Program-made: the position numbers and the translations under genes | In this document: piece after piece, positions 1-64,000 of the stretch | How the letters are laid out: the number at the start of each line of letters is the position of its first letter | Position numbering within the stretch: position 1 is the first letter of the stretch | Assembly (NCBI RefSeq): GCF_056746865.1 | Contig: NZ_CM163382.1 | Direction: 5' to 3' (one strand) | Length of the DNA stretch: 64,000 nt | The notes under the pieces: generated by a model | What the model saw: only the letters and a program-made list of their open reading frames with translations | The model's database searches: none | Told to the model about the DNA's origin: nothing

Positions 1-185
1 AAGGTCATTAACTGCCCAATTCAGGCGTCAACTGGTTTGATTGTACATTCCTTAACCGGAGGGTGTAAGCAAACCCGCTACGCTTGTTACAGAGATTGCA
101 TCCTGCAATTCCCGCTCCCCTTTTGCGGCCGTCGCGCTGATTTTTCTGGCGTTTGCGGAAATGGGCCAACTCTGCGAGGAAAGCT

Positions 186-1688
186 ATGCTGAAAAGGAAA
201 AAAGTAAAACCAATTACCCTTCGTGATGTCACTATTATTGATGACGGTAAACTGCGTAAAGCCATTACCGCAGCATCACTGGGTAATGCAATGGAATGGT
301 TCGATTTTGGTGTTTATGGTTTTGTTGCTTACGCATTAGGTAAAGTTTTTTTCCCGGGGGCTGACCCCAGCGTGCAGATGGTTGCTGCACTTGCCACTTT
401 CTCCGTTCCCTTTCTGATTCGACCGCTTGGTGGACTCTTCTTTGGTATGTTGGGCGATAAATATGGTCGCCAGAAGATCCTCGCTATCACTATTGTGATT
501 ATGTCGATCAGTACGTTCTGTATTGGCTTAATACCGTCCTACGACACGATTGGTATTTGGGCACCGATTCTGCTGTTGATCTGTAAGATGGCACAAGGTT
601 TCTCGGTCGGCGGTGAATATACCGGGGCGTCGATATTTGTTGCGGAATACTCCCCTGACCGTAAACGTGGCTTTATGGGCAGCTGGCTGGACTTCGGTTC
701 TATTGCCGGGTTTGTGCTGGGTGCGGGCGTGGTGGTGTTAATTTCGACCATTGTCGGCGAAGCGAACTTCCTCGACTGGGGCTGGCGTATTCCGTTCTTT
801 ATTGCTCTGCCGTTAGGGATTATCGGGCTTTACCTGCGCCATGCGCTGGAAGAGACTCCGGCGTTCCAGCAGCATGTTGATAAACTGGAGCAGGGCGACC
901 GCGAAGGTTTGCAGGATGGCCCGAAAGTCTCGTTTAAAGAGATTGCCACTAAATACTGGCGCAGCCTGTTGACATGTATTGGTCTGGTAATTGCCACCAA
1001 CGTGACTTACTACATGTTGCTGACCTATATGCCGAGTTATTTGTCGCATAACCTGCATTACTCCGAAGACCACGGGGTGCTGATTATTATCGCCATTATG
1101 ATCGGTATGCTGTTTGTCCAGCCGGTGATGGGCTTGCTGAGTGACCGTTTTGGCCGTCGTCCGTTTGTGCTACTTGGTAGTGTTGCACTGTTTGTGTTGG
1201 CGATCCCGGCGTTTATTCTGATTAACAGTAACGTCATCGGCCTGATTTTTGCCGGGTTACTGATGCTGGCGGTGATCCTTAACTGCTTTACGGGCGTTAT
1301 GGCCTCTACCTTGCCAGCGATGTTCCCGACGCATATCCGTTACAGCGCGCTGGCGGCGGCATTTAATATTTCGGTGCTGGTTGCCGGTCTGACGCCAACG
1401 CTGGCGGCCTGGCTGGTCGAAAGCTCGCAGAATTTGATGATGCCTGCCTATTACCTGATGGTAGTGGCGGTGGTTGGTTTAATCACCGGCGTAACCATGA
1501 AAGAGACGGCGAATCGTCCGTTGAAAGGTGCGACACCGGCGGCGTCAGATATACAGGAAGCGAAGGAAATTCTCGTCGAGCATTACGATAATATCGAGCA
1601 GAAAATCGATGATATTGACCACGAGATTGCCGATTTGCAGGCGAAACGTACTCGCCTGGTGCAGCAACATCCGCGAATTGATGAATAA
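186..1688 (+). CDS. proP: Proline/glycine betaine:H+ symporter ProP (MFS)
   Basis: ORF 153..1688; translation from MLKRKKVKPITLRD matches recalled E. coli ProP (500 aa) including C-terminal coiled-coil tail; start set at ATG 186. Confidence 0.95.
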   Translation: MLKRKKVKPITLRDVTIIDDGKLRKAITAASLGNAMEWFDFGVYGFVAYALGKVFFPGADPSVQMVAALATFSVPFLIRPLGGLFFGMLGDKYGRQKILAITIVIMSISTFCIGLIPSYDTIGIWAPILLLICKMAQGFSVGGEYTGASIFVAEYSPDRKRGFMGSWLDFGSIAGFVLGAGVVVLISTIVGEANFLDWGWRIPFFIALPLGIIGLYLRHALEETPAFQQHVDKLEQGDREGLQDGPKVSFKEIATKYWRSLLTCIGLVIATNVTYYMLLTYMPSYLSHNLHYSEDHGVLIIIAIMIGMLFVQPVMGLLSDRFGRRPFVLLGSVALFVLAIPAFILINSNVIGLIFAGLLMLAVILNCFTGVMASTLPAMFPTHIRYSALAAAFNISVLVAGLTPTLAAWLVESSQNLMMPAYYLMVVAVVGLITGVTMKETANRPLKGATPAASDIQEAKEILVEHYDNIEQKIDDIDHEIADLQAKRTRLVQQHPRIDE

Positions 1689-1799
1689 GCTGAAACGGAT
1701 GGCCTGATGTGACGCTGTCTTATCAGGCCAATTGAAGTCTTAAGGTTCACTTAATCTCTGACGCGCATACTCTCCTCCAGGTTAACGGAGGAGAGTGCA

Positions 1800-1889
1800 A
1801 TGAAAAACCGTGTTTATGAAAGTTTAACTACCGTGTTCAGCGTGCTGGTGGTCAGCAGCTTTCTTTATATCTGGTTTGCCACGTACTGA
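1800..1889 (+). CDS. pmrR: Small membrane peptide PmrR (29 aa)
   Basis: Hand translation MKNRVYESLTTVFSVLVVSSFLYIWFATY with stop at 1887-1889; preceded by GGAG; convergent overlap with basS 3' end as in K-12. Confidence 0.75.
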   Translation: MKNRVYESLTTVFSVLVVSSFLYIWFATY

Positions 1890-2965
1890 TCTTTCTTCAG
1901 CCGTACCCAGGCCCGCGTGCCGGAAGTCTCTTGCCGGTTTTGCAGGAAAAACTGCCCGTGATGCAACTGTGTAATGCGGCTGACAATACTTAACCCCAGA
2001 CCAATCCCGCCATAACGGCTGTCCATACGTACAAATGCTTTACTCAACTCCCCGCATTTACTCTCATCAATACCCGGTCCTTCATCTTCAACAGCCATGA
2101 CCGCTCCGCCATCTTCTTGCAGCTTAATCATAATGTTGCTGCCTTGCGGGCTGTAACGATGGGCGTTTTCTACCAGGTTTCGCAATAACATCCGCAGCAG
2201 GGTTGCATCACCCTGAACGGTGATGTCGGCGGCGCTCTCTGGCAATAGCAGGGTTTGCTGTCGCTGGTCGAGCATGGTACTGAGTTCGTCATACGAGGGG
2301 AGAATGACATCTTCCAGCAGTTTTACATGTTGATAATTACCGGAAGAAAATGACTGTCCGGCACGCGCCAGTTGCAGCAGCTGGGAGACGCTCTCCATCA
2401 TCTGATCAAGCCGTGCCACTAACGGTGCTACATCAATGTGATGCGTTTTCGCCAGCAGTTCCAGATGCAAACGCACCCCCGCCAGTGGCGTTCGCAGTTC
2501 GTGCGCGACGTCAGCGGTAAACAACCTTTCGTTATCCAGCGTGTTGGTCAGGCGACTGACCAGATCGTTTAACGCCGAAACCACCGCTTCGATTTCGAGG
2601 GTGGCGCTGTGAATGGCAATGGGCGTTAAGTTGTCGGCGGTGCGCGCTTCCAGCTCTTTTTGCAGCTCCGCCAGCGGGCGGGTGATGCGGCGTACCGCCT
2701 GATAGCAGATAAATAGCGTCAGGCTGACCATAAAGACGCCGGGGACGATCAGGCTGGCGACCGCCTCGCGGATCTCACGCATGATGTGGCGATCGTTGTT
2801 GCGATTGTCGCGTAGCGCCTGCTCAAACAGCTGAATCTGCTCGGTACTTTCATGCCATAGCCAGAAGACGCTGATCAGCTCAAACACCAACAAAATGGCC
2901 CCAATGGTCAATATCAGCCGTTGGCGCAGCGATATTGGTCGGCGCAGAAAACGCATCAGATTCAA
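1865..2965 (-). CDS. basS: Two-component sensor histidine kinase BasS/PmrB
   Basis: 366-aa ORF with HisKA (HELRTPL) and HATPase motifs matching recalled BasS; true start may be a few codons downstream (MRFLRRP). Confidence 0.93.
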   Translation of the reverse strand: MNLMRFLRRPISLRQRLILTIGAILLVFELISVFWLWHESTEQIQLFEQALRDNRNNDRHIMREIREAVASLIVPGVFMVSLTLFICYQAVRRITRPLAELQKELEARTADNLTPIAIHSATLEIEAVVSALNDLVSRLTNTLDNERLFTADVAHELRTPLAGVRLHLELLAKTHHIDVAPLVARLDQMMESVSQLLQLARAGQSFSSGNYQHVKLLEDVILPSYDELSTMLDQRQQTLLLPESAADITVQGDATLLRMLLRNLVENAHRYSPQGSNIMIKLQEDGGAVMAVEDEGPGIDESKCGELSKAFVRMDSRYGGIGLGLSIVSRITQLHHGQFFLQNRQETSGTRAWVRLKKDQYVANQI

Positions 2966-3634
2966 TTAGTTTTCCTCATTCGCGACCAGCATATAGCCAA
3001 ATCCGCGCACGGTGCGGATACGGGCTTTGCCCACTTTGTCGCGCAGATTGTGGATATGCACTTCCAGGGTGTTAGTCGAGGGTTCATTGTCCCAGTTATA
3101 GATGTCGTTGTAGAGAATTTCCCGATGCACCGGACTGCCTGCTTTGAGCATTAACCGTGACAGCAGAGCATATTCTTTGGGCGTCAGAATCAACTCTTCA
3201 CCGCCCATCCATACCTGACGGCGACCCATATTCAGCGTCAGATTGCCAACAATCAGCTCACTTTCGCCCTGATTATTATGGCGTCGTAGCAGGGCGCGGA
3301 TACGGGCGTGTAACTCTTCCAGCGCAAAAGGCTTCACCAGATAGTCATCGGCACCGACATCCAGCCCGGCGATTTTGTCGGTCAGCGTATCGCGAGCGGT
3401 GAGGATCAGTACCGGCAGGGTGTATTTTTTCTGCCGGATACGGGCGAGAAAATGCAGTCCATCTTCGTCGGGTAACCCTAAATCCAGTACCACCAGGCTG
3501 TAATGACCGGCCTCAAGGCTTTGTTCCGCCATCCGCGCGGTTGTCACGCCATCGCACGCGTAGCCTTCGGTTTGCGCCGCCAGAATCAATCCCTGCAATA
3601 ACAGCGTATCGTCTTCAACAATCAGAATTTTCAT
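2966..3634 (-). CDS. basR: Response regulator BasR/PmrA (OmpR family)
   Basis: 222-aa [19 protein letters not shown]..., receiver plus winged-helix; directly upstream of basS. Confidence 0.95.
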
Positions 3635-5274
3635 TCACTCACTCTCCTGCAAGTTTGCAGAATATCATCCGCAGCCTGGTAATACTTCGTCTCAACGCCA
3701 GTTAATCCCAATAGCGTGGAGAATAAATTATCTTGTGAATAGTGTTGCGTTTGCGCCTGTTTTTGCAGGCAGTTCTGGTCAACCTGATACCGTTTTTGAT
3801 AATCCTCCGACAGCCACAGCAGCATTGGCACCTGTTTTTGGCTATCCGGGGCGATGGCATAAGGCAGACCGTGCAGATAGATGCCATTTTCACCTAACGA
3901 TTCACCGTGGTCAGAAAGATAAACCAGGCTGGTGGTAAATTTATCCTGATGTTCTTTCAGCAGATTAATCGCTTTATCAACAATATAGTCGACGTAAACC
4001 AGCGTGTTGTCGTAAGTGTTCACCAGTTGCTCTTTGGTACAGGTCTGGATCTCGTTAGTGTCGCAGGTTGGGGTAAATTTCCTGAACTGCGGCGGATAGC
4101 GGTTGTAATAGGTCGGACCGTGGCTGCCGATGGTGTGTAAGACAATCACGCCATCACCCTGTAGGTTATTGATGTACTCTTCCAGCCCGTGAAACAGCAC
4201 TTCGTCATAGCATTCGCCGTTGATGCACTGACCAGGCAGATTCAGCGCGGTGACGTTCTGGTGAGGCACGCGGTCGCAGGCACCTTTACAGCCGCCATCG
4301 TTGTCATTCCACAGCACGTTGATGCCCGCTCGCTGAATGATATCCAGCACGCCTTCCTGGTGCTGTGCCAGCTCTTCTTTGTAATGCTCACGCGGCATAT
4401 CCGAGAACATGCACGGTACTGAAACTGCCGTTGCCGTGCCGCAAGATGCGGTATTAGGGAAATAGACCACGTTATCTTTCGCCAGCCGCGGGTTAGTTTC
4501 ACGCGGGTAGCCGTTGAGGGAGAAGTTCTCCGCCCGCGAGGTTTCGCCGACAATCAGGATGGTCAAATTTTTACGTGTCTCGTTCTGCATTAATGGATTG
4601 CGGTGCGCGTCTTCTCCAATTCGCACCAGCGGCAGATTTGCCAGTCGCTGATGGGAGTACCATGACCAGCTGGCAACAATGCTATTAGAGGGGCTTAAGG
4701 ACTTCACCAGCTCTTTGTTATTGCGGAACAATGAGGCGTAGTCTTTATAAAACAGTGCGGCGACCAGCAAAATCAGCAGTACAGAAACCAGAATATTGGC
4801 TCCACGGAAAAGAACACTGCGCAGGCGCGAGGTGGCTGGTTTGATTTTAATCCAGCAGGCAATCAGCGCAGCAAGCACGCCGCTGAATCCCAGCGTTAAT
4901 AACATTTGCGGTGTCATCAACGCATAACTTTCTGCCGGAGTGGTATCAATAATATTGGCTATCATCGAGCGGTCGATGACGATGCCGTAAGTCATTATGA
5001 AATATTGTGCAGCTGCGCCGACCAGAATAAACAGGCAGGCCAGCGGTCGATTAAGCCATAAGAAAGAGCTTAGTGTCAGGACAATATTAATCACGCTGAA
5101 GGCGACGACCGGCATCGACAAGAAAACCAGTACGTTATGCAGCGAGTCCAGCGGCAGCGCCTGCAACACCTGTTTAAAAAAGGCAATATTCAGGCAGATA
5201 GAGATATAAAAAGCGGCCAACAATAGCCAGGCGAGTAAATTCAAAGAGGGTCTTTTTAGTAGGCGCTTCAACAT
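3631..5274 (-). CDS. eptA: Lipid A phosphoethanolamine transferase EptA (PmrC)
   Basis: ORF 3631..5319; start trimmed to [14 protein letters not shown] to match recalled 547-aa EptA; 4-bp overlap with basR (operon). Confidence 0.93.
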
Positions 5275-5377
5275 CACGGTGTTTCCATCGAACAAAGTGC
5301 GCATATGCTCGCAAAGCAAAATTAAGCCAACCTTAAGTTCTTAAGGTTGGCTTTTATGTTTGCTTGATTAAGGGGAA

Positions 5378-6715
5378 TTAATCTTTGCTTATTGGTGCAT
5401 CTAAGGGATACGGGTTTTTATGCAGCCGGTTGTAATTCAGCGCATACATGGCGGTGATGACCATCAGGGTGACAAATGACCACATAACCTCTTTCGCCCC
5501 GGACCCGACCACGGCCCAGATGCAGTAGAGGAAGGCAATGGTAGTAACTGCCAGGTATGCCGGGCGTGCTTTACCAAAGTGACCGTGGCCGAGCAGCAGT
5601 AATGCCGCACAGGTGTAAAGATATGGCACCAGTGTAAAGATGACCGAGACGGAAGAAACCAGACCGAACTCTTTGGTCGCGTTTGGCGAAATGCTGCTGA
5701 GCTGGAAGATGGTCATCAAAATACCGACGATAATCAGCCCCGCCACTGGTGTGCCCGCTTTATTAACACGGGCAAAAATTGGTGGGAACAGTCCGTCATC
5801 GGCAGCGGCTTTCGCCGTTTGACCCGCCAGCAATGTCCAGCCGCCCAGTGAACCTAAGCAACCCGCAGCTGCGCAGAAGGAAACAATGGCCCCGGCGGTG
5901 TCACCCAACGCCATCCGTGCGGCATCACCGAATGGCGAGGCAGAAACGCGCAGTGCGGCATTCGGGATCATCCCCATAATCGCGGTGGTGGAGAGCACAT
6001 AGCAAACGGCGGCAATCAATACCCCACCAATGGTGGCGATAGGGACGTTGCGTTTCGGGTTTTTCACCACACCTGCGGCAACGGAGGCACTTTCCACACC
6101 GATGAACGACCACAGCGTAACGTTAAGGGTACTTTGAATTGCACCGAAGGTGCCCAGGCCGCTGACGTTCCATGCCGCCATATAGGTTTCACCACGGAAC
6201 CAGAACCAGCCAAATACGGCAATCCCGACGATGGGGATCAGCGCCAGCACAGTGGCAACGGCCTGCACGCGGGTGATCATTTTCGGACCGACAATATTCA
6301 GCAGGACGAAGATCCACAGCACCACGACGCAGGTGATGGTTAATACCAGTGGATCTTTCAGAATCGGGAAGAAGTAACTTAAATAACCTACGCCAATGAC
6401 CACCATGGCGATATTGCCGATCCAGCAGGCCAGCCAGTAGAGGACGTTGGTTTGATAACCGAGAAACGGCCCAAAGCAGCGGCGGGCGTAAGCGTAAGAA
6501 CCACCAGGACTTGGGTCGAGGAACGACATTTTGGCGTATACCATCGAGAGCCCCAGCGCACCGATAATCGTCACCAACCATCCATAAATGGCAATCCCGC
6601 CAGTGGAGGCCAGGTTTGCAGGTAACAGAAAAACACCTGACCCCATAATATTCCCCGACACCATCAGGGTAACGGGGATTAAGCCCACTTTGTGAGCATC
6701 AGCATCCGAAGACAT
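5378..6715 (-). CDS. adiC: Arginine:agmatine antiporter AdiC
   Basis: 445-aa APC-family transporter ORF; position between eptA and adiY as in K-12. Confidence 0.95.
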
Positions 6716-6851
6716 AATTAAACTCCTGCGAAGGCGAGCTTCGTGACAATAAATTACGTCATATCATACGCCTGCATTCGATAGTTGAATTATTATCGAC
6801 CGGGTTATCGCTGATGCCGTTATTAATATAGCTCTTCGTTAAGGTTAAAAA

Positions 6852-7613
6852 TCAGGCGACAGTGCGTTCTCTGTGCTGACTAACATAATGCAGTGGCGTC
6901 ATACCGTAGAAGTCTTTAAAGACAGAAATAAAGTACGACGTACTGTTGTAGCCGCAGGACTGTGATACCTGAGAGATATTTTTACCGTCCATCATTAATT
7001 CATTTACGGCATAACGCATGCGGCAGGTGGTGATTATTTGGCTATAACTGGTGTTTTCGCTTTTCAGCTTTTTCTTTAACAGACTCGGGCTAAGACATAA
7101 ACAACTGGCTACCATACTAAGATTCCAGTCTTTGTGGATATCGCTTTCAATAATTTGATAAACGCTGTCACTTACACAATTACGTAACATATACATCATT
7201 AGTGAAAGGAATTTTTTACTGTCGAGAAAACGGGATAGCACAGTGAATAATAATGCACGTGTTCGTTCCTTTTCTGACTCAGTTTCAGCGGGCATCATGC
7301 TGTGTTGCGCGGCAACGCGAAAGACGTCTGGCGTCAGGCATGGCAGAGTGAGGATGGGCGTAGCGCTACGTTGCCATACTGGTATTTGCGAGAGATCTTT
7401 ATTCAGAAACCGGAGGTAATCTTTGATGATGTCGTGACTAATATGAGCAACCAAAGTGTTATTAAGAGAGGAGACGTCGATAATATTATTTTCACAATTT
7501 AATAACGCCATATGGTTAGCTTTAAGGCTAATAGGTTCTTTCCCATTCACCCTTATCCAGACATCTTTTTCAGTCAATAAAACAATACAAGGTTGGTCGC
7601 TGCAAATCCTCAT
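6852..7613 (-). CDS. adiY: AraC-family transcriptional regulator AdiY
   Basis: 253-aa ORF with C-terminal AraC HTH; K-12 synteny. Confidence 0.93.
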   Translation of the reverse strand: MRICSDQPCIVLLTEKDVWIRVNGKEPISLKANHMALLNCENNIIDVSSLNNTLVAHISHDIIKDYLRFLNKDLSQIPVWQRSATPILTLPCLTPDVFRVAAQHSMMPAETESEKERTRALLFTVLSRFLDSKKFLSLMMYMLRNCVSDSVYQIIESDIHKDWNLSMVASCLCLSPSLLKKKLKSENTSYSQIITTCRMRYAVNELMMDGKNISQVSQSCGYNSTSYFISVFKDFYGMTPLHYVSQHRERTVA

Positions 7614-7948
7614 ACATGTACTCCTGAGTGCGAATAAAAGACCAGTTCTCGCTAAAGCGAAGCGATACCGGGAAATGGTTATATAATTGTATGATGAATA
7701 TAAACATGCATAAAAATAACGAGTTTTACTAATATTACAAATTTTTATAGTAATTTCTCATGTACATATTTTTTTACAGGCTAAAAAAAGGATAAATAAC
7801 AGGCAAAAAAAAGCGCGGGGTGGGACCGCGCAAAAAGCATGACATTTTTTGTTTGCAGCAATTTTTATGAAAACGTTGCCATACTTAAAAGGCCTCAAGC
7901 CAGGCGGCGTAATGTTATTTAACAATTACGCCTTCAGCGGAATAGTGG

Positions 7949-10216
7949 TTACGCTTTCACACACATAACGTGGTAAATACCGTCAATAATTTCTGTCCCT
8001 TCTGTTTCGTGTTCAAACCCAGGGAAATGATGGTCCCAGGATTGCAGCGAGCGTAAATAACTTACTTGCGGACTGTTTTTATCGCCGAAGTTTTCACCAG
8101 ACAGCAGCATCGGGATTCCTGGCGGATACGGGATAACTGAGTTTGCCGCGATGCGTCCTGGCAGATTTTCAATGGATACCAGTTCGACATTGTTGTCGAC
8201 AATCGCGTTGTACGCTTCACGTGGGGTGATTTCCGCCACCGGCAGGCCGGAATAGGCTTCGTTCAACCGTGCGCCAGGGTTGTTTTCTTTCAGCCAGGCA
8301 AACATGGTGTCACCCAGATCGTGAATCCCCATGTTCGCGTAAGTGTCAGGATATTGTTCAACAAGTTCCGGCATCACCTGCGCCAGCGGGGTGTTGGCGT
8401 CATAGTGGCGTTTGAAGGAGCAAAGGGTGTTAACCAGAGTCCCCCATTTCCCACGGGTCACGCCCATAGAGAACAGGAACATAATCTGGAAGTCAGTGGT
8501 ACGGGTAGGCACAATGCCGTGGCGACCAAGCCAGGCTGTGACCAGCGCCGCCGGAACACCGGTTTCTTCCAGTTCACCATCTTCACCCATTCCCGGAGCA
8601 AGGATGCTGACTTTAATCGGGTCGAGCATACTCCAGTTATCCGGAATATCTTTGAAGCCGTGCCAGCTTTCGCCCGGATGCATGACCCAGCAGTCCTGAA
8701 CGGTGGTCAGCAGTTTGGTTGGTGCGTCAGCAAAGTCATAGGTTTTGCCGGTTTGTGGGTCGGTGACGACTTCTTTGTTCCACGGTTTGAAGAACCAGCT
8801 ACCGTCAGCGGTGAACTCTTTATACAGCCGCGCCATCGCCTGACGGAAATCAACCGCTTCGTCGATCACTTCCTGCGTCAGTGACAGGCCGCTGTTGCCG
8901 TCCATCATGGACACCGCCACGTCGTTGGATGCGCAGATGGCATACAGCGGGGAGGTGGTGGCATGCATCATGTAGGCCTGGTTGAAGCGGGAGAAGTTAA
9001 TCGCCCCACGACCTTCACGTACATGAATATAAGAGGCCTGTGACAGCGCATTCAGCAGTTTGTGGGTGGAGTGGGTGGCGAAAACGGTAGGACCGTTGTG
9101 ATCGCCAGGTTCGCCGCGCATGGCATAGTGATCGGCATAGATCGGGTTGAAACGTGCATAGCCGTACCAGGCTTCGTCAAAGTGCAGACGATCGGAGGTT
9201 TTTTCCAGCAGATCCTGCGCTTCTTTAGCGTTATAACACACGCCGTCATAGGTGCAGTTGGTCACCACGCAGTAAGACGGTTTTTGCCCGGCTTTGTCTT
9301 TAGTCAGCGGGCTTTCACTGATTTTCTTCTGCAAGGTTTCAGGTTGCATTTCCTGCGGATAGATTGGCCCGATAATGCCGTAGCGGTTGCGGCTTGGCAC
9401 CATGTAGACCGGTTTCGCGCCTGTCAGCATCAAGCCTTGTTCGATGGATTTATGGCAGTTACGGTCAACGACCACGACATCGTTATCGGTCATGCAAGCC
9501 TGCATGATGGTGCGGTTAGAGCCGGAAGTACCGACGACTACCGACCAGGAGCGATCGGCACCAAATACGCGTGCGGCATATTTTTCGCTTTCGCCAAATG
9601 CGCCAGTATGGTCAAGCAAAGAACCGAGGGAAGTGCGTTCGATGCCCATGTCGGTGCGGAACAGATTTTCACCATAGTAGTCATGGTAGAAACGTCCGGC
9701 GGGTGTTTTAGTAAAACCAACGCCGCCCTGGTGGCCAGGTGCTGCCCAGGAATATTCATGGATGTCGCTATATTTCATCAGCGCGCTGAACAGTGGCGGC
9801 AACAGCTGCTGGCGGTAGCGGGTCATCGCGGCAACGGCGCGTCCGGCGATAAAGTCGGCGGTATCTTCCAGAATCCAGGCGAATTCATCGACAAGCTCCA
9901 GCAGATCCCGGTCCATTGCGGCGAGGGCTTTTTCCCGATCGCCCAACAGGAAGACCGGCACGTTTTGTTGGCGCTCATGAAGCTTACCGATCAATTGTCT
10001 GACGTTTTGATGTTCGTCCGGATGTTCCATTTGATAGCTGAACATCAGGCAGTCAATGGCTTCGTTTGAAGAGAGAATGGCAAAACCATCATCAAAGGAG
10101 GTGGATTTAATCACGGTAACATTTTGCTGGCTTAAAGCATCTGCCAGACGCTCAACGGCGTTACCGACCCAGGTGTCTTGATGGAGAAACTCGCTTTCAA
10201 CAATTAATACTTTCAT
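7949..10216 (-). CDS. adiA: Biodegradative arginine decarboxylase AdiA
   Basis: 756-aa ORF (MKVLIVESEF...), PLP fold-type I decarboxylase; paralogous to cadA in same window. Confidence 0.95.
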   Translation of the reverse strand: MKVLIVESEFLHQDTWVGNAVERLADALSQQNVTVIKSTSFDDGFAILSSNEAIDCLMFSYQMEHPDEHQNVRQLIGKLHERQQNVPVFLLGDREKALAAMDRDLLELVDEFAWILEDTADFIAGRAVAAMTRYRQQLLPPLFSALMKYSDIHEYSWAAPGHQGGVGFTKTPAGRFYHDYYGENLFRTDMGIERTSLGSLLDHTGAFGESEKYAARVFGADRSWSVVVGTSGSNRTIMQACMTDNDVVVVDRNCHKSIEQGLMLTGAKPVYMVPSRNRYGIIGPIYPQEMQPETLQKKISESPLTKDKAGQKPSYCVVTNCTYDGVCYNAKEAQDLLEKTSDRLHFDEAWYGYARFNPIYADHYAMRGEPGDHNGPTVFATHSTHKLLNALSQASYIHVREGRGAINFSRFNQAYMMHATTSPLYAICASNDVAVSMMDGNSGLSLTQEVIDEAVDFRQAMARLYKEFTADGSWFFKPWNKEVVTDPQTGKTYDFADAPTKLLTTVQDCWVMHPGESWHGFKDIPDNWSMLDPIKVSILAPGMGEDGELEETGVPAALVTAWLGRHGIVPTRTTDFQIMFLFSMGVTRGKWGTLVNTLCSFKRHYDANTPLAQVMPELVEQYPDTYANMGIHDLGDTMFAWLKENNPGARLNEAYSGLPVAEITPREAYNAIVDNNVELVSIENLPGRIAANSVIPYPPGIPMLLSGENFGDKNSPQVSYLRSLQSWDHHFPGFEHETEGTEIIDGIYHVMCVKA

Positions 10217-10414
10217 CATTGCTTACCCGGTTATGAAGGAATCTTCGTTGCGGGCAAGTATCTTCCGGCCTTTTCGGGCTGTAAAGCGCGTGAAAAACAA
10301 ACATTTTTGAAATGTTTATTTTTATAAACAATACGTTATGTGATTATTTTAAATTATTTTCACTGCTTATTATCGACGGCTAAACTATTTTTTTGGCTGA
10401 TACTGATATCGTCT

Positions 10415-11323
10415 TTAGCCGGGAAACGTCTGGCGGCGCTGTTGGCTAAGTTTGCGGTATTGTTGCGGTGACATGCCGACATATTTGCCGAAAGTGCTGT
10501 AAAAACGGCTACTCGAACGAAAGCCTGCCGTCAGGGCAATATCGAGAATACTTTTATCGGTATCGCTCAGTAACGCGCGAACGTGGTTGATGCGCATCGC
10601 GGTTATGTACTGTTTCATCGTCAATTGCATGACCCGCTGGAATATCCCCATTGCATAGTTGGCGTTAAGTTTGACGTGCTCAGCCACATCGTTGATGGTC
10701 AGCGCCTGATCATAGTTTTCGGCAATAAAGCCCAGCATCTGGCTAACATAAAATTGCGCATGGCGCGAGACGCTGTTTTTGTGTGTGCGCGAGGTTTTAT
10801 TGACCAGAATCGGTTCCCAGCCAGAGAGGCTAAATCGCTTGAGCATCAGGCCAATTTCATCAATGGCGAGCTGGCGAATTTGCTCGTTCGGACTGTTCAA
10901 TTCCTGCTGCCAGCGGCGCACTTCAAACGGGCTAAGTTGCTGTGTCGCCAGTGATTTGATCACCATACCGTGAGTGACGTGGTTAATCAGGTCTTTATCC
11001 AGCGGCCAGGAGAGAAACAGATGCATCGGCAGATTAAAAATCGCCATGCTCTGACAGGTTCCGGTATCTGTTAGTTGGTGCGGTGTACAGGCCCAGAACA
11101 GCGTGATATGACCCTGATTGATATTCACTTTTTCATTGTTGATCAGGTATTCCACATCGCCATCGAAAGGCACATTCACTTCGACCTGGCCATGCCAGTG
11201 GCTGGTGGGCATGATATGCGGTGCGCGAAACTCAATCTCCATCCGCTGGTATTCCGAATACAGCGACAGCGGGCTGCGGGTCTGTTTTTCGTCGCTGCTG
11301 CACATAAACGTATCTGTATTCAT
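10415..11323 (-). CDS. melR: Melibiose operon activator MelR (AraC family)
   Basis: 302-aa ORF, AraC-type HTH; divergent from melA. Confidence 0.95.
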   Translation of the reverse strand: MNTDTFMCSSDEKQTRSPLSLYSEYQRMEIEFRAPHIMPTSHWHGQVEVNVPFDGDVEYLINNEKVNINQGHITLFWACTPHQLTDTGTCQSMAIFNLPMHLFLSWPLDKDLINHVTHGMVIKSLATQQLSPFEVRRWQQELNSPNEQIRQLAIDEIGLMLKRFSLSGWEPILVNKTSRTHKNSVSRHAQFYVSQMLGFIAENYDQALTINDVAEHVKLNANYAMGIFQRVMQLTMKQYITAMRINHVRALLSDTDKSILDIALTAGFRSSSRFYSTFGKYVGMSPQQYRKLSQQRRQTFPG

Positions 11324-11605
11324 GGATGGCTCTCTTTCCTGGAATATCAGAATTATGGCAGGAGTGAGGGAGGATGACTGCGAGTGGGAGCACGGTTTTC
11401 ACCCTCTTCCCACAGCGGCGAGGGGAGCGTCCGAGCATCATGAGGCCGAAAACTCTGCTTTTCAGGTAATTTATTCCCATAAACTCAGATTTATTGATGC
11501 TTCACGTAGGATCTGAGTTTATGGGAATGCTCAACCTGGAAGCCGGAGGTTTTCTGCAGATTCGCCTGCCATGATGAAGTTATTCAAGCAAGCCAGGAGA
11601 TCTGC
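11324..11605. promoter_or_regulatory. melR-melAB divergent promoter region (MelR and CRP sites expected)
   Basis: Intergenic region between divergent melR and melA; assignment from established operon architecture, sites not individually mapped. Confidence 0.5.
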
Positions 11606-12961
11606 ATGATGTCTGCACCCAAAATTACATTTATCGGCGCTGGTTCGACGATTTTCGTTAAAAATATTCTTGGTGATGTGTTCCATCGCGAGGCGCTGAA
11701 AACGGCGCATATTGCCCTGATGGACATTGATCCCACCCGCCTGGAAGAGTCGCATATTGTGGTGCGCAAGCTGATGGATTCAGCAGGGGCCAGCGGCAAA
11801 ATCACCTGCCACACCCAACAGAAAGAAGCCTTACAGGATGCCGATTTTGTCGTGGTGGCATTTCAGATTGGCGGTTATGAACCTTGCACGGTGACTGATT
11901 TCGAGGTCTGTAAGCGGCATGGTCTGGAACAAACCATTGCCGATACGTTGGGGCCGGGCGGTATTATGCGCGCGCTACGTACCATTCCGCATCTGTGGCA
12001 AATTTGCGAGGACATGACGGAAGTCTGCCCCGATGCCACCATGCTCAACTACGTTAACCCAATGGCGATGAATACCTGGGCGATGTATGCCCGCTATCCG
12101 CATATCAAACAGGTAGGGCTGTGCCATTCGGTGCAGGGAACGGCGGAAGAGCTGGCGCGTGACCTCAATATCGACCCGGCTACGCTGCGTTACCGTTGCG
12201 CAGGTATCAACCATATGGCGTTTTACCTGGAACTGGAGCGCAAAACCGCCGACGGCAGTTACGTGAATCTCTACCCGGAACTGCTGGCGGCTTATGAAGC
12301 AGGGCAGGCACCGAAGCCGAATATTCATGGCAATACTCGCTGCCAGAATATTGTGCGCTATGAAATGTTCAAAAAGCTGGGCTACTTCGTCACGGAATCG
12401 TCAGAACATTTTGCTGAGTACACACCGTGGTTTATTAAGCCAGGTCGTGAGGATTTGATTGAGCGTTATAAAGTACCGCTGGATGAGTACCCGAAACGCT
12501 GCGTCGAGCAGTTGGCGAACTGGCATAAAGAGCTGGAGGAGTATAAAAACGCCTCCCGGATTGATATTAAACCGTCACGGGAATATGCCAGCACAATCAT
12601 GAACGCTATCTGGACTGGCGAGCCGAGTGTGATTTACGGCAACGTCCGTAACGATGATTTGATTGATAACCTGCCACAAGGATGTTGCGTGGAAGTAGCC
12701 TGTCTGGTTGATGCTAATGGCATTCAGCCGACCAAAGTCGGTACGCTACCTTCGCATCTGGCCGCTCTGATGCAAACCAACATCAACGTACAGACGCTGC
12801 TGACCGAAGCCATTCTTACGGAAAACCGCGACCGTGTTTACCACGCCGCGATGATGGACCCGCATACTGCCGCCGTGCTGGGCATTGACGAAATATATGC
12901 TCTTGTTGACGACCTGATTGCCGCCCACGGCGACTGGCTGCCAGGCTGGTTGCACCGTTAA
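11606..12961 (+). CDS. melA: Alpha-galactosidase MelA (GH4, NAD/Mn-dependent)
   Basis: 451-aa ORF MMSAPKITFIGAGSTIF... with Rossmann GxGS motif. Confidence 0.95.
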   Translation: MMSAPKITFIGAGSTIFVKNILGDVFHREALKTAHIALMDIDPTRLEESHIVVRKLMDSAGASGKITCHTQQKEALQDADFVVVAFQIGGYEPCTVTDFEVCKRHGLEQTIADTLGPGGIMRALRTIPHLWQICEDMTEVCPDATMLNYVNPMAMNTWAMYARYPHIKQVGLCHSVQGTAEELARDLNIDPATLRYRCAGINHMAFYLELERKTADGSYVNLYPELLAAYEAGQAPKPNIHGNTRCQNIVRYEMFKKLGYFVTESSEHFAEYTPWFIKPGREDLIERYKVPLDEYPKRCVEQLANWHKELEEYKNASRIDIKPSREYASTIMNAIWTGEPSVIYGNVRNDDLIDNLPQGCCVEVACLVDANGIQPTKVGTLPSHLAALMQTNINVQTLLTEAILTENRDRVYHAAMMDPHTAAVLGIDEIYALVDDLIAAHGDWLPGWLHR

Positions 12962-13063
12962 AACGCGACTAAACGCTACTGCGCCGGGGGATTTATTCCG
13001 GCGCACACCTCTGACGATACCAATAACAGAAGGCGGGCGTTGGTAACAACGACCCGATACCCT

Positions 13064-14485
13064 ATGAGCATTTCAATGACTACAAAACTCAGTTATGGAT
13101 TTGGAGCGTTCGGGAAGGATTTTGCGATCGGCATTGTGTATATGTACCTCATGTATTACTACACCGATGTCGTCGGGCTGTCTGTGGGTTTGGTCGGTAC
13201 TTTGTTTCTGGTGGCGAGGATCTGGGATGCTATTAACGATCCGATTATGGGATGGATTGTAAATGCTACGCGATCGCGATGGGGTAAGTTCAAACCCTGG
13301 ATCCTGATCGGTACGTTGGCAAACTCTGTAATCTTATTTCTCCTCTTTAGTGCGCATCTGTTTGAAGGTACTACTCAGATTGTCTTTGTTTGCGTGACCT
13401 ACATCCTCTGGGGCATGACTTACACCATTATGGATATTCCCTTCTGGTCGCTGGTTCCAACCATAACGCTCGATAAACGTGAGCGCGAACAACTGGTTCC
13501 TTATCCGCGTTTTTTTGCCAGTCTGGCGGGCTTTGTTACGGCAGGTGTGACGCTACCATTTGTTAATTATGTCGGCGGTGGCGATCGGGGATTTGGCTTT
13601 CAGATGTTCACTCTGGTACTGATCGCCTTTTTTATTGTTTCAACCATCATCACTCTGCGCAATGTGCATGAAGTCTTTTCGTCAGACAATCAACCGTCTG
13701 CTGAAGGAAGCCATCTGACACTTAAAGCCATCGTTGCGCTTATTTATAAAAACGATCAGCTTTCATGCCTCTTGGGTATGGCTCTTGCTTATAATGTAGC
13801 CAGCAATATTATTACCGGCTTTGCTATCTATTATTTCTCATATGTTATCGGTGATGCGGATTTGTTCCCCTATTATCTGTCGTATGCGGGAGCTGCTAAC
13901 CTGGTGACGTTAGTATTCTTCCCACGCTTAGTTAAATCATTATCCCGACGCATTTTATGGGCCGGAGCATCTATTCTTCCGGTGTTAAGCTGTGGTGTTC
14001 TCCTGTTAATGGCATTAATGAGCTATCACAACGTCGTCCTCATTGTGATTGCGGGTATCTTGCTGAATGTGGGAACGGCGCTTTTCTGGGTATTACAGGT
14101 CATCATGGTGGCAGATACCGTTGATTACGGTGAATATAAACTGCACGTACGCTGTGAAAGCATCGCTTACTCCGTGCAGACTATGGTGGTGAAGGGCGGT
14201 TCAGCCTTTGCGGCTTTTTTCATTGCGGTTGTGTTAGGGATGATTGGCTATGTACCGAATGTTGAACAGTCTACGCAAGCCCTATTAGGTATGCAGTTTA
14301 TTATGATTGCTCTACCGACTCTGTTTTTCATGGTAACGCTGATTCTCTACTTCCGTTTCTATCGCCTCAATGGTGACACGCTGCGCAGGATCCAGATCCA
14401 TCTGCTGGATAAATATCGCAAAGTACCGCCCGAGCCTGTTCATGCTGATATTCCGGTCGGTGCAGTGAGTGATGTGAAAGCCTGA
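13064..14485 (+). CDS. melB: Melibiose:cation symporter MelB
   Basis: ORF 13040..14485; start trimmed to [20 protein letters not shown] matching recalled 473-aa MelB. Confidence 0.93.
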
Positions 14486-14570
14486 CGTGGACAATAGCTA
14501 ACGAAAATGGCCTGATGCGATATGTTTATCAGGCCATGTCTTAATGTAATGCTTTGGATTTGCAAATTTT

Positions 14571-14612
14571 GTAGACCGGATAAGGAATTCACGCCGCATC
14601 CGGCGTCAACAA
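14571..14612. repeat. REP (repetitive extragenic palindromic) element
   Basis: gtagaccggataaggaattcacgccgcatccggcgtcaac resembles REP consensus; intergenic between convergent melB and yjdF. Confidence 0.5.
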
Positions 14613-14623
14613 AGCGCACGTTG

Positions 14624-15253
14624 TTATCCGGTTATCAAGCCAAAGCGCCGTAGCTGGCGGCAATGAAAGCGAGCGAGAAATATCACCGTCGTTAATGCGC
14701 CAAGCAGCGCGCAGAACATATCGGATTGCGTGTCCCACTGGTCGCCCTGGGTGCCGAGAAAATCATCCGCTCCCTGGCCCATTGCCAGCGCCGCCCACCA
14801 CTCGATTAATTCATACATCGCGCTTATCGCCAGCGCCACGCAGCAGACCAGAAACGCCACCATCTTATGTCCGCGAACGTACATCCCGCGCACAAGGATC
14901 TCTCGTGCCACCAGTGCAGGCACCAGCCCCTGGAAAAAATGCCCCAGTTTGTCATACGGATTACGGCTCAACCCCAGCCATTCCTGCACCTCAAAACCAA
15001 CGGGGACTTTCGCGTAGGTGTATTGTCCGCCGACCATCAGGATGATGGCGTGAAAGAAAATGAGCGTATAGAGCAGCGGCGTTAACGGATAACGTCTGGC
15101 GGTGGCAAGCAGTAGCGGCACGACAATAATCACCGGTGTCACTTCCATCAGCCAGGTGAGTTTGTCATGGGCCGAAATGCCGGTATAAATCAGGATTAAC
15201 GTTAGCGTCAGTGCGCTGGTGTTAAGAATTAACGGCTTGAGTGTGCGGGTCAT
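14624..15253 (-). CDS. yjdF: Inner membrane protein YjdF
   Basis: 209-aa hydrophobic ORF in K-12 position. Confidence 0.9.
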   Translation of the reverse strand: MTRTLKPLILNTSALTLTLILIYTGISAHDKLTWLMEVTPVIIVVPLLLATARRYPLTPLLYTLIFFHAIILMVGGQYTYAKVPVGFEVQEWLGLSRNPYDKLGHFFQGLVPALVAREILVRGMYVRGHKMVAFLVCCVALAISAMYELIEWWAALAMGQGADDFLGTQGDQWDTQSDMFCALLGALTTVIFLARFHCRQLRRFGLITG

Positions 15254-15375
15254 GGTGAGTTCGCAAGTCAGGGAAAATACTGACTATTCACCAGCAAGCG
15301 TGAAATTACAATCGCAAAAGAGGTGGCCCAGGGGGATCACCTGGCAGCATGCTGCCAGGCGCTGGGCCGAAGAGG

Positions 15376-17022
15376 TTACTTAGTGCAGTTCGCGCACTGT
15401 TTGTTGACGATTTGCTGGAAGAAGTCGTTGCCTTTGTCATCGACCAGGATAAACGCCGGGAAATCTTCTACTTCGATTTTCCAGATAGCTTCCATACCCA
15501 GCTCCGGATAAGCGACGCATTCCAGATGCTTGATGCTCTGCTGCGCCAGTACCGCCGCCGGACCGCCGATGCTACCGAGGTAGAAGCCGCCGTGTTTATG
15601 ACACGCGTCGGTAACCTGCTGACTGCGGTTACCTTTCGCCAGCATGATCATGCTGCCGCCGTGGGATTGCAGCAGATCCACGTAGGAGTCCATACGACCT
15701 GCGGTGGTTGGGCCAAGTGAACCTGATGGATAACCGGCAGGGGTTTTCGCCGGACCCGCGTAGTAGATCGGGTGATCTTTGATGTACTGCGGCAGTTCTT
15801 TACCGGCGTCAATCAGCTCTTTCAGCTTGGCGTGTGCAATATCTCGGCCCACGATAATGGTGCCGGTGAGCGACAAACGAGTGGATACCGGATATTGCGA
15901 AAGCTGGGCGAGGATCTCTTTCATCGGGCGGTTAAGGTCGACCTTCACCGCTTCGCCTTCACCGGCCTGGCGCAGTTCTTGTGGAATGTACTGGCCTGGA
16001 TTGCGTTCCAGTTTTTCGATCCAGATACCTTCGCGGTTGATTTTCGCTTTAATGTTACGGTCAGCGGAGCAGGAGACGCCCATGCCTACCGGGCAGGATG
16101 CGCCGTGACGTGGCAGACGGATAACGCGAATGTCGTGCGCGAAGTATTTACCACCAAACTGCGCGCCAAGACCGAGTTTCTGGGCCTCTTCCAGCAGTTC
16201 CTGTTCCAGCTGGACATCGCGGAACGCCTGACCATGTTCGTTCCCTTCCGTCGGCAGTTCATCATAATAGTGAGCGCTTGCTAACTTGACGGTTTTCAGG
16301 TTGGTTTCCGCAGACGTACCGCCAATCACAAACGCGATATGGTACGGCGGGCAGGCTGCCGTACCGAGGGTACGCATTTTCTCAACGAGGAAGTTTTTCA
16401 GTTTGCCGGGAGTCAGCAGGGCTTTGGTTTCCTGGTAGAGATAGGTTTTGTTGGCAGAGCCGCCGCCTTTAGCAACACAGAGGAATTTGTACTCATCGCC
16501 ATCTACCGCGTACAGGTCGATTTGCGCAGGCAGGTTAGTGCCGGTGTTGACCTCTTTGTACATGTCCAGCGCCGCGTTTTGCGAGTAGCGCAGGTTATCC
16601 TCGATATAGGTGTTATAGACGCCTTTCGACAGCGCTTCTTCATCACCGCCACCGGTCCACACGCGCTGGCCTTTTTTACCGACGATGATCGCGGTGCCGG
16701 TATCCTGGCAGGTCGGCAGCACGCCTTTGGCGGCGATTTCGGAGTTTCTTAAGAATTGCAGCGCCACGTACTTGTCGTTTTCGCTGGCTTCTGGATCGTG
16801 AAGAATAGCCGCAACCTGTTTCTGGTGTGCCGGACGGAGCATGAAAGAAGCGTCGTGAAAGGCTTGCTGCGCCAGCAGGGTCAGGGCTTCTGGTTCCACT
16901 TTCAGAATGGTTTCGCCGTCGAAGTCGGCAACGCTAACGTAATCGGAAGTGAGTAGATAGTATTCGGTATTGTCTTTCCCCATCGGGAAAGGTGCCTGGT
17001 AGATAAAGGGTTTGTTTGACAT
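15376..17022 (-). CDS. fumB: Class I fumarate hydratase FumB (anaerobic)
   Basis: 548-aa ORF, Fe-S fumarase family; upstream dcuB as in K-12. Confidence 0.95.
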
Positions 17023-17099
17023 AGCTTCCAGCCTGTAACTCTGTATTTGTTATTCGAAAATGGCGTGCCGCGTAGTCACGGGCGGCACGCAAAGTGCAT

Positions 17100-18440
17100 T
17101 TATAAGAACCCGTACATCGCGGCGAAGATCCAGCCGAAGACGCACGATACGCTCACACCAATCAACCCCGGCAGAATAAAGCTGTGGTTGATGACGAAGC
17201 GACCGATGTGGGTGGTGCCGGAACGGTCAAACTGAATCGCTGCCAGATCGCTCGGATAAGTCGGCAGGATGTAATAACCGTAGCAAGCCGGTGCTGAAGC
17301 CACGATGTATGCTGGATCAACGCCGATCGCCAGCGCGACCGGAACAATCGCCGCCAGCGCCGCAGCCTGAGAGTTTACAAACTTAGAAACCAGCAGCAGA
17401 ACAATGGCATAGGCCCACGGATACTCTTTCACCATTTCACCCAGTACGCCCTGAATTTCAGACATATGCGCACCGAACATGGTTTCTGCCATCCATGCGA
17501 TACCGTACACCGCCACGATGGCGATCATACCGGAACGGAAGACTTCGTTTTTTGAGATAGACGCGGGATTGGTTTTGGTCAGGATAATAATCAGCGCCCC
17601 GGTAAGCAGCATAAACATCTGAATAACCAGTACCATCGACAGCGGTTTGCCACCGAAGGATGGACGCAGGTCCGAATCAGCACCAAGAAGTGCGACTACA
17701 GCGATTGCCCCGAGGAAGATCCACATTGCAAGCCAGTTGCTTTTCGGCAGTTTTTTATCGAGCAGCGTCGCGGTATCACCGTAAACATACTCACGGTTTT
17801 CCGGTACGGAGATGAATTTCTGGAACTCTTCGTCTTTATCCAGATCTTTACCGCGGAACCAGCTGAAGATACCGATCGCCAGGATACCGATTAACGTCGA
17901 TGGAATGGTGATTGCCAGCAGGTCGAGGAACTCAAGATGGCGACCATCAAAGGTGACATTACCCAGCATTGCAACCAGAGACACGACCGCAACCGACACC
18001 GGACTGGCGATAATCCCCATCTGTGCACCGATAGAACTTGCCGCCATCGGGCGTTCCGGACGGATGTTGTTCTTAATGGCGACGTCGTAGATGATCGGCA
18101 GAATGGTGTAAACCACATGACCCGTACCGCAAAGAATGGTCAGCGTACAGGTCACAAACGGCGCGACAATTGAGACATATTTCGGGTTGCGGCGCAGCAG
18201 CTTCTCGGCAATTTGCAGCATGACATCAAGACCGCCCGAAGCTTGCAAGGTCGCCGATGCCGCCACCACCGCAATGATAACCAGCATGACATCAACCGGT
18301 GGTTTACCTGGCTGAAGGTGGAAGACGAAGACCAGAATGACCAGACCGATACCGCCTAATAAACCCAGCGCGATACCACCCTTTCTGGCACCATAAAACA
18401 GACATATCAGTATTATGATAAGTTGGATAGTAAATAACAT
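17100..18440 (-). CDS. dcuB: Anaerobic C4-dicarboxylate transporter DcuB
   Basis: 446-aa polytopic membrane ORF; K-12 synteny. Confidence 0.95.
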
Positions 18441-19010
18441 GTGTGAACCCTCGCGATAATCCTATTTAAATTTTTGCTGAATAGATCACAGTCACGTTCT
18501 GTTTTGTATGAACTGTTTTCAGAGCCTGACTAAATATCCGTTTGGTCGTTACCGGCTTTAGCAAATACCTCACAGTGAATATTGGCTGATTAAAGCAGCG
18601 GCAAATTTATGCACTGTGATAAGCGGCTTTTTCAGAGAGAAAAACTCTCTGGCGATGGGTTTATAGTTTGTACTGCGCAGATGTTAATGTTTTGTTTGCT
18701 GTTATCTTATTGATATTTATCGGTCTATTTTTTGTTCTCAGGGCAGATATCATTAGGTTTATAGATTAATCTGATCTACCCATTTGTGGGTAAAAATACA
18801 CATAATGCGGGTGACATAATAGTTAATTAACTTTTGTTAGCGTTTTGAAATTAAAAACACCGTTCATCTGAAGAGATATTAATTTTTAACGATGATGGAG
18901 GGATAATTATATTTGATCTGGCACAAGTTTTACTGATGAAGAATGTAACTTGTGCCAGGGGTATTTTGCATTACGGTAATAATTATTACTTACAGATAAC
19001 CAGCGATCCG

Positions 19011-19730
19011 TTATTGGCAATATTGTTTCAGCAGTGAGTAGTGTTCTGCCTGAATACGGTAACGGTAAACCGGACGCCCTGTGACGCCATAATGGATACT
19101 GGTGAACAAGATGTGGCAGTTGACCAGCCAGATGAGGTATTTTCGGCAGGAAACACGCGAGATGTTAACCTCGTTAGCCAGCTCGTCGGTTGAAAACTCA
19201 TAGTCCTGATGCGCGTCAATCCACTGGCACAGCGTGCGTAACGTCTGCGGCGTTAAGCCTTTTGGCAAGCGACGAGGATCCTGCTCGTTGGAGCTGCTGC
19301 CGTGGATTAGCTGATCAAGCTCGGCCTGGTCATAATACTGATGTTTTTCCAGCGCCATTTTCTTTTGCCGCCAGCCGGTGAGCGCCTCTTCAAAGCGGGA
19401 AGCCTGGAAGGGTTTGATCAGGTAATCCACAACACCGTAATGCAGGGAATCTTTAATGGTTGCCGCATCGGCTGCGGAGGAGATGACAATCACATCACTT
19501 TTGCAACGCGCGTTATGCAGGACAGGCAGTAAATCGAGCCCGTTCTCTTTTTGCATATAGATATCGAGCAATATCAGGTCGATAGGCGTATCGCTATTGA
19601 AGATAATCTCTTTGGCTTTCTCCAGCGTCGAGGCTGTTCCACAGCATTGAAAGCCTGGGATTTGTGCTACGTATCGGCGATTCAGCTCCGCGACCATTGC
19701 GTCGTCATCGATAATTAATACATTGATCAT
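19011..19730 (-). CDS. dcuR: Response regulator DcuR
   Basis: 239-aa ORF MINVLIIDDDAMV..., receiver domain; 4-bp overlap with dcuS. Confidence 0.95.
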   Translation of the reverse strand: MINVLIIDDDAMVAELNRRYVAQIPGFQCCGTASTLEKAKEIIFNSDTPIDLILLDIYMQKENGLDLLPVLHNARCKSDVIVISSAADAATIKDSLHYGVVDYLIKPFQASRFEEALTGWRQKKMALEKHQYYDQAELDQLIHGSSSNEQDPRRLPKGLTPQTLRTLCQWIDAHQDYEFSTDELANEVNISRVSCRKYLIWLVNCHILFTSIHYGVTGRPVYRYRIQAEHYSLLKQYCQ

Positions 19731-21358
19731 CTGTTCGACCTCTCCCCGTCCCAGGGTATCTGGACAAAAAATTGTGTGAAAATCCCGGGTTCCGATTCCA
19801 CGGCGATGCTGCCGCCGAGATTTTCTACCTGTTGTTTGACAAGTGCTAAACCGACGCCTCGCTCGCTTCCTTTTGTCGAGACACCTTTGTCAAAAATGTG
19901 ATCGATTTTGTCGGGTGCGATCCCCGGTCCATCATCGTTAACTTCACAGTGCAGCCAGCCGTGACGGTAGTGCAATGTTACGCTAATTTCGCCTCCGGGT
20001 TCCGGCCCTAATGCTTCCAGCGCGTTTTCTATCAGATTTCCCAATGTGGTAATCAGCGTCGCGACCTGGTCCTCACTGCCGCTGTCTGGCAGTTGGCTTT
20101 CACTGTTTAAAATCAGCGTATGGCCTAAATCGGTCGCGCGGTTAATCTTGCTGATTAAAAAACCAGCGATAACCGGAGATTTGATCTTACCCAGCAGAGA
20201 GCCAATCTCTTCCTGATAGTTATTGGCTGTTTTGAGAATGTAATCTTCCAACTGCTTATAACTCTTCAGATGCAATAATCCGAGAATCACATGCAATTTA
20301 TTCATAAATTCGTGGGATCGTTCACGAAGTGCGTCAGCATAGTTGACCAGACCGTCGAGTCGCTGCATCAGTTTACGTACTTCAGTTTTGTCTCTGAAGG
20401 TTGAAATGGCACCGATGATAACGCCATTACTGCGCACCGGAACGGTGTTGATCAGTAATAGCCGGTCTTTAATCGTAATCTCTTCGTCGCGGCGCGGCGT
20501 ACCGTCGCGTAACACTTCCGAGACATCTACTACCTGTGACCACGAGTGGCTTAGCGTCGACAGCTTCTCATCGTCCTGCGACTTACGGTAATTCAGCAAT
20601 TCTTGTGCGGCATCGTTGATCAGCGTGACTTCACCGCGATCGTCCACGGCAACGACGCCTTCTTTGATGGACTGCAACATGGCCTGGCGCTGCTCAAACA
20701 GCGTGGAGATTTCGTAGGGTTCCAGGCCAAAAAGAATTTTTTTCAGTACTTTAACCAGAATGCAGGTGCCAATCAGTCCGACCAGCATGCCAAATAATAC
20801 CGACCAGATAATGCTCCAGCGACTGTCATTGATCTGTTGGGTCACGCGGCTTAACTCAAGGCCGATCGCCACCACGCCAATTTGCTTATGATTTTCATCG
20901 TAGATGGGGGTAAATACGCGTAAAGCCTGCGCCAGAAAACCGCGATTGATAGCGACATTTTCTTCGCCATTCAGCGCTTTAAGGATGTCATCACCTTTAA
21001 ATGGCTGACCAATACGCTGGGCTTCAGGATGCGAGTAGCGAAGACTTTGCATATCGGTAACGACAATAAACAGCAGATCGTTGCGTTTGCGCACGGCTTC
21101 CGCGATGGCCTGGATGCCGCTCTCCTGCGGTTTTTTCTGCAAGCCCTGACGGATTTCCGGCGAGTCGGCGAGGGTACGCGCCACCGCCAGTGCCTTGTTG
21201 GCTAGCCCGTCTCGCGTCATATCACTGATTTGCGAGAAGTAAATCAGATGCACCACCAATAGCACCGAGAACAGTACCGCGCTGACCATTAAGATCACAG
21301 TGGTACTCAATTTCATCGGACGTTTGCGTAACATGCGGTAGGGCAATGAATGTCTCAT
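19727..21358 (-). CDS. dcuS: Sensor histidine kinase DcuS
   Basis: 543-aa ORF with two TM segments, periplasmic PAS-like domain and kinase core. Confidence 0.95.
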   Translation of the reverse strand: MRHSLPYRMLRKRPMKLSTTVILMVSAVLFSVLLVVHLIYFSQISDMTRDGLANKALAVARTLADSPEIRQGLQKKPQESGIQAIAEAVRKRNDLLFIVVTDMQSLRYSHPEAQRIGQPFKGDDILKALNGEENVAINRGFLAQALRVFTPIYDENHKQIGVVAIGLELSRVTQQINDSRWSIIWSVLFGMLVGLIGTCILVKVLKKILFGLEPYEISTLFEQRQAMLQSIKEGVVAVDDRGEVTLINDAAQELLNYRKSQDDEKLSTLSHSWSQVVDVSEVLRDGTPRRDEEITIKDRLLLINTVPVRSNGVIIGAISTFRDKTEVRKLMQRLDGLVNYADALRERSHEFMNKLHVILGLLHLKSYKQLEDYILKTANNYQEEIGSLLGKIKSPVIAGFLISKINRATDLGHTLILNSESQLPDSGSEDQVATLITTLGNLIENALEALGPEPGGEISVTLHYRHGWLHCEVNDDGPGIAPDKIDHIFDKGVSTKGSERGVGLALVKQQVENLGGSIAVESEPGIFTQFFVQIPWDGERSNR

Positions 21359-21538
21359 CAGCTTCCTTGTGTGACAAATTTCTTAAGCATTATCTCTGAT
21401 GAGGCGGGTAATTCAAAGGGAGTAAGAATGATTGGCTATATAGGGGAAGAGATTCTGGCAACGGAAACTGCCAGTGCTGTATGAAGATTCCAGGGCTATG
21501 CTTATAGTGAAAACCATACTGATGAGAGAGGGAAGGTC

Positions 21539-21769
21539 ATGGATCGGGCGCTACTGGACGGGGGTTATCGCTGTTATACCGGCGAAAAGATCGATGTCTA
21601 TTTCAATACTGCGATATGTCAGCATTCTGGCAATTGCGTACGTGGCAACGGCAAGTTATTTAATCTCAAACGTAAGCCGTGGATCATGCCGGATGAAGTC
21701 GACGTCGCCACTGTGGTGAAAGTGATTGATACGTGCCCGAGTGGCGCGCTGAAATACCGTCATAAATAA
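21539..21769 (+). CDS. yjdI: Zinc-ribbon family protein YjdI
   Basis: 76-aa ORF with Cys clusters; K-12 position upstream of yjdJ. Confidence 0.85.
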
Positions 21770-21780
21770 GCGAGGGTAAA

Positions 21781-22116
21781 ATGGAAATACGCGAAGGCCA
21801 CAATAAATTTTACATTAATGACGAACAGGGCAAGCAAATCGCTGAAATTGTCTTTGTGCCGACCGGAGAGAATTTAGCGATTATCGAACATACCGATGTC
21901 GATGAAAGCCTGAAAGGGCAAGGGATTGGTAAACAGCTGGTTGCGAAAGTCGTGGAAAAAATGCGTCGGGAAATCGAAAAATTATCCCATTATGTCCATT
22001 TGCGAAACACGAATTTGATAAAACGCGGGAGTATGATGATATTCGCAGTTGATGGGAGAGTACAGAGTCACGATATTTTTCATGCTCTCCGCGGGGTGAT
22101 GCAGGAGAGCATCTGA
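21781..22116 (+). CDS. yjdJ: GNAT-family acetyltransferase YjdJ, C-terminal region apparently frameshifted relative to the K-12 form
   Basis: First 64 aa match recalled YjdJ; the K-12-type C-terminus ([24 protein letters not shown]) is encoded in a different frame downstream of an A-run near 21970-21985, giving a 111-aa product here instead of 90 aa. Confidence 0.6.
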
Positions 22117-22280
22117 AGGGTAGGGGGATGCACAAAGAATGGTCAGAGAGCGCGTTTTTTTGTCCCAAGTCATCCCCTTTACTGAGCAAAAAAAAAAGAA
22201 TATCTCCTATATGAGAATCATCGATCGGGGTTAATAAGTTTTGCGTCCCCAGAGCGTTTAAAATTGATAGGAGTCATATT

Positions 22281-22577
22281 ATGGAAGGTAAAAACAAGTT
22301 CAATACTTATGTTGTTTCTTTTGATTATCCATCATCTTATTCCTCAGTGTTCTTAAGGTTAAGATCATTGATGTATGATATGAATTTCTCCTCTATCGTG
22401 GCTGATGAATATGGGATACCACGACAATTGAATGAAAATTCCTTCGCAATAACGACATCGTTAGCCGCAAGTGAAATCGAAGATTTAATCAGGCTTAAAT
22501 GCTTAGACTTACCGGATATTGATTTTGACCTCAACATTATGACCGTTGATGACTATTTCCGTCAGTTTTACAAGTAG
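22281..22577 (+). CDS. ghoS: Type V antitoxin GhoS (endoribonuclease)
   Basis: 98-aa ORF MEGKNKFNTYVVSFDYPSSY... matching recalled GhoS. Confidence 0.9.
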   Translation: MEGKNKFNTYVVSFDYPSSYSSVFLRLRSLMYDMNFSSIVADEYGIPRQLNENSFAITTSLAASEIEDLIRLKCLDLPDIDFDLNIMTVDDYFRQFYK

Positions 22578-22604
22578 CCAGGAAGGATAAGAAGAACATA
22601 AAAA

Positions 22605-22778
22605 ATGGCACTATTCTCTAAAATATTAATTTTTTATGTGATTGGTGTGAACATATCCTTTGTCATTATCTGGTTTATCTCACATGAGAAAACACATATT
22701 CGTTTACTTAGTGCATTCCTGGTAGGAATAACCTGGCCAATGAGTCTGCCTGTGGCATTACTTTTTTCTCTCTTTTAG
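22605..22778 (+). CDS. ghoT: Type V toxin GhoT (small membrane-lytic peptide)
   Basis: Hand translation MALFSKILIFYVIGVNISFVIIWFISHEKTHIRLLSAFLVGITWPMSLPVALLFSLF (57 aa), below the 60-aa ORF-track cutoff; immediately downstream of ghoS. Confidence 0.85.
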   Translation: MALFSKILIFYVIGVNISFVIIWFISHEKTHIRLLSAFLVGITWPMSLPVALLFSLF

Positions 22779-22895
22779 GAGCTGTAGTTGAGTGGACCCG
22801 CTGGTTATCTTGAAACGAAGCGTCTCTCCTCAAAACTGGATTTGCGGAACGACGAACGAAGCAGTCGCCTGACTGCTTCGTTCATTTAGTGAAAT

Positions 22896-24413
22896 TTATT
22901 TCTGTGGGCGCATCGCTGGGAAGAGAATAACGTCGCGAATAGTATGGCTGTTAGTAAACAGCATAATCATTCGGTCGATACCAATACCCAGACCAGCGGT
23001 TGGCGGCAGACCATATTCCAGCGCAGTCACGTAATCTTCGTCATAGAACATGGCTTCGTCGTCACCTGCAGCTTTAGCGTTAACCTGTTCCTGGAAACGT
23101 TCAGCCTGGTCTTCTGCGTCGTTTAATTCGCTAAAACCATTACCGATTTCACGACCACCGATGAAGAATTCAAAACGGTCGGTGATTTCCGGGTTAACAT
23201 CATTACGGCGTGCCAGCGGTGACACTTCTGCCGGATATTCCGTAATAAAGGTTGGCTGAATCAGATGTGCTTCTGCCACTTCATCAAAGATCTCCGTCAC
23301 AATACGTCCCAGCCCCCAGCTTTTCTCTACCGTAATACCGATAGATTCAGCTAATGCTTTAGCAGCATCAAAATTATCCAGGTCGGCCATATCGGTTTCT
23401 GGACGATATTTTTTGATTGCTTCGCGCATGGTAAGTTTTTCAAACGGTTTGCCGAAATCAAACACATGCTCGCCATAAGTGACTTTAGTGGTACCAAGAA
23501 CCTCTTGTGCCAGGGTGCGGAACAGGGACTCCGTCAGTTCAATCAAATCGTGGTAATCCGCATACGCCATGTAGAGTTCCATCATTGTGAACTCAGGATT
23601 ATGGCGAACAGAAATACCTTCATTACGGAAGTTACGGTTGATTTCGAATACCCGTTCAAAACCGCCTACAACCAGACGTTTCAGATACAGCTCCGGCGCG
23701 ATACGCAGATACATATCTAAATCCAGAGCATTATGATGGGTAATAAACGGGCGAGCAGATGCCCCACCTGGAATTACCTGCATCATCGGGGTTTCTACTT
23801 CCATAAAGCCGCGCGCGACCATGAACTGACGGATAGCGGCCAGAATTTTTGAACGGACAACAAACGTTTGACGGGATTTATCGTTAGCGATGAGGTCCAG
23901 ATAACGTTGACGATAACGGACTTCCTGATCCTGCAGACCATGGAATTTATCTGGTAAAGGACGTAGTGCTTTAGTCAGCAGGCGCAGCTCAGTACAGTGA
24001 ATGGAAAGCTCACCCGTTTGCGTCTTAAACAGCGTACCGCGGGCACCGATAATGTCACCCAGATCCCATTTTTTAAACTGATCGTTATAAACACCTTCTG
24101 GCAGGCTATCTCTTGCAACGTACAGTTGAATACGGCCACCGACATCCTGCAACGTTACAAAGGAGGCTTTCCCCATGATACGACGGGTCATCATTCGGCC
24201 AGCAACCGAGACTTCAATGTTTAAGGATTCCAGTTCCTGGTTATCCTTCGCATCAAACTCTTCGTGCAACTGGTCAGAGGTATGGTCGCGGCGAAAATCA
24301 TTGGGAAACGCCACACCTTGCTGACGCAGTGCCGCCAGTTTTTCGCGGCGATTTCTCAGTTCATCGTTAAAATCAATAGCCTCATTGGCTCCCCGTGTTT
24401 CTCGTTCAGACAT
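22896..24413 (-). CDS. lysU: Lysine--tRNA ligase, inducible (LysU)
   Basis: ORF 22896..24440; start trimmed to [14 protein letters not shown]...; class II aaRS motifs. Confidence 0.95.
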
Positions 24414-24649
24414 TTTGGTTCCTCTAAATCCAGCTTTCAATTTAGCGTAGATAAAGAGACAGATCGGTACACTGTATTATCTGCCTCGACTATTAATAAC
24501 TCAGTTTATCTTATCGAAACTAACGCTTACCTCAAGTTGATATCACTAATAAATAACCATCAAAATGGTTTAAATGACTTATTAATCTCAATTTACTAGT
24601 GTGATAAACTGAAAGTTAATTTATTCATAACCAATTGTTTTTACGACAG

Positions 24650-26107
24650 TTAATCGTTGCTCTCCTGTATCATGTTCGTCGGCGTGCTAAACAGAAAACG
24701 GGCAGCAAAGGCCAATACGACGATGATCGCGACACAAGCCAACGTCCACTCTCCCATTTGAGAAAAGAATCGCTGGTAAGCTGCAATTGCCATACCGCTA
24801 ATTTGCGACTCTGTCGTCTGCTGTGCCACTACGCCTGCCAGCCAGTTGGCGACCGCGCCTGTTGCCAGCATATAAATCCCGGTTAATACGCCAGACATTT
24901 TCAGACGCGTGATTTGCGCAATCGCCACCGGGTCAATAAAGAGTTCGGCAAAGCCCATTAGCGCCAGCCCGGATACCATCACGCCCATTGACGCTTGACC
25001 GTCAGCTGCTGCATGTCGGGCATCAAATGCCAACAACATAAAGCCACAAGCCATCAGTAGTAAGCCAAAGGCAAACTTCAGCCAGACGCGCAATGTTGAG
25101 TTGCCGTGACTTTCTGGCGACACCAGCCAGGCCAGAACAACCCCAGCGAGCATCACCGCAATTGCGTTCACCGACTGGAATAGTGCAGTAGGTACTTCAA
25201 TATTGAATGCCTGACGATTCACAAAGCGATCGATAAACAAGCTGATGGTACTGCCGCCCTGTTGTGCCAGTACCCAGAACAACGTCCCGACAAACATCAA
25301 CAATACAATTTGCCAAAGAGCACGGCGGTGTTCGGGGAATTTGATCATCATGCGGGCAATGATTTGTGCGGCAATAAGGCAAACGATCGCCAGCAAATAT
25401 CCGGACCAGTCGTTCTCCAGCAGCAGGGTAAAAAATACTGGGGCTAAACAGAGCATCACCACTAACCAGCTCCATACCGGTAAGGCAAATTTAACGCTAG
25501 TGAGCGCTTTTTTATCCATACTACGCGTGGACTGGAAATGACGATGACCGCTTAAGAAAATCAACAAACCGATAAACATGCCGCCACCCGCAAGGGCAAA
25601 GCCAACATGCCATCCATACCACTGAGCAGCCAGGCCGCAGGCGATGGGGGCGGCGATAGAACCGATATTGCCCGCAGCATACAGCAGCGAAAAACCGCCA
25701 TCACGTCGATGATCGTTCTCGTCGTAGAGCTCGCCAAGCAAACAGCTGATGTTTGATTTGAATAAACCGTAGCCACAAATAATGATTGCCAGCGCCAGAT
25801 ACAGGCTAAAGGTTGTATTTGTATCAATGCCCAGCACCACATGGCCAAGGGTCATTAACAGCGCGCCGGCAATCACTGCAGTGCGGTTGCCGAGCAGGCG
25901 GTCGGCAAGCCAGCCGCCGAGAATAGGGGTAACGTAAACCAGAGAAGCATATGCGCTGAACAGGCTGATGGCATGGTTATCATCAAAACCAAGCTGATGG
26001 GTGAGATAGAGAATGAGTAAGGCACGCATGCCGTAAAAACTGAAGTACTCCCAGATTTGGATCGCCACGATATAGTATATCGCGCGCGGCTGTGAGGGTG
26101 TTTTCAT
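24650..26107 (-). CDS. dtpC: Dipeptide/tripeptide:H+ symporter DtpC (YjdL)
   Basis: 485-aa POT-family ORF; K-12 synteny between lysU and cadA. Confidence 0.93.
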
Positions 26108-26165
26108 GTGTTCTCCTTATGAGCAAAAAAGGGAAGTGGCAAGCCACTTCCCTTGTACGAGCTAA

Positions 26166-28313
26166 TTATTTTTTGCTTTCTTCTTTCAATACCTTAACGG
26201 TATAGCGGCCATCAGCCTGACGGTATGCACCGTGAATATCGGTTTCAAAGCCCGGATAGTGAGCGCCGATTTCACACAGCATCTGCAGGAACTCCAGAAC
26301 CGGACGGCTTTCTTCGGTGATCATTTCACCCGGCATTACCAGAGGAACTCCCGGCGGATACGGAAGGATCATATTGGCGTTAATACGACCTACCATTTCG
26401 TCGAGGTAAACTTCTTCGGTCATACCGTGCAGCTCTTTCTGGAACGCAGCATACGGAGTCATTACCATCGTCGGCAGCACTTCAAATGCGCGATACATCA
26501 GATCCGGCAGATTGTGGTGAACAATCAGTTTGTGGATATTCTGAGCCAGTTCCTGAATACGCATGTTTTCATAGAATTCAGGATCTTCACGATACAGAGA
26601 CGGCAGCATGTTTTTCACACGCAGGTTCAGGTCGAACGCACGTTTGAAGTCAGTCAGAGCACGCAGCAGGCTCAGTGCTTTGGTCTTATCGATACCGATG
26701 CTGAACAGGAACAGCAGGTTATACGGACCGGTTTTCTCAACAACGATGCCATGTTCGTCGAGGTATTTCGCCACGATGCTGGCCGGAATACCAAAGTCGC
26801 TCATGGTGCCGTCTTTTTCCATCCCCGGAGTCAGCAGGGTGACTTTGATCGGGTCAAGATACATGTGCTCGTTATCGATATTTTTGAAGCCGTGCCAGGT
26901 GCTGTCAGAACGCAGCGGCCAGCATTCAGTCGTATCGATATGATCCGGCTGCCATACATCAAAGAACCAGCCATCAGATTCCGTTCTCAGGCGTTTGATC
27001 TCTTTACGGAATTTGATCGCACGTTCAATGGAACCGTTGATCAGACGCTTACCAGCATTACCTTTCATCATCGCCGCAGCGGTTTCAGTGGACGCCACGA
27101 TACCGTAGTGCGGAGAAGTGGTGGTGTGCATCATGTAGGCTTCGTTAAAGGTTTCTTCGTTTACGTCACCTTTAACGTGGATCATGGAAGCCTGAGAGAA
27201 TGCCGCCAGCAGTTTGTGAGTGGACTGGGTTTCGTAAATCACTTTCCCTTCTACACGGCCACCGCTCATACCGCATTTACCTTCGTAAATCGGTGAGAAG
27301 TTGGTGTAAGGCACCCACGCGGAGTCAAAGTGGATGGATTTGACATCCAGTGTTTTCTTGATGAAGTCGGTGTTGTACAGCAGACCATCATAGGTAGAGT
27401 TAGTAATTACAGCATGTACCGGCCAGGTTGCGTTTGGTGTTTCTTTCACGCGCTTAGCAATGGTAGCGTGCTGGAATTCACTCTGTGGGATACCACCAAG
27501 AATACCGTAAGCGTTACGGGTCGGGCGGAAATAGATTGGCGTAACATCGCTCATCATCATCAGGTGGGTCAGCGATTTGTGGCAGTTACGGTCAATCAGA
27601 ATGGTGCTGCCTGCCGGAGCTGAGTACATACCAACAATTTTGTTCGCAGTGGAAGTACCGTTGGTCACCATGTAGCTGCGGTCTGCGTTAAAGACGCGAG
27701 CGATATACTGTTCTGCTTCTTTGTGTGGACCACTGTGATCCAGCAGAGAACCCAGTTCAGATACTGAAATGGAAATATCAGATTTCATGGTGTTCGGACC
27801 AAAGAAATCATAGAACAGGCTACCTACTGGGCTTTTCTGGAATGCAGTACCGCCCATGTGACCAGGAGTACAGAAAGTATATTTACCTTCACGAACATAT
27901 TTAAACAGTGCTTTGGTCAGCGGAGGCAGAATAGTGTTGATATATTCGTCAGTGGTCTGCTTGATCTTGTTAGCAATATCTTCAGCAGCACCCAGCGCAT
28001 ATTCAAAGAAGCTAATCTGTAAACGCAGGTCATTCAGGCTTACATCGAGAGTGGAATACGTATTAGCGAACGCGTACAACGGCAGGTTCTCGTTCATTTT
28101 GCTAATTTCTTCGCACAGCTCGAGATTATATTTATCCCAGTCAAAAATAACGCCGCACAGACGCGCATTGTTTTCGATCAGTTTTAATAAGTCGTCACGG
28201 TCGTTCGGGTAAACAATCTGGAAGTTCAGACGTTCAAGCGCGCGATGAAGTTCACGGATGGGTTCTTCTTTAAAATAAACCCCCATGTGATTCAATATTG
28301 CAATAACGTTCAT
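26166..28313 (-). CDS. cadA: Inducible lysine decarboxylase CadA
   Basis: ORF 26166..28352; start trimmed to MNVIAILNHMGVYFK... (715 aa); PLP decarboxylase. Confidence 0.95.
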   Translation of the reverse strand: MNVIAILNHMGVYFKEEPIRELHRALERLNFQIVYPNDRDDLLKLIENNARLCGVIFDWDKYNLELCEEISKMNENLPLYAFANTYSTLDVSLNDLRLQISFFEYALGAAEDIANKIKQTTDEYINTILPPLTKALFKYVREGKYTFCTPGHMGGTAFQKSPVGSLFYDFFGPNTMKSDISISVSELGSLLDHSGPHKEAEQYIARVFNADRSYMVTNGTSTANKIVGMYSAPAGSTILIDRNCHKSLTHLMMMSDVTPIYFRPTRNAYGILGGIPQSEFQHATIAKRVKETPNATWPVHAVITNSTYDGLLYNTDFIKKTLDVKSIHFDSAWVPYTNFSPIYEGKCGMSGGRVEGKVIYETQSTHKLLAAFSQASMIHVKGDVNEETFNEAYMMHTTTSPHYGIVASTETAAAMMKGNAGKRLINGSIERAIKFRKEIKRLRTESDGWFFDVWQPDHIDTTECWPLRSDSTWHGFKNIDNEHMYLDPIKVTLLTPGMEKDGTMSDFGIPASIVAKYLDEHGIVVEKTGPYNLLFLFSIGIDKTKALSLLRALTDFKRAFDLNLRVKNMLPSLYREDPEFYENMRIQELAQNIHKLIVHHNLPDLMYRAFEVLPTMVMTPYAAFQKELHGMTEEVYLDEMVGRINANMILPYPPGVPLVMPGEMITEESRPVLEFLQMLCEIGAHYPGFETDIHGAYRQADGRYTVKVLKEESKK

Positions 28314-28392
28314 AGTCATATCTCCAGGTAAAAAAGGCCCCTCCCAACACATGGGACAAAATGAAAGGAGGAGCCTCGGAAAATACTTTTAA

Positions 28393-29727
28393 TTAATGTG
28401 CGTTAGACGCTGTGTGGTTATCCATTGAGTGGCTCTGGCGCTCGTGCATTTTGCGAGCGTAGAACATCAGGATAATCAGGCTGACGATGAAGGTACCTGC
28501 CAGCTCGAAGGAGCTTGCGCCCATCAGCGCGATGAAGCAGAACACGCAACCCAGTACAGAGCAGATCAGGCTGACAAAGTTGCGGATGTTAACGCCTTCA
28601 AAACGAATCAGGTCAACGCAAGAGTAGAAGTACGGCAGCATAGTCAGCAGTACTGCGATACCGGTCAGTTCACCGAACAGGTCAGATGCTTTACCACCGG
28701 CAGAGTTCATCAGAGTGATGAGGATCATCAGGGCAGTCATTTTCACTGCAGCCAGCAGCAGACCTTTTTTCGGAATACCGTTGCTGTCGACTTCACCATA
28801 AACTTTCGGGAAGTTACCGTCGTTAGCGGCACGTACACCTGCCTGGCCTACCAACATCATCCAGGAGCCCAGAGAAGTCAGGCACGCAAAGGCGGTGAAT
28901 GCAGAAACCAGCGGCGCAGCCCAGTTACCGAGGATAGTTGAAGCACTGATTGCAAACGGAGCACCGGAAGCTGCCATTACAGAAGACGGATACATACCGG
29001 AAAGCACCTGAGTCGCAGCGATGTAAACAATACCTGCTAAACCAGTACCCAGCATGGTTGCCAGCGGAACGGTACGTTTCGGGTTTTTAACCATACCAGT
29101 ACTTACTGCTGCGGATTCAACACCCACGAAGGCCCACAGGCAGAGCAGAATACTTTTAATGATCGCATGACCATCGGTGGTATCCGCAGTATTCCAGTTA
29201 GCAGCATAAGTCGCAGCATCAAACCAATGCCAGCCAACAATAGCTGTCATTACCACAGGAATAAGAACCAGCACCAGACCAATAGTGGTTAAACGGCTTA
29301 CCCAGGTACCGCCGAGCATATTTACAAAGGTAAATACCCAGACGATAGCAATACAGGCGATACCCGCCGGAACAGGATCATTTAATACTGGGAAGAAGGT
29401 GGAAAGATAAGATACAGCGGTAATACCAATCGCCAGGTTACCAATCCAGTTAGCATGGTAATAAAGAACACCTGTCTGAAAACCAAATGCAGGGGAAATT
29501 TCTCCGGCATAAGCAATTGGGCCACCTTGTTGCGGGTTTTTTGTTGCCAGTCGGGCATATACATACGCCAGCGACATTGCACCAATAATAGAGATAATCC
29601 AACCCCAGATAGCAATACCACCGATACTTGCTAGGTTCGCAGGTAATAATGCAATACCGCTCCCCATCATATTACCGGCAACAACACCGGTACAGGCAAA
29701 TAGCCCGATCTTCTTGGCAGAACTCAT
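28393..29727 (-). CDS. cadB: Lysine:cadaverine antiporter CadB
   Basis: 444-aa APC-family ORF upstream of cadA. Confidence 0.95.
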   Translation of the reverse strand: MSSAKKIGLFACTGVVAGNMMGSGIALLPANLASIGGIAIWGWIISIIGAMSLAYVYARLATKNPQQGGPIAYAGEISPAFGFQTGVLYYHANWIGNLAIGITAVSYLSTFFPVLNDPVPAGIACIAIVWVFTFVNMLGGTWVSRLTTIGLVLVLIPVVMTAIVGWHWFDAATYAANWNTADTTDGHAIIKSILLCLWAFVGVESAAVSTGMVKNPKRTVPLATMLGTGLAGIVYIAATQVLSGMYPSSVMAASGAPFAISASTILGNWAAPLVSAFTAFACLTSLGSWMMLVGQAGVRAANDGNFPKVYGEVDSNGIPKKGLLLAAVKMTALMILITLMNSAGGKASDLFGELTGIAVLLTMLPYFYSCVDLIRFEGVNIRNFVSLICSVLGCVFCFIALMGASSFELAGTFIVSLIILMFYARKMHERQSHSMDNHTASNAH

Positions 29728-29900
29728 GCTCTTCTCCTAATTTCATTTTTGAATTTGGAGTCCGGGTCATGATGTATAACTATTTCCTGACCAGACCAAA
29801 CTGGCGCTAAGAATACTCACGAAAAAAGGATTAATCCTAAAGATTAGGTGAAATAACACAAAAGTTTCTGTAAGTGAGAACTTGAGGTTTTTTATTAACA
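29728..29900 (-). promoter_or_regulatory. Pcad promoter region (CadC binding sites expected)
   Basis: AT-rich region immediately upstream of cadB within the cadC-cadB intergenic space; inferred from known operon architecture. Confidence 0.45.
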
Positions 29901-30092
29901 CATCAGGATCGCAAGTTGATATCATGAAAAGATAAACATTCAATGTTTACAATGGATTGCGGGATATTTTCTGGTTAAATTTATGTAATAAAAATTATGC
30001 GGCAAATAAATTGCCGCAACATATTATACCAACAGGAACATACAAAAACTCAACAACAAATATTGCCGAGCATAAATCAACCCGGGAGTTAC

Positions 30093-31631
30093 TTATTCTG
30101 AAGCGAGAAATTTGTCGAGATAAGGTACAACATAAGGAACAGAAGTCTGGAATATACCATTTTCAATCCAGTAAAGGGTGTTTGCCCCTGGGCGTAAATT
30201 AAAGGCGGTGAGATATGCATCAGCTGCTTCCCGGTTCATCCCCTTCATTTCATAAACCTTGCCAAGCAATACATAATTTAGCCAGGACATTTCAAGATCA
30301 ATGCCAGTATTTATCGCCTGATAAGACTCATCTGTTTTACCTTTTACCAGAGCACTGACCGCTTTTATTTGATATATAATGGACAGGTTATTCAATTCCG
30401 GTAGTGTAACAATGTTATCTATTTCTGTGTTCAGTGCTGCTAATTGTTTTTCATCTAAAGGATGTTGAGAATGGCGCACGATATCAACTAATGCTTTTTC
30501 TGCTCTCGCGTAGGTAAATTCTGGGGATGATTGAACAATCTCACCCAATAATTCACTGGCACGGTTCAATGATTTATCATCGCCATGCAGTAAATAATCA
30601 TGTGCCTGATAAAAATTAGTTAATAACGCACCACGATGAGGCAAAATTTGCTGGAGCATCTCCTGCATTCGTTGTGGCCACGGTTGGTTTAACGCTTTTG
30701 ATAAACTCTCCAGTAAATCATTTTGAATCGCCAGCTGATTACCGTTAGTGATGACATAACGTTTATCCAGCATGGTTGAACCATCTGCATTGTCTACCAA
30801 TTTTACCGACATAAAGCATTGTTGAGCACGGTATTGGCGCTGATTAACAAACGCAATAGATAATGTTTTACCGGAACTGCTCGGTTCATCAATGTTGTAG
30901 TTGATTTTGTCATGCACCATAAAGGTGGAGAAGGTGTTAAGTGATGTCGCCACCAAATCACCCACGCCTATCGCGTAAGAGAGCTGATACGGGGAACTCC
31001 AGCTGTTACAACTTTTATTTACCATATTAATGTCAATATCGCGTGGATTGAGCAAAATACGCGATTTGCTCATCGGAAGACGTGTATCAAGACTTGAAAA
31101 CGCTACCAGTGCTACACAGATACCTAACGACAACAGGAAAAAAAACCATACCCAAAAGGTAGTGAATCGTTTGCTTTTAACAGGGGATTGTTCAGGTGGT
31201 GTTGCGGTGTTTTGAATGTTAAGACTGTGGGAGGGAGAATCTGTGTCAGGAACCGCCTCTGGTATAGGGGGAGGCGAAGATAGCATTATTTCCTCTCCCT
31301 CTTCTTCGCTGTACCAGATAACCGGCACCATTAATTTATAGCCGCGCTTTGGTACAGTAGCGATATAGACAGGACTATCTTCATCATTATCTTTTAATGA
31401 CTTACGTAGTTCTGAGATACTCTGCGTCACAACGTGATTGGTGACAATACTTCTCTTCCAGACATTATCGATAAGTTCATCCCTGCTAAGTACTTCGCCA
31501 CTGTGTTGAGCAAAGAAAACCAGAAGATCGATTAATCTCGGCTCAAGGGTAAGTTGACGCCCATTGCGGCTAATTTGGTTTATGGACGGAGTAACAAGCC
31601 ATTCGCCAACGCGAACTACAGGTTGTTGCAT
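30093..31631 (-). CDS. cadC: Membrane-integrated transcriptional activator CadC (ToxR-like)
   Basis: 512-aa ORF: N-terminal winged-helix DNA-binding domain, single TM, periplasmic sensor. Confidence 0.95.
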   Translation of the reverse strand: MQQPVVRVGEWLVTPSINQISRNGRQLTLEPRLIDLLVFFAQHSGEVLSRDELIDNVWKRSIVTNHVVTQSISELRKSLKDNDEDSPVYIATVPKRGYKLMVPVIWYSEEEGEEIMLSSPPPIPEAVPDTDSPSHSLNIQNTATPPEQSPVKSKRFTTFWVWFFFLLSLGICVALVAFSSLDTRLPMSKSRILLNPRDIDINMVNKSCNSWSSPYQLSYAIGVGDLVATSLNTFSTFMVHDKINYNIDEPSSSGKTLSIAFVNQRQYRAQQCFMSVKLVDNADGSTMLDKRYVITNGNQLAIQNDLLESLSKALNQPWPQRMQEMLQQILPHRGALLTNFYQAHDYLLHGDDKSLNRASELLGEIVQSSPEFTYARAEKALVDIVRHSQHPLDEKQLAALNTEIDNIVTLPELNNLSIIYQIKAVSALVKGKTDESYQAINTGIDLEMSWLNYVLLGKVYEMKGMNREAADAYLTAFNLRPGANTLYWIENGIFQTSVPYVVPYLDKFLASE

Positions 31632-32211
31632 AATAGAAACTCATTCGAAAAGGGAATGATGCAATGATAATTGCCACAACCTATTTTTACCATCTATAGA
31701 TGGGTTTATTTACATATTATTGGTGAATGCAAGACGTTATTTTTACCAGCCATAAACTTCTTGATCACATAGTATTACGAAAGGATTTTACTGAGAACCA
31801 GAAGTAATATTCCTTACCATCAAAATTCATCATCTTTGCCAAAGAAAAATGTTCAGAAAATAATCCATGGAAAATTGCCCGGAGCGCTTACTATTTTTAT
31901 GGATTGTTAGTCTTTGCATGAGCAAGCGGACTGATACATTTCTCTTTGTTCTCATTCAGAAAATCTCATCAGTCGGCGTTCTGCCCGAGGTTGTGCTTTA
32001 TGGATGCGTTACGCTCCTGATGACGTCATTTGACGTTCAACAGCATCACGGGGCCGCGCGACATTTCACGTCAGTCAGTGCTATCGCTCAGGAACAAATT
32101 TTCCCGAATTGGGATATGCCCGCAAATTGCTGGTGATGTGGGGAGAATCTGGTTGAGTTCGGTAGAAATGATTTTTAGGCAGAACGCTTAAATTGTGGCG
32201 TCCTGAAACGA

Positions 32212-32238
32212 AAAACGGACCTCCGTGGAGGTCCGTTT
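32212..32238 (-). terminator. Rho-independent terminator downstream of tRNA-Phe 3' end (native chromosomal flank)
   Basis: Perfect hairpin aaacggacctcc/ggaggtccgttt followed on the minus strand by a T-rich run, placed directly 3' of the tRNA-Phe terminal nucleotides. Confidence 0.5.
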
Positions 32239-32247
32239 ATATGAATT

Positions 32248-32266
32248 TGGTGCCCGGACTCGGAAT
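32248..32266 (-). repeat. 19-nt 3'-terminal fragment of tRNA-Phe (att-site direct repeat, distal island junction)
   Basis: tggtgcccggactcggaat is the reverse complement of the 3' end of E. coli tRNA-Phe (…ATTCCGAGTCCGGGCACCA); sequence diverges from the tRNA body at 32267, so no intact tRNA is present here. Confidence 0.8.
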
Positions 32267-32513
32267 GAAACTGGTTATATAACCAATTGTTTTGTATCGA
32301 CTGTTTTATCCTTGTTCTTTTTGGGGCCACCAATGAGGCCCCCATGTGCAATTCGAATTCTTTTGACGCTATAATCCCTCTTTTTTGTGCTTTGTTGTAA
32401 TCATTTTGTCTGGTTCGATATGCTGAATCGCGGAATCGAAGTAACAACAAAATACAGAGATTTATAAAATACCTGGCTACCTGTGTTAGGGAGCGTTAAC
32501 GCACAGATTTTGT

Positions 32514-32840
32514 TTATGGCTGCCAGAAATGATCTGATGGTTTGTCGTCTGGCTCTGCAAGTACCCTGTTGATATCCCGGGAACCATGAACGATACGTTC
32601 GATACGAACTTCAGTATCCAGTACCCTGAACAGCAGAAGGTAACGACCATACGAACAACCTCTGATCCCAGCCCCTAACTCGGGTCTTTCTCTGTAGAGT
32701 ACTGGCGATTCGGCTATCAACAGACATTGTTGGTAAAGCTCTTCGGTAAAACTGATTGCACGGACAGGATTATCCTGAGCGATCCAGTCACCTATAGCTT
32801 CAAGATCGTGTTCTGCTAATGGTGAAACAGTCAGTTTCAT
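32514..32840 (-). CDS. parE: Type II toxin, ParE/RelE family
   Basis: 108-aa ORF with ParE-like conserved C-terminal region (…RIERIVHGSRD); 4-bp overlap with upstream antitoxin gene. Confidence 0.85.
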   Translation of the reverse strand: MKLTVSPLAEHDLEAIGDWIAQDNPVRAISFTEELYQQCLLIAESPVLYRERPELGAGIRGCSYGRYLLLFRVLDTEVRIERIVHGSRDINRVLAEPDDKPSDHFWQP

Positions 32841-33100
32841 ATTGGCTGTTCACCTTCTGCCATCTTTTTGTATTTGTGCGTCAGTCGCCCGAATACCTCT
32901 TCAGCACTTTTACTTTCACCGCTGTTGATGCCTGCGGTCACGGCGCTCTGGAGTGATTCAAGCTTTATCTGCTGTTCCCGTTCTTCCAGAGCACGAAGTC
33001 CGGCACGAATGACTTCACTTGTATTGTTATACCGACCACTTTCTATTTGTTCGCGGATAAACGTTTCAAAGTAAGGACTGAGGGATACACTGGTAGGCAT
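32837..33100 (-). CDS. parD: Type II antitoxin, ParD family (ribbon-helix-helix)
   Basis: 87-aa ORF MPTSVSLSPYFETFIREQIESGRYNNTSEVIRAGLRALEEREQQ..., typical ParD/COG3609 signature. Confidence 0.85.
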   Translation of the reverse strand: MPTSVSLSPYFETFIREQIESGRYNNTSEVIRAGLRALEEREQQIKLESLQSAVTAGINSGESKSAEEVFGRLTHKYKKMAEGEQPI

Positions 33101-33171
33101 GGTGATTTTCTCGCCGATTGATTACTATCAATTAATAATAGTTAATATTCGCGAATTGTAAAATACCTCTT

Positions 33172-34038
33172 TTATGCCTTGCGGCTTTTGTTCACTGTGC
33201 TTGCCAGGGCTTCCGAGTAGTGTCTGGCAATAATATCATTAAGCCTGTCAACCAGTTCTGGTTTCCTGAACGTGATGTGCGCGGAGCCCTTCTTAAAGTA
33301 TCTGATGCTGAACATCTCATCTTCATAGTCCTCTTTACCCTGAACAGACTGGATGTGGTCATCCAGATGAATGGTGATGTTTTCCCGGTTGTCGGGGATC
33401 GGTTTGCCGCTGAACAGATACAGCATTCTTTCCAGGTCGGCAAGTCGATCTGCCTGTTGCCCGGTGATAAGATGAAACCCCCACCGGTCCCACCTCACCA
33501 GGTTGTTGACGATAATTTTACTGCCAAATTTACAGGGTGAATTGTTTTCGTAATTCCAGCTCAGTCCCCTGAAAACATTGATCACCCCACGCTCAAACAC
33601 TTCATCTTTGTTCTGGTGCAGTTGTTCAAATGTGCTCAGAATGTTCGCTTCACTGATTTCCGGAAAATTATCGTATTCCAGTGACCGGTACCATGTATCA
33701 CGGGCCTGCGCATCCATTAATGACAGCATCCCGGAACGTTGCATCAGGTCACGCCAGATTTCGCGATCGAGATTGCGGGTGATGGCTTTCATTGCTGTTT
33801 CCGGTTTATCCATCAGCCAGCAGCCACAGCGAAAATCCTGTTTCATGGCCCAGTCCCGGGCGGTTTTACCTCCAATGCTTTCCGTCAGAACTGAGATTTC
33901 AGTCAGTTGCCGGATAAGTGTGTCGATTTGCAGCAGTGTACTCTTTCGTACAGCCAGAATGTGGCGGATACTGGTTGAGCAGATAACGTCCGTATGCCCG
34001 TTGACCACTTCCGGACGGGAGGCTGTGATATCAGACAT
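33172..34038 (-). CDS. Island-associated hypothetical protein (DUF4942-like)
   Basis: 288-aa ORF with good coding character; family assignment from recalled gene context downstream of cbtA-type modules, not verified. Confidence 0.6.
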   Translation of the reverse strand: MSDITASRPEVVNGHTDVICSTSIRHILAVRKSTLLQIDTLIRQLTEISVLTESIGGKTARDWAMKQDFRCGCWLMDKPETAMKAITRNLDREIWRDLMQRSGMLSLMDAQARDTWYRSLEYDNFPEISEANILSTFEQLHQNKDEVFERGVINVFRGLSWNYENNSPCKFGSKIIVNNLVRWDRWGFHLITGQQADRLADLERMLYLFSGKPIPDNRENITIHLDDHIQSVQGKEDYEDEMFSIRYFKKGSAHITFRKPELVDRLNDIIARHYSEALASTVNKSRKA

Positions 34039-34122
34039 AATCGATATTCCTTTTTGCAGATAAATGAAAACGCCAGCCCTGTTCAGGCTGGCGTCAGTGG
34101 AATGAAGTCTGGTGAGTAATAT

Positions 34123-34320
34123 TTACCGGTTCTGGTGCAGAAGCTGCAGATGACGAAGAGTACGGACATCCTCCCGGGCCCGTTCGATACAGGGCAACAG
34201 TGCTGCCGAATCCGTTTTATCCTCATCGTTGTCAAAGATAATTCCCGATTCGCAGTCGATATTGTCCTGCAGCCACACAATCAGAATATCCAGTGCTGTT
34301 TCCGTGGTTAATGATTTCAT
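34123..34320 (-). CDS. DUF957 family small protein
   Basis: 65-aa ORF MKSLTTETALDILIVWLQDNIDCESGIIFDNDEDKTD... matching recalled CP4-prophage small-protein family. Confidence 0.7.
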   Translation of the reverse strand: MKSLTTETALDILIVWLQDNIDCESGIIFDNDEDKTDSAALLPCIERAREDVRTLRHLQLLHQNR

Positions 34321-34331
34321 GTTGTTCCTGG

Positions 34332-34820
34332 TTACCAGTCGAAAGTGGGCAGGTCAGGCAGGCATTCAGCGCTGGCATCCAGATGAATGAGACTGACGCC
34401 ATAACGCCGGATAAGAGTGACAACCAGACGGCGGAACGTTTTTGACAGTCCCAGGCGTTTAAGTCGCAGAACCGGGTATGACCACGCATCGGTACGTAAC
34501 AGATATCCGCTACCTGTAAAATGAATCCATTCTGATTCGCCGGTGTCATTCGTCTGATGTGACAGCGAGTACAACCAGGCATTGTCCGTTTCCGTGATAT
34601 GTGCGGTACTGCAGCGTATGCCGGTAAGGGCCGCAGATGGTGGCGTGCGCTCTGCTGATGCCCGGTCAGATTCATCAACAACACGAAGGGAGTAACCGTT
34701 ATCGCAGACCACGTTAATCAGTTCAGCGAGAGTAACACCATCGACGTCAACGACAATGCGCCCCATGTTCAGTGCCTGCACGTTAATGCTGTCGGCTTCC
34801 AGCGTCAGGGCCAGTTTCAT
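34332..34820 (-). CDS. DUF5983 (YeeW-like) family protein
   Basis: 162-aa ORF immediately downstream of cbtA, overlapping its stop by 4 bp. Confidence 0.65.
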   Translation of the reverse strand: MKLALTLEADSINVQALNMGRIVVDVDGVTLAELINVVCDNGYSLRVVDESDRASAERTPPSAALTGIRCSTAHITETDNAWLYSLSHQTNDTGESEWIHFTGSGYLLRTDAWSYPVLRLKRLGLSKTFRRLVVTLIRRYGVSLIHLDASAECLPDLPTFDW

Positions 34821-35194
34821 TGTTTCGCCCCCGGATGTTTACCCAAGGTAATGTTATTTACCGTTCTGTAATTGTCGCGGGCCATCAGGCCGGTTGCCCG
34901 GCGGGCCCGGAGGATATCAATACTGTTTATTAACTGAGAACGGGTACAGGCGCTGAATCCCGGCTGGTCGGTACGTACCAGTGCGTATTTTTCAACGAGA
35001 AAGTTCACCGCATCGCACAGTGAAATGCCTGCCTCAATATGCTGCTCAATCACACGTTCATCAGCGAACGGTGTGTCATTCAGTGTGAGGCCGTAATGCT
35101 GGTCCAACAGTCGGGTGAGCAGTGTCTGCCAGATGGTGACGGGAGACGGGCAGCGCGATGCCTCCCGTACGTGTGTGTCAGGTAATGTTTTCAT
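34817..35194 (-). CDS. cbtA: CbtA-family toxin (cytoskeleton-binding toxin, YeeV/YkfI/YpjF family)
   Basis: Translation from MKTLP… is near-identical over most of its length to recalled YeeV; start set at ATG 35194 with GAGG RBS rather than the longer upstream ORF start. Confidence 0.85.
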   Translation of the reverse strand: MKTLPDTHVREASRCPSPVTIWQTLLTRLLDQHYGLTLNDTPFADERVIEQHIEAGISLCDAVNFLVEKYALVRTDQPGFSACTRSQLINSIDILRARRATGLMARDNYRTVNNITLGKHPGAKQ

Positions 35195-35240
35195 CTTAAG
35201 TTCTCTGTAACTGGTAGTGCTAAAGGTGAGATATTCGGGG

Positions 35241-35615
35241 TTATGAGGTGGTTGCGGGTGCCAGTGTCGGATAAACAGCCATATAAACGTAACCACAGCT
35301 GCCGAGGGTGTCGGCTTCGCAGGTCAGCCCTCTGGCATACAGCGTGACGGTATGCTGATGGCGGGGATTCAGTTCACCGCTGGTGAGCATGAGTTCCAGT
35401 TGTTTCATCAGCAGCGGAAAGGCCTGGTCCAGATGATACGCATCCGCGTCGCTAAACTGCCCCCTGATACCGGCGCGGTCGGCAAGGTAATGCAACTGAT
35501 TGCCCTCCTGCACCAGACGTGCCCCGAAACAGGGCGTCACGGTGCAGGGGAGCCCCCACCAGGGGCGGTCGTTGTTGTTGTCGGGATGCGTTGTCCCGGG
35601 GTGTGTGTCTGACAC
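35241..35615 (-). CDS. cbeA: CbeA-family antitoxin (YeeU/YafW/YfjZ family)
   Basis: 124-aa ORF MSDTHPGTTHPDNNNDRPWWGLPCTVTPCFGARLVQEG… matching recalled YeeU. Confidence 0.85.
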   Translation of the reverse strand: MSDTHPGTTHPDNNNDRPWWGLPCTVTPCFGARLVQEGNQLHYLADRAGIRGQFSDADAYHLDQAFPLLMKQLELMLTSGELNPRHQHTVTLYARGLTCEADTLGSCGYVYMAVYPTLAPATTS

Positions 35616-35694
35616 GATAAAATCCTCACAGAAAATCGGTTAAGAATGCTCCGATGGTGGCGATAATTCGGCTCATCAGAATGCCCTTTCTGAT

Positions 35695-35916
35695 TCAGTT
35701 CAGGGTAACGCTCATCAGACGGACATACGGACCAAAACTGTCCTTACGGCGTTCAGCAAACACGGCCAGCACACCGGGAATATCCTGCACTTCACGGCCG
35801 GTATACGTATCCGTGCTACCGTGCCAGCGGTATTTACCGGTACAGAACGGAAAAAGACGGGATGCAGGATGCTGTTGGTGAATACGCATGGCTTCACCAC
35901 GGGTGATGATTTTCAT
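35695..35916 (-). CDS. DUF987 (YeeT-like) family protein
   Basis: 73-aa ORF in conserved position between radC-like and cbeA. Confidence 0.75.
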   Translation of the reverse strand: MKIITRGEAMRIHQQHPASRLFPFCTGKYRWHGSTDTYTGREVQDIPGVLAVFAERRKDSFGPYVRLMSVTLN

Positions 35917-35978
35917 AATGGGATACCTCTGAAGACAGAAGATAAAAGTGAAAACAGGTGTGATGTGGTTGTGACGGG

Positions 35979-36455
35979 TTAAAGCAGACCGTGTTCGGCA
36001 AAGGAGAATACCTGGTTGCCACCGACTATCAGATGGTCCGGCACCCGGATATCCACCAGGGCCAGCGCCTGTACCAGACGTTCAGTGATAAGCCGGTCTG
36101 CCTTACTGGGGGTGACTTCACCGGACGGGTGATTGTGCGCCAGCACCACGGCAGCGGCATTGTGGTACAGGGCACGTTTAATCACCTCCCGGGGATGGAC
36201 TTCTGTGCGGTTGATGGTGCCTGTGAAGAGGGTTTCACCCGCAATCAGCTGATTCTGGTTGTTCAGATACAGCACCCGGAACTCTTCCCGCTCCAGTCCT
36301 GCCATGTTCAGAATCAGCCATTCCCGTGCCGCATGCGTGGAGGTGAAGGCCACGCCGGGCTCATGAAGATGACGGTCCAGGGTTTTCAGGGCCCGCTGAA
36401 TGAGGCTGCGCTCGCCGGGCGTCATCGCTCCGGGCAGAAAGGAAAGCTGTTGCAT
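35979..36455 (-). CDS. RadC-like JAB-domain protein (YeeS/YfjY/YkfG family)
   Basis: Contains JAMM motif region HNHPSGEVTPSKAD; start trimmed to MQQLSFLPG…. Confidence 0.85.
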   Translation of the reverse strand: MQQLSFLPGAMTPGERSLIQRALKTLDRHLHEPGVAFTSTHAAREWLILNMAGLEREEFRVLYLNNQNQLIAGETLFTGTINRTEVHPREVIKRALYHNAAAVVLAHNHPSGEVTPSKADRLITERLVQALALVDIRVPDHLIVGGNQVFSFAEHGLL

Positions 36456-36470
36456 TATGCTTCTCTCCAT

Positions 36471-36950
36471 TCAGTCGATGATGCGCATAATGGCGCTGCA
36501 TTCCGGATGCTGCAGGGCGTAATCCCGCAACCGATAATAATGGACCGTCATGGCATAATTCTCCGTACGACAGGCGTGATGACTGTACGTCATCAGACAG
36601 GCGGCAATGCCGGCGGCTTCCGGGCTCATTTCAGCGCGGTTACCGTTCATGACGTTAAACAGCACCCATGTTTCGTCATCATCGTCATCCGGTTCGGGTG
36701 CCATAAATGCGCCACCGTTGTTCAGGGTGTACAGATTCCAGATACCACCGCAGTAGTCTTCACACAGACGGTCCATCCAGCCGAAGACACGGGGCTCCAG
36801 GGTCACCCACTGTGGAATGAGGCCAAAATGCTGCGGCCAAAAGCTGATGCGCTGTTCATCAGGGACGAGGCTGGCAACCAACTGAGGCGGATTATTCTCT
36901 GGTGTTGTAGCTGAATAAATTGTGGGGGTATTCTGAGAAACGCTTTTCAT
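36471..36950 (-). CDS. Antirestriction protein (KlcA/ArdB-like, YfjX/YafX family)
   Basis: 159-aa ORF with acidic stretch DDDDDE typical of this family; conserved position. Confidence 0.8.
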   Translation of the reverse strand: MKSVSQNTPTIYSATTPENNPPQLVASLVPDEQRISFWPQHFGLIPQWVTLEPRVFGWMDRLCEDYCGGIWNLYTLNNGGAFMAPEPDDDDDETWVLFNVMNGNRAEMSPEAAGIAACLMTYSHHACRTENYAMTVHYYRLRDYALQHPECSAIMRIID

Positions 36951-37031
36951 GAGATAACTCCTTAAATAACAAATAAAAGTGTGTTTTTCAGGAACGAAAG
37001 CTGAATGATTCCCTCACTCAGGGAAACGGCA

Positions 37032-37850
37032 TCAGCGCAGGCTCTCCAGCATCGTTTCTGCCATCACCCACAATGCGCGGTTGAGTTTAATATCGGTGTC
37101 GATGCTGTGAATGGCCCGGGTATGGATACGTTTTCCTTTTGCACTGCGACCGGAAATCCCGCCTTTCAGCATATTCTCCTGGATGGTCTGATATGCGCTC
37201 CACAGGTCCTTACCGTAATCCTCCCGGCGTCGCGGCGTCAGAATGTCGGCGGTGGTGACGGGCTGATGTTCGTCACCATAACGGTAAGTCAGTGCCGCCT
37301 GTGCCAGCGCCTGGCGTGCCGGTGGCGGCAGGACCAGCGACTGCATGGCATCACGCTTCTCCTCTATCCGGTCAAACACGCCCACCACTTCGTAAGCCCC
37401 TTCAATGACTCTGTCCACCACATTTCCCCGGTGCGGAACACGCACTTCCCCCAGAGACTGGCCACAGACGCACCCGTTCTGGCAGACGAACCTGAAGTAA
37501 CCCGGCAGCATCTGGTAGCTGGAGGTACCGTCATGAGAGTTGAGCAGAATAATTTCAGGGACATGTTCTCCGTTTATCTCTCCGGCCCGCCGCAGACGCA
37601 GCATGTGTTTGGTATATTCCCGGCGGCTCTGGTCGCGCACACGGGTCTGGCAGGCGAAGAACGGCTGAAAGCCTTCCCGCTGCAGATTTTCCAGGACGGT
37701 AATGGTGGGAATGTACGCATACCGTTCACTGCGGGAGGTGTGCCGGTCTTCTCCAAAAATACTCGGGACGTGGTACATCAGTTCTTCGCGTGTCAGTGGG
37801 CGCTCCCGACGGATCTGATTTACATGACCAAAACGACTGGCTAATTGCAT
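37032..37850 (-). CDS. DUF932 (YfjQ/YafZ-like) family protein
   Basis: 272-aa ORF in CP4-like module. Confidence 0.75.
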   Translation of the reverse strand: MQLASRFGHVNQIRRERPLTREELMYHVPSIFGEDRHTSRSERYAYIPTITVLENLQREGFQPFFACQTRVRDQSRREYTKHMLRLRRAGEINGEHVPEIILLNSHDGTSSYQMLPGYFRFVCQNGCVCGQSLGEVRVPHRGNVVDRVIEGAYEVVGVFDRIEEKRDAMQSLVLPPPARQALAQAALTYRYGDEHQPVTTADILTPRRREDYGKDLWSAYQTIQENMLKGGISGRSAKGKRIHTRAIHSIDTDIKLNRALWVMAETMLESLR

Positions 37851-37939
37851 ACTTTGCTCCTTATGAATGAATTAGCGGTATAAACGAAAAAGCCGCGTCT
37901 CCCGGAGAAGACGCGGCCTGATGGATGAAATGAAGACGT

Positions 37940-38173
37940 TTATTGCCTGAGAATTCCCTCACTGGCGAGATACGAATTTAGCTGTTTTCCGGCATCAGGT
38001 TCAAAATTCCAGCACCGCCAGCGTAGCTGCCCTTCGGCATTGCGGATAACCAGCCGGAAATGCGTTCCCTGGTCATCTTCAATAAGCACATTGCGGTAAG
38101 CTGTTGTGACGGCAACCGCCTGTTCGCGTGAGAAAGGGCCTTCGGGCAATAAAACAGGGTGGCAGTCCGACAT
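37940..38173 (-). CDS. DUF905 (YkfF/YpjJ-like) small protein
   Basis: 77-aa ORF; family assignment by recall and context. Confidence 0.6.
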
Positions 38174-38178
38174 ACCGA

Positions 38179-38856
38179 CTATTTTCCGATAAATTCAACG
38201 CTGGCGCTGGTGGCATTACCGTCAGCACCAACCGTGACGGTCACTTTGTCGTACGCACGGTCTTCAGGATTGAATACTTCAAACTCAACCTTATTGCCTT
38301 TTACTTCGTAAGAGCCAAAATCAGCGGTTTCTGTTGTTTCCTCGTCATATTCCCGGGCGTATGCCTGCCGGGCAGCCTGCAGGACGGAATCTTTATTAAT
38401 AGTGGTCGTCTGTTTCGGGGAAAAACCGGCAAGTGATGTGACAAATTTCGGACAGACCTTCAGCATATCACCGCGGGTGAATTCCATTCGTACACCAAAT
38501 GCCTGTAAAACGGACACATCACGCTCTGCTATGGAGTGAACGGCTTTTTTGACCATTTCCGGCGCCTGTCCGATTTCCACCTCAACAGCCCTGAATCCCG
38601 TCTGCTGATTACACATTTGTGATGTGGGGATCAGGTTACCGTTAATACTGATACGGCTGCCCAGGAGCGTCTGTACACCATTCGGGCATCCCTGCATCAG
38701 GCCAGTAATACCAATCGTGCCATTTTTCAGCATTACCAGCGCCTGACCATCTTCCGTCATGGTCTGACACCAGCCGTTTTTGACAGCCCAGTTGCCGGCG
38801 GAGGCGGAGAATGATGCCACAGTGAACAGCAGGGGAAAAAGAGCTCTGGTATTCAT
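38179..38856 (-). CDS. Predicted exported protein of unknown function (signal peptide)
   Basis: ORF 38179..38961 trimmed to [23 protein letters not shown]… (Sec signal peptide, AxA cleavage site, GAGG RBS); no family recognised. Confidence 0.6.
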
Positions 38857-39003
38857 GACTGACCTCTGAAATGAACGTACGGTGTTATTGATAATGATGG
38901 AAGGTATGCAGTGACTGTTCAGGGAATGACGTAGCCGTATATTTAGTTTTCTGTTCAACATATTGTCTCCATACCTGTCGGGACGGCTTTGGCAGGCCGG
39001 CGA

Positions 39004-39684
39004 TCACAGGTTAAAGGTGTTGATAAGTTTATGGATGAAAGAGAAATGTGGCAGGGCGGAGATAAAACGCTCTTCAGCGACCAGACTGTGGATGTGGCCT
39101 CTCCGTTCAAACCGTTCTGATGTCAGGCTGACTGATTTGATATCTGCCAGAGGAAAGACCTGCAGTTTTCCCTTCTGTAACGCGATCAGATACCAGCTAC
39201 CGCTGTAATAAATGAGCCGGCAGGGCTCCAGTGACGGATACCATCGCTCAGTCATCAGAGAGATGTGGATACACTGTCTTATTGCCAGGATGAGTTGCGA
39301 GAAACACTCGGGGAACGTTGCAGTGATATCCGGCGCCGGTAGCCAGATAAGGCAGGGAGAGGGCTCCTGGTTGTCGGTAAGACAGGTTATCAGTCGTCCG
39401 TTCCGGAGCGGAAGTATCCGTGCGATCCCGGTATTCTGTATAAAAGAAAGCATTTCAGGGATCGCACCTGGGCTGCTCTGTCGTCTGAGACTGTACCGGC
39501 CATTTCTGTACTCTAAGTCCAGGTGAACCAGACGCTGATGAAAATCGCGCTGTAAAGTACGTTCTGTAACGCCAAATTCATCTGACAGTGTTTTTAGTGA
39601 CAGAGATTCTCCGGCCATCAGTCGGCTGATAATGAGTGATAAGCGAACCGCCAGGCGATCATGCCGGGAACGATTATCAGACAT
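39004..39684 (-). CDS. WYL-domain transcriptional regulator (YfjR-like)
   Basis: 226-aa ORF with N-terminal HTH (…LSDEFGVTERTLQRDF…) and C-terminal WYL-type domain (…YSGSWYLIA…). Confidence 0.7.
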   Translation of the reverse strand: MSDNRSRHDRLAVRLSLIISRLMAGESLSLKTLSDEFGVTERTLQRDFHQRLVHLDLEYRNGRYSLRRQSSPGAIPEMLSFIQNTGIARILPLRNGRLITCLTDNQEPSPCLIWLPAPDITATFPECFSQLILAIRQCIHISLMTERWYPSLEPCRLIYYSGSWYLIALQKGKLQVFPLADIKSVSLTSERFERRGHIHSLVAEERFISALPHFSFIHKLINTFNL

Positions 39685-39886
39685 AGATGTGCACTCCGTA
39701 AGAAAACATCTTTTATTTCATGATGTTATTATGCATCATGATGTTGAAAGGATGTGTCGCATCCGGATAATCAGGAATAAAATGCAGCAGAAAAAATATT
39801 CTTTTAATTATCTGATTTTTAAGCATGATTTCATAAAAAGAAGAATGCTTGTTAATCCAGCGACACATCCTGTCGGCGTGAGTGTG

Positions 39887-40771
39887 TCAGAACAGACGAT
39901 CCCACAGTGTGACCAGCAAGTGGATAATGCGGTCCCGGGCCTTACGCAGAAGCTGTAACATCCAGGCCGGAAAGCTGAATTGGGCAACGGCAGCGTCAAA
40001 GCTTTTCCCGATGGCGTCACCAAAAGTTTGTTGTGCGTGTTTCCGGGCCTGTTCAGAGCGGTTTTCCCCCCGGATATGTGAATAAACTGCGCTGGTTGCC
40101 TGTGGTGGCAGTGCGTGGATCATCAGCGACACCAGTGCCGGAAGATTCCAGCCGACAGGTGCGGCAACGGAGAGTACCGGAAATGATGACGGGAACAGGG
40201 TTGCCACCCGGGCTGTTACTGTCGCCAGTGAGAGTTCCTGCTGACGGGACGGGCATTTTTCTGTGTCGTTCCATTCTTCAGCAGGAAACACGCGATCGGC
40301 ATGGCTGAGAACAAACAGAAAACGCGAGGGATCTGCACCTTCATTCAGTAAAAACTGATGCATGGCAATATCAGCAGCATACGCACGTTCATCAGCCCGC
40401 AGGATCCAGATAATCAGATCCAGTTCCGGCAGTAACTGACGGTAAAGCTCCCGGTATTCCTGATCATGCTGCGGTGTCTCACCAATGCCGGGCATATCGA
40501 CCAGCGTCATTCTGCGTTCACCGAGCTGCAGGGTAAGACGATGAGCCTGGCGGGTGCAGCCGTTCAGGGGATGCGTGGCGCAGATACGGGACTGAAAAAT
40601 GGCATTACACAGACTGCTTTTGCCGGTGCCGGATTTACCCATAATGCCAATTACGGGCTCGTAATGAATAACACCGTGGAGATGTTCAAGGATTTTCTGG
40701 CGAATTTCTTCAGGAAGAAACGTCAGATATGATTTTACTTGTGCAGAGAGGGAAGAATGGCTGAATGACAT
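39887..40771 (-). CDS. P-loop GTPase, YfjP/YeeP/YkfA family
   Basis: 294-aa ORF with G1 motif GIMGKSGTGKSS and G3 motif DMPGIGE. Confidence 0.8.
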   Translation of the reverse strand: MSFSHSSLSAQVKSYLTFLPEEIRQKILEHLHGVIHYEPVIGIMGKSGTGKSSLCNAIFQSRICATHPLNGCTRQAHRLTLQLGERRMTLVDMPGIGETPQHDQEYRELYRQLLPELDLIIWILRADERAYAADIAMHQFLLNEGADPSRFLFVLSHADRVFPAEEWNDTEKCPSRQQELSLATVTARVATLFPSSFPVLSVAAPVGWNLPALVSLMIHALPPQATSAVYSHIRGENRSEQARKHAQQTFGDAIGKSFDAAVAQFSFPAWMLQLLRKARDRIIHLLVTLWDRLF

Positions 40772-40955
40772 ACCGGTATCCTGTTGATTTCGCTGAACCG
40801 GATCACACTAATCCGGTTTATCATTCAGGTAATATGGACGTGAAAAATGATGGAATGTCTGAATTACGGACATGATTGTTAAAGTGTAATGGAGTATGAA
40901 GTGAGTTTTTCCGAACGGGAACTAATGACATACTGCGGTTTCAGGAGATGAGAGG

Positions 40956-42086
40956 ATGACCGGACGTAAAAACAAATGTGTCAGAAAAAATTGTAACAAT
41001 CAGGTTTTCTCAGTAAAAATGGCAGTGGAGAAAAGACTGTGCAGAAAACATTATGAGAGGTTTTGTGAGCTCAAAAAAAGAAGAGAGCAAAATCCTGTTC
41101 ACAGATTAAATGAAGCATTGCCAAGAAAGATAAAAGGACCAAAAAGTAAGAAAAAATTAGTAAAAGAAAGAGAAATCATTAACAGCAGAAAAAAACATAA
41201 ACAGGAGCAGGGACCATCGCTGACTGAACTTAATAAAAAAGTTCGTGAGATACTGAAAACTCCTGCATGGAGAACGCTGGAAACGAGAATTCGAAGAAAC
41301 GGAATCACATTTAAGTCAAAAGCAGAGTTAGATGCGCTTTCTGAACTTTATGCAATTTATTCATGGGTTTCATATTGCAAACGGGGCGATAATTATTCTG
41401 TGTGGTTTTTGAATTGTCCGGATGTAAATATAAACCTTCATGTGTGCGAATGCCGGTCTTCTGAAAGCGATTGTTATCTGCCATCTCGTTTTATTATTCT
41501 TCCAGCTCCATTAAGGCAAAAAGTAAAAAGAAAATACTCGGCTAATTCGTCTGGGGTACCAGGACATAATGATTCAAAAAGTCTTTATAAGACAGTTTTG
41601 TCTGTTTGTGGTGGGAAAAGAGAAACCGAATTGTTCTTTTATTCACTGCCAGTAAAGACTAATCATCATCCTTACTGGATTAAAAGTGGTGTGGTTAAAA
41701 GATTTCCTCCTGTTTTTGGTTTGTTGTTTTATGAACAGGAAAGATTAACAGGAGGTGTTTTTCGTTATGTGTTGATAAGGTTTTATAATACTTTTAAGGA
41801 GAATTTGTTTTTTGTTGAGATTGTCTCGTGCTGTTTTCTTGTTGAGCTTTTTCATGATATTGATTCGTTTTTTATAAATCAACGATTAAGTAAGCTGGAA
41901 AGTTTTATAGATAAGTGGAGGGAGGGTAAAGAAATCTGGATAAAAGCATATCTACAACTGATACATAATACATTGGGAATAACTGAAACAGAAAAACTCG
42001 TCAATCTATATAATTCATTTTTTACTGATAAAGTGGTTATCTGGGATGAATCAGTAAAAAAAGTTAAGTGGATTTATGAGAAATAG
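40956..42086 (+). CDS. Orphan hypothetical protein in AT-rich cargo locus (Lys/Arg- and Cys-rich N-terminus, aromatic-rich C-terminal half)
   Basis: 376-aa ORF with GGAG-like RBS (ggagatgagagg) before ATG; markedly AT-rich codon usage compared with flanking genes; no family recognised. Confidence 0.6.
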   Translation: MTGRKNKCVRKNCNNQVFSVKMAVEKRLCRKHYERFCELKKRREQNPVHRLNEALPRKIKGPKSKKKLVKEREIINSRKKHKQEQGPSLTELNKKVREILKTPAWRTLETRIRRNGITFKSKAELDALSELYAIYSWVSYCKRGDNYSVWFLNCPDVNINLHVCECRSSESDCYLPSRFIILPAPLRQKVKRKYSANSSGVPGHNDSKSLYKTVLSVCGGKRETELFFYSLPVKTNHHPYWIKSGVVKRFPPVFGLLFYEQERLTGGVFRYVLIRFYNTFKENLFFVEIVSCCFLVELFHDIDSFFINQRLSKLESFIDKWREGKEIWIKAYLQLIHNTLGITETEKLVNLYNSFFTDKVVIWDESVKKVKWIYEK

Positions 42087-42629
42087 TACCATTTAACTGA
42101 AAGCCACCATAACGTCTTTTTGACTACATCCATGATAATGAGTCTCATTTTGATTTCGTTTTTTTTGTTTCGGGAAATTTTCCGAACATCAGTGATAATG
42201 AGGGTTTTGTTGTTTTTGTTTCTGCAATGTTTGAGGGCTGTTCCTGGAGATGATTCGTTGCTTGTGAGCAAGAGGTGGTCCGCTTTACTGGACAAGTTTT
42301 GCATTTGTTGAGTGGTGAAATGGAAGTAAAAAGAGCCCCTTTCTGGCAATGACTGAAAAAGTCAGTAGCGTGTGACAGTAAAAACTAACATAAAGTGATT
42401 ATCGTATGATTATGACAATGACTTATAACTTTTATGAAAAGAACAACAGAAACTATGAAACCATAGCAGATTCCTGAGACCATGTTTTCTGAGGTAGAGA
42501 AAATAATTCAAGAGTAAACCAGTTTGTTTTTTGGTCAGTAAAGAACCATGCCTGATGTGAAAACGGGTAATCAACATTCAGTCTGCATGAATGTCTGAGA
42601 ATGTTGCTAATGTCGGTATGATACTATAT

Positions 42630-42725
42630 ACACGTATTTTACTAAGTATTTTTACTAAGCATTTCAGTAAGTGTTTTACCAGACATACACGTGTTTTCAT
42701 AAACAGCCCTATAAGTGTTTTCATT
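42630..42725. repeat. Cluster of degenerate ~12-bp direct repeats (iteron-like) in AT-rich intergenic region
   Basis: Motif (A/T)(C/A)TAAG(T/C)(A/G)TTTT / ACACGT(A/G)TTTT recurs at about 42634, 42646, 42659, 42671, 42691 and 42715, first four with ~12-bp spacing. Confidence 0.5.
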
Positions 42726-43601
42726 AAGCATTGCTGTACACATTGCTTTGTCTGAAACACATCCAGTTTAGTAAATCTTTACGTTAGCTAAAATCAGTTT
42801 AAAGCTGCTGTAAAACCTTTCTGTTTAAGCAATCAATCTGCTATTCGATTTTACTGATGTTGCGTTTAACCTTTTCTGAGTTTTTGTGTTTTTAGTCGTT
42901 AACCTGAGACAAGTGTCTTTACGTAAAAACGCAAATCCGACTGAGATAACCTGGTGTGATTTACGGTGTGCTTGCGACGATTTTGTTAAATGGTTCTATG
43001 GATGATTTTGTGACGATGAGATTGATGAGATGATTAACTGGCCCTGGTGTTTTTTCTCAGTGCAAGGTGATTATCTTCATCATAAGGCTCTTTTCAGAAA
43101 AAGCGTGATGATTGGTTCTGGTGTTTTGATTCAGATGAGATTTACGTTATCGATGGTTAATCGTTTTTATGGTGTGTTGAAAAGTAACGTTTTCACGATA
43201 AGAAAATCGATTCTGATATTGGTGAACTTTGTTCTTGTGGCAGGGTTATCTGTAAACAGGTTTTAAGTGCGCTATTCGGCTCTGTGATTGAGTTGTGTGG
43301 TTAAGCTGTAGGTTTTGGTGTTGTTGTTGATTTACAGCGCCAGAAAGCGTTCTGATTGCGTTTTTGATGTTTTGTTTGCACGTTCTGTTGATCCGTTTCC
43401 CTTCAGGCTTTGTAGTTTTTAAAAACCATTTATGCCGTTGTTGTGTGTTTTATCCTGCGTGTAGGTTTATCTTTTCTTCGTGGGGGATTCATTCTGTTTT
43501 AATCAGGAGCCATTGGCGTTGCTCAATGGCGGGATGCCGTAAAGTTTTACCGCAGTGATTAATGATGTGAAGTCAATCCAAATCAACGGAGATCTCTCAT
43601 C

Positions 43602-44333
43602 ATGAATCAACCAATACACAATGCTTACTGGTTATCCCGTTTTGAAAGTATTCTCAACAGTGCCCTGGCGCAACACCGTGCCGTCTCGTTAATCCGGGTG
43701 GATTTACGTTTCCCTGAGTATATGCCTGCCACCATCATGGATACCGATTTAGATTCAGCGGTGATTTCTCGTTTTTTTGCATCCCTGAAAGCAAAAATTC
43801 AGGCTTACCAGCGACATAAACGACGTGCCAACAAGCGTGTGCGTGCAACCACTCTGCGTTATTTCTGGTGTCGGGAGTTTGGCAAGGAAAAAGGCAGGAA
43901 ACATTATCACGTGATATTACTGCTCAACAAAGATACCTGGTGCTCGCCAGGGGATTTCACCGTTCCTTCTTCGCTGGCGACACTGATCAAGCTGGCATGG
44001 TGTAGTGCTCTGCATCTTGAGCCCTGGCAGGGTAATGGACTGGTTCATTTTTCCAGGCGGACGCCTTTCCGTAAACCGACATCATCTGATGCTCGCCCTT
44101 CTTCCGATGATACGCCTTTGTCGGGTGGATGTTCTGATACCAGGAAGGCTTCAGACAAAAAGCCGGGTGAAGCCGCTGTTCTCTGGATCAAGCGTGGTGA
44201 TGTGGAAGCGCTGCAGAAAGCCCGGAACAGAGCCAGTTATCTCGTGAAATATGAGACGAAGCAGCATGACGGTTCCGGGCAACGTAATTATGGTTGCAGT
44301 CGTGGGCCGGGGCGTCTGCTGGATGGCAGGTGA
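43602..44333 (+). CDS. Inovirus Gp2-like / YagK-YfjJ family protein with HUH-type and YxxKYxxK motifs
   Basis: 243-aa ORF; contains HYHVILLL (HUH-like) and SYLVKYETK (rolling-circle Rep motif-3-like). Confidence 0.7.
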   Translation: MNQPIHNAYWLSRFESILNSALAQHRAVSLIRVDLRFPEYMPATIMDTDLDSAVISRFFASLKAKIQAYQRHKRRANKRVRATTLRYFWCREFGKEKGRKHYHVILLLNKDTWCSPGDFTVPSSLATLIKLAWCSALHLEPWQGNGLVHFSRRTPFRKPTSSDARPSSDDTPLSGGCSDTRKASDKKPGEAAVLWIKRGDVEALQKARNRASYLVKYETKQHDGSGQRNYGCSRGPGRLLDGR

Positions 44334-44689
44334 GCCCTGTAAAACGACATCCGGTGTCTGAGCTTATGCTACAGGACGTTGGCTGACGCCCTTAGCTCGT
44401 TTTCTGAAAAAGTCGTCCTGAAGTCATGCAACGGTATTTTTCTCTGCTTTCGCTCCTGGAAACACTCCGTCGGTAAAACCTTACTGTCCTGCTTAATGAT
44501 GTGAACCGAAGTCAACGGAGAGCATTCATTCTGAACCTGCATCCGGTGTTCTGTCCCTTGTCGGTTACCTGATCTTCCCGTTCTGCCGCGGTTTTTCACT
44601 TATTCCATCAACCCCATACGCAAGCCATAACACGTCAGCGCATCCACGGGCAGGACGCGTTGTGGGCTGCGTATAACGGAACATATCTT

Positions 44690-45262
44690 ATGAATGCTAT
44701 CCCTTATTTCGACTATAGCATGGCGCCCTTCTGGCCATCTTATCAGAACAAAATCATCGGCGTTCTCAACCGTGTGTTGCGCGAGCAGTCCTGCTCCCGA
44801 ATACGGCGGATCCTGCTTCGTCTGCCGGGGGAACATGGCAACATCTTCAGCGACAGAAAAACCTGGTTCGGTATGGCCTTTATCGAAACCGTCAGTGCGC
44901 TGATGAATGCAACACCCGGACGCGACCTCTGCTGGCTCCTGACACGTCATCCTGAAAAACCGGAATACCACGTGGTGCTGTGCGTCAGACAGGAATATTT
45001 CGACGGCCCTGAGCTGGACCGGTTGATTCTGGATGCCTGGAGCAACGTACTGGGCTTCGCGTCACCGGGTGAAGCAGCACCGTACCAGAAACAGATAACC
45101 CGGGATGTGGTGCTGGACAGTTGTTCACCGGACTGCGAAGAGAGACTCAAAGAGCTGATATGGGCGTTCAGTGATTTCGCCCGCGATCGTCGTGGTGTGC
45201 GCGATCCGGAAGCCCGTTACCTCGCCGGTAATCCCTGGTATCCCGTAGCAGGCCAGCTCTGA
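44690..45262 (+). CDS. Divergent Gp2-like paralog (hypothetical)
   Basis: ORF 44660..45262 (TTG-initiated in track); ATG at 44690 gives MNAIPYFD…; shares N-terminal R-h-x-L-R-x-P-x-E motif with 43602..44333 but lacks clear HUH and Tyr motifs. Confidence 0.5.
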   Translation: MNAIPYFDYSMAPFWPSYQNKIIGVLNRVLREQSCSRIRRILLRLPGEHGNIFSDRKTWFGMAFIETVSALMNATPGRDLCWLLTRHPEKPEYHVVLCVRQEYFDGPELDRLILDAWSNVLGFASPGEAAPYQKQITRDVVLDSCSPDCEERLKELIWAFSDFARDRRGVRDPEARYLAGNPWYPVAGQL

Positions 45263-45330
45263 AAGCTCAGCTCAGCAGATTCACCCGCATTTGCCCAACA
45301 TTCATAAATCTCACAGAGGACATTCTGACC

Positions 45331-45567
45331 ATGTTGACCTCAATGACAGGTCACGACAGCGTATTGCTGCGTGCCGACGATCCCCTGATCGACATGAACT
45401 ACATCACCAGCTTCACTGGTATGACCGACAAATGGTTTTACAAGCTGATCAGTGAAGGCCATTTCCCTAAACCCATCAAACTGGGGCGCAGCAGCCGCTG
45501 GTACAAAAGTGAAGTGGAGCAGTGGATGCAGCAACGAATCGAGGCATCACGAGGGGCAGCAGCATGA
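45331..45567 (+). CDS. alpA: AlpA-family phage regulatory protein (HTH)
   Basis: 78-aa ORF with AlpA-like core (…ITSFTGMTDKWFYKLISEGHFPKPIKLGRSSRWYKSEVEQWMQQR…). Confidence 0.8.
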   Translation: MLTSMTGHDSVLLRADDPLIDMNYITSFTGMTDKWFYKLISEGHFPKPIKLGRSSRWYKSEVEQWMQQRIEASRGAAA

Positions 45568-45767
45568 AACGTGTTGTAATGCCGGTACGCTGGCAATGTG
45601 CAAAATACCAGCGTTGGTATTGTGGAAATCAGCCCTGTCCCTGGTGCTGGCGACCTGCTGCCCCCGTCTGTCATTCCTCGTTCTTCGCTGTAACAGGCAT
45701 CGTACCGGTCTCGGCGTGCTTTCCTGCGTACCGACACCGGTTCAGCAACATTCAAGGGGATCAAATC

Positions 45768-46304
45768 GTGCAAATAACCGAAACCGTACTTTCAGAGCCG
45801 GTGGAAATCCGGCGTTTTATTCAGCAGGCGGTGGATCACTGGCCGCGTCTGCTGGCCGTCCACTTCACACTCCATTCGGCAGAAGGAAACATCAACGGAC
45901 AACAGATTCATGCATTCTGTACTTCCTTTTATGAACGTATTACTGAGCGTAATCACACGACCAGTCCATCATCGCCGGTGGTATTACGCTGGTTGCGGGA
46001 ACAACATGGAGGAGCAACAATGCGATGCCTGTTGCTGCTCAGCCAGACGAGTATTTGTCACCCGCGAGCCAGTGTCACAGTTGATGAACAATGTTCGCAA
46101 GTGGTGGATTTACTGCAGCAGACCTGGCGGGGGATGGATACGGGCGGACAATGTCGGGTGGAAAGGTGTTTTCAGGCTGCCCGGGGTGATACATCCGGCC
46201 AGTATATTGCGTTAAAAACAGTTGCATTGTCTCTGGGGTTACCGGTTGTGACCGGTATTACCCATCGCCCGGTACAGCGCTGTACATTGATTACAGCTCA
46301 GTGA
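45768..46304 (+). CDS. Hypothetical protein, possible third Gp2-like paralog
   Basis: In-frame part of ORF 45522..46304; GTG at 45768 preceded by AAGGGGA RBS; alternative ATG start at 45564 overlaps alpA stop (ATGA). Confidence 0.45.
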   Translation: MQITETVLSEPVEIRRFIQQAVDHWPRLLAVHFTLHSAEGNINGQQIHAFCTSFYERITERNHTTSPSSPVVLRWLREQHGGATMRCLLLLSQTSICHPRASVTVDEQCSQVVDLLQQTWRGMDTGGQCRVERCFQAARGDTSGQYIALKTVALSLGLPVVTGITHRPVQRCTLITAQ

Positions 46305-46321
46305 ACAGCGCTGTTGTGCAG

Positions 46322-46833
46322 TCAACGAGGTTTTCTGTCTTTTCGTCGGTCATTCAGCATCATTAAACGGGTCTCTGCCTCTTTCTGTTCCTGTGGTGTC
46401 ACTTCCCCGCACGGCTGACCGTTCAGGTTGTAACGGGCGCCACCTGCTATTAACGCACGGTAATAGCGCGGAGACTGCACATAAGACGCCACTGCTGCAT
46501 GTAATGTACCAGCGCCAAACGCCAGTTCTCGGATGGCGATATCCTGTATCAGGTCGTCAGGTATCCCCACTTTAAGTGGTTTTGTTTTTTTCCCGGTTGA
46601 ATGACTCAGGCCAGAGTTCCACAAGACGAATAATGCGCTTACGGTTTTTGCTCTGGCGTTTTGTCATGTCGCCACGGTGTTTTATCAGCAGGTTTCTGTT
46701 TATCGTTCAACTGTGGTATCTGGTCACCGGCCTTCATTTTGTATGCTGTGTCCGTTTTATCCTGCAGCGGCGTTGCCGGTGATTTACTGAAAATACCCTG
46801 CGGTTTACGGTTAATGGTCAGAGTTACCATCAA
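46322..46833 (-). pseudogene. Two consecutive ORFs (64 aa and 100 aa) in different frames, possibly one disrupted gene
   Basis: ORFs 46639..46833 and 46322..46624 on the same strand separated by 14 bp with a frame change; no family recognised. Confidence 0.3.
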
Positions 46834-47188
46834 TTTTGTTACCTCGCGCTGTCAATGGAAGTAGTACCTCATCCGATATCTGAAAATGTTTTCCGGTGGA
46901 TGTTACAGCGAATTTCATGTAAGACATGTTGTTGTCGGTATTGTTCAGTACTGTGCGTTGTGAGCGTATTCGTTATCAGACAGAGGGGCAGGGAACAAAT
47001 GGCGTAAACGGACATCTCAGTGCCTGAGAAACAGTACAGGTCAGGCCATCATGGCCTGCAAACAGAGCCCTGGCGACCCCGTGGCCGAAAACGAAACAAT
47101 AACCCGCGCGCAGTGCGAGGAATCCGGATGTGAAGCAATCAGCAGGTAATATTAATGGCAGGACCAGCAGGTTCTTTAAACAAACGAA

Positions 47189-47951
47189 GGTGGTGACTCC
47201 AATTAGTAGAACATATATTTTTCGATAAAGGCACCGATGACTTTTTCATGAAGTTCTACAGAGCGCGAGAAACAGATAGTTCTGCGGGCCAGACGTTTGA
47301 TTCGGGTTCTCAGAGGTAGATGTTGCGCTCAATGCGCTGAGTAAAAATCTTACCAGTCAGATGCTTCTCCTTCGGTAACTCTCTGGTGTAACTACCCCAT
47401 TCGTCAGTGGTCAACATACCGATGGTAAAAGGGCAAGCAGCGCCAGCAATTCACGACAGGTTTAATCAGTCCGTAGGCCAAAAGTGTAGGCCAGAACGCC
47501 ACCAGTTTTCGTGTTGTACGTGTACCAGAGCCAGTGCTGTCGCGCTTTACTGCCGACAAAACTCCATTGCTCATCAAGTTCGCAGATGAGTGCCATATCA
47601 GCATGAGCGACCGGGTATGACGTTATTCTTCGTGGCGAGAGTTTTTTAAAGTCCGGATGACAGTATTAATGCCGATTTTCAGCGTACGGGCAGTATCGCG
47701 AACTCCGGCACCGTTGAAAGCCATTTCAGTGATTTGCTCTTTAACTCCCGGTTTACGGGCCTCGTAACGGTAAGTGAGCTGAAGCACTCGATGACAGTCA
47801 CGGCAGCGAAATCGATCATGTCCTTTGGGTTCTTCCCGTGACGGTAAACCTGAACGGACTGGCAACAGGAGCAATGAAGGTTAACTGTGACCATGAAAGA
47901 ACCTTAAAAGTGGCTATTATACTCCTAATTCAACTAATTGGAGTCATTACC
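47189..47951 (-). mobile_element. IS1-family insertion sequence (divergent isoform), insB apparently degenerate
   Basis: Terminal inverted repeats ggtggtgactccaatt (47189-47204) and ggtaatgactccaatt (rc of 47936-47951); length 763 bp; insA intact; conserved TTAAAAAAC frameshift motif at insA end; InsB-like translation needs at least two further frame changes. Confidence 0.75.
47623..47874 (-). CDS. insA: IS1-family InsA (zinc-finger/HTH transposition regulator)
   Basis: 83-aa ORF with CxxC…CxxC zinc finger and C-terminal HTH resembling IS1 InsA (…GINTVIRTLKNS…). Confidence 0.8.
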   Translation of the reverse strand: MLLLPVRSGLPSREEPKGHDRFRCRDCHRVLQLTYRYEARKPGVKEQITEMAFNGAGVRDTARTLKIGINTVIRTLKNSRHEE

Positions 47952-49329
47952 GTATTCATAATGGATTAGGTTCAGCAGTTGCTGAAGTGCTTGTAGAAAC
48001 TTGTCCTGTGCCCATGCGTCGGGTGGGGGTTAAAGAGCGGTATGGCCAGGTTGAAACTCAGGACTTTTTACAGAGAGAGTACGGGTTAACCGCGCAAGCT
48101 ATTGTGGCGGCAGCCAGAGAGCTATTGTAATTCATGGAGTTTGTTTACCATTCTGTTTTTCTTAAAAGTGAGTGTCTGTGCGGTCACTAAACTCGGTAAT
48201 AAAGCAGTTCATTGCAGGATAAGAAGCGTTTGGTTGTGTCGTTTTACCGTAAGAACCGACCGCCGTATGTATCCATTAAGCCAGTATTGGTAACGTAGGT
48301 GCCCACCTTTTCAAACTGGTGGGCGCCTGTTATGGAGCAAAAACATTATCCGCAGAACCCCGCAGATCATTTTCAAATGAGTTAAACTTCAAATGGTTAA
48401 ACTGGCTTTGCAACCAGGAGCCTCTGTTGCCCGTATTGCCCGGGAACACGATATCAATGATAACCTCCTGTTCAAATGGCTCAGACTCTGGCAGAACGTA
48501 AGGTAAAGGGAGATGAAAAAGGCAATAGCAGAACTGAGTGACAGTGAAACCATTCTGGCGTACAGGGTTGGATGGTGAAACTGATAAAAAAACCCTCTGA
48601 AAATTCTGTCAGAGGGTGTAGTCAAAAATGGTAGATATTTACGATGCAGTAATGCTTTCACTCCGGTAATTAATTTCCGTGATTAACTGCTTTCGATCAA
48701 TAAAGGAATTGCAAAAGTGTGATCTTGTTCACGACATCGTGGATGATAATATGCCTGATGTCTGAATCCGGAAACAGTGCTCTGGCGGGTTTCATGTGAA
48801 GTTGACGGATAAAAAATCCGCACGACCAGACAGACGTGCGGTTTACGAAATTCGTAACAAGAGGCTTTTCTACGGATCACGTGGTGCGTGCCACGTGAAA
48901 TTTTTGTAGCGCAAAATGTGCAATGTGTAAATACAAGGAAGGAAAAAAGTTAAATTGGTAGAAGTCCATGCCTGCCACATGTACGTCTGCATTCCTCGTT
49001 TTGAACAGAATTCTCACCAGACATCGTGAATTTCTCATTCAATCATCAGAGATATTAACCAGGATTTTTATTGTTTTGTGATATCAGCAGTGCAGGTATA
49101 CAGACGTTAAAGTAATCAGGTTTATTATAACCACCTTTACAAAGTTGTATATGTTTATAATTTAATGATTTTAATGCCAGTCGTTTTCTGCTGCTTAAAT
49201 TGAGGTCGCATATTATACACAATAATATTCTTAGCATTATTAAATTAATAAGAGAGGATTCTTATCACTGTATTTTTGCTCCGCACTACCGTTCTGGCTG
49301 GTGAAGTAATAATACAGGAGAATAACAGA

Positions 49330-50871
49330 ATGCTTAAAAGACGTGATGCTTTTTTAAAGAAAAGCGCGCTGGCAGTGAGTGTGGCCCTGCTGCTCTCGGC
49401 TCAGGCTCAGGCTGTTTTGACAGGGCCTGTTGATGGTAATTCTTCCAGCTTACTGATTGGAGAAAACTCTTTTATTACGAATTTAACTGGTACAGTTAAT
49501 AACACTTTCCTTTTGGGAGGTGGCGCTTTTAACCTGGATTCACCAGGAAGTCTTCAGTTTGGCTCTTTTTCGGAAGTGTATAATTCTCCACACAGTGTCA
49601 CCCTGGGAAGGGATGCCGGTCAGGCTGAGTCAAAATATGGTGTTGCCATAGGTAAGAGCGCTGAGGTATTTAATTCACAGCATAGTGTTGCTATTGGGGG
49701 ATGGGCTGGAATAGAAAATTCTTCAGGCTCTGTAGCTCTGGGCCATGGCTCACAGGTGTCGGGAGAAAATAACGTGGTATCTGTTGGTGCCGGGCCTGAG
49801 GGATATGGAAAGAGTGTCAAAGGAGCACCGGAAACCCGCCGGATTATAAATGTGTCTGATGGTATCAATAACACAGATGCAGCGACGGTAGGGCAACTGA
49901 ATGAACGATTTGATGATGCACAGGTCTTTTTGTTGCAGACGAATGAAAGAATTGACGAGACAGATAAACGTCTTTCAACAGTTCATGCTGAACTCAGCAG
50001 GGATATTATTGCAGGCACATCGGCAGCGGTGACGTATACAGATGTAACAGCGCTTGCACTTCAGGATGAGATAAAGGATGGGACGAACAAAGTACGTGAT
50101 GAGTTGAAATCACAGGGAGACAGTCTGCGTGGTGAGATAGGCGGTGTATACAGAGATGCCCGTGCTCATACTGACAGTCAGGTCACAGCAGTACGTGATG
50201 AACTGAAGGCAGAGGGAGACAGTCTGCGCGGTGAGATAGGCGGTGTATACAGAGATGCCCGTGCTCATACTGACAGTCAGGTCACAGCAGTACGTGATGA
50301 ACTCAGCAGGGATATTATTGCAGGCACATCGGCAGCGGTGGCGTATACGGATGCATCTTCTCTTGCTCTTCAGGATGAAATAAAAGAAAAAGCGGATGAA
50401 ACAGTTCAGGTTTCCCGGGCTTATACAGATAAAAGTGTACGGGATGCCCGTAAAGAAGCGAAAAGCCAGGCAGAACATCTCAGCGATGTGCTTGTGAAGA
50501 ACAGGGCGCAGACGGATGCAGCAATAGCCTCAAATACAGCAGCGATAAGGAATAACAGTCATCGTCTGGATTTGACGGAAGCCTGGCAGAAGATGGCGAC
50601 AGAGAGAATGAATAATATGCAGGAGCAGATTAAAGAGAACCGGAAGGAGTTAAGGGAGAGTGCAGCCCAGAGCGCGGCACTGGCCGGTCTTTTCCAGCCA
50701 TACAGTGTTGGAAAATTTAACGCGACAGCAGCCGTTGGTGGTTACCGTGATGAGCAGGCCATTGCGGTGGGCGTGGGCTACCGTTTCACAGAGAATGTGG
50801 CAGGAAAAGTTGCAGTTGCTGCAGGTGGGTCATCCGCATCGTGGAATGCTGGTGTGAATTTTGAGTTCTGA
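49330..50871 (+). CDS. Trimeric autotransporter adhesin (YadA-like C-terminal anchor) with repeat-containing coiled-coil stalk
   Basis: ORF 49276..50871 trimmed to [28 protein letters not shown] (signal peptide); YadA-type head repeats (SVAIG/ VSVGAG), coiled-coil stalk, C-terminal beta-barrel anchor ending …AGVNFEF. Confidence 0.8.
50115..50312 (+). repeat. Tandem 99-bp (33-aa) direct duplication inside the adhesin stalk
   Basis: Units beginning gggagacagtctgcg at 50115 and 50214, encoding [30 protein letters not shown] twice; flanked by a second, more distant repeat pair ([12 protein letters not shown]…LALQDEIK). Confidence 0.8.
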
Positions 50872-50909
50872 CAGGTCAGGATTTAGATATCTGTCCCGGG
50901 GGGAGTCCC

Positions 50910-52248
50910 CATAAGCGCTAACTTAAGGGTTGTGGTATTACGCCTGATATGATTTAACGTGCCGATGAATTACTCTCACGATAACTGGTCAGCAATTCTG
51001 GCCCATATTGGTAAGCCCGAAGAACTGGATACTTCGGCACGTAATGCCGGGGCTCTAACCCGCCGCCGCGAAATTCGTGATGCTGCAACTCTGCTACGTC
51101 TGGGGCTGGCTTACGGCCCCGGGGGGATGTCATTACGTGAAGTCACTGCATGGGCTCAGCTCCATGACGTTGCAACATTATCTGACGTGGCTCTCCTGAA
51201 GCGGCTGCGGAATGCCGCCGACTGGTTTGGCATACTTGCCGCACAAACACTTGCTGTACGCGCCGCAGTTACGGGTTGTACAAGCGGAAAGAGATTGCGT
51301 CTTGTCGATGGAACAGCAATCAGTGCGCCCGGGGGCGGCAGCGCTGAATGGCGACTACATATGGGATATGATCCTCATACCTGTCAGTTCACTGATTTTG
51401 AGCTAACCGACAGCAGAGACGCTGAACGGCTGGACCGATTTGCGCAAACGGCAGACGAGATACGCATTGCTGACCGGGGATTCGGTTCGCGTCCCGAATG
51501 TATCCGCTCACTTGCTTTTGGAGAAGCTGATTATATCGTCCGGGTTCACTGGCGAGGATTGCGCTGGTTAACTGCAGAAGGAATGCGCTTTGACATGATG
51601 GGTTTTCTGCGCGGGCTGGATTGCGGTAAGAACGGTGAAACCACTGTAATGATAGGCAATTCAGGTAATAAAAAAGCCGGAGCTCCTTTTCCGGCACGTC
51701 TCATTGCCGTATCACTTCCTCCCGAAAAAGCATTAATCAGTAAAACCCGACTGCTCAGCGAGAATCGTCGAAAAGGACGAGTAGTTCAGGCGGAAACGCT
51801 GGAAGCAGCGGGCCATGTGCTATTGCTAACATCATTACCGGAAGATGAATATTCAGCAGAGCAAGTGGCTGATTGTTACCGTCTGCGATGGCAAATTGAA
51901 CTGGCTTTTAAGCGGCTCAAAAGTTTGCTGCACCTGGATGCTTTGCGTGCAAAGGAACCTGAACTCGCGAAAGCGTGGATATTTGCTAATCTACTCGCCG
52001 CATTTTTAATTGACGACATAATCCAGCCATCGCTGGATTTCCCCCCCAGAAGTGCCGGATCCGAAAAGAAGAACTAACTCGTTGTGGAGAATAACAAAAA
52101 TGGTCATCTGGAGCTTACAGGTGGCCATTCGTGGGACAGTATCCCTGACAGCCTACAAAACGCAATTGAAGAACGCGAGGCATCGTCTTAACGAGGCACC
52201 GAGGCGTCGCATTCTTCAGATGGTTCAACCCTTAAGTTAGCGCTTATG
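50910..52248 (+). mobile_element. IS186 (IS4 family), apparently intact, with ~10-bp target site duplication
   Basis: Termini CATAAGCGCTAACTTAAGGG (50910-) and inverted copy ending 52248; flanking direct repeat ggggagtccc at 50900-50909 and 52249-52258 within a GC-rich palindrome. Confidence 0.9.
50959..52077 (+). CDS. IS186 transposase
   Basis: 372-aa ORF MPMNYSHDNWSAILAHIGKPEELDTSARNAG… matching recalled IS186 transposase. Confidence 0.9.
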   Translation: MPMNYSHDNWSAILAHIGKPEELDTSARNAGALTRRREIRDAATLLRLGLAYGPGGMSLREVTAWAQLHDVATLSDVALLKRLRNAADWFGILAAQTLAVRAAVTGCTSGKRLRLVDGTAISAPGGGSAEWRLHMGYDPHTCQFTDFELTDSRDAERLDRFAQTADEIRIADRGFGSRPECIRSLAFGEADYIVRVHWRGLRWLTAEGMRFDMMGFLRGLDCGKNGETTVMIGNSGNKKAGAPFPARLIAVSLPPEKALISKTRLLSENRRKGRVVQAETLEAAGHVLLLTSLPEDEYSAEQVADCYRLRWQIELAFKRLKSLLHLDALRAKEPELAKAWIFANLLAAFLIDDIIQPSLDFPPRSAGSEKKN

Positions 52249-52281
52249 GGGGAGTCCCCCGGGATATAATGAGGTACAGAG

Positions 52282-52737
52282 ATGCTGGATATAATCCTGG
52301 CGACGAGAGATATTTATTTTGAAAAAGCCCTGCGAGAGGTATTTGGAACCGTAAGCAGTCGAATCAGATATATAGAAGATGCCATATCAGACAGAAGAAG
52401 GGTGCAGTCAGGCAGGTCATTCAGATATTATTTTGTATTCTGTGATGATGAGTATACAGATATTGTTCGTATTCTTTTTACCGGAGAGGCCTGCTGTATT
52501 CTGAATAAGTCGATGCTGAATCTGAGAGCGGCCGGAGGTGTGTTGACGCTGGAAGAGCGCAGAGCGGTACTGAACCGGTATTACAGAGGTTTAAGTATTG
52601 CGGAGATTACAGAAGAGACGGGGCAGAATGACAAGACGGTATACGGTCATCTTCGTCGTGCACTGCAGCGGTCTGGATTCCGGAAGGGGCGTTTTATAAA
52701 GGGGAGAGAAGCGGCGGGGGATTCAGGTGTTGAATAA
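52282..52737 (+). CDS. Putative transcriptional regulator with C-terminal LuxR/sigma-70 region-4-like HTH
   Basis: 151-aa ORF; C-terminal LTLEERRAVLNRYYRGLSIAEITEETGQNDKTVYGHLRRALQR; GAGG-like RBS (gaggtacagagATG). Confidence 0.6.
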   Translation: MLDIILATRDIYFEKALREVFGTVSSRIRYIEDAISDRRRVQSGRSFRYYFVFCDDEYTDIVRILFTGEACCILNKSMLNLRAAGGVLTLEERRAVLNRYYRGLSIAEITEETGQNDKTVYGHLRRALQRSGFRKGRFIKGREAAGDSGVE

Positions 52738-53053
52738 TGTATCTTATATTGTGATATCGGTGCTGCTGCTGTTATTTTTTGTTGTATTTGTGACGAATGG
52801 TTAAGAATAAAACATGAGTTGGTGATTATCAGGACAGGTTGCTTGTATATGAAGATAACAAAGGCGGCATTTATTTTTGCGCTGTCAGTGTGGAGTGTTG
52901 CTGTGATATGTCTTTTATTATTTGTACTGGTTGTTCTGGGATAGCCATAGTGAAATAAAAAGCTGTCTGAATTAAATTATTTTGAACACATATTTTAATT
53001 CTGCACTAAATTCAGAATGACCCTGTAAATAATTCTGTGTAACTGCCGCCGTA

Positions 53054-54261
53054 TTAAAGGTGCTCGCTAAGGCGGTCACCGAACTCGATAATAAAACGGC
53101 TCATTGCCAGCCGCCAGTTCTGGATTGGCATACTCCATTTTTTGACGCCGACTGTATCGCCAGATAAATCACTTTTCGCACCGAGTCGTCCGTTGGGAAC
53201 ACCTTGCGCTTCTTTATCGCCTGCCGAATGACACTGTTCAGCGATTCGATGGCATTCGTCGTGTAGATGGCCTTGCGGATATCCGGTGGGTAACCGAAGA
53301 AGGTGTTGAGATTTTCCCAGTGTGTGCGCCAGCTCTTGCTGATTTGCGGGTATTTTTCATCCCAGACGCCTGCAAACTTATCCAACGCCATCAACGCCGT
53401 TTCCTCTGTCGGGGCCTGATATACCGCTTTCAGCCCGCTGGTGACGGCTTTGTAATCCTTCCACGACACGAATTTCAGGCTGTTGCGCACCATATGGATG
53501 ATGCAGAGCTGAATATGCGTCTGCGGGTACACGCTATTTATCGCTTCCGGGAAGCCTTTCAGGCCGTCCACGAAGGCGATAAGGATATCGTTCAGGCCGC
53601 GATTTTTCAGTTCCGTCAGTACATTCAGCCAGAACTTTGCACCTTCATTTTCGGCCAGCCACATATCCAGCAGCTCTTTCTGACCGTCGGTATTGATGCC
53701 CAGCGCGAGGAACACCGCTTTGTTAATGACACTCCCGCTGTGACGAACCTTAACCACAATACAGTCAAGATAAACAATGGGATACAGTGCATCCAACGGT
53801 CGGTTTTGCCATTCAGAGACCTGTTCTTTAACCGCATCGGTCACTTTGGATATCAGCGTGGGCGAGACATCGGCGTCGTACATTTCTTTGAAGGCTGAGG
53901 TAATTTCGCGGGTAGTCATCCCTCTGGCATACAGCGCCAGGATCTGGTTGTCCATGCCGGTAATGCGGGTCTGATTTTTCTTCACCAGTTGTGGTTCGAA
54001 GGTATTTTCACGGTCACGCGGCGTGTTAAGTTCGATCTCGCCATCATCGCACAATACCGTTTTTGACGAGTAGCCATTACGGGTATTAGAGCCTGATTTA
54101 GGAGCATTTTTCTCATGACCTAGATGGTCAGTCAGTTCTGCATTGAGCGCCGTTTCGACGGTAAGCTTTGTCAACATGCGTGAAAACTGGTTGAGGTCGG
54201 CTTCGGTTTTAAGGCCTTTGGCCAGTTCAGCCGCAAGGACTTTAAGTTTCTTTTCGTCCAT
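53054..54261 (-). pseudogene. IS256-family transposase, frameshifted near C-terminus
   Basis: ORF 53101..54261 matches IS256/mutator-type transposase; conserved C-terminal tail KKWSMPIQNWRLAMSRFIIEFGDRL is in another frame after a T/A homopolymer near 53117-53127. Confidence 0.8.
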
Positions 54262-54429
54262 CGTTTGCCTGTCTCCGTTGTTGGAGTGAACATATCAAAA
54301 ACAGGCAATTACACAATTTTAATTACAGTCTCTTCAGAATGGGTAATCAGTGACCGTCCTGACGGTCACTTTAAAGAAAATGCATATTACACAGAATGGT
54401 AAACAGGCTCAACATAGAGCTTGAAGGTA

Positions 54430-55058
54430 GTTGTTGCCTTGTAATAAAATGTGTGATTCATAGACATCGTTTCAATTTTCTCAGTTCAAGTTCAGGCTTG
54501 TAATTCTGTTCCTGTATATGCTCTTCATTGGGCTGATAGTTTGCATGAACGGCATCGGAGTATGGTGTTTTCTCAGCAAGTTCAAAGTAGCGTTCCATCG
54601 GAGTTTTACCGTTGTGAGCGCTATGAGGACGTTCCCTGTTATAGTAATGCTACCATTCTGCTAGCAATCCCTTCAGGTCATCAGCAGAAAGATCTACGGT
54701 AGCGTAAAACTCAGCTTTGTCTGTCTTTTGGGAACGTCCAACCTTTATTACATCAGGCGACAACTACCTTGAAAAACGCCGTTACTCACCGATCCCCTTC
54801 ACGGTAATACGCACTATTGCCAGTGAGATTGAATGAAGTCGTTTTAACTCGCTTTGAATACGTCTTGCACCCAGATTTCGCTGAGAACGTAACTTCCAGA
54901 ATCAGAGCGACTTCGCAAGTGCTGGTTTTCGTTGATGGTGAACGCTTGGAGCGACGGCTGTAGCTTTCCAGACCAGCGATGCCCTGAGCCAGATATCTGC
55001 GCCACCATTTACACAATGTGGGCCGAGAAGTGCCACAGTGACGGCATACAAATGTCAA
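54430..55058 (-). pseudogene. IS481/IS3-superfamily transposase remnant (N-terminal HTH fragment and C-terminal integrase-core fragment)
   Basis: 54786..55058 encodes …RPTLCKWWRRYLAQGIAGLESYSRRSKRSP… (HTH); 54430..54660 encodes …YYNRERPHSAHNGKTPMERY… (DDE core tail); internal deletion and in-frame stop. Confidence 0.5.
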
Positions 55059-55101
55059 CGACGGATGAAAAGTGGCTCTTACGCAACCTGGATGGAGATT
55101 T

Positions 55102-56119
55102 TCATGCCAGTGGACTCATGACCCTCTGCCTGAGTAGTTCAAATCCGGCTCGACCATACATCTGGCCTTTCAGCATTTTTAGTCGATTTACATGACTTTC
55201 GACAACCCCCATTATTCCAGCGACTGCTGATTGCCTCACATATAGCCGCAGCATCAGCTGCCATCCTTGCAGCCACGCGCCGAAGTTACCACTTTCTCGT
55301 TGCTCTTTTAACCACTCCCTCCATGGGGCCAGAAGTCCTCGCTCTGGAGGCCGGGTTGACATTTCAGGGAATGTTCCTGAACACACCCAGAGACTGACTG
55401 TCACACGTGATAAGCCTGTAATACGGGATATTTCCCCTGAACCCACATCCCTTGTTATGTAGTGCCATAACCTCTGTCCAACGCTGATGCCGTTTTTGGC
55501 GGGTTTGCTGTTTAAGGCGTTCCGGACGACGGAGCGATGCTACAGGCACAGACAGTACTGGCTTAGGTGATTTCTTTGGTGACAACCCACTGGCAACAAG
55601 ACGTATCAGAGGCATCTGTCTGTACATCATTCGTTCAGGCGCATCGCCAATATTTTTTAGCAGGTGCCATCGATCAGCTATCTGTCTGGCCTGAGGTGCA
55701 CCTTCACGTGCTGCTGTCGCATAGACTCCGCCACGGTCACGTGAGACAACCTGTATTTCCGGATATTTTCTGAACCAGGTCGCCAGCGTACTCTGATCGC
55801 AACCGGGAAGCAGGACGAGGGGACGGTGAGTATCAAGATTGACGATTAACGTGCCGTAATGGTGGCCCCGATGCCACGCCCACTCATCAATACCGACATG
55901 AGGCGCGCCCGACTGTTTCGTCTCCGGGGTATTAATAACCCTGCGAAGAAGAGTATCAGCACTGCAACGTAGCCCCACTGCCGTTGCTGCCTGTTTCCCG
56001 GCCTCACCTCCGGCTATTAATCCCGGTTGACGTTGTAAATTTTGTAACGCCTGTGAATACTGCTGATGTGAACTGTGAAGGGAGGCTGAGACTCGGCAAA
56101 ATTTTTCGTTAACAGGCAA
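55102..56119 (-). pseudogene. ISL3-family transposase, N-terminally truncated and frameshifted
   Basis: ORFs 55364..56119 and 55102..55446 in different frames; motifs DRWHLLKNIGDA and C-terminal VNRLKMLKGQMYGRAGFELLRQRV typical of ISL3 family. Confidence 0.6.
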
Positions 56120-56545
56120 GGGTTATGGCAGCACCAGAGTAAGATGCGTCTGGGCTGAGCAGGGTAAGTGCTGTATCTGGAGGCGATGGCATCTATGAAC
56201 TGAGTAGCTGTGCTTAAGGTATTCAACACATAGTGCTGTTTTGCATTTTCCGGGGAGATGGAGGGTTATATACCGTCAGAGCTAATAACTTCTTGACCGT
56301 ATTGCCATCAGCAAAGTAACCGTAGAAATCTCTTAAGTGAGTGTATTAAGTTACCCATAACTTAAAACGGCTTCACTGGTAAGCCTCATACATTTTCTTT
56401 CACTCAAGTTGTGGAAGCCCTCTTTCGTCGAACCGTTCGTTATAAATGCAAAAGATGTATGCTGACCCTCTCAAAGCCGAAATCATACAGAGTTTATGGA
56501 AAAGTGGTGAACCAGTCGCGTCGAAAGTAGATTGAGCTCATATCA

Positions 56546-57739
56546 TTACTTGCTTTTGCAGCAGCGCCAGATAAATACAGTCACCATGCTAAATAATACA
56601 GCGGCAAATAATGCCATCACAATCAGTGCTATTGCGACACCTGTTTTCGACACCAATGGTACCAACAACGCGCAAAGCCCATAGCCAAGTGTGTGACTGC
56701 AAGCGAGCCAGCCCGCGCCTGCGCCGTCGGCCAGCTTATCATTCAGTAAAAGTTGATAAGCGGGGGTTGCCAGAGCAGCTCCAAATGACAGCACTGCACA
56801 GCCTAGGTAAAACAACCATAGCTGTTCAGCGAGCATGATAGCCAGACCACTACTCATCAACACCCCGGCACTCAGGAGCAGAGCCACTGGAGTCAGGCGC
56901 TGTGGACGGAGTACCACGAACTGCGCGATAAGCGCAGCTATTGCGGACAGCCCCAACAACCACGCTACCTGTTGGCTAATAGTGGTGGTATCAGTGGCGA
57001 ACTGGCGAGTAAGGGCTGGAGAAAGTCCAAGCTGCATCATGCTCATTGCCGCAGCCAGTAACATTGCGCAAAGCAGATAAGGCAGGAAATCCCGCTTCAG
57101 GCTGACGCTCTTGCGCTCCGGTGTGGGCTGTGGTGGTGTGCCGGGCAACCGCAGAAGCATCACCAGTGCCAGCGCTGGCGCTGCCATCAGCATCCACACT
57201 GGCGCCAGAGGGTGAATGACCAACATTGCCGCCGCGCACAGCGGCCCGAATAGCCTGCCGCAGCTCAGGCCGGAGCTGATGGTTGCCAGAGCGGCCATGC
57301 GATTCCCATCTCCCGCTCTCTGCAATGCCCAGACCTGACAGGCTGGCACCATTGCTGACACGGTCAGACCGTAGACGATCCGGGCGATGATTAATATTCC
57401 CAACCCCACCGCTTTTGTTACGGCACCGGTAGCCATCAGCACGCTTCCCAGCCCAAGCAGGGTAAAGCTTACGCCATATCCTCCCAGAGCCCACAGCACC
57501 ACAGTCTTACTGCCAGTAAGGGAAATTTGCTTTCCCCACCATGGGGAAGATGGCAGAAACAGCATTGAGCCCAGCATCAGCAGGGCAGCCCATACAGACA
57601 GACTCAGATTTGTCTGTATGACCAGAACAGGGAGTACAACCAGCAGACCGTTCTGTCCGATACCGAGAAGACCGGCACTGAACGCCAGTGGCCAGCAGGA
57701 CAGGGTTTTTTGGGGCGTATCTTCGATCTTAGATGACAT
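56546..57739 (-). CDS. shiF: MFS transporter ShiF (aerobactin-locus associated)
   Basis: 397-aa 12-TM ORF divergent from iucA, as in aerobactin islands. Confidence 0.85.
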   Translation of the reverse strand: MSSKIEDTPQKTLSCWPLAFSAGLLGIGQNGLLVVLPVLVIQTNLSLSVWAALLMLGSMLFLPSSPWWGKQISLTGSKTVVLWALGGYGVSFTLLGLGSVLMATGAVTKAVGLGILIIARIVYGLTVSAMVPACQVWALQRAGDGNRMAALATISSGLSCGRLFGPLCAAAMLVIHPLAPVWMLMAAPALALVMLLRLPGTPPQPTPERKSVSLKRDFLPYLLCAMLLAAAMSMMQLGLSPALTRQFATDTTTISQQVAWLLGLSAIAALIAQFVVLRPQRLTPVALLLSAGVLMSSGLAIMLAEQLWLFYLGCAVLSFGAALATPAYQLLLNDKLADGAGAGWLACSHTLGYGLCALLVPLVSKTGVAIALIVMALFAAVLFSMVTVFIWRCCKSK

Positions 57740-57813
57740 TGTAATGTTTCAACACCATGTATTAATTGTGTTTATTTGTAAAATTAATTTTTCTGACAAT
57801 AACATTTCTCATT

Positions 57814-57832
57814 GATAATGATAATCATTATT
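57814..57832 (+). promoter_or_regulatory. Fur box in aerobactin promoter
   Basis: gataatgataatcattatt matches Fur consensus GATAATGATAATCATTATC at 18 of 19 positions; 40 bp upstream of iucA start. Confidence 0.8.
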
Positions 57833-57874
57833 GACATAATTGTTATTATTTTACTGTGTAGGAGCTGTTTGATT

Positions 57875-59599
57875 ATGATCCTGCCCTCTGAAAAATCCGC
57901 CACAGATGTGGCTGCGCAGTGCTTCCTGAATGCCTTGATTCGTGAAACCAAAGACTGGCAACTGGCGGAATACCCGCCAGACGAATTGATTATCCCGCTG
58001 GACGAACAGAAGTCGCTCCATTTCAGAGTGGCTTATTTCTCCCCAACCCAGCATCACTGCTTTGCATTTCCTGCTCATCTGGTCACGGCATCAGGCAGTT
58101 ATCCTGTCGATTTTACCACTCTCTCCCGGCTTATTATTGACAAGCTCCGGCATCAACTTTTTCTGCCAGTTCCCCTCTGCGAAACTTTCCACCAACGCGT
58201 GCTGGAAAGCTACGCCCATACGCAACAGACAATTGATGCCCGCCATGACTGGGCCATCCTGCGTGAGAAAGCGTTGAATTTTGGCGAGGCTGAGCAGGCA
58301 CTGCTGACAGGACACGCTTTCCACCCTGCACCTAAGTCTCATGAACCGTTTAACCGCCAGGAAGCTGAACGATACCTGCCTGACATGGCACCTCACTTCC
58401 CGCTGCGGTGGTTTTCGGTGGATAAAACGCAAATCGCTGGTGAAAGTCTGCATCTTAACCTTCAACAGCGGTTGACGCGATTTGCCGCAGAAAATGCGCC
58501 CCAGTTACTCAACGAATTAAGTGACAATCAATGGCTGTTCCCGCTGCACCCGTGGCAGGGAGAATATCTTTTGCAGCAGGTGTGGTGCCAGGCACTTTTT
58601 GCTAAAGGACTTATCAGAGACTTAGGCGAGGCCGGCACGTCGTGGCTGCCGACCACCTCTTCCCGCTCCCTCTACTGTGCTACCAGCCGCGATATGATCA
58701 AGTTCTCCCTGAGCGTTCGGCTGACCAACTCCGTCCGTACTCTGTCTGTGAAAGAGGTGGAGCGAGGAATGCGCCTGGCACGTCTGGCGCAAACCGACGG
58801 CTGGCAGATGCTACAGGCCCGCTTCCCTACTTTCCGGGTAATGCAGGAGGACGGCTGGGCCGGGCTGCGCGATCTTAACGGCAACATCATGCAGGAAAGT
58901 TTGTTTTCCCTGCGTGAAAACCTGCTGCTGGAGCAGCCGCAAAGCCAGACCAACGTTCTGGTTTCCCTGACTCAGGCCGCACCGGATGGCGGTGATTCGC
59001 TGCTGGTTTCGGCGGTAAAACGCCTGAGCGATCGCCTCGGTATCACTGTGCAACAGGCCGCCCACGCATGGGTCGATGCTTACTGTCAGCAGGTGCTGAA
59101 GCCTCTGTTTACGGCTGAAGCGGATTACGGCCTGGTGCTGCTGGCGCATCAGCAAAATATTCTTGTGCAGATGCTTGGGGATCTGCCGGTCGGATTTATT
59201 TACCGTGACTGCCAGGGCAGCGCGTTTATGCCTCACGCGACAGAGTGGCTCGATACCATTGACGAGGCGCAGGCGGAAAATATTTTCACCCGTGAGCAGT
59301 TGCTGCGCTATTTCCCTTATTACCTGCTGGTTAACTCCACTTTTGCCGTAACTGCTGCGCTGGGTGCTGCCGGGCTGGACAGCGAAGCGAATCTGATGGC
59401 TCGTGTACGAACATTGCTGGCTGAAGTGCGTGACCAGGTGACTCATAAAACCTGTCTCAACTATGTTCTGGAAAGTCCGTACTGGAACGTAAAAGGTAAC
59501 TTTTTCTGTTATCTGAACGATCATAACGAGAACACCATCGTTGACCCTTCGGTGATCTATTTTGATTTCGCTAACCCGCTGCAGGCTCAGGAGGTCTGA
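57875..59599 (+). CDS. iucA: Aerobactin synthetase IucA (NIS synthetase)
   Basis: ORF 57812..59599 trimmed to MILPSEKSATDVAAQCF… with GGAG RBS; IucA/IucC family. Confidence 0.93.
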   Translation: MILPSEKSATDVAAQCFLNALIRETKDWQLAEYPPDELIIPLDEQKSLHFRVAYFSPTQHHCFAFPAHLVTASGSYPVDFTTLSRLIIDKLRHQLFLPVPLCETFHQRVLESYAHTQQTIDARHDWAILREKALNFGEAEQALLTGHAFHPAPKSHEPFNRQEAERYLPDMAPHFPLRWFSVDKTQIAGESLHLNLQQRLTRFAAENAPQLLNELSDNQWLFPLHPWQGEYLLQQVWCQALFAKGLIRDLGEAGTSWLPTTSSRSLYCATSRDMIKFSLSVRLTNSVRTLSVKEVERGMRLARLAQTDGWQMLQARFPTFRVMQEDGWAGLRDLNGNIMQESLFSLRENLLLEQPQSQTNVLVSLTQAAPDGGDSLLVSAVKRLSDRLGITVQQAAHAWVDAYCQQVLKPLFTAEADYGLVLLAHQQNILVQMLGDLPVGFIYRDCQGSAFMPHATEWLDTIDEAQAENIFTREQLLRYFPYYLLVNSTFAVTAALGAAGLDSEANLMARVRTLLAEVRDQVTHKTCLNYVLESPYWNVKGNFFCYLNDHNENTIVDPSVIYFDFANPLQAQEV

Positions 59600-60547
59600 A
59601 TGTCTGGGGCAAACATTGTTCACAGCGGATATGGACTGCGCTGTGAAAAACTCGACAAGCCTCTGAATCTTGGCTGGGGGCTGGACAATAGCGCGGTGTT
59701 GCACTGGCCCGGGGAGCTGCCAACAGGATGGCTGTGCGACGCGCTGGATCAGATATTTATCGCCGCACCACAACTTTCAGCAGTGGTTCTTCCCTGGTCC
59801 GAATGGTGTGAGGAGCCACAGGCGCTGACGCTTTTCGGACAGGTACAAAGCGACATTATCCATCGTTCCGCTTTCTGGCAGTTACCGTTATGGCTGAGTT
59901 CTCCGGCAAACCGGGCCTCCGGTGAAATGGTTTTTGATGCAGAGCGTGAGATTTATTTCCCGCAGCGCCCCCCCCGTCCGCAGGGTGAAGTTTATCGTCG
60001 TTACGATCCACGCATTCGCAGGATGCTGAGTTTCCGCATTGCCGATCCCGTTTCTGATGCAGAACGTTTCACTCGCTGGATGAACGATCCGCGCGTTGAG
60101 TATTTCTGGGAGCAAAGTGGCTCACTGGAGGTACAGATCGCCTATCTGGAACGCCAGCTCACCAGTAAACATGCATTCCCGCTGATTGGTTGTTTCGACG
60201 ATCGGCCGTTCAGTTATTTCGAAATCTACTGGGCGGCGGAAGACCGCATTGGTCGCCACTATTCGTGGCAGCCCTTTGACCGTGGCCTGCATCTGCTGGT
60301 TGGTGAACAGCAATGGCGCGGAGCCCACTATGTGCAAAGCTGGCTGCGCGGGGTGACACATTACCTGCTGCTGAATGAGCCACGTACGCAGCGCACAGTA
60401 CTGGAGCCACGCACCGATAACCAGCGCCTGTTCCGCCATCTTGAGCCTGCGGGATACCGGACAATTAAAGAGTTCGACTTCCCACATAAACGCTCGCGCA
60501 TGGTGATGGCGGATCGTCATCACTTCTTCACGGAGGTCGGTCTGTAA
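59600..60547 (+). CDS. iucB: N6-hydroxylysine acetyltransferase IucB
   Basis: 315-aa ORF in operon position 2. Confidence 0.93.
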   Translation: MSGANIVHSGYGLRCEKLDKPLNLGWGLDNSAVLHWPGELPTGWLCDALDQIFIAAPQLSAVVLPWSEWCEEPQALTLFGQVQSDIIHRSAFWQLPLWLSSPANRASGEMVFDAEREIYFPQRPPRPQGEVYRRYDPRIRRMLSFRIADPVSDAERFTRWMNDPRVEYFWEQSGSLEVQIAYLERQLTSKHAFPLIGCFDDRPFSYFEIYWAAEDRIGRHYSWQPFDRGLHLLVGEQQWRGAHYVQSWLRGVTHYLLLNEPRTQRTVLEPRTDNQRLFRHLEPAGYRTIKEFDFPHKRSRMVMADRHHFFTEVGL

Positions 60548-62289
60548 TGAATCACAAAGACTGGGATTTGGTCAACCGCCGCTTGGTGGCAAAAATGTTG
60601 TCTGAGCTGGAGTATGAGCAGGTTTTCCACGCGGAATCTCAGGGCGATGACCGCTACTGCATTAACCTGCCGGGAGCACAATGGCGCTTCATCGCTGAAC
60701 GTGGTATCTGGGGCTGGCTCTGGATTGATGCTCAAACTCTGCGCTGCGCGGACGAGCCAGTACTGGCTCAGACGCTGCTGATGCAGCTAAAGCAGGTACT
60801 GTCAATGAGCGATGCAACCGTTGCTGAGCATATGCAGGATTTGTATTCCACGCTGCTGGGCGACCTGCAACTGCTGAAAGCCCGTCGCGGGCTGAGCGCC
60901 AGTGACCTGATTAATCTTAGTGCCGACCGCCTGCAATGCCTGCTGAGCGGTCATCCTAAATTCGTTTTTAATAAAGGTCGCCGTGGCTGGGGTAAAGAGG
61001 CGCTGGAACGATATGCGCCAGAGTATGCCAACACCTTTAGACTGCACTGGCTGGCGGTAAAACGTGAACATATGATCTGGCGCTGTGATAACGAGATGGA
61101 TATTCATCAGTTGTTGACGGCCGCAATGGATCCGCAGGAGTTTGCCCGCTTCAGTCAGGTCTGGCAGGAAAACGGACTGGATCATAACTGGCTGCCGCTG
61201 CCTGTACATCCGTGGCAGTGGCAGCAAAAAATCGCCACCGACTTCATCGCTGATTTTGCCGAAGGCAGGATGGTGTCTCTCGGCGAGTTTGGCGACCAGT
61301 GGCTCGCCCAGCAGTCGCTGCGTACCCTGACCAACGCCAGTCGCCGGGGTGGGCTGGATATCAAGCTGCCGCTGACCATCTACAACACCTCATGCTACCG
61401 GGGGATTCCTGGCAGATACATCGCTGCCGGACCACTGGCTTCACGCTGGCTACAACAGGTTTTTGCGACCGACGCTACCCTGGTGCAAAGCGGTGCAGTG
61501 ATCCTTGGTGAACCGGCTGCAGGCTATGTCTCCCATGAAGGCTATGCCGCGCTTGCCCGGGCTCCCTATCGCTACCAGGAAATGCTTGGTGTTATCTGGC
61601 GGGAGAATCCGTGCCGCTGGCTGAAACCGGATGAAAGTCCGGTTCTGATGGCAACACTGATGGAGTGCGACGAAAACGATCAGCCGCTGGCAGGCGCATA
61701 TATAGACCGCTCCGGGCTGGACGCTGAAACCTGGCTTACGCAACTGTTCCGGGTGGTCGTGGTTCCTCTGTATCACCTGCTTTGCCGCTACGGTGTCGCG
61801 CTTATTGCACATGGACAAAATATAACGCTCGCCATGAAAAAGGGGGTTCCACAGCGTGTTCTGCTGAAAGACTTCCAGGGCGATATGCGGCTGGTGAAAG
61901 AAGAGTTCCCCGAAATGGACTCTTTGCCTCAGGAGGTTCGTGATGTTACATCCCGCCTGAGTGCGGACTACTTAATCCATGATTTGCAGACGGGTCACTT
62001 CGTGACAGTACTGCGTTTTATTTCGCCACTGATGGTTCGTCTTGGCGTACCTGAACGGCGATTTTATCAACTGCTGGCAGCAGTGTTGAGTGATTACATG
62101 AAAAAACATCCACAAATGTCAGAGCGTTTTGCGCTTTTCTCACTTTTCAGGCCACAAATCATTCGCGTGGTGCTGAACCCGGTAAAACTGACCTGGCCTG
62201 ATCTGGATGGCGGCAGCCGCATGCTGCCGAATTACCTTGAGGATCTGCAAAATCCGCTGTGGCTGGTAACTCAGGAATATGAATCATGA
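60547..62289 (+). CDS. iucC: Aerobactin synthetase IucC
   Basis: 580-aa NIS synthetase paralogous to IucA. Confidence 0.93.
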   Translation: MNHKDWDLVNRRLVAKMLSELEYEQVFHAESQGDDRYCINLPGAQWRFIAERGIWGWLWIDAQTLRCADEPVLAQTLLMQLKQVLSMSDATVAEHMQDLYSTLLGDLQLLKARRGLSASDLINLSADRLQCLLSGHPKFVFNKGRRGWGKEALERYAPEYANTFRLHWLAVKREHMIWRCDNEMDIHQLLTAAMDPQEFARFSQVWQENGLDHNWLPLPVHPWQWQQKIATDFIADFAEGRMVSLGEFGDQWLAQQSLRTLTNASRRGGLDIKLPLTIYNTSCYRGIPGRYIAAGPLASRWLQQVFATDATLVQSGAVILGEPAAGYVSHEGYAALARAPYRYQEMLGVIWRENPCRWLKPDESPVLMATLMECDENDQPLAGAYIDRSGLDAETWLTQLFRVVVVPLYHLLCRYGVALIAHGQNITLAMKKGVPQRVLLKDFQGDMRLVKEEFPEMDSLPQEVRDVTSRLSADYLIHDLQTGHFVTVLRFISPLMVRLGVPERRFYQLLAAVLSDYMKKHPQMSERFALFSLFRPQIIRVVLNPVKLTWPDLDGGSRMLPNYLEDLQNPLWLVTQEYES

Positions 62290-63563
62290 AAAAAAGTGTC
62301 GATTTTATTGGTGTAGGGACAGGGCCATTTAATCTCAGCATTGCTGCGTTGTCACATCAGATCGAAGAACTGGACTGTCTCTTCTTTGATGAACATCCTC
62401 ATTTTTCCTGGCATCCGGGTATGCTGGTACCGGATTGTCATATGCAGACCGTCTTTCTGAAAGATCTGGTCAGTGCTGTTGCACCTACAAATCCCTACAG
62501 CTTTGTTAACTATCTGGTGAAGCACAAAAAGTTCTATCGCTTCCTTACAAGCAGACTACGTACAGTATCCCGTGAAGAGTTTTCTGACTACCTCCGCTGG
62601 GCTGCTGAAGATATGAATAACCTGTATTTCAGTCATACCGTTGAAAACATTGATTTCGATAAAAAACGTCGATTGTTTCTGGTGCAAACCAGCCGGGGAG
62701 AATATTTTGCCCACAATATCTGCCTTGGTACAGGAAAACAACCTTATTTACCACCCTGTGTGAAGCATATGACACAATCCTGTTTCCATGCCAGTGAAAT
62801 GAATCTTCGTCGGCCGGACCTTAGTGAAAAACGGGTAACCGTGGTTGGTGGAGGACAGAGTGGTGCAGACCTGTTCCTTAATGCATTACGCGGGGAATGG
62901 GGAGAAGCGGCGGAAATAAACTGGATCTCCCGGCGGAATAATTTTAACGCACTGGATGAGGCTGCTTTTGCTGATGAGTATTTTACACCTGAATATATTT
63001 CAGGCTTCTCCGGACTGGAGGAAGATATTCGCCATCAGTTACTGGATGAGCAGAAAATGACATCGGATGGCATCACTGCCGATTCTTTACTGACCATTTA
63101 TCGTGAGTTGTACCACCGTTTTGAAGTTCTGAGAAAACCAAGAAATATCCGTCTGCTACCCAGCCGCTCGGTAACAACTCTGGAAAGTAGTGGTCCTGGC
63201 TGGAAGTTGCTGATGGAGCATCATCTGGATCAGGGCAGGGAGAGCCTGGAAAGTGATGTGGTGATTTTCGCCACAGGTTACCGTTCTGCGTTGCCACAAA
63301 TACTTCCCTCACTGATGCCGCTGATCACCATGCACGATAAGAACACCTTTAAAGTGCGTGATGACTTCACTCTGGAATGGAGTGGCCCGAAAGAGAACAA
63401 CATCTTCGTGGTCAACGCCAGTATGCAAACCCATGGCATCGCCGAACCTCAGCTCAGCCTGATGGCATGGAGATCTGCACGTATTCTTAATCGTGTAATG
63501 GGACGTGATTTATTCGATCTCAGTATGCCGCCCGCCCTGATTCAGTGGCGCAGCGGCACCTAG
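62286..63563 (+). CDS. iucD: L-lysine N6-monooxygenase IucD (FAD/NADPH)
   Basis: 425-aa ORF with N-terminal GxGxxN dinucleotide motif (IGVGTGPFNLS). Confidence 0.93.
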   Translation: MKKSVDFIGVGTGPFNLSIAALSHQIEELDCLFFDEHPHFSWHPGMLVPDCHMQTVFLKDLVSAVAPTNPYSFVNYLVKHKKFYRFLTSRLRTVSREEFSDYLRWAAEDMNNLYFSHTVENIDFDKKRRLFLVQTSRGEYFAHNICLGTGKQPYLPPCVKHMTQSCFHASEMNLRRPDLSEKRVTVVGGGQSGADLFLNALRGEWGEAAEINWISRRNNFNALDEAAFADEYFTPEYISGFSGLEEDIRHQLLDEQKMTSDGITADSLLTIYRELYHRFEVLRKPRNIRLLPSRSVTTLESSGPGWKLLMEHHLDQGRESLESDVVIFATGYRSALPQILPSLMPLITMHDKNTFKVRDDFTLEWSGPKENNIFVVNASMQTHGIAEPQLSLMAWRSARILNRVMGRDLFDLSMPPALIQWRSGT

Positions 63564-63644
63564 GGAAAACGCAGCCGGAGGCTGCTTCTTTAACTCGCTA
63601 CACAGCATCTTTGGGCTGATTTTTTCCGCCCGTGTGGAGGAATA

Positions 63645-64000
63645 ATGATGATAAGCAAAAAGTATACGCTTTGGGCTCTCAACCCACTGCTTCTTACCAT
63701 GATGGCGCCAGCAGTCGCTCAACAAACCGATGATGAAACGTTCGTGGTGTCTGCCAACCGCAGCAATCGCACCGTAGCGGAGATGGCACAAACCACCTGG
63801 GTTATCGAAAACGCCGAACTGGAACAGCAGATTCAGGGCGGCAAAGAGCTTAAGGACGCACTGGCTCAGCTGATCCCTGGCCTTGACGTCAGCAGCCGGA
63901 GCCGCACCAACTACGGTATGAATGTGCGTGGCCGCCCGCTGGTCGTGCTGGTTGACGGCGTGCGTCTCAACTCTTCACGTACCGACAGCCGACAACTGGA
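63645..64000 (+). CDS. iutA: Ferric aerobactin TonB-dependent receptor IutA (5' part only; continues past window end)
   Basis: MMISKKYTLWALNPLLLTMMAPAVAQQTDDETFVVSANRS… signal peptide plus TonB-box region; open to window end. Confidence 0.85.
   Translation, partial: MMISKKYTLWALNPLLLTMMAPAVAQQTDDETFVVSANRSNRTVAEMAQTTWVIENAELEQQIQGGKELKDALAQLIPGLDVSSRSRTNYGMNVRGRPLVVLVDGVRLNSSRTDSRQL

Follow-up and report, generated by a model that had tools for sequence, protein, structure and literature searches.

An undescribed, hypervariable protein family at the hinge between two divergent modules of CP4/YeeP-type genomic islands

The orphan gene and its surroundings

The window analysed here is a stretch of 64,000 nucleotides from contig NZ_CM163382.1 (NCBI RefSeq assembly GCF_056746865.1), in which the GC content falls to 0.30-0.41 over approximately 40.7-43.6 kb, versus 0.50-0.56 in the flanks. 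An earlier note, made from the sequence alone, had pointed to these roughly 2.8 kb of AT-rich DNA and to the genes on either side, and our analysis agrees with it on both counts. To the left, on the minus strand, lies a YfjP/YeeP-type GTPase gene (39887..40771), the first of a CbtA/RadC/DUF932/antirestriction module, whose product is 35% identical to K-12 YfjP (E 5e-63) and matches Era/Der-type GTPase domains. To the right are a gene of the Gp2 / YagK-YfjJ family on the plus strand (43602..44333), with a product 30% identical to K-12 YfjJ, and an alpA-like gene (45331..45567). The interval itself begins with a 76-bp hinge (40772..40847), continues with a replaceable AT-rich cassette of 1652 nt on the plus strand (40848..42499; GC 0.35) that carries the orphan gene, and ends with 1.1 kb of conserved, AT-rich DNA (42500..43601) that forms the non-coding leader of the Gp2/YfjJ-like gene. 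A literature search returned no description of the orphan gene or of the island hinge.

The orphan gene (40956..42086, plus strand) is the sole long ORF of the interval. It starts with ATG and is preceded, 8 nt upstream, by an AGGAG, in line with the good ribosome-binding site described earlier; the frame is intact and exactly as stated there. Its 376-aa product represents one allele of a protein family that has not been described before. Of 5426 complete E. coli genomes, 462 carry the gene, 458 of them at full length; strains that have it include SMS-3-5 and APEC O1. When compared with copies of 96.6% and 86.5% identity, it gave dN/dS values of 0.14 and 0.31, respectively; on these grounds it is a functional gene and not a chance ORF. 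The same data contradict the idea that the gene is decaying, silenced and now without a function. H-NS commonly silences AT-rich DNA of this sort, and in strain SMS-3-5 the island has degenerated, with several IS elements and frameshifted genes close by, all of which would suit a remnant; however, given purifying selection, the intactness of the copies and the retention of the gene at 30% identity and in the same position in other genera, we regard this reading as scarcely credible. The other H-NS scenario raised earlier, a silenced regulator, is plausible.

Homologues, all of them unnamed, are confined to Enterobacterales, where the hosts are E. coli, Klebsiella, Atlantibacter, Citrobacter, Enterobacter, Salmonella, Providencia, Serratia and Ewingella; a profile scan of genome contigs with a narrower family alignment added three more species. 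A phage or plasmid origin was rejected, since tblastn found no match to the protein in phages and only two records labelled as plasmids matched it, both non-mobilizable.

Cassette exchange between almost identical island backbones

In E. coli, the cassette 40848..42499 is exchanged between almost identical island backbones. When the window is compared with loci of other alleles (L006, L007, L008, L013 and L014), the similarity breaks off at 40846/40847 and returns at 42499/42500, and the junctions 40847/40848 and 42499/42500 are common to every comparison with these five loci. The cassettes found there measure 1626 nt for a 407-aa allele and 2306-2324 nt for a 316-aa allele accompanied by a convergent 262-aa gene, with a GC content of 0.33-0.42. 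Proteins encoded in the flanks share 88-100% identity whichever allele a locus carries: the window shares an identical Gp2 protein (100%) and a 93% identical GTPase with L013, which carries the 316-aa allele, and an identical WYL regulator (100%) with L008, which carries the 407-aa allele.

The three E. coli allele classes (376, 407 and 316 aa) were detected in 462 (376-aa), 976 and 741 of the 5426 complete genomes, and their mutual identity is only 17-21%. Profile comparisons between the classes with hhalign nevertheless gave probabilities of 99.3% (E 1.5e-20), 92% (E 6e-7) and 94% (E 1.6e-7), and the occupants of the slot therefore constitute one homologous family. The description of the interval as a slot for variable cargo accordingly held for its sharp boundaries and variable content, but failed for the occupants, which are remote homologues at a fixed position and not free cargo. 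In this respect the cassette resembles the immunity regions of lambdoid phages, where short segments bearing their own operators are swapped by recombination between conserved flanks, and the defence hotspots of P2 and P4, where unrelated genes are exchanged between conserved flanks; it too is a short segment with sharp junctions and conserved flanks. It differs from the former in that the promoter region of the orphan gene is common to all alleles, and from the latter in that its occupants are remotely homologous.

That promoter region belongs to the hinge (40772..40847), which is 97-100% identical between loci with different alleles and common to all of them. The hinge contains a perfect palindrome, AACCGGAT-N7-ATCCGGTT (40796-40818), which occurs once in the window versus 0 expected, and an outer 16-nt inverted repeat (40761-40776 / 40813-40828); the hinge palindromes are centred on CCGG. 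A -10-like element, GTAATAT (40829-40835), is kept in the hinges of four distant loci, those of Klebsiella, Enterobacter and L017 among them. A consensus scan of the hinge found no strong sigma-70 promoter, and the -35 element is poor. As the 407- and 316-aa alleles start just 25-29 nt past the cassette junction, we infer that their promoter must lie in the shared hinge, which weakens a model of allele-specific operators.

The orphan family is a fixed component of CP4/YeeP-type genomic islands, always arranged head-to-head with the YfjP-type GTPase gene. This arrangement was found in all loci with context (L001-L018, L020 and L022-L023) and spans six genera, namely E. coli, Klebsiella, Citrobacter, Atlantibacter, Enterobacter and Salmonella-like contigs. 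It raises the question of whether the pair is a two-gene unit in which the orphan protein serves the GTPase as effector, adaptor, or exchange or activating factor. The constant adjacency across these genera, with a shared control region of 94-184 bp, would fit such a partnership, as would the weak similarity of the GTPase to the dynamin-like LeoBC (3.2e-8) and LeoA (1e-3) of the Eleos defence system. However, the GTPase, which is 52% identical in Klebsiella, stays 93-98% identical among E. coli loci whose orphan alleles share 17-21%, so that no co-variation is visible; moreover, K-12 yfjP lacks such a neighbour, and no family member recovered in our sequence searches bears a K-12 gene name. 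We consider this partnership distinctly unlikely.

Architecture and classification of the orphan protein

The orphan protein consists of a Cys2-Cys-His knuckle, approximately 100 strongly basic residues and an all-helical body, with a predicted AF2 model of pLDDT 82 and pTM 0.70. The knuckle, Cys-x4-Cys-x15-Cys-x2-His (KCVRKNC...RLCRKHY), occupies codons 8-33 (40977..41054, plus strand) and is modelled with a pLDDT of 88-92. In ten diverse copies of the module, one of them the second copy in P0033, a family member with two knuckles, the residues C8, C13, C29 and H32 are invariant, as are R27, L28 and Y33, and codons 1-50 have a dN/dS of 0.04, the lowest of the protein. The invariance of all four ligands supports the assignment of the paired cysteines to a putative zinc site. 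The composition noted earlier was also borne out, in that residues 1-100 carry a net charge of +22 and residues 251-376 contain 24 Phe, Tyr or Trp. The knuckle module is missing from the 316-aa allele, and a family alignment across alleles leaves W105 and E288 as the only invariant residues, with R, Y, P and L at the near-invariant positions. The same alignment revealed no conserved catalytic residue and no conserved toxic or enzymatic signature, and the protein has no nuclease, NTPase, TIR, pore or transmembrane signature.

The protein could be placed in no described family, as had been anticipated from its sequence. Searches of Pfam, NCBIfam, PHROGs, PADLOC and PDB, by sequence and by profile, gave nothing significant, and a fold search with the predicted model returned no structural relative. 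No Pfam family matched 11 full-length family members or 10 isolated zinc modules, and the isolated module likewise matched no PDB family. The earlier note had named two outcomes that would tell against its reading, a confident homology to a housekeeping or structural family and a frame broken in related islands; the searches returned no such homology, and the gene is intact in its relatives.

Several specific relationships were considered and rejected. The zinc-finger activators Ogr and Delta of P2 and P4 and the treble-clef HNH nucleases share with the orphan protein, itself from a P4-like element, a small Cys/His module, here putatively metal-binding, and the duplication of the knuckle in P0033 recalls P4 Delta, in which the finger is tandemly duplicated. 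However, the spacing of the Ogr finger is C-x2-C-x22-C-x4-C, whereas that of the orphan protein is C-x4-C-x15-C-x2-H, and no Ogr_Delta match was found in Pfam. An HNH or beta-beta-alpha-metal nuclease was discarded because Pfam gave no HNH match and the invariant positions of the module comprise only the metal ligands with R27, L28 and Y33, with no catalytic His-Asn-His. Kinship to K-12 YfjH and AbpA/YfjL was dismissed at an hhalign probability below 1%. An RnlAB-type toxin-antitoxin pair was likewise excluded, as the cassette of the window holds a single gene and no toxin family in Pfam, NCBIfam or PADLOC matched its product.

These results also bear on the suggestion that the orphan gene encodes a single-protein defence against phages or plasmids, or an abortive-infection factor, whose allelic classes recognise different invaders. 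The context is favourable to it. A mobile island here carries an AT-rich, hypervariable cassette that has sharp boundaries and conserved flanks; the genes nearby include ones for antirestriction and for a WYL regulator; and the family is very polymorphic and limited to one bacterial order. In E. coli K-12, the junction between yfjJ and yfjP in CP4-57, an island of the same kind with variable content between the same two modules, is occupied by abpAB, yfjM and rnlAB; the presence of true defence genes at the equivalent junction, of which the earlier note had named the RnlAB pair, favours this alternative. In CP4-57, however, all genes are co-directional and the occupants are unrelated defence systems, as in known hotspots generally, whereas here the modules diverge and the occupants, which keep their position from genus to genus, all belong to one family, unrelated to AbpA and YfjH. 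In PADLOC-DB v2, no family, including any RnlA model, matched the 376-aa protein at E <= 1, and the 407-aa allele, the 316-aa allele and its 262-aa companion were unmatched at E <= 0.01. The lack of conserved toxic, enzymatic or membrane-active signatures points in the same direction, as does the finding that in no 50-codon window of the protein did pairwise dN/dS exceed 1. We judge the defence proposal of the earlier note unlikely.

The iteron-bearing leader and a proposed regulator at the hinge

The DNA downstream of the orphan gene is non-coding. At 42.1-43.6 kb no ORF stays intact across eight related loci, in agreement with the earlier remark that about 1.5 kb after the gene lacks a convincing frame. 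Small conserved proteins were rejected, as each ORF is broken in some loci and the indels of the repeat array described below are not multiples of three. A structured RNA was rejected as well: a scan of 40.7-43.7 kb with the Rfam 15 covariance models gave no match at the gathering score or at E <= 1, and RNAalifold on the leader yielded a covariation term of 0.11, with no support for RNA structure. The leader (42500..43601) is widespread: a search of 5426 complete E. coli genomes detected it in 1877, for the most part with 80-90% identity, and most of these records annotate no gene there.

Within a near-invariant core of the leader (42587-42886) lies an iteron-like array on the plus strand (42623..42738), in which five copies of TAAGYRTTK fall within 91 nt, all in the same orientation. 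In the whole window the motif has 10 matches versus 4.6 expected, a number reached in 0 of 100 shuffles. The core is nearly identical in seven loci, while the number of units differs by locus, the window being without one 26-nt unit and L007 having an additional 52 nt. The adjoining Gp2-family protein (43602..44333) carries an HUH-like motif, RKHYHVILLL, and its similarity to K-12 YfjJ includes HYH(V/L)IL; it matches PHROG replication-initiation families (phrog_25019, 2.6e-33; phrog_3584, 1e-6), and its homologues carry PF11726 and PF23343. Taken together, the same-strand repeat cluster, the variation in unit number, the AT-rich DNA and the adjoining gene with similarity to replication initiators make the leader look like a replication origin, and the Gp2/YfjJ-like protein a candidate initiator acting on the upstream iterons. 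Origins of the iteron type adjoin initiator genes in plasmids and phage-inducible islands, and the array of the window, lying 5' of its gene, shares their features; it differs from them in its distance of about 0.9 kb from the gene and in its absence from Klebsiella-type relatives.

This arrangement allows a further possibility, namely that the orphan protein assists the replication or partition of the island by loading or regulating the Gp2/YfjJ-like protein at the iterons. Its gene lies directly 5' of the leader and of the initiator-like gene, and the protein has nucleic-acid-binding features. On the other hand, the iterons and Gp2 are nearly invariant while the orphan protein is hypervariable, and Klebsiella-type loci keep the orphan gene without an iteron array and with alpA between it and Gp2, which makes an accessory role of this kind very unlikely.

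We tentatively propose instead, as a possibility held at less than even confidence, that the orphan protein is a non-enzymatic, DNA-binding regulator or sensor at the hinge between the two divergent modules of the island. A single promoter inside the shared 76-bp hinge would serve all alleles, with a transcript start predicted near 40842, just past GTAATAT. Nucleic acid would be bound by the zinc knuckle and the basic segment, as suggested by the invariant ligands, the strong positive charge, the low dN/dS of the knuckle and the existence of a two-knuckle member; no other part of the protein is as constrained, and for this reason we take the hinge or a nearby site as the likely target. The divergent helical body may recognise a hypothetical variable partner, for instance one encoded by a helper phage, by a plasmid or by another island in the same cell, and the orphan protein may thereby set the timing of expression of both divergent modules, the GTPase/antirestriction/CbtA operon and the Gp2-alpA module. 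Pairwise dN/dS exceeded 1 in no segment of the protein and thus does not demonstrate positive selection on such a sensor surface, a point against this proposal. The iterons, as proposed binding sites of the Gp2/YfjJ-like protein, would mark the origin. A non-enzymatic role is suggested by the restriction of strict conservation to W105 and E288, with R, Y, P and L at the near-invariant positions. The 316-aa allele bears on the proposal in two ways. If the hinge were the DNA target, the module would be expected in every allele, and the lack of a knuckle in this one counts against it; yet its cassette adds the convergent 262-aa gene, whose product has a C-terminal ribbon-helix-helix match (RHH_1, E 0.14, not significant), and this would be compatible with a modular DNA-binding part.

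The closest functional parallel may be Stl, the master repressor of the staphylococcal pathogenicity islands (SaPIs). Stl is encoded by a single gene at the SaPI hinge, divergent from the neighbouring operon and extremely divergent between similar islands; it has a small N-terminal helix-turn-helix DNA-binding part and a larger helical body, and it adjoins a replication module with iterons. By analogy, we propose that the orphan protein works like Stl without being related to it. In all loci with context its gene sits where two island modules meet and is transcribed away from the GTPase operon, its poorly conserved alleles sit on highly conserved backbones, and the protein would combine a small putative N-terminal DNA-binding part with a larger helical body near the iteron-bearing region. 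A regulator of this class would also bind the hinge DNA and be released by a protein of a helper element, for which the zinc knuckle, the basic segment and the hinge palindromes of the window are indirect indications. Nevertheless, there is no sequence or fold similarity between the two, and the putative DNA-binding part of the orphan protein is a zinc knuckle, which one allele lacks.

A bolder version of the regulator hypothesis, which we consider unlikely, is that of a polymorphic sensor in which each allele recognises a different invading or helper element and then triggers the antirestriction/toxin module and iteron replication, or blocks the invader. If true, this version would put a protein of novel fold, with an equally novel logic of defence or hitch-hiking, at the control point of the commonest type of genomic island in E. 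coli, in about one third of the genomes of that species.

The GTPase-DUF932-antirestriction-RadC-CbtA block and the alpA/YfjJ block are present in most E. coli pathogenicity and fitness islands, and our analysis shows that a protein family so far uncharacterised, and with no structural match, sits precisely where the two blocks meet, as ancient alleles swapped on a defined cassette, probably under a single promoter. The leader is identified as a candidate origin, and the three cassettes, the 76-bp hinge and the iteron array offer handles on regulation, replication, and phage or plasmid conflict in these supposedly cryptic islands.

Finally, the cassette of the window ends in a non-coding 3' tail of 413 nt (42087..42499) that is specific to the 376-aa allele and has no counterpart in other-allele loci. 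It is 95% identical to that of L012, slightly less than the ORF, and none of its ORFs stays intact in L012 or L020. A hairpin followed by a U-run, a possible terminator, is found at the right junction in the loci with the 316-aa allele; in the allele of the window it is weak and not significant.

A gene under selection in an AT-rich interval

From the YfjP-type GTPase gene (39887..40771, minus strand) to the Gp2-family gene (43602..44333, plus strand), the sole long ORF is that of the orphan gene (40956..42086, plus strand; 376 codons, ATG start). An AGGAG lies 8 nt 5' of its ATG, and GC content, 0.50-0.56 in the flanks, is only 0.30-0.41 across about 40.7-43.6 kb; the earlier note, which described a single ORF with a good ribosome-binding site in AT-rich DNA, was thus accurate. 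Comparison with the copy at the related locus L012 (96.6% identical; 24 synonymous and 14 non-synonymous changes) gave a dN/dS of 0.14, and comparison with the L020 copy (86.5% identical; protein 80%) gave 0.31. The gene is present in 462 of 5426 complete E. coli genomes, and 458 of these 462 copies keep at least 80% of the full length at 95-99% identity, which answers the concern that the ORF might not be intact in relatives. Its only database label is 'hypothetical protein', as in the RefSeq entry of strain SMS-3-5 (WP_000147745.1), with no pseudogene label. Given these dN/dS values, the near full-length copies and the non-pseudogene entry, the orphan ORF is a real gene under selection. That it is a decaying remnant, as AT-rich DNA in a degenerate island might suggest, is hardly credible in view of this purifying selection and the intact copies. 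By codon segment, constraint is strongest in the predicted zinc knuckle (dN/dS 0.04) and nearly neutral in the basic linker (about 1), while the helical half, where divergence is oldest (dS 0.5-0.9), still shows purifying selection (0.2-0.46).

A fixed slot with replaceable cassettes

The island around the gene belongs to the well-known CP4-57/CP4-44 type. For a related class of islands in Pseudomonas, a preprint names alpA, RadC, a Gp2-like protein and an HTH protein as likely core functions (10.1101/2024.08.29.610337). The literature searched described neither the orphan family and its cassette structure nor the shared hinge and the iteron-bearing leader. In Klebsiella, the GTPase gene of a CbtA/CbeA-RadC-DUF932 module has as its head-to-head neighbour a gene for a 383-aa homologue (30% identical to the orphan protein), after which come alpA and a Gp2/REP_ORF2 gene. 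The same arrangement recurs in K. oxytoca, Atlantibacter, Citrobacter freundii, Enterobacter hormaechei and the loci of the protein relatives P0033, P0021 and P0002, with no exception to the head-to-head position among loci with context. Such universal adjacency would suit a partner of the GTPase, a role made rather unlikely by the lack of co-variation between the two proteins.

Three allele classes occupy the slot in E. coli: 376 aa (window, L001, L012) and 407 aa (L008, L014), both with the zinc knuckle, and 310-316 aa (L006, L007, L013), without the knuckle and with a convergent 262-aa gene alongside. They occur in 462, 976 and 741 of the 5426 genomes, respectively. Although they seemed at first to be different genes, the occupants are, as judged by profile alignment, remote homologues: hhalign related the 376/383 class to the 407 class with 99.3% probability (E 1.5e-20, 351 columns), and comparisons with the 316 class gave 92% (E 6e-7) and 94% (E 1.6e-7). 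Across loci with different alleles, flank identity is 93-98% for the GTPase, 99-100% for the WYL-type regulator and 88-100% for Gp2, and in all five comparisons with other-allele loci nucleotide similarity ends at 40846/40847 and restarts at 42499/42500. Because the flanks are nearly unchanged and the junctions common to the five comparisons, the orphan gene can be assigned to a defined cassette of 1652 nt; the alternative cassettes, of 1626 and about 2310 nt, are likewise AT-rich (GC 0.33-0.42).

The orphan gene is therefore a fixed, hypervariable component of the island and not cargo. The earlier note's variable-cargo slot is partly supported: comparison across islands revealed a variable cassette with sharp junctions, but its occupants are homologous and its position is fixed. 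A single-protein defence factor, for which the presence of abpAB and rnlAB at the CP4-57 junction might speak, is a doubtful alternative, since no allele matched a PADLOC defence model and the slot occupants are all homologous.

The 316-aa-allele cassettes always carry the convergent gene, of 262-269 aa (L006:4677-5465, L007:4398-5207 and L013:3673-4461, all minus strand), whose C-terminus shows a weak ribbon-helix-helix likeness (RHH_1, E 0.14; RepB-RCR_reg, E 0.32). In these loci a terminator-like hairpin with a U-run falls exactly at the right cassette junction (L006:6017-6040 and equivalents); its window counterpart (42510-42535) is weak and not significant.

A protein outside described families

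The protein, which the earlier note could not place, fits no described family. The best matches were a PX domain in Pfam (E = 6), E = 0.15 in NCBIfam and E = 0.099 in PHROGs; Pfam searches with 11 family members or with the isolated zinc module found nothing significant, nor did PDB searches by sequence and profile (best E 1.2, isolated zinc-module profile). PADLOC assigned it to no family. In protein collections of 5.8 billion and 1.84 billion sequences, the relatives were all unnamed and came from E. coli, Klebsiella, Atlantibacter, Citrobacter and Enterobacter. A first AlphaFold model built on 11 sequences scored poorly (pLDDT 59), and a second, with diverse relatives added (24 sequences, alignment A6), reached pLDDT 82 and pTM 0.70. 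Foldseek matched the model in AFDB50 solely to uncharacterised Enterobacterales proteins, extending the family to Salmonella, Providencia, Serratia and Ewingella; neither profile nor fold searches linked it confidently to a characterised family.

In the model, residues 4-54 form a small knuckle made of a beta-hairpin and helices; the other parts are a long basic helix and a helical body that includes two short hairpins. The net charge of residues 1-100 is +22. The four residues C8, C13, C29 and H32 never vary among ten diverse copies of the N-terminal module; this pattern fits a predicted zinc site and agrees with the paired cysteines and possible zinc ribbon proposed earlier. W105 and E288 are the sole residues that never vary over the 24 family members, and R114, Y135, P183, L210, Y211, P239, P252, L256 and L287 are nearly invariant; no catalytic constellation was seen among these conserved residues. 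P0033 (465 aa; L017:7001-8398) has two tandem Cys2-Cys-His modules, which shows that the knuckle can move as a unit. At the P0033 locus, no gene is called in the roughly 1.6 kb ahead of the YagK_YfjJ gene.

Hinge, leader and possible role

The hinge (40772..40847, 76 bp), from the GTPase start codon to the cassette junction, is common to all alleles. Since the ORFs of the 407- and 316-aa alleles start just 25-29 nt past the junction, their promoter probably lies in the shared hinge. A -10-like GTAATAT at 40829-40835 recurs in the Klebsiella, Enterobacter and L017 hinges; the -35 element is poor, and a consensus promoter scan of the hinge found no strong promoter. A perfect palindrome, AACCGGAT-N7-ATCCGGTT (40796-40818; 0 expected by chance), is nested within a 16-nt imperfect inverted repeat, and the nested repeats (40761-40828) overlap the GTPase start codon. 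Both have the look of operators.

We class the orphan gene with the known hinge or control genes of mobile islands, and its mechanism is a proposal. Our tentative preference is for a non-enzymatic regulator or sensor acting at the hinge; nucleic-acid binding would fall to the constrained N-terminal part, and recognition of a variable partner to the divergent helical body. SaPI Stl repressors work in a similar mode, a likeness without homology. Two findings count against such a regulator: one allele class lacks the knuckle, and the ribbon-helix-helix match of its companion gene reaches just E 0.14. The gene merits experimental work: it is widespread, matches no structure and occupies the control point of a very common type of island.

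Downstream, no ORF in 42087..43601 is intact over eight related loci, in line with the roughly 1.5 kb earlier described as lacking a convincing ORF; Rfam gave no match for the interval, and RNA structure had no covariation support. Its first 413 nt (42087..42499) form the allele-specific cassette tail. The other 1.1 kb, the leader (42500..43601), recurs in 1877 of the 5426 E. coli genomes, usually at 80-90% identity, and most records annotate no gene beneath it. Within the leader, a core (42587..42886) hardly varies among seven loci despite a wholly different neighbouring protein. It contains an iteron-like array (42623-42738) with TAAGYRTTK five times within 91 nt on one strand, interleaved with TACACRTRTTTT units. 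Unit number varies, the window being short of one 26-nt unit and L007 having 52 nt extra; Klebsiella-type loci lack the array. The Gp2-family protein shares 30% identity and an HUH-like motif, HYH(V/L)IL, with K-12 YfjJ, and matches replication-initiation PHROGs. We infer that the array is a candidate binding site of this Gp2/YfjJ-like protein and a candidate origin. A replication accessory, suggested by the orphan gene adjoining iterons and a replication-initiator-like gene, is improbable, because the orphan protein varies and the iterons and Gp2 do not. In some loci an insertion interrupts the leader; it brings in a gene for a 176-aa protein (L008:6787-7317, minus strand) that faintly resembles a PHROG of D5-like transcriptional regulators (E 0.003).

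Among the neighbouring genes, the GTPase weakly matches LeoBC in its C-terminal residues 184-286 (3.2e-8) and LeoA in its G domain (1e-3), both dynamin-like proteins of the Eleos defence system. The gene at 39004-39684 (minus strand) encodes an HTH-WYL protein (PADLOC WYL model, 2.6e-18), named in RefSeq just 'helix-turn-helix transcriptional regulator', and is absent from some otherwise identical islands (L007, L013). The core island gene at 38179-38961 (minus strand) has an annotated 225-aa product with a signal-peptide-like start and no match in a family search. Far from the orphan gene, the enterobacterial sRNA STnc630 (1731-1896, plus strand) is a full-length match to Rfam RF02052 (181 bits).

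Follow-up and report, generated by a model that had tools for sequence, protein, structure and literature searches.

A direct-repeat array at the start of the Gp2 operon in a CP4-type Escherichia coli genomic island is best explained, on comparative sequence grounds, as a set of predicted tandem sites at which Gp2 binds the promoter of its own operon, a tentative reading to which we give a probability of about 0.4. The array lies within a 64-kb stretch of DNA that was analyzed as a whole (here, the window). An earlier note on this DNA had suggested that the repeats might bind the product of the gene at 43602 to 44333, i.e., Gp2, and among the explanations weighed here this one likewise ranks first, with Gp2 as the putative binder.

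According to this reading, the array would be a run of head-to-tail protein recognition sites that begins with the Gp2 operon and extends ~110 to 150 bp into its leader, where several Gp2 protomers would bind cooperatively to TACAC/TAAG-type units. HUH/origin-binding domains bind tandem short repeats beside nick sites. From just past the −10 element, bound Gp2 would serve as a roadblock or occluder that throttles the promoter of its own gene, and it would position the nuclease beside the AT-rich DNA around Box B. Gp2 might also nick there, which would make this DNA an origin from which the excised island replicates by rolling circle or is transferred.

The repeats form a real and variable array

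The data confirm an array of real, nonrandom, copy-number-variable direct repeats of 12 to 13 bp. The motif TAAGYRTTT has five matches in the 64-kb window, four of which are plus-strand copies at 42643, 42656, 42668, and 42712. The relaxed form A[AC]GYRTT[TG] has seven same-strand matches (42632, 42644, 42657, 42669, 42689, 42713, and 42726, spanning 42632 to 42734), and these clustered matches are all that occur in the 1515-bp AT-rich intergenic region; such clustering was reached by 0 of 2000 dinucleotide shuffles of that region. A motif-free test, in which near-identical 9-mer pairs were counted per 120-bp stretch, gave a maximum of 42, at 42613, compared to 12.2 ± 4.5 in shuffles and to 4.5 ± 2.9 in shuffles of the local 301 bp, with 0 of 1000 reaching 42 in either case. 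Tandem Repeats Finder reported 3.8 copies of period 12 at 42634 to 42679. These figures bear out the earlier note's count of about six clustered TAAG(T/C)(A/G)TTTT-type copies in ~100 bp, and the array stands against the motif frequency expected for AT-rich DNA (0/2000 and 0/1000 shuffles).

The interval initially assigned to the repeats, 42630 to 42725, was correctly placed but too short. The full array runs from 42629 to 42775, in AT-rich units 12 to 14 bp long that alternate between two types, TACACRTRTTTT and TAAGYRTTTT (Table 1). Start-to-start spacings of the A[AC]GYRTT[TG] copies are 12, 13, 12, 20, 24, and 13 bp. The first four copies had been described as roughly one helical turn apart: the regular 12- to 13-bp spacing holds, but the helical turn is only an approximation, the mode among 19 distinct arrays being 13 bp and not 10.5, i.e., not the helical repeat, which counts against binding by Gp2.

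Conservation in homologous loci, the other check proposed for the array, also left it standing. Homologous loci keep the array, with whole-unit changes in copy number, and the stretch between fixed anchors measures 113 to 230 nt. Copy number differs even among loci that are >96% identical, in which one and the same query gives matches of 1304, 1306, or 1326 bp. Two candidate protein-coding open reading frames that overlap the array, at 42591 to 42755 (plus strand) and 42578 to 42760 (minus strand), gave no family match and were rejected because the indels among homologues (~12, 25, 34, and 52 nt) are not multiples of three.

Table 1. Positions in the window of the array, its units, and neighboring features
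Feature	Position	Strand	Basis or remark
YeeP/YfjP-type GTPase gene	39887–40771	−	Pfam MMR_HSR1 and related families; homologous-locus annotation
Variable cassette: 376-aa gene and trailing noncoding DNA	40956–42499	+	No Pfam or PADLOC match
Box A, ATAATTCAAGAGTAA; family consensus ATAAyTCCAGAGT	42503–42517	+	Alignments of Gp2 loci
−35-like hexamer TTGCTA	42604–42609	+	Alignment with K-12 yagK −35 TTTAGA
Box B, TGTCGGTATGATACTATAT; family consensus TGTyGG(n)TAT.GTAmTATAT	42611–42629	+	Promoter scan, conservation, K-12 alignment
Direct-repeat array	42629–42775	+	Repeat statistics, homologue comparison, unit indels, spacing
Array unit 1, TACACGTATTTTAC	42629–42642	+	Overlaps Box B tail
Array unit 2, TAAGTATTTTTAC	42643–42655	+	
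Array unit 3, TAAGCATTTCAG	42656–42667	+	
Array unit 4, TAAGTGTTTTACCAGACA	42668–42685	+	
Array unit 5, TACACGTGTTTTCA	42686–42699	+	
Array unit 6, TAAACAGCCCTA	42700–42711	+	
Array unit 7, TAAGTGTTTTCAT	42712–42724	+	
Array unit 8, TAAGCATTGCTG	42725–42736	+	
Array unit 9, TACACATTGCTTTGTCTGA	42737–42755	+	
Array unit 10, AACACATCCAGTTTAGTAAA	42756–42775	+	
Two inverted partial unit copies, TTAGTAAA (42768–42775) and TTAGCTAAAA (42784–42793)	42768–42793	+	Inverted-repeat listing, conservation, RNA fold z −3.0
Rest of leader, AT-rich, G+T-skewed, noncoding	42776–43601	+	Composition, conservation profile
Gp2/YagK-YfjJ family gene, proposed array binder	43602–44333	+	Pfam YagK_YfjJ_C, REP_ORF2-G2P
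Conserved hypothetical gene (~190 to 200 aa) between Gp2 and AlpA	44660–45262	+	Many homologous loci; no family match
AlpA-family winged-helix gene, excisionase/recombination directionality factor type	45331–45567	+	Pfam Phage_AlpA 2e-10

The array belongs to the backbone of a CP4-type island

The genomic island that makes up the window is of the CP4 type known from E. coli and is not the satellite-type element to which the repeats had been suggested to belong. Its gene order is that of the conserved CP4-57/CP4-44-like backbone, with the YeeP/YfjP GTPase, antirestriction, RadC, and CbtA/CbeA genes on one side and Gp2, a hypothetical gene, and AlpA on the other. Of 5426 complete E. coli genomes, 1877 (about a third) have the noncoding module in which the array lies, often in several copies, and the module belongs to the backbone of tRNA-associated pathogenicity and fitness islands. 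The GTPase gene, which opens a leftward cluster (WYL/HTH, DUF932, antirestriction, RadC, and CbeA/CbtA) and whose synteny extends to Providencia and Brenneria, was ancestrally paired with the Gp2 gene as its divergent neighbor. At the position of the variable cassette, other E. coli loci carry unrelated gene sets; homology between loci that differ in cassette begins only at ~42500, and the cassette with the 376-aa gene lies outside the conserved module. In strain CFT073, a search for the array motif beside an integrase or attachment site found no integrase within 45 kb on the side examined. "Escherichia phage ECO111 5-P" (4.5 kb, with a Gp2 homologue) was discarded as a candidate minimal replicon, being an unverified low-coverage contig.

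The gene content bears directly on the proposal that the repeats are plasmid-type iterons or a partition site. Direct repeats of 12 to 13 bp in AT-rich DNA with a GTPase gene nearby might suggest a theta-type origin or a parC/tubC-like partition centromere, but the neighbors of the array are HUH, hypothetical, and AlpA genes, with no winged-helix Rep gene and no Rep_3/RepA family match, and the units are shorter than typical 17- to 22-bp iterons. A scan of positions 42400 to 43000 detected no DnaA box (even relaxed), no IHF, Fis-like, CRP, or H-NS consensus site, and no GATC. As regards partition, the only NTPase nearby is a GTPase of the YeeP/YfjP type (MMR_HSR1, dynamin-like), not tubulin- or ParA/ParM-like, it lies beyond the variable cassette, and no centromere-binding partner gene was found. 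We therefore set this proposal aside as highly improbable.

Box B is a predicted promoter abutting the array

The earlier note placed the array some 900 bp upstream of a Rep-like gene. The link with that gene holds, but the array is not an isolated feature, since it directly follows a promoter-type element, the family-conserved Box B. Together with Box A, which marks the left edge of the conserved module 64 to 108 nt upstream of Box B, it forms a pair that precedes the Gp2/YagK-YfjJ genes in every lineage examined, down to ~30% protein identity, invariably in the orientation of the gene and a single time per locus. The pair is present in E. coli, Providencia, Klebsiella, Salmonella, and six IMG/VR loci, the distant loci having been gathered by protein homology search with the encoding contigs and the viral ones by an alignment-based scan of viral contigs. 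Box A, nearly invariant in aligned loci whose Gp2 proteins are 30 to 98% identical, is a putative protein site. The two-box element is new to us and provides a handy sequence marker for the Gp2 gene family and for the neighboring variable-cassette hotspot.

Promoter scanning identified three overlapping −10 candidates in Box B, TATGAT (42617 to 42622), TACTAT (42622 to 42627), and TATATA (42625 to 42630), and all Box B variants keep TAnnnT (T-12, A-11, and T-7). Most E. coli homologues have TTGAGA as the −35-like hexamer. The K-12 counterpart of Box B coincides base for base, in the alignment, with TTTAGA-16-TATAAT, the promoter of yagK defined by genomic SELEX with RNA polymerase sigma-70 holoenzyme (PMC3946193). 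We infer that Box B is the sigma-70 promoter of the Gp2 operon, with a predicted start near 42636. Because Box B coincides with the yagK promoter, the array would occupy about +1 to +140 of the Gp2 leader.

A sigma-70 promoter explains Box B at least as well as a nick site would, and a nick motif is unassignable. At Box B, we found no conserved hairpin, no flanking conserved inverted repeat, and no recognizable HUH nick motif, which counts against Gp2 as the binder; the single-strand DNA fold of 42560 to 42700 has a z score of −1.3. Likenesses by eye between Box B and the nick sequences of phiX174, pC194, pMV158, and geminiviruses were dismissed as partial matches, each in one lineage.

The composition around the promoter raises the possibility of a silencing platform, where H-NS (with Hha/StpA) would nucleate on bent or high-affinity AT-rich DNA formed by phased T-tracts past the promoter and keep the horizontally acquired operon off with no island-specific binder. 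Consistent with this, the region has a G+C content of 32 to 38% versus ~51% for the genome, T-tracts occur at 42637, 42649, 42674, 42694, and 42718, and the spacer between yagL and yagK in K-12, where the Box B promoter lies, was picked out for H-NS by genomic SELEX (PMC3946193). However, the T-tracts, spaced 12, 25, 20, and 24 bp apart, do not keep phase with the helix, no H-NS high-affinity motif match was found in 42400 to 43000, and neither the conserved non-T letters (TACAC and TAAG) nor lineage-specific motifs would be needed for H-NS. Silencing of this kind, improbable as the explanation of the array, is compatible with the others.

Gp2 has the hallmarks of an HUH endonuclease

The assertion that the gene at 43602 to 44333 encodes rolling-circle Rep-like motifs proved correct, as judged by the REP_ORF2-G2P match, the HxH and YLxK motifs, and an HUH fold model. 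Gp2 contains HYHVILLLN and YLVKY, in which HxH and YLxK are invariant in the family (H101, H103, Y213, and K216), and is by sequence an HUH endonuclease, with the metal-binding HxH and the catalytic Tyr both present. Structure models predict a single-domain HUH nuclease with an origin-binding-domain fold; there is no helicase domain, which counts against the Gp2-binder reading. A literature search found no binding, nicking, or replication data for any Gp2/YagK-YfjJ member. For a related class of Pseudomonas islands, a recent study counts the Gp2-like gene, with function unassigned, as one of the likely core functions (PMC12595487).

Repeat arrays recur after Box B and covary with Gp2

In the 150 bp after Box B, an excess of direct repeats (p ≤ 0.017) was detected in 7 of the 15 regions tested, i.e., the E. 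coli island alleles of the window, L018, and L021, together with L027 (Providencia), L030, L037 (Klebsiella), and the paralogue L001; the value for K-12 was p = 0.06. None of the 15 regions fell below p = 0.05 in the 150 bp before Box B (L026 had exactly 0.050). The array units resemble reiterations of the Box B tail, and array motifs differ between lineages. The proposed search for the same array next to other Gp2-like genes showed that arrays recur just downstream of Box B in about half of the lineages, with different motifs. Since the other half or so of the Box B lineages show no excess there, the array is not obligatory for the Gp2 family.

Where present, the array tracks Gp2. Among 18 related loci, array identity correlated with Gp2 protein identity in an indel-rich alignment (Mantel r = 0.37, p = 0.002), whereas the flanks did not (r = −0.09 for 42502 to 42610 and r = 0.15 for 42777 to 42900), although the right flank is nearer the gene. 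A k-mer version gave a rho of 0.37 for the array versus 0.01 for the downstream flank. The L021 array is strongly diverged from that of the window (7-mer Jaccard, 0.08) and keeps the TACAC and TTA(A/G)G cores at comparable positions.

These data need to be weighed against a functionless minisatellite, in which slippage and unequal exchange in an AT-rich, weakly constrained leader would continually create and homogenize short tandem copies of the promoter-adjacent sequence. The change in copy number between close relatives described above, in gains and losses of whole units, is also expected of a neutral minisatellite, and about half of the lineages with Box B lack an array. In addition, pairwise identity is 0.75 to 0.85 for the noncoding module versus 0.905 for Gp2 third codon positions, and the array columns are the least conserved of the module owing to unit indels; because the module diverges faster than these third codon positions, there is no demonstrated purifying selection on the array. 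Neutral drift of this kind in a region evolving faster than synonymous sites would nonetheless have to account for an excess that arises repeatedly, and with motifs that differ, downstream of Box B but essentially not upstream of it, for the core letters kept in the diverged L021 array, for covariation with Gp2 that the flanks do not share, and for inverted unit copies located in an almost invariant block. We consider a minisatellite unlikely.

AlpA was the other candidate binder in the earlier note, which listed an AlpA operator among its options. In this scenario, the AlpA-family protein would polymerize head to tail on the repeats, as Xis, Cox, TorI, RdfS, and BldC do on direct repeats about one turn apart, and switch the Gp2-hypothetical-AlpA operon on or off. 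The AlpA gene is the last of the apparent operon, Gp2 and AlpA remain syntenic in E. coli, Providencia, Brenneria, and Klebsiella alike, and the product is related in sequence to structures of an AlpA-family protein, TorI, and RdfS in the PDB; its match to the TIGR01764 excisionase domain (20.7 bits) is below the curated cutoff of 28.8 bits. RdfS binds inside the promoter of its own gene, and proteins of this kind oligomerize head to tail on repeats (PMC11963761). The boxes and arrays, however, remain directly upstream of Gp2 where AlpA lies elsewhere, i.e., upstream (L025 and L036), and the Box A/B pair stays with Gp2 where AlpA is absent from the neighborhood (L007, L009, L014, L015, L018, and L020). 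AlpA is a less likely binder because the boxes and arrays travel with Gp2 in these loci, with the caveat that arrays persisting without a neighboring AlpA gene could still be served by a directionality factor in trans. Moreover, L008 and L021 have the identical AlpA protein (WP_000958153.1) and very different arrays, and the array motif was not found elsewhere in the window, e.g., near a recombination site. Taken together, an AlpA operator is unlikely. Homology to the Pseudomonas aeruginosa AlpA antiterminator, which acts through an element between −35 and −10 and a sigma-dependent pause, was rejected, the island AlpA being of the small Xis/TorI/RdfS type. The ~190-aa product encoded between Gp2 and AlpA was also rejected as a DNA binder, as it has no family match and is unlike the product of the DNA-binding gene that precedes Gp2 in L036.

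Inverted copies and the leader transcript

Around the downstream end of the array lie two inverted partial copies of the unit, in a block (42768 to 42793) that is almost invariant among E. coli loci; these could pair in RNA with the 5′ units or serve as oppositely oriented sites. The remainder up to the Gp2 gene, with better-conserved blocks at 43124 to 43211, 43290 to 43409, and 43534 to 43601, is probably part of a long Gp2 5′ leader. The array might accordingly act as a leader-RNA element, whose transcribed UUUUACUAAG units would either be recognized by an RNA-binding protein or pair with UUAGUAAA and UUAGCUAAAA, the downstream inverted copies, thereby controlling elongation, stability, or translation over the 1-kb leader. 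The array begins at the predicted +1, and RNA from 42634 to 42800 folds into a long hairpin (z −3.0, equaled by 1 of 200 shuffles) whose long-range stem recurs in several variants. In L003, L014, and L015, the partner block carries an A-to-G change that would still allow G-U pairing. The sense strand of the leader is also C-poor and G-rich, a composition that disfavors Rho loading. On the other hand, the unit number varies, the folds of the variants differ (z −3.7 to +1.7), and no compensatory double changes were seen among them. A search of 38000 to 48000 with Rfam 15 covariance models (E ≤ 1) gave no relevant match, no terminator-like site was found in the leader, and the arrays of other lineages are unrelated in sequence. 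An RNA element is, in our estimation, improbable.

A possible origin at the Gp2 promoter

Returning to Gp2 as the binder, a further step would make Box A, Box B, and the array a cis-acting origin, with Gp2 nicking at or next to its own promoter and driving rolling-circle replication or relaxase-like transfer of excised CP4-type islands. Binding by Gp2, autoregulation, nicking, and origin function are all inferred, and the origin in particular, which would represent a previously unrecognized system, we regard as doubtful. If true, it would explain how these islands, very common in E. coli and other Enterobacterales, persist after excision and spread without conjugation or phage-packaging genes, and specificity or incompatibility between coresident islands would depend on the type of repeat. 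With such an array at the promoter-type element of an HUH-fold gene, these islands may carry a working rolling-circle or transfer origin, or just an autoregulated relic.

Comparison with known systems

In the double-strand origin of the pMV158 family, recognized by RepB, a "bind" locus of three 11-bp distal direct repeats accompanies the "nic" locus. Here, in contrast, there is no hairpin with a nick sequence at Box B, the units number 5 to 13 and are of two alternating types, and the array lies ~0.9 kb from the gene in a chromosomal island, where an origin role is a prediction. A nick site in a hairpin loop or cruciform, a feature of rolling-circle origins, was not found at Box B, which lowers the case for membership in this class; some HUH origins, e.g., that of Ff gpII, need no hairpin. 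In the AAV p5 promoter element, which is also an origin, Rep-binding repeats separate the TATA box from the transcription start, but the parvovirus NS1/AAV Rep elements differ from the present array in having tetranucleotide repeats and SF3 helicase proteins and in belonging to eukaryotic viruses.

The K-12 yagK promoter is homologous to Box B of the window. It differs in having an inverted repeat, TACTCTTACT/AGTAAGAGTA, and no direct-repeat array after the promoter, and in a leader of ~190 nt versus ~970 nt here. The operators of Xis, Cox, TorI, RdfS, and BldC (PMC11963761) share with the island an AlpA-family gene in the operon, direct repeats at the promoter, and an expectation of head-to-tail cooperative binding, whereas the array follows Gp2, is spaced at 13 and not 10 to 11 bp, and is not at an attachment site.

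A precedent for the Gp2 reading is the integrase-type island SGI1, which has a rep gene and an iteron origin, rep-oriV, with four 17-bp iterons and a DnaA box, which is active only after excision (PMC7433901). The SGI1 Rep is of the RepA_C/winged-helix type and its 17-bp iterons are GC rich, while the island described here has an HUH gene, AT-rich units of 12 to 13 bp, and no DnaA box. Both nevertheless belong to the integrase-type islands of enterobacteria, encode an initiator of their own beside a direct-repeat array, and are silent while integrated.

Island context and homologous loci

The window is part of an E. coli genomic island with a backbone of the CP4-57/CP4-44 type. RefSeq annotates no features within the 1.3 kb of non-coding DNA surrounding the array, which has matches in 1877 of 5426 complete E. 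coli genomes (median, two places per genome) at 70-98% identity. Twenty homologous loci were retrieved for comparison. Gene content from the GTPase gene up to the non-coding module is wholly different from locus to locus, and homology picks up again at ~42500 in all twenty; the conserved unit is thus 42500-43601 plus the gene for Gp2, a YagK/YfjJ-family HUH-type protein. The array is located 130 bp inside the left edge of this unit, at what is most simply a promoter within the island backbone and not in a satellite-type element as the earlier note had proposed.

Features around the direct-repeat array
Feature	Coordinates	Strand	Description
Leftward cluster		-	YeeP/YfjP-type GTPase, WYL/HTH, DUF932, antirestriction, RadC-like, and CbeA/CbtA genes
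Box A	42503-42517	+	Consensus ATAAyTCCAGAGT
Box B	42611-42629	+	Consensus TGTyGG(n)TAT.GTAmTATAT; 64-108 nt downstream of Box A
Direct-repeat array	42629-42775	+	Two alternating same-strand unit kinds, TACACRTRTTTT and TAAGYRTTTT
Gp2/YagK-YfjJ gene	43602-44333	+	Right of array
~190-aa gene		+	No family match; between Gp2 and AlpA-family gene
AlpA-family gene	45331-45567	+	Right side

The stretch from the GTPase gene to Box A is a variable-cassette hotspot (window, 40956-42499; locus L008, 211-1985; L010, 900-2123; L018, 1-1664) at which E. coli loci carry at least four unrelated gene sets: one gene of 376 aa, one of 407 aa, two convergent genes (310-328 aa and 262-269 aa), and a further pair. 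None of the cassette genes has a Pfam or PADLOC match; they could be unrecognized defense or anti-defense cargo. Elsewhere, 49276-57739 encodes a YadA-like trimeric autotransporter, several transposases (DDE_Tnp_1, Mutator, ISL3), and a sigma-70 region-4 protein. At 38960-39003, Rfam's c4 antisense RNA target a1b1 is matched weakly (18.6 bits, E 0.58), adjoining the WYL/HTH-domain gene of the leftward cluster (39004-39684). No integrase or tRNA gene is present in the 64 kb, so the island ends lie outside the window.

Structure and variation of the array

The array is real and has more structure than the earlier note could see. It is longer than the 42630-42725 given there, the repeats continuing to 42775. 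The strict motif TAAGYRTTT has 5 matches in the 64-kb window, 4 of them on the + strand at 42643, 42656, 42668, and 42712. All seven copies of a relaxed motif, A[AC]GYRTT[TG], in the 1515-bp intergenic region fall within 42632-42734, a clustering reached in 0/2000 dinucleotide-preserving shuffles of that region. Because the relaxed motif was picked post hoc, a motif-free statistic was added, namely, near-identical 9-mer pairs per 120 bp. This peaked in the intergenic region at 42613 with 42 pairs, compared to 12.2 ± 4.5 in intergenic shuffles (0/1000 reaching 42) and 4.5 ± 2.9 in local 301-bp shuffles (0/1000 reaching the observed value). Tandem Repeats Finder reported period 12 with 3.8 copies, and unit starts are separated by 12, 13, 12, 20, 24, and 13 bp; the period is therefore 12-13 bp instead of the helical turn previously suggested.

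Every E. coli locus compared has kept an array built of these unit types, with anchor-to-anchor lengths of 113 to 230 nt that differ by gain or loss of entire units, singly or in pairs (about 12, 25, 34, and 52 nt). These indels exclude the two small ORFs lying across the array. There are nineteen distinct arrays among 22 sequences, with a modal spacing of 13 bp and secondary values of 19 and 24-25 bp; loci >96% identical to the window give same-query matches 1304, 1306, or 1326 bp long. The most diverged array, in L021 (7-mer Jaccard 0.08 to the window), keeps TACAC and TTA(A/G)G cores at comparable positions, the remainder being altered. In L020, TAGTAAATCTTTACGTT is duplicated in tandem in the block homologous to 42768-42785, within an otherwise invariant post-array block, so the inverted-copy block is also subject to unit duplication.

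Mean pairwise identity is 0.75-0.85 in the non-coding module versus 0.905 at Gp2 third codon positions, with identity in the whole module lowest in the array columns; conservation alone is thus no proof of function. That the array is a neutral minisatellite is unlikely in our estimate, if less so than the other alternatives weighed below.

A two-box element that accompanies Gp2

Directly left of the array lies the best-conserved block of the neighborhood, which is part of a two-box element made up of Boxes A and B. Distant loci, with Gp2 proteins sharing 30-44% identity with that of the window, were drawn from Providencia, Brenneria, a Klebsiella plasmid, a Salmonella contig, a Logan assembly, and six IMG/VR contigs. 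Wherever a scan detected the pair, it was single, upstream of the Gp2-family gene, and on that gene's strand. In Brenneria (L026) neither scan matched, the pair being recognized from sequence reading, alignment, and a Box B match; L032 gave a weak match only, on the opposite strand. The inter-box sequence is not conserved across genera, and Box A is the left homology edge between E. coli loci with different cassettes.

In the Logan contig (L025) and in L036, the AlpA gene is elsewhere and the boxes still directly precede Gp2; several E. coli loci with no AlpA gene adjoining Gp2 retain both boxes and array. By this comparison the element belongs to Gp2. In favor of an AlpA operator, winged-helix proteins are well documented to form head-to-tail filaments on direct repeats (PMC11963761). 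Besides the position of the boxes in L025 and L036, L008 and L021 speak against it, as they share an identical AlpA (WP_000958153.1) and have very different arrays and differing Gp2 proteins. AlpA, which the earlier note had named as a possible binder, is an improbable one; the note's Rep-linked binding array is plausible. The AlpA-family protein of the island belongs to the Xis/TorI/RdfS type, for which reason the Q-like AlpA antiterminator of P. aeruginosa was dropped as an analogue.

Co-variation between segment identity and Gp2 protein identity was assessed by a Mantel test in 18 aligned loci. The array gave r 0.37 (p 0.002), compared to -0.09 between Boxes A and B, 0.12 in Box B itself, and 0.15 in the 124 bp adjoining the array on its right, values climbing again only nearer the Gp2 gene; a k-mer version gave rho 0.37 for the array versus 0.01 for the next 150 bp downstream. 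Given the small sample of related and mosaic loci, the co-variation is only suggestive of array type and Gp2 allele having been inherited or selected together.

Box B as a putative promoter, and the leader

Box B is most simply read as a promoter. A TAnnnT hexamer, the pattern expected of a -10 element, is kept in every variant of the box (TATGAT, TACTAT, TATAGT, TAATAT). Upstream of yagK, the K-12 family member (30% identity), the sequence is TTTAGA-TGTTGGATAGGTATTA-TATAAT, exactly that of the "constitutive" sigma-70 promoter listed for yagK from genomic SELEX with RNA polymerase holoenzyme, H-NS likewise being flagged in the yagL-yagK spacer (PMC3946193). An array serving as an H-NS platform is, in our view, distinctly unlikely. 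Alignment of K-12 to the window places the -35 at 42604-42609 (TTGCTA) and the -10 at 42625-42630 (TATATA, overlapping TATGAT and TACTAT). Transcription would be expected to start near 42636, so that the array would begin at ~+1 and fill the first 110-140 nt of the leader. The leader is about 970 nt long in the window, 175-335 nt in K-12 and most distant loci, and 1.6 kb in Klebsiella. Pairing in the leader RNA between the array and downstream inverted unit copies has a fold z of -3.0 in its favor, but the variants fold inconsistently and we regard it as similarly doubtful.

Several further observations concern this region. K-12 (L038, 2575-2620, minus strand) has a perfect 10-bp inverted repeat, TACTCTTACT / AGTAAGAGTA, directly after the yagK promoter, holding the AGTAAG core common to the island array units and the Klebsiella locus. 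The + strand of 42087-43601 is 37% T, 26% A, 22% G, and 15% C (GC skew up to +0.37), consistent with a C-poor untranslated leader or frequent single-strandedness. Leader blocks 43124-43211, 43290-43409, and 43534-43601 are 0.87-0.99 identical among loci, above the rest of the leader, and possibly represent a second promoter, small RNA, or small protein; PGAP calls small minus-strand ORFs in the conserved part in some genomes (WP_000573211.1, WP_023150487.1). Several loci have a 531-nt minus-strand hypothetical gene (WP_000778605.1) within the leader, between array and Gp2 (L011, 3259-3789; L013, 3274-3804; L016, 3287-3817; L017, 3277-3807; L023, 2301-2831).

Repeats downstream of Box B in other lineages

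The motif-free statistic was applied to 150 bp downstream of Box B in fifteen regions, with the 150 bp upstream as control. Direct repeats were in excess downstream in 7/15, three of which (window, L018, L021) are alleles of one E. coli island module. The observed value was reached in 0/300 shuffles each for the window, L018, Providencia (L027), and L030, with p=0.010 for Klebsiella (L037), 0.013 for L021, and 0.017 for a paralogue in L001. K-12 gave p=0.06, and the remaining seven regions showed no excess in these 150 bp. No upstream control fell below p=0.05 (0/15; one exactly 0.050). Motifs vary with the lineage: Providencia has CTATGTGTTT, L030 has CTATATMTCT (super-period 22 bp), the L001 paralogue has TATATATTCTT, and Klebsiella has YAGTAAG. 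They tend to be repeats of the Box B tail. This recurrence reflects either selection for multiple copies at that place or a duplication-prone place.

The L001 paralogue (15168-16744) is a second YagK/YfjJ gene in the same island, adjoined by a TIR-domain gene, with its own 1.5-kb AT-rich non-coding region in which Box-B-like GGTTTATTACTATAATTATAT is followed by TATATATTCTT (x2.3) and ATTCACTCC repeats. Brenneria L026 (2793-2869) and Logan L025 (2480-2543) carry a different array on the extreme left of the intergenic region, adjoining the leftward gene's start and not the downstream side of Box B: ACACATTTTA x4 and the reverse complement of TGTATRTTTT x3, respectively, both spaced 22-23 bp, the motif being similar to the E. 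coli units.

Gp2 and the proposed function

Gp2 matches Pfam YagK_YfjJ_C and REP_ORF2-G2P and has no helicase domain. H101 and H103 (HYHVxLLLN) and Y213 and K216 (YLxK) are invariant in eleven diverse homologues, and tblastn also reaches Microviridae replication initiators around the HUH motif. No solved structure was found among sequence-level relatives. An insertion of about 45 aa, rich in Ser and Pro and modelled with pLDDT below 50, is present at residues about 150-190 of E. coli island Gp2 and missing from relatives in other genera; frameshifted gene variants also exist (P0058, P0083).

We rank first, at a probability of about 0.4, that the array serves Gp2 as a set of binding sites at the Gp2 promoter, DNA that may double as the site of Gp2 action. 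SGI1 is a precedent for a silent rep-iteron origin on an integrase-type island (PMC7433901). The estimate is kept at this tentative level because the array is not obligatory and evolves fast, DNA folding found no nick hairpin at Box B/array, and a literature search found no published biochemistry for the Gp2/YagK-YfjJ family. A classical theta-type iteron origin or partition site is very improbable, as the array lacks their defining features.

The array is a variant, not previously known, of a known kind of feature, and of moderate interest at present; should the two-box element and array prove a rolling-circle or transfer origin, interest would be high for a very widespread island class. Binding of Gp2 to the array would match the mode of action of its closest structural counterparts: RepB acts on 11-bp direct repeats, NS1 and Rep act on tandem tetranucleotides, and the AAV p5 element is promoter and origin simultaneously.

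Follow-up and report, generated by a model that had tools for sequence, protein, structure and literature searches.

What is the purpose of two homologous sequences of about 70 bases, both non-coding, that stand before two distantly related, replication-protein-like genes in a genomic island of E. coli? The sequence-only reading of this DNA took them for a leader motif, perhaps a regulatory RNA element or an operator, which had probably been duplicated together with a Gp2-like gene and whose second copy had lost the start codon and then decayed or been put to other use. Because the repeat precedes two distantly related genes and is near-constant across strains, we consider the two copies most likely to be a shared control site rather than a wrecked gene start. 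While a conserved regulatory box common to two paralogs is in itself ordinary, the element is real and previously undescribed; the literature, searched for the motif string and for the family name, yielded no account of it or of what the proteins do. The genes of the locus are given below, with positions counted in the window, that is, the whole stretch of 64,000 nucleotides that was analysed.

43602 to 44333, plus strand: gene 1, 243 aa, of the YagK/YfjJ ('inovirus Gp2') family by Pfam and RefSeq annotation.
44690 to 45262, plus strand: gene 2, 190 aa, a divergent YagK/YfjJ paralog by profile-profile comparison.
45331 to 45567, plus strand: AlpA/excisionase-type helix-turn-helix protein, 78 aa (PF05930, E=2e-10; PHROG 'excisionase and transcriptional regulator').
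45768 to 46304, plus strand: gene 4, 178 aa, GTG start, the last gene of a conserved four-gene module.

This module (Gp2-like gene, Gp2-like paralog, AlpA-type regulator and gene 4) is present in roughly one third to one half of complete E. coli genomes, often multiple times per genome, and with its AlpA-type gene it resembles alpA-yfjI-yfjJ of CP4-57. Both genes that follow the repeats are Gp2-like, as had been proposed, gene 1 clearly and gene 2 remotely. Gene 1 belongs to PF11726, the YagK/YfjJ family known from cryptic prophages and islands of the CP4 type; it scores 125.4 bits, where the cut-off is 25.8 (E=2.9e-36), and also matches PF23343 (REP_ORF2-G2P, E=3.4e-10) and PHROG replication-initiation families. 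It carries an H-Y-H motif (KHYHVILLL) and the motif YLVKYETK, with H101, H103, Y213 and K216 invariant in five family members, and this motif resemblance suggests catalytic roles for the HUH-type residues. Gene 2, which is nearly confined to E. coli, finds no match in Pfam even at E<=10 and therefore is not a PF11726 member by the family's own test; its kinship comes to light only by hhalign (95.5%, E=1.5e-8, 139 aligned columns) and through an intermediate, P0077, which is recovered with the gene-2 profile (E=2.4e-18) and also hits PF11726 (41.8 bits). In its counterpart motif, EYHVVLCV, the first His of H-x-H is gone, and an Asp is aligned with the Tyr of Y-x-x-K. A search for a solved relative returned none. 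Some RefSeq orthologs of gene 4 are labelled 'YagK/YfjJ domain-containing'; gene 4 here has no Pfam match.

The two leaders are homologous well beyond a short motif. Window positions 43538-43608 align with 44472-44537 over ~71 nt at ~75% identity with one 5-nt indel, and a profile built from 17 copy-2 variants recovers copy 1 at E=1.4e-12. The first copy lies where the sequence-only reading had placed it, directly before gene 1; the second is present too, but displaced rightward by about 10 nt from the range given for it, with the motif cTTAATGATGTGAAccgaagTCAACGGAGAg at 44492-44522. In each copy a 16-bp imperfect palindrome is separated by a 6-bp spacer from TTAATGATGTGAA...TCAACGGAGA, an arrangement that we refer to as the cassette. 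The window holds these two cassette copies and none further: the exact 13-mer TTAATGATGTGAA is confined to them, and the pattern TTAATGATGTGAA-N(0-12)-TCAACGGAGA occurs twice against 0.00 expected from 100 shuffles. Homology of the cassette does not extend significantly into coding sequence. An alignment by eye into the coding region of gene 1 (~51% over 57 nt, plus an ATCAACC..ATAC box) gained no support from nhmmer, and off-diagonal 11-mer counts there were within the range of shuffled sequences. Owing to the 5-bp indel, the helical phasing of the two halves of the core differs between the copies. The features of the two copies and of the interval between them are as follows.

43537 to 43552, plus strand: palindrome box of copy 1, CCGTAAAG/TTTTACCG, an imperfect 16-bp dyad.
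43556 to 43609, plus strand: inverted repeat specific to copy 1, in RNA form a 19-bp hairpin.
43559 to 43592, plus strand: core motif of copy 1, made up of the next three features.
43559 to 43571, plus strand: TTAATGATGTGAA of copy 1.
43572 to 43582, plus strand: 11-nt middle part of copy 1, with the five extra nucleotides.
43583 to 43592, plus strand: TCAACGGAGA of copy 1, with the Shine-Dalgarno sequence GGAGA of gene 1; its end is 9 nt from the gene 1 ATG at 43602.
44374 to 44405, plus strand: remnant of a terminator-like hairpin with a T-rich tail, 3' of gene 1, its loop inverted and its stem with one mismatch.
44471 to 44486, plus strand: palindrome box of copy 2, CGGTAAAA/CCTTACTG (CGGTAAAA/ACTTACCG in most islands).
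44493 to 44527, plus strand: core block of copy 2, TTAATGATGTGAAC-C-GAAGTCAACGGAGA-G-CATTC, near-invariant across islands.
44531 to 44533, plus strand: pseudo-start CTG, aligned with the gene 1 ATG at the same 9-nt distance from GGAGA.
44534 to 44689, plus strand: leader of gene 2, non-coding and indel-rich, with a 12-nt GTCGGTTACCTG polymorphism.

Comparison among islands shows that copy 2 is under strong purifying selection. Across 17 independent island variants only 2 of the 35 sites of its core vary, whereas the leader downstream varies at 93 of 147 sites (Fisher p=1.3e-10) and gene 2 at 79 of 182 third codon positions (p=6e-6); nucleotide diversity (pi) is 0.008-0.03 in the core and 0.1-0.26 in the flanks, and copy 2 is the most conserved stretch in the locus. 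The palindrome shares in this constraint in its own way. The central 4 nt of the copy 2 dyad are changeable, with the half-sites mostly retained; the copy 1 dyad is kept in all copy-1 variants, with sequence farther upstream diverging. The spacer between palindrome and 13-mer is free in sequence but always 6 bp long (26+36 variant contexts), unlike the leader downstream of the cassette, which is full of indels. Copy 2 is retained where the downstream leader has been swapped for other sequence (islands L007 and L008) and also in islands without copy 1. In mosaic islands, copy 1 accompanies gene 1 even without gene 2, and copy 2 accompanies gene 2 where gene 1 is another variant, which shows that each cassette copy is linked to its downstream gene.

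None of this conservation serves a start codon in copy 2. The replacement of the start codon seen in the sequence-only reading is real: the ATG of gene 1 aligns with CTG. Among 52 distinct leaders this codon is CTG in 37, TTA in 11, CTT in three and CAG in one, with ATG, GTG or TTG in none; because no variant has a start codon there, the constraint on copy 2 does not come from translation initiation at the aligned codon. The CTG frame meets a TGA after 13 codons, the in-frame TGA being carried by the GTCGGTTACCTG polymorphism (44556-44567), and the stretch from copy 2 to gene 2 is non-coding, 147-184 nt long across variants, with frameshifting indels in most. The idea that copy 2 is the lost start of gene 2 itself is thus unsupported. 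Nor does decay hold, either for copy 2, the most conserved block here, or for gene 2, which is intact and under protein-level constraint: every gene caller starts it at MNAIPYFDYS, with a Shine-Dalgarno sequence of its own and a conserved ATG at 44690, 159 nt past the CTG (the earliest possible start of the reading frame is a TTG at 44660). In the related islands L002 and L007 the terminator-like hairpin between gene 1 and copy 2 is intact, with an 8-bp GC-rich stem followed by CGTTTTCT, and gene 2 therefore requires a promoter of its own; copy 2 is the most conserved part of the interval in which this promoter is needed. A terminator scan of the window made no call at the remnant present here.

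The cassette is characteristic of a single E. coli sub-lineage of the module, and its motif is limited to E. coli-type islands. It was found in one contig of 100,044 species representatives, in five E. coli plasmids and in metagenomes, where all 144 occurrences are in the two known contexts; a phage search found no cassette copy, its one weak match falling inside gene 1. The motif is not a general companion of yagK/yfjJ homologs, being absent upstream of K-12 yfjJ, K-12 yagK and distant relatives. K-12 yagJ, equal in length to gene 1 and located behind IS1, turned out to be unrelated. Upstream of a third kind of Gp2-like gene, a 188-aa variant of gene 1, a 13/14 match to the copy-2 palindrome is found on the opposite strand. 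A full third copy was not detected there, as nhmmer gave no hit at E<=10 and the pairwise score was no better than those of shuffles; the whole-region alignment is marginal, its score being reached by 12 of 500 shuffles, and the 14-nt palindrome together with a 10-nt core match is left as a weak lead.

A regulatory role of the cassette is likely. As to its nature, we tentatively favor a DNA-level promoter/operator that co-regulates both transcription units. Of the two natures first suggested for the leader, the operator is thus the better half, a shared RNA structure being unsupported (no compensatory pairs). The element would be a cis-regulatory cassette of ~70 bp, acting chiefly at the level of DNA and composed of the 16-bp imperfect palindrome (ideal form CGGTAAAA.TTTTACCG), the 6-bp spacer of free sequence and the block TTAATGATGTGAA...(A/G)TCAACGGAGATC. 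Since one copy stands before gene 1 and one before the unit of gene 2, the alpA-like gene and gene 4, one sequence-specific DNA-binding protein could switch both. Such a binder would most plausibly be encoded by the module itself, as the AlpA-type helix-turn-helix protein or a Gp2-like protein. Both copies have the dyad, a putative operator, 6 bp from the 13-mer, its center and the sequence of the spacer being variable, and the match to it on the opposite strand at the 188-aa variant argues for the character of a DNA site, since such sites work in either orientation. A consensus scan for sigma-70 promoters in both upstream regions found no site with 9 of 12 matches at a spacer of 16-18 bp, the best site of a relaxed scan being GTAAAA-16-AATGAT with 7 of 12. 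The -10-like AATGAT in the block without a -35 element might represent a weak, factor-dependent promoter; the palindrome would then cover the -35/spacer region, with its center near -28 if transcription starts ~7 nt after AATGAT.

We further propose that copy 2 goes back to a gene of the gene-1 type, whose leader, ribosome site and first codons included, was duplicated into the position before gene 2. The ATG would then have given way to CTG, with selection on the control sequence persisting, and gene 2 is translated from a separate ATG 159 nt farther on. Transcripts that contain the whole cassette could, for copy 1 alone, form a hairpin in which the ribosome site and the AUG of gene 1 are buried. 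That a protein binds the cassette, which protein this is, that a promoter is present and in which direction the copying went are points that we infer.

Promoter/operator regions repeated before co-regulated genes are known from mobile elements such as plasmids, phages and islands, for example at autoregulated rep or regulatory genes. The cassette resembles these in its dyad box, which keeps a constant distance from the conserved core and lies immediately before the genes, in its two copies before two units of one module, and in moving with the downstream gene. It differs in lacking a recognizable -35/-10 pair, in its unusually long block, and in the ribosome-site-like sequence of copy 2 that no start codon follows. 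For a simple operator, 35 near-invariant bases are long, and conservation of GGAGA in copy 2 has no obvious explanation in a DNA operator. A site for antitermination of the kind used by AlpA in Pseudomonas was considered and dropped; the Pseudomonas AlpA is larger and Q-like, and its element, GGGACG, lies between -35 and -10 (PMC9371919), which makes it no counterpart to the 78-aa excisionase-type protein of the module. The cassette is the first cis-element to be defined for the four-gene module. Its 35-nt block, more constrained than neighboring coding sequence, offers a concrete handle for experiments on the module; it could lead to what the YagK/YfjJ and AlpA-type proteins bind, and could show how island genes beside excision functions get switched on.

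Could the conserved block act in the mRNA instead? In such a leader element it would function by its primary sequence, as a site for a protein or for the ribosome (a standby site, or a stabilizing Shine-Dalgarno sequence near the 5' end) or as the target of a base-pairing RNA, with the hairpin of copy 1 also repressing translation of gene 1. Translation is known to be repressed by hairpins that cover the Shine-Dalgarno sequence and AUG, for example in leaders of replication-initiator genes, and copy 1 has a candidate of this kind: its 19-bp hairpin (-16.5 kcal/mol, z=-3.2) pairs the 13-mer region with the GGAGA and AUG of gene 1, and none of 200 shuffles was equally stable. The sense orientation of the cassette to the genes in both copies, the Shine-Dalgarno-like GGAGA that copy 2 keeps though no start codon follows, and the long contiguous invariance typical of base-pairing targets would all fit. 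However, the hairpin is missing from copy 2, where most of the copy-1 pairs are broken and no stable local fold is found (z +0.3 to +0.7), and in copy 1 itself compensatory changes are seen at 0 of 19 pairs, natural substitutions in the stem being mostly pair-breaking. The RNAalifold consensus reaches only -1.5 kcal/mol, with 0 of 12 predicted pairs changed on both sides; the two copies lack a common RNA fold. The longer leader of gene 2, in either of its sequence types, shows no real covariation, no antisense promoter or terminator is predicted, and no Rfam family lies at the cassette region, the sole match in the window to Rfam 15 at gathering score being STnc630 at 1731-1896. Altogether we regard action at the RNA level as unlikely, though deserving of attention. 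Two other candidate structures, a long hairpin at 44616-44674 and a pairing of 44514-44529 with the gene 2 start, were rejected: the 255-nt leader gave z=-1.8 only, compensatory changes are absent from the variants, and a pair of C/T and G/A polymorphisms is at independence.

The kinship of gene 1 raises another alternative to the promoter/operator, namely that the cassette is an origin, nick site or binding site of the Gp2-like proteins, its inverted repeat followed by a putative conserved nick region and placed beside the genes, as in rolling-circle replicons and oriT regions. Double-strand origins and oriT sites of HUH endonucleases consist of an inverted repeat adjoining a conserved nick region, with the gene for the rep or relaxase protein next to it, and in general layout the cassette may resemble them, with its palindrome, short spacer and invariant block of ~35 nt directly beside genes of a Rep-related family. 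The matches of gene 1 to replication-initiator families, its H-Y-H and Y-x-x-K motifs, and a conservation that is independent of coding or start codon are on the side of this idea. We nevertheless find it doubtful, as the palindrome arms are short (5-6 bp), weak and AT-rich, one of the two adjacent proteins, that of gene 2, lacks the putative catalytic residues, and the motif is absent at other YagK/YfjJ loci, including those of K-12 and of distant relatives. The variant in which gene 2 is a catalytically dead paralog, kept as a site-specific binder or regulator while the cassette is the site of HUH-type Gp2 action, strikes us as no less doubtful. In that case E. coli islands of the CP4 type would possess a module for rolling-circle-type replication or mobilization with two cognate sites, which could explain maintenance or packaging of 'cryptic' islands after excision.

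A less probable possibility still is that copy 2 has no function, being a neutral relic of a recent partial duplication or a gene-conversion tract of the gene-1 leader. This would account for a similarity that ends a few bases past the start codon, for loss of the ATG, and for an element restricted to closely related E. coli islands. But within the same 17 islands copy 2 is far more constrained than its flanks and the synonymous sites of gene 2, and it is kept where the leader was replaced and where no copy 1 exists.

Lastly, translation from copy 2, as an upstream open reading frame or an N-terminal extension of gene 2 starting at the CTG or a nearby non-ATG codon, is very improbable in spite of the GGAGA-CTG spacing equal to that of copy 1 and a frame that had been open in four of the seven first loci, since 16 of the 52 leaders have this frame open and continuous with that of gene 2 but the other 36 shift or stop it, 15 of the 52 have TTA, CTT or CAG as the codon, gene callers and database proteins lack the extension, and the three bases before the codon vary freely.

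The leader motif that the sequence-only reading had noticed before both genes is indeed repeated there: TTAATGATGTGAA together with TCAACGGAGA is found at 43559-43592 and 44493-44521, its only two occurrences in the window; chance would predict none. The first location agrees with that reading; the second is shifted about 10 nt rightward from the range it had given. The similarity exceeds the short motif, with 43538-43608 aligning to 44472-44537 over ~71 nt with one 5-nt indel, and no significant homology between the copies was found beyond the leader, into the coding region. A profile built from 17 variants of copy 2 (the cassette before gene 2) detects copy 1 (before gene 1) at E=1.4e-12, and a profile of both families recovers the two copies at E=1e-21 to 1e-23 and no third site in the window, the next candidate scoring only E=0.6. 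Each copy carries a 16-bp imperfect palindrome 5' of the 13-mer at an identical distance. The replacement of the ATG in the second copy, also claimed earlier, is real: CTG at 44531 aligns with the gene 1 ATG, and the GGAGA distance is 9 nt in both copies.

Palindromes of the two cassettes
Copy 1: CCGTAAAG-TTTTACCG, 6 bp before the 13-mer
Copy 2: CGGTAAAA-CCTTACTG, 6 bp before the 13-mer

The sole other GGTAA-N-TTACC dyad in the window, GGTAATGTTATTTACC at 34847-34862 (~0.2 expected by chance), is located in the second CP4-44-like gene set. The ~1.6 kb of T-rich DNA 5' of gene 1 (41960-43600) is without annotated gene in near-identical genomes, and its good conservation among islands is confined to the last ~70 nt, the cassette.

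The DNA comes from a composite genomic island in the E. coli chromosome; 5' of a four-gene module it carries capsule genes and two CP4-44-like sets of island genes.

The module and its neighbors
Upstream of the module: CP4-44-like gene sets (cbtA/cbeA, radC, antirestriction, DUF932, YeeP-like GTPase)
43602-44333, plus strand: gene 1
44690-45262, plus strand: gene 2
45331-45567, plus strand: AlpA/excisionase-type HTH gene
45768-46304, plus strand: gene 4
46322-46830, minus strand: ProQ/FinO-domain gene, frameshifted, converging on the module

The module gene order is repeated in all related islands retrieved. Module-like sequences are present in 2,724 complete E. coli genomes out of 5,426, the median number of places per genome being two. 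As a mosaic, the window joins a part (43300-45600) with 100% identity to strain B1 and other strains to a part (46300-64000) with 99.9% identity to strain PK8276, in which it carries YadA-like and aerobactin genes. In strain B1 the module sits in a tRNA-Phe island beside cadC, where floR, sul2 and ISCR2 are carried; no tRNA gene lies within the window. Gene 4, which in the window has a 12-nt deletion relative to B1, has no match in Pfam; its stretches LLAVHFTLH and MRCLLLLSQ are reminiscent of the YagK/YfjJ family, and some orthologs (as in island L003) carry the RefSeq name 'YagK/YfjJ domain-containing protein.' Some islands (L006, L007) have the ProQ/FinO gene intact, and an RNA chaperone gene adjoining a conserved leader may merit attention. 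Within or beside the capsule/ABC-transporter region, 1731-1896 matches the enterobacterial sRNA STnc630 in Rfam (181 bits, gathering score 55).

Our leading explanation, held tentatively, is that the cassette is a DNA-level promoter/operator through which one regulator controls gene 1 and a gene 2-alpA-gene 4 unit. This regulator, probably encoded within the module, would act on both cassettes and switch gene 1 and the gene 2 unit jointly; copy 2 would have arisen by copying of a gene-1-type leader, its ATG being lost while selection kept the control sequence. A simple operator does not account well for the GGAGA conserved in copy 2, nor for an invariant block as long as 35 nt. In related islands gene 1 is separated from copy 2 by a terminator-like hairpin. 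This suggests that gene 2 is served by a promoter of its own within that interval, where copy 2 is the best-conserved part. No canonical sigma-70 promoter is recognizable there; a -10-like AATGAT lies inside the 13-mer, and the palindrome occupies the would-be -35 and spacer position. The hairpin reads AAGGGCGT-CAGCCA-ACGCCCTT with a T-rich tail in islands L002 and L007 (L002:2540-2575); the window version (44374-44405) has one mismatch, with loop and inner stem inverted (GGACGTTGGCTGACGCC), a pattern that template switching inside a hairpin would be expected to leave.

An RNA element recognized by primary sequence, including a translational hairpin in copy 1, is the next candidate, and an unlikely one. 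In copy 1 RNA, GGAGA and the AUG base-pair with the 13-mer region in a 19-bp hairpin (-16.5 kcal/mol, z=-3.2). Copy 2 has no equivalent fold (z +0.3 to +0.7), the two copy families yield no common consensus structure (-1.5 kcal/mol) and zero pairs with compensatory changes, and natural substitutions in the copy 1 stem mostly break pairs; nor did we find real covariation in the longer gene 2 leader or an Rfam match in the cassette region. What the copies have in common is primary sequence, fixed geometry and a long invariant block, with a variable dyad centre and a 6-bp spacer free in sequence and constant in length. A candidate protein-binding DNA site suits these features better than an RNA structure would; of the earlier alternative 'regulatory RNA element or operator,' the second half fares better than the first. 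The copy 2 palindrome also matches 13 of 14 positions on the opposite strand 5' of a 188-aa gene 1 variant, a weak lead since the alignment of that upstream region with the cassette is not significant region-wide.

Quite improbable, we consider, is that the cassette serves Rep-like proteins as their cognate origin, nick or binding site. By its domain matches gene 1 is clearly Gp2-like (PF11726, E=2.9e-36; PF23343 'REP_ORF2-G2P,' E=3.4e-10; weak PHROG matches to replication-initiation proteins). Gene 2 has no match in Pfam, NCBIfam or PHROG, reaches only E=0.03 against gene 1 in BLASTP, and belongs to a family nearly confined to E. coli (62 proteins by word-indexed search, all displayed source names E. 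coli). An exhaustive search of 1.8 billion representatives added two distant full-length relatives, P0077 and P0082. The gene 2 profile picks up P0077 at E=2.4e-18, and this protein in turn reaches 41.8 bits against PF11726; the gene 2 family matches five YagK/YfjJ proteins profile to profile (95.5% probability, E=1.5e-8, 139 columns). On this bridge and profile match we regard gene 2 as a very divergent paralog of the YagK/YfjJ family, and the description of both genes as Gp2-like holds. In gene 2 the first His of H-x-H is gone (EYHVV in place of HYHVI) and Asp aligns with the conserved Tyr of Y-x-x-K; the protein resembles a member of the Rep-like family that has lost catalytic activity. At a distant locus (L015) both gene kinds are adjacent, 46 nt apart, with the motif absent; hence the pairing of the two genes is old, and the cassette is specific to the E. 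coli lineage.

That copy 2 is a neutral relic is very unlikely. Among 17 island variants, collected by matching against the full intergenic region, its block at 44493-44527 has 2 of 35 sites variable, against 93 of 147 in the leader 3' of it (p=1.3e-10) and 79 of 182 third codon positions of gene 2 (p=6e-6); this variation indicates that copy 2 would be functional. The block is retained where the downstream leader is swapped out (L007, L008) and beside the 188-aa gene 1 variant without copy 1 (L003-L006 and others). Copy 1 stays with gene 1 in islands without gene 2 (L025-L028) and is conserved from palindrome to ATG, with strongly divergent sequence 5' of the palindrome. In L027 an IS1 cuts the cassette just inside the 13-mer (L027:1486-1542, …CCAATGATGTGAAG…); palindrome and first 13-mer bases are gone and gene 1 is intact, a natural 'deletion mutant' lacking the upstream half.

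The sequence-only reading suggested decay or re-purposing of the second copy after duplication; the second copy is not the lost start of a decaying gene, gene 2 being conserved as a protein (mean column identity 91%; 19%, 12% and 43% of sites varying at first, second and third codon positions) with its own strongly conserved ATG region (pi 0.02), and all full-length database proteins of the family beginning MNAIPYFDYS. The 147-184 nt from pseudo-start to ATG are non-coding. Residual translation from the CTG is hardly credible: that frame is open and in phase in only 16 of 52 distinct leaders (complete genomes and metagenomes), the rest having 1-nt indels, a 12-nt polymorphism containing TGA, which is the window's own case, or an altogether different type B leader (L007, L008), and the codon aligned to the gene 1 ATG is CTG, TTA, CTT or CAG, a start codon in none of the 52. 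The 12-nt indel, GTCGGTTACCTG at 44556-44567, supplies the TGA closing the frame; it is in the window and L003 and missing from many islands. A box TTAT-NN-CATCAAC (44600-44612; L007:2770-2790) is common to both otherwise unrelated leader types; in type B it is perfectly complementary to the motif over 8 nt (TCACATCA to TGATGTGA) and in type A imperfectly so, and covariation is impossible because the motif is invariant. Type B also has an annotated small ORF of ~50 aa on the opposite strand (L007:2719-2877; L008:3101-3250, minus strand), ending ~30 nt from the motif.

A search upstream of yagK/yfjJ homologs, proposed earlier as a check, found the motif missing 5' of K-12 yfjJ, K-12 yagK and distant relatives. 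Among 100,044 species representatives the exact motif turns up in a single contig, and it is present in 5 E. coli plasmids; in a phage search neither cassette was covered, the sole weak match being inside gene 1. In metagenomes it occurs at least 144 times in 120 stretches, with 72 of each type and just the two known contexts among the matches listed. A full-text literature search with motif strings and family names gave no account of the element or of the protein function; with this and the narrow distribution, the element is an undescribed example of a familiar feature type. One preprint counts Gp2-like genes, alongside alpA and radC, among the core genes of a class of Pseudomonas islands.

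Follow-up and report, generated by a model that had tools for sequence, protein, structure and literature searches.

In the K-12 element CP4-57, the YagK/YfjJ (PF11726) protein YfjJ is encoded by a single gene copy beside int, oriented like the GTPase block of that element and adjoined by alpA and by the gene for the DUF3987 protein YfjI. The YagK/YfjJ family is already catalogued; the literature searched gives no function for it and holds neither biochemical or genetic data nor a published assay on any member, in agreement with the first-pass annotation, which had called the family essentially uncharacterised. Related chemistry is found in the Rep-class HUH proteins (parvovirus NS1 and AAV Rep nuclease domains, SIRV1 ORF119, the Helitron Rep domain, and microvirus and inovirus initiators), whose fold, motif order and set of Glu, His-x-His and Tyr residues are shared by g1, the first protein of the present locus. 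A nicking initiator can be accompanied by a related polypeptide that does not nick, as in the Ff phages, where an in-frame fragment from the C terminus of gpII, gpX, has a modulating role in replication and no nicking activity. In the filamentous prophage Pf4, a small excisionase-type DNA-binding protein, XisF4, both promotes excision and activates the promoter of the replication-initiator gene PA0727 (PMC7379572). Transducible islands of Pseudomonas also have, as a recurrent part of their core, a Gp2-like gene beside alpA; the tmRNA-site islands I23, I44 and I55 carry int at one end and Gp2-like/alpA at the other, with RadC and HTH genes as recurrent core and with defence cargo, and their transfer occurs by jumbo-phage transduction, the role of the Gp2-like protein not having been demonstrated (bioRxiv 10.1101/2024.08.29.610337).

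The locus described here lies in a stretch of 64,000 nucleotides of contig NZ_CM163382.1 (assembly GCF_056746865.1), termed the window, within an E. coli genomic island whose left end adjoins cadC, a position that we take, from the K-12 map, to be the pheU site. Compared with the single copy of K-12 CP4-57, three YagK/YfjJ-type genes are found (four in fuller relatives), two of them predicted to be non-catalytic, and their orientation relative to the GTPase block is reversed. The genes and the elements that delimit them are as follows.

39887..40771, minus strand: YfjP/YeeP-type GTPase gene (35% identity to K-12 YfjP, E=5e-63)
43602-44333, plus strand: g1, 243 aa, YagK/YfjJ ('inovirus Gp2') family, predicted Rep-class HUH-Y1 single-strand DNA nickase
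44446..44455, no strand: junction at which relatives hold an extra ~3.2 kb with YfjI and a fourth paralog, p4, absent from the window
44690-45262, plus strand: g2, 190 aa, diverged and predicted non-catalytic YagK/YfjJ paralog
45331-45567, plus strand: alpA-type gene, 78 aa, putative AlpA-family excisionase/transcriptional activator, between g2 and g3
45564..45767, plus strand: small Cys-rich ORF, remnant of a zinc-ribbon gene, beginning on the alpA stop codon and running in frame into g3
45768-46304, plus strand: g3, 178 aa, UCP030791 (PF27752) family, predicted non-catalytic YagK/YfjJ paralog
46322..46833, minus strand: ProQ/FinO-family RNA-chaperone gene, frameshift-split in this lineage (NCBIfam ProQ E=6e-11, FinO E=2e-10)
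47189..47951, no strand: degenerate IS1-family element with inverted repeats at both ends, marking the island break to the right of the module

The g2 open reading frame spans 44660-45262, with the ATG at 44690 taken as the start in PGAP-style annotation, and that of g3 spans 45522-46304, with an annotated GTG start at 45768. Where the window has the Cys-rich remnant, relatives encode a 'putative zinc ribbon protein' in a gene of its own, and the database fusions P0064 and P0120 combine PF11682 with PF27752. The GTPase gene, whose product is labelled as such in near-identical islands, is the first of a minus-strand CP4-57-like backbone block that extends leftwards to the cadC end. On the other side, the ProQ/FinO gene is labelled 'frameshifted' by PGAP, and O157:H7 ATCC 43888 has a non-pseudogene CDS of 114 aa; the IS1 element was recognised from InsA-like ORFs and by reading of the sequence, and bears the PGAP name 'IS1 family transposase, frameshifted'. 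The small product encoded between g2 and g3, where an AlpA-type regulator had been noted previously, matches PHROG 2790 ('excisionase and transcriptional regulator', E=6e-10) and TIGR01764 (E=4e-4), shows weak similarity to K-12 AlpA (25% identity, E=4e-6) and is named 'AlpA family' by PGAP in H10/H11. PF05930 is found in read-through database proteins spanning g2 and alpA as well as in the same-position counterparts of other loci, and by these matches the 45331-45567 product has the AlpA-family (Phage_AlpA, PF05930) domain, that of a small winged-helix/MerR-like excisionase.

The similarity among the three larger proteins is hardly visible at the level of single sequences. Pairwise BLASTP within the trio gives marginal scores (E=0.024 and 0.015), and direct scans of g2 and g3 against Pfam, NCBIfam and PHROG returned nothing usable, so that family profiles were required to establish homology. 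With these, hhalign relates the g2 family to the g1 family with a probability of 97.7% (E=2.2e-12) and the g3 family to the g1 family with 96.6-97.1% (E=5.6e-10 and 4.7e-11), the HMM of each family cross-matches members of the others, and the alignments superpose the N-terminal strings AVSLIRVDLRFPE of g1, RIRRILLRLPGE of g2 and RLLAVHFTLHSAE of g3. Judged by these profile alignments, g1, g2 and g3 are very distant, ancient paralogs whose resemblance lies far beyond chance. The first-pass annotation had described three same-strand genes with a common N-terminal signature, of which the first alone keeps the HUH and tyrosine motifs while the others are diverged and possibly non-catalytic; each of these points is upheld, both in the window and across orthologs, as is the proposed HUH fold of g1, which a structure model reproduces.

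Within g1, which contains the strings HYHVILLL and SYLVKYETK and matches PF11726 ('YagK_YfjJ_C', E=9.7e-36), the motifs follow the order of a motif 1 strand (IRVDLRFP), Glu92, H101-Y-H103 and Tyr213 in YLVKYETK. Identity to K-12 YfjJ is 30% over the full length, with HYH and Y-x-x-K common to both. Both histidines are invariant in 23/23 family sequences, Y213 and K216 are kept in all 18 that are full length, and the set E92, H101, H103, Y213, K216 and K220 is invariant in full-length orthologs down to 36-44% identity and also kept in K-12 YfjJ. In the model, g1 has an HUH Rep-nuclease fold, with a predicted RRM-like beta-alpha-beta-beta-alpha-beta core and with Tyr213 on a predicted helix (201-214) C-terminal to the HUH motif; a disordered insert of ~40 residues (153-189) distinguishes the E. 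coli g1 from K-12 YfjJ. The protein is thus of YfjJ/YagK type and agrees with the Rep-class HUH single-tyrosine nucleases in fold, in the order of its motifs and in its invariant residues; cleavage activity is predicted. Many E. coli g1 alleles in the databases are frameshifted and have lost motif 3, which speaks against nicking being strongly selected for in all lineages.

A closer kinship with the inovirus initiators did not emerge. A tblastn search with g1 against 50,697 phage records (E<=1e-3) gave no inovirus match, only local Microviridae initiator matches (20-26% coverage) and one unverified 4.5-kb contig, and the PHROG initiator matches are limited to residues 52-115, so that similarity to phage initiator families is local and centred on the HUH motif. 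PDB sequences searched with the g1-family profile gave no match even at E<=10. By these comparisons, 'inovirus Gp2' is an annotation label, and membership of g1 among true filamentous-phage initiators is not borne out. The 4.5-kb contig, recorded as "Escherichia phage ECO111 5-P" and considered as a possible mini-replicon with a g1-like gene, was rejected as such: the record is flagged UNVERIFIED, is unannotated, has 3.7x coverage and is probably host DNA.

In alignment with g1, g2 has EYH in place of HYH. Its family has E, C or F, then Y-H, at the HUH position, with the second His alone invariant (12/12) and no conserved Tyr. The direct score of g2 against PF11726 is not significant (E=0.52); P0197 and P0201, its only distant relatives, match PF11726. 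An exhaustive phmmer search with g2 found these two full-length proteins as the only distant relatives, its very narrow distribution being otherwise essentially confined to E. coli, and a deep g2 alignment is therefore not possible. The current annotation of g2 is "hypothetical".

In the g3 family (19 sequences, several enterobacterial genera), the two histidines are replaced by T or E and by R or K, and Tyr is absent from the site that corresponds to Y213 of g1; g3 itself keeps Glu78 without His-x-His. No direct PF11726 match of g3 was found in the Pfam copy used, and its link to g1 runs through the family profile only. The g3 model has the same order of secondary-structure elements as g1, and its fold matches are mostly generic palm/RRM-like domains. 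Thirteen residues are invariant in the family, and confident, compact models are obtained across Yersinia, Serratia, Hafnia, Siccibacter, Yokenella and plasmids. The homologs of g3 contain the PF27752 domain, the g3 alignment is matched by a plasmid member at E=2e-58, and g3 belongs to the UCP030791 family, whose name conveys no function; by alignment, UCP030791 (PF27752) is a YagK/YfjJ paralog family without His-x-His and Tyr. Names for g3 differ among databases, and some PGAP names already point to the YagK/YfjJ link.

Taken by structure models for g1 and g3 and by profile alignment for g2, both g2 and g3 keep the fold, but the metal-binding histidines and the tyrosine are gone from both, and HUH-Tyr chemistry is certainly beyond them. 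All four genes (g1, g2, g3 and alpA) are under purifying selection, though dN/dS of 0.2-0.5 indicates no more than moderate constraint. Every locus examined has uninterrupted frames for g2 and g3; dN/dS is 0.17-0.46 for the two (0.17-0.30 for g2) and 0.02-0.17 for alpA. The PADLOC defence-system models gave no match for g1, g2, g3, YfjI or p4; AlpA alone weakly matches the HTH model of a candidate system.

The non-coding signals of the region comprise an AT-rich spacer, a repeated leader and a hairpin.

42090..43600, no strand: AT-rich non-coding spacer upstream of g1, GC 32-43%, with degenerate direct repeats
43539..43606, plus strand: g1 leader, 68 nt, beginning with the palindrome GTAAAGTTTTAC and reaching into the start codon
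44473..44535, plus strand: second copy of the g1 leader, 74-76% identical to the first, with the palindrome GTAAAACCTTAC, 155 nt upstream of g2
46274..46314, no strand: hairpin with 17-bp arms that spans the stop codon of g3, where g3 and the ProQ/FinO gene converge

The spacer contains only short overlapping ORFs (<=91 aa), none of them annotated in relatives, and is a possible silenced promoter or origin region. The second leader copy has CTG instead of a start codon, and its frame ends after 13 codons. The exact palindrome pattern occurs three times in the window, always inside 42771-44484, and GTAA-N4-TTAC-like palindromes are found ~40-95 nt upstream of g1-like and p4 start codons in other hosts. 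A search for a nick site or origin found none, the conserved non-coding signals being the leader and its palindrome only, and from their sequence these could equally be a promoter or operator. Two more specific interpretations were discarded: as a CRESS-like nonanucleotide nick site, the GTAA-N4-TTAC motif would have to lie in a loop, and it forms a stem, at promoter distance; an RBS-sequestering hairpin predicted for the leader of g1 falls short of significance (z=-1.9), and the second copy shows no folding. The hairpin across the g3 stop codon has folding energies of -25.6 and -26.8 kcal/mol (z -2.8 and -3.4) and is, from these predictions, probably a bidirectional terminator. Promoter and terminator scans stayed at or below shuffle expectation, and an Rfam scan of 40000-48500 returned one sub-threshold chance match.

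From the position of the trio on the strand opposite to the CP4-like block, as seen in the window, and from IS1 on its right, the first-pass annotation had suggested that a second element, integrative or satellite-like, once lay nested in the island and that IS1 left only this remnant of it. The opposite strand of the GTPase-to-CbtA block, the K-12 CP4-57 arrangement, in which alpA-yfjI-yfjJ share the orientation of the GTPase block, and the IS1-family element to the right all speak for such a history. However, the divergent junction between a GTPase/WYL block (minus strand) and g1-alpA-g3 (plus strand) recurs in L006, L011 (Mixta), L013, L020 (Yersinia), L022 (Serratia) and the Klebsiella plasmid L027, and that between a GTPase or WYL block and g1 also in an Enterobacteriaceae MAG; the minus-strand block consists of GTPase/WYL/DUF932/RadC/CbtA genes, and the same divergent arrangement in unrelated hosts indicates the native layout of one island type. 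Neither a second integrase nor an att site is seen beside the module, and IS1 does not cut the trio off, since it lies ~0.9 kb beyond g3, past the ProQ/FinO pseudogene, and an IS1-free relative continues into dnd/dpt cargo. P4-like satellites are marked by psu, delta, sid and the alpha primase-helicase gene next to int/alpA, and the genes annotated around the module in three related islands include none of these four, so that a P4-like satellite is not supported either. A nested second element is accordingly very improbable. The alpA and DUF3987 YfjI neighbours are shared with CP4-57, and the orientation is opposite to that in K-12.

Relatives preserve a fuller version of the module. The ~3.2-kb segment missing at 44446..44455, defined by blastn of the window against L007 and by the gene content of L024 and L023, holds, between g1 and g2 in the fuller E. 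coli versions, YfjI and p4, the latter of which has intact HUH and Tyr motifs and matches Pfam. YfjI is a DUF3987 helicase-like protein (PHROG helicase family, E=8e-42; primase families weakly, E=1e-4 and 7e-4) that adjoins HUH paralogs in L024, K-12 CP4-57 and other genera; without this helicase and the fourth paralog, the copy in the window may be defective. Of 12 loci whose upstream sequence is long enough, 11 encode, at most 4 kb ahead of the g3-like gene and in its orientation, a paralog with intact HUH and Tyr; alpA usually separates the two genes, and the same order is found on a Klebsiella plasmid. Part of the module is matched in 2874/5426 complete E. coli genomes.

We tentatively infer, at slightly below even confidence, that the locus is a conserved mobility-side backbone module of a CP4-57-type island, acting in excision-coupled nicking or replication, in which g2 and g3 would serve as accessory proteins without catalytic activity. 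AlpA, once expressed, would promote excision and switch on the module, as XisF4 does in Pf4; g1 would make a site-specific nick in one strand of the excised circle and become covalently joined to the 5' end via Tyr213, and the nick would lead to rolling-circle copying or strand transfer. Unwinding would be carried out by YfjI where present and by a host helicase in the reduced version of the window. Being unable to cut, g2 and g3 might bind DNA or serve as partner subunits and in this way place, restrain or regulate the nickase, by analogy with gpX. The precedents differ from the present locus in several respects: phage structural genes are absent here, g1 has no tblastn similarity to inovirus records and control of g1 by AlpA is a proposal; g2 and g3 are separately evolving full-length paralogs with a degraded active site, whereas gpX is a fragment; and the Pseudomonas tmRNA-site islands belong to another host clade, use another integration site and have no inactive paralogs described. 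A more specific version, in which after AlpA-driven excision a YfjJ-type nickase and YfjI start rolling-circle synthesis, the circle is amplified or single strands are exported (via a conjugative pore, possibly with packaging into a helper filamentous phage), and g2 and g3/UCP030791 are origin-binding or nickase-controlling pseudo-enzymes, is unlikely in this full form.

The same HUH-Y1 chemistry would serve a mobilisation relaxase acting at an oriT-like site, with g2 and g3 as relaxosome accessory proteins and a helper conjugative plasmid moving the island as an integrative mobilisable element. Large conjugative Klebsiella plasmids of type IncFIB/HI1B contain the whole module, a conjugative type is assigned to 39 of the 64 plasmid records in which a g1-like gene occurs, and a parallel exists in streptococcal mobilisable elements, which use relaxases derived from rolling-circle initiators; but the motif order is that of the Rep class (Tyr after HUH), unlike classical MOB relaxases, the annotated neighbourhoods are without coupling-protein or mating-pair genes, no oriT was identified, and the DUF3987 helicase association suits replication at least equally, so that we hold this role, too, to be unlikely. 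Somewhat more doubtful is a domesticated trio of sequence-specific DNA binders controlling excision or island expression with AlpA and cleaving no strand. The loss of catalytic residues from g2 and g3, the operator-like leader with its palindrome repeated ahead of g1, p4 and g2, and the common motif-3-less g1 alleles would fit such a role; the invariance of E92, H101, H103, Y213, K216 and K220 in full-length g1 orthologs and K-12 YfjJ is not expected of a pure DNA binder. That g2 and g3 are functionless leftovers of old tandem duplications is quite improbable: both have lost their catalytic residues, g2 is narrowly distributed and the surrounding island is degraded (ProQ/FinO frameshift, IS1, internal deletion), but the intact, constrained frames of both genes and the invariant residues and compact models of the g3 family across genera and plasmids argue against decay.

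By profile evidence, g2 and UCP030791/g3 are placed with the catalogued YagK/YfjJ family as its predicted non-catalytic paralogs. Should the proposed function prove incorrect, the correction of annotation would remain useful for g2 ("hypothetical"), for the naming of g3 and for the "inovirus" label. Islands of this type carry defence systems, toxin-antitoxin pairs and virulence genes, and in this lineage the resistance genes sul2 and floR. If the replicating-island version were true, control by dead paralogs would be a form of regulation that the literature searched does not report for any HUH system. If an active nickase is controlled by such paralogs, three y-ome-type families (YagK/YfjJ, UCP030791 and the g2 family) would gain a testable function, and "cryptic prophages" would gain a defined mechanism of replication or transfer.

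The trio lies in a segment of the E. coli chromosome whose top database matches are 99% identical, and every sequence string quoted in the first-pass annotation was found in the window. The interval 43602-46304 holds four intact reading frames, all on the plus strand, set among the following features.

Leftwards from 40771, minus strand: YfjP-like GTPase gene
40956-42086: 376-aa ORF, about 35% GC
42090-43600: AT-rich non-coding stretch of 1.5 kb, GC 32-43%, adjoining g1 on the left
43602-44333, plus strand: g1, 243 aa
44690-45262, plus strand: g2, 190 aa (annotated ATG at 44690; ORF from 44660)
45331-45567, plus strand: AlpA-type gene, 78 aa
45768-46304, plus strand: g3, 178 aa (annotated GTG at 45768; ORF from 45522)
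46322-46833, minus strand: frameshifted ProQ/FinO-family gene, right of the trio
47189-47951: degenerate IS1-family element with recognisable inverted repeats GGTGGTGACTCCAATTAGT / ACTAATTGGAGTCATTACC

Leftwards beyond the GTPase gene lie WYL/HTH, DUF932, antirestriction, RadC-like, CbtA/YeeU and ParDE genes, and the block terminates at cadCBA, an island end that we take, from the K-12 map, to be the pheU site; no tRNA gene was found in the 64-kb window. The 376-aa ORF has no match in PHROGs or PADLOC. Unrelated hypothetical genes occupy its place in the sister islands L001 and L024, so the slot that separates the GTPase gene from g1 carries variable cargo.

In pairwise BLASTP the similarity of g1 to g2 (E=0.024) and to g3 (E=0.015) is marginal, and g2 and g3 do not match. 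Profile-profile comparison of separate family alignments (A1, A2 and A3/A4) links the g1 family to both the g2 family (97.7% probability, E=2.2e-12, 130 columns) and the g3 family (96.6%, E=5.6e-10, or 97.1%, E=4.7e-11, with a broader g3 alignment); the g2 and g3 families match weakly (11%), yet in an unchanged alignment register. The alignments superpose the motif-1 strands (AVSLIRVDLRF / RIRRILLRL / LLAVHFTL) as well as the HUH-region strings (HYHVILLL / EYHVVLCV / MRCLLLLS), and in the fetched loci the HMM of each family matches members of the others. Judged by family profiles, the relatedness of the three genes is settled, as the proposal of related YagK/YfjJ-type paralogs had anticipated. 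Distant full-length relatives of g2 number only two among 1.8 billion cluster representatives, both matching Pfam PF11726, while PF27752 (UCP030791) is found on g3 homologs, which PGAP names differently by genome (hypothetical, UCP030791, "YagK/YfjJ domain-containing" or "inovirus-type Gp2").

The g1 product matches PF11726 (E=1e-35), PF23343, Rep ORF2/G2P (E=9e-9), K-12 YfjJ (30% identity, E=1e-27) and, locally near the HUH motif, several PHROG replication-initiator families. Its AlphaFold model (pTM 0.74) has a well-defined core, with residues 153-189 disordered, and among viral models Foldseek matches it to microvirus initiators, in keeping with the HUH fold suggested earlier. Across 23 family members, with identities as low as 36-44%, residues R32, D34, R36, P38, E92, H101 and H103 never vary. 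Y213, K216 and K220 occur in all 18 full-length sequences, and the predicted helix that bears the tyrosine follows the HUH strand, as in the Rep class. Fold and invariant residues together predict nickase chemistry for g1; a search of 50,697 phage records matched g1 to no inovirus genome and so gives the "inovirus" label no backing. The disordered region corresponds to a 40-residue Ser/Pro/Asp-rich insert found in E. coli alleles and absent from other genera. In many database variants of 214 aa a frameshift inside the insert leads into the frame of an ORF at 44005-44247, with loss of motif 3.

The orthologs of each paralog agree with the initial observation that only g1 keeps the HUH and tyrosine motifs. 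The g2 family has E/C/F-Y-H at the HUH position, with the second histidine alone invariant, and no conserved tyrosine in its C-terminal part. In 19 g3-family sequences (E. coli, Yokenella, Hafnia, Siccibacter, Yersinia, Tenebrionibacter, Superficieibacter and metagenomic bins) the two histidine positions carry T/E and R/K and the tyrosine-equivalent position S/E/N and similar residues, and the Glu matching E92 of g1 is kept in 16. By sequence, g2 and g3 are catalytically degraded, orthologs included. Neither, though, is a pseudogene in decay: both stay open in every locus, with pairwise dN/dS of 0.17-0.30 for g2 and 0.29-0.46 for g3 (g1, 0.17-0.52; alpA, 0.02-0.17).

The larger module of which the trio is a reduced version has, in E. 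coli 13P484A (L024), the order g1 - YfjI - p4 - g2 - alpA - g3 - ProQ/FinO, in which YfjI is a DUF3987 protein (PHROG "DNA helicase", E=8e-42) and p4 a fourth paralog of 188 aa with HAH and YLAK intact (PF11726, E=4e-6). The YfjI-p4 segment of about 3.2 kb, present in L024 and in another relative, L007, is missing from the window at junction 44446-44455, so that either the window module is a deletion derivative or the relatives hold an insertion. O157:H7 ATCC 43888 has p4-g2-alpA-g3-ProQ/FinO. Other genera and a Klebsiella IncFIB/HI1B plasmid have g1-like - alpA - g3-like - DUF2913, with either YfjI, on the opposite strand, or a pair of zinc-ribbon genes between alpA and the g3-like gene, and K-12 CP4-57 has a simpler set, int - yfjH - alpA - yfjI - yfjJ. 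Of 12 evaluable loci, 11 have an HUH/Tyr-intact paralog at most 4 kb upstream of their g3-like gene.

The first-pass annotation had read the trio as the remnant of a second, nested element, cut off by IS1. Wherever the fetched sequence from other genera and the Klebsiella plasmid reaches the upstream block, however, the module is divergently oriented to a GTPase or WYL block. The layout recurs, and a module on the opposite strand is thus how islands of this type are natively built, not the sign of a nested element. Nor does IS1 truncate the trio: it lies beyond the frameshifted ProQ/FinO gene, where O157:H7 ATCC 43888 has dnd/dpt defence cargo and no IS1. In near-identical islands a transketolase fragment and then a sul2/floR resistance region follow the IS1-family element. 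On the Klebsiella plasmid (L027, NZ_CP131698.1, 6989-10387) g1-like, AlpA, two zinc-ribbon, g3-like and DUF2913 genes are accompanied by a divergent WYL/DUF905 block; the whole module is thus present on large conjugative plasmids, and the island backbone travels on plasmids too. A g1-like protein (42% identity) is also encoded by the GenBank record 'Escherichia phage ECO111 5-P' (L026, OR844780.1, 1-4468). This 4.5-kb contig, of 3.7x coverage, is neither verified nor annotated and most likely stems not from a phage but from island DNA of the host present in a phage preparation.

Several features of the surrounding DNA were also recorded. The 68-nt g1 leader (43539-43606) opens with the palindrome GTAAAGTTTTAC, and a leader copy with 74-76% identity and a lost start codon lies at 44473-44535, 155 nt upstream of g2. 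In other hosts, too, GTAA-N4-TTAC-like palindromes precede g1-like and p4 genes, at about 40-95 nt from the start codon; the 64-kb window has three exact matches, all inside 42771-44484. The element may serve as an operator, a promoter or an AlpA site. The stretch 42090-43600 is free of credible genes; several degenerate direct repeats occur in it, among them tandem units of 12-13 nt at 42634-42679, and it is possibly an H-NS-silenced control region or origin. A Cys-rich ORF (45564-45767, MKRVVMPVRWQCAKYQRWYCGNQPCPWCW...) begins on the alpA stop codon in frame with g3, and with no intervening stop a 246-aa fusion is formally possible; in relatives a separate 'putative zinc ribbon protein' gene (PF11682), or a pair of them, takes this place. 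A strong hairpin at 46274-46314 (17-nt arms; -25.6 and -26.8 kcal/mol; z -2.8 and -3.4) straddles the stop codon of g3, where this gene and the ProQ/FinO gene converge. ProQ/FinO proteins bind RNA 3' ends of the hairpin kind, and this one could be such an end or a bidirectional terminator. The RNA-chaperone gene itself is a conserved neighbour of g3 in E. coli islands. It is frameshifted in the window lineage; the annotation of O157:H7 ATCC 43888 gives it as a CDS of 114 aa and not as a pseudogene.

The chemistry of g1 is predicted, and the biological role of the module is one that we infer. An AlpA-type excisionase/activator, an HUH-Y1 nuclease and a DUF3987 helicase-like protein, as a recurrent set, would supply the requirements of an excision-coupled rolling-circle initiation unit. 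Precedent for an excisionase-driven initiator gene comes from prophage Pf4, in which XisF4 promotes excision and also switches on the initiator gene PA0727, whose promoter it binds (PMC7379572). Pseudomonas tmRNA-site islands likewise have a Gp2-like gene adjoining alpA among their core features (bioRxiv 10.1101/2024.08.29.610337). On these grounds we tentatively favour, at somewhat less than an even chance, a role in which g1 would nick DNA, coupled to excision, for replication or strand transfer, while g2 and g3 would not cut but act as DNA-binding or partner subunits. The window copy is without the YfjI helicase, and no nick site was found for g1; decay, conjugative mobilisation and a purely regulatory role are the rivals to excision-coupled nicking.

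The families are already catalogued in Pfam and PGAP, with the Rep-protein link built into PF23343/PF11726, and the searched literature lists YagK/YfjJ-type genes only among those of unknown function, which matches their earlier description as essentially uncharacterised. New are the assignment of g2 to the superfamily, the documentation of catalytic-residue loss in g2 and g3 over orthologs, and the definition of a conserved module together with its reduced state in the window.
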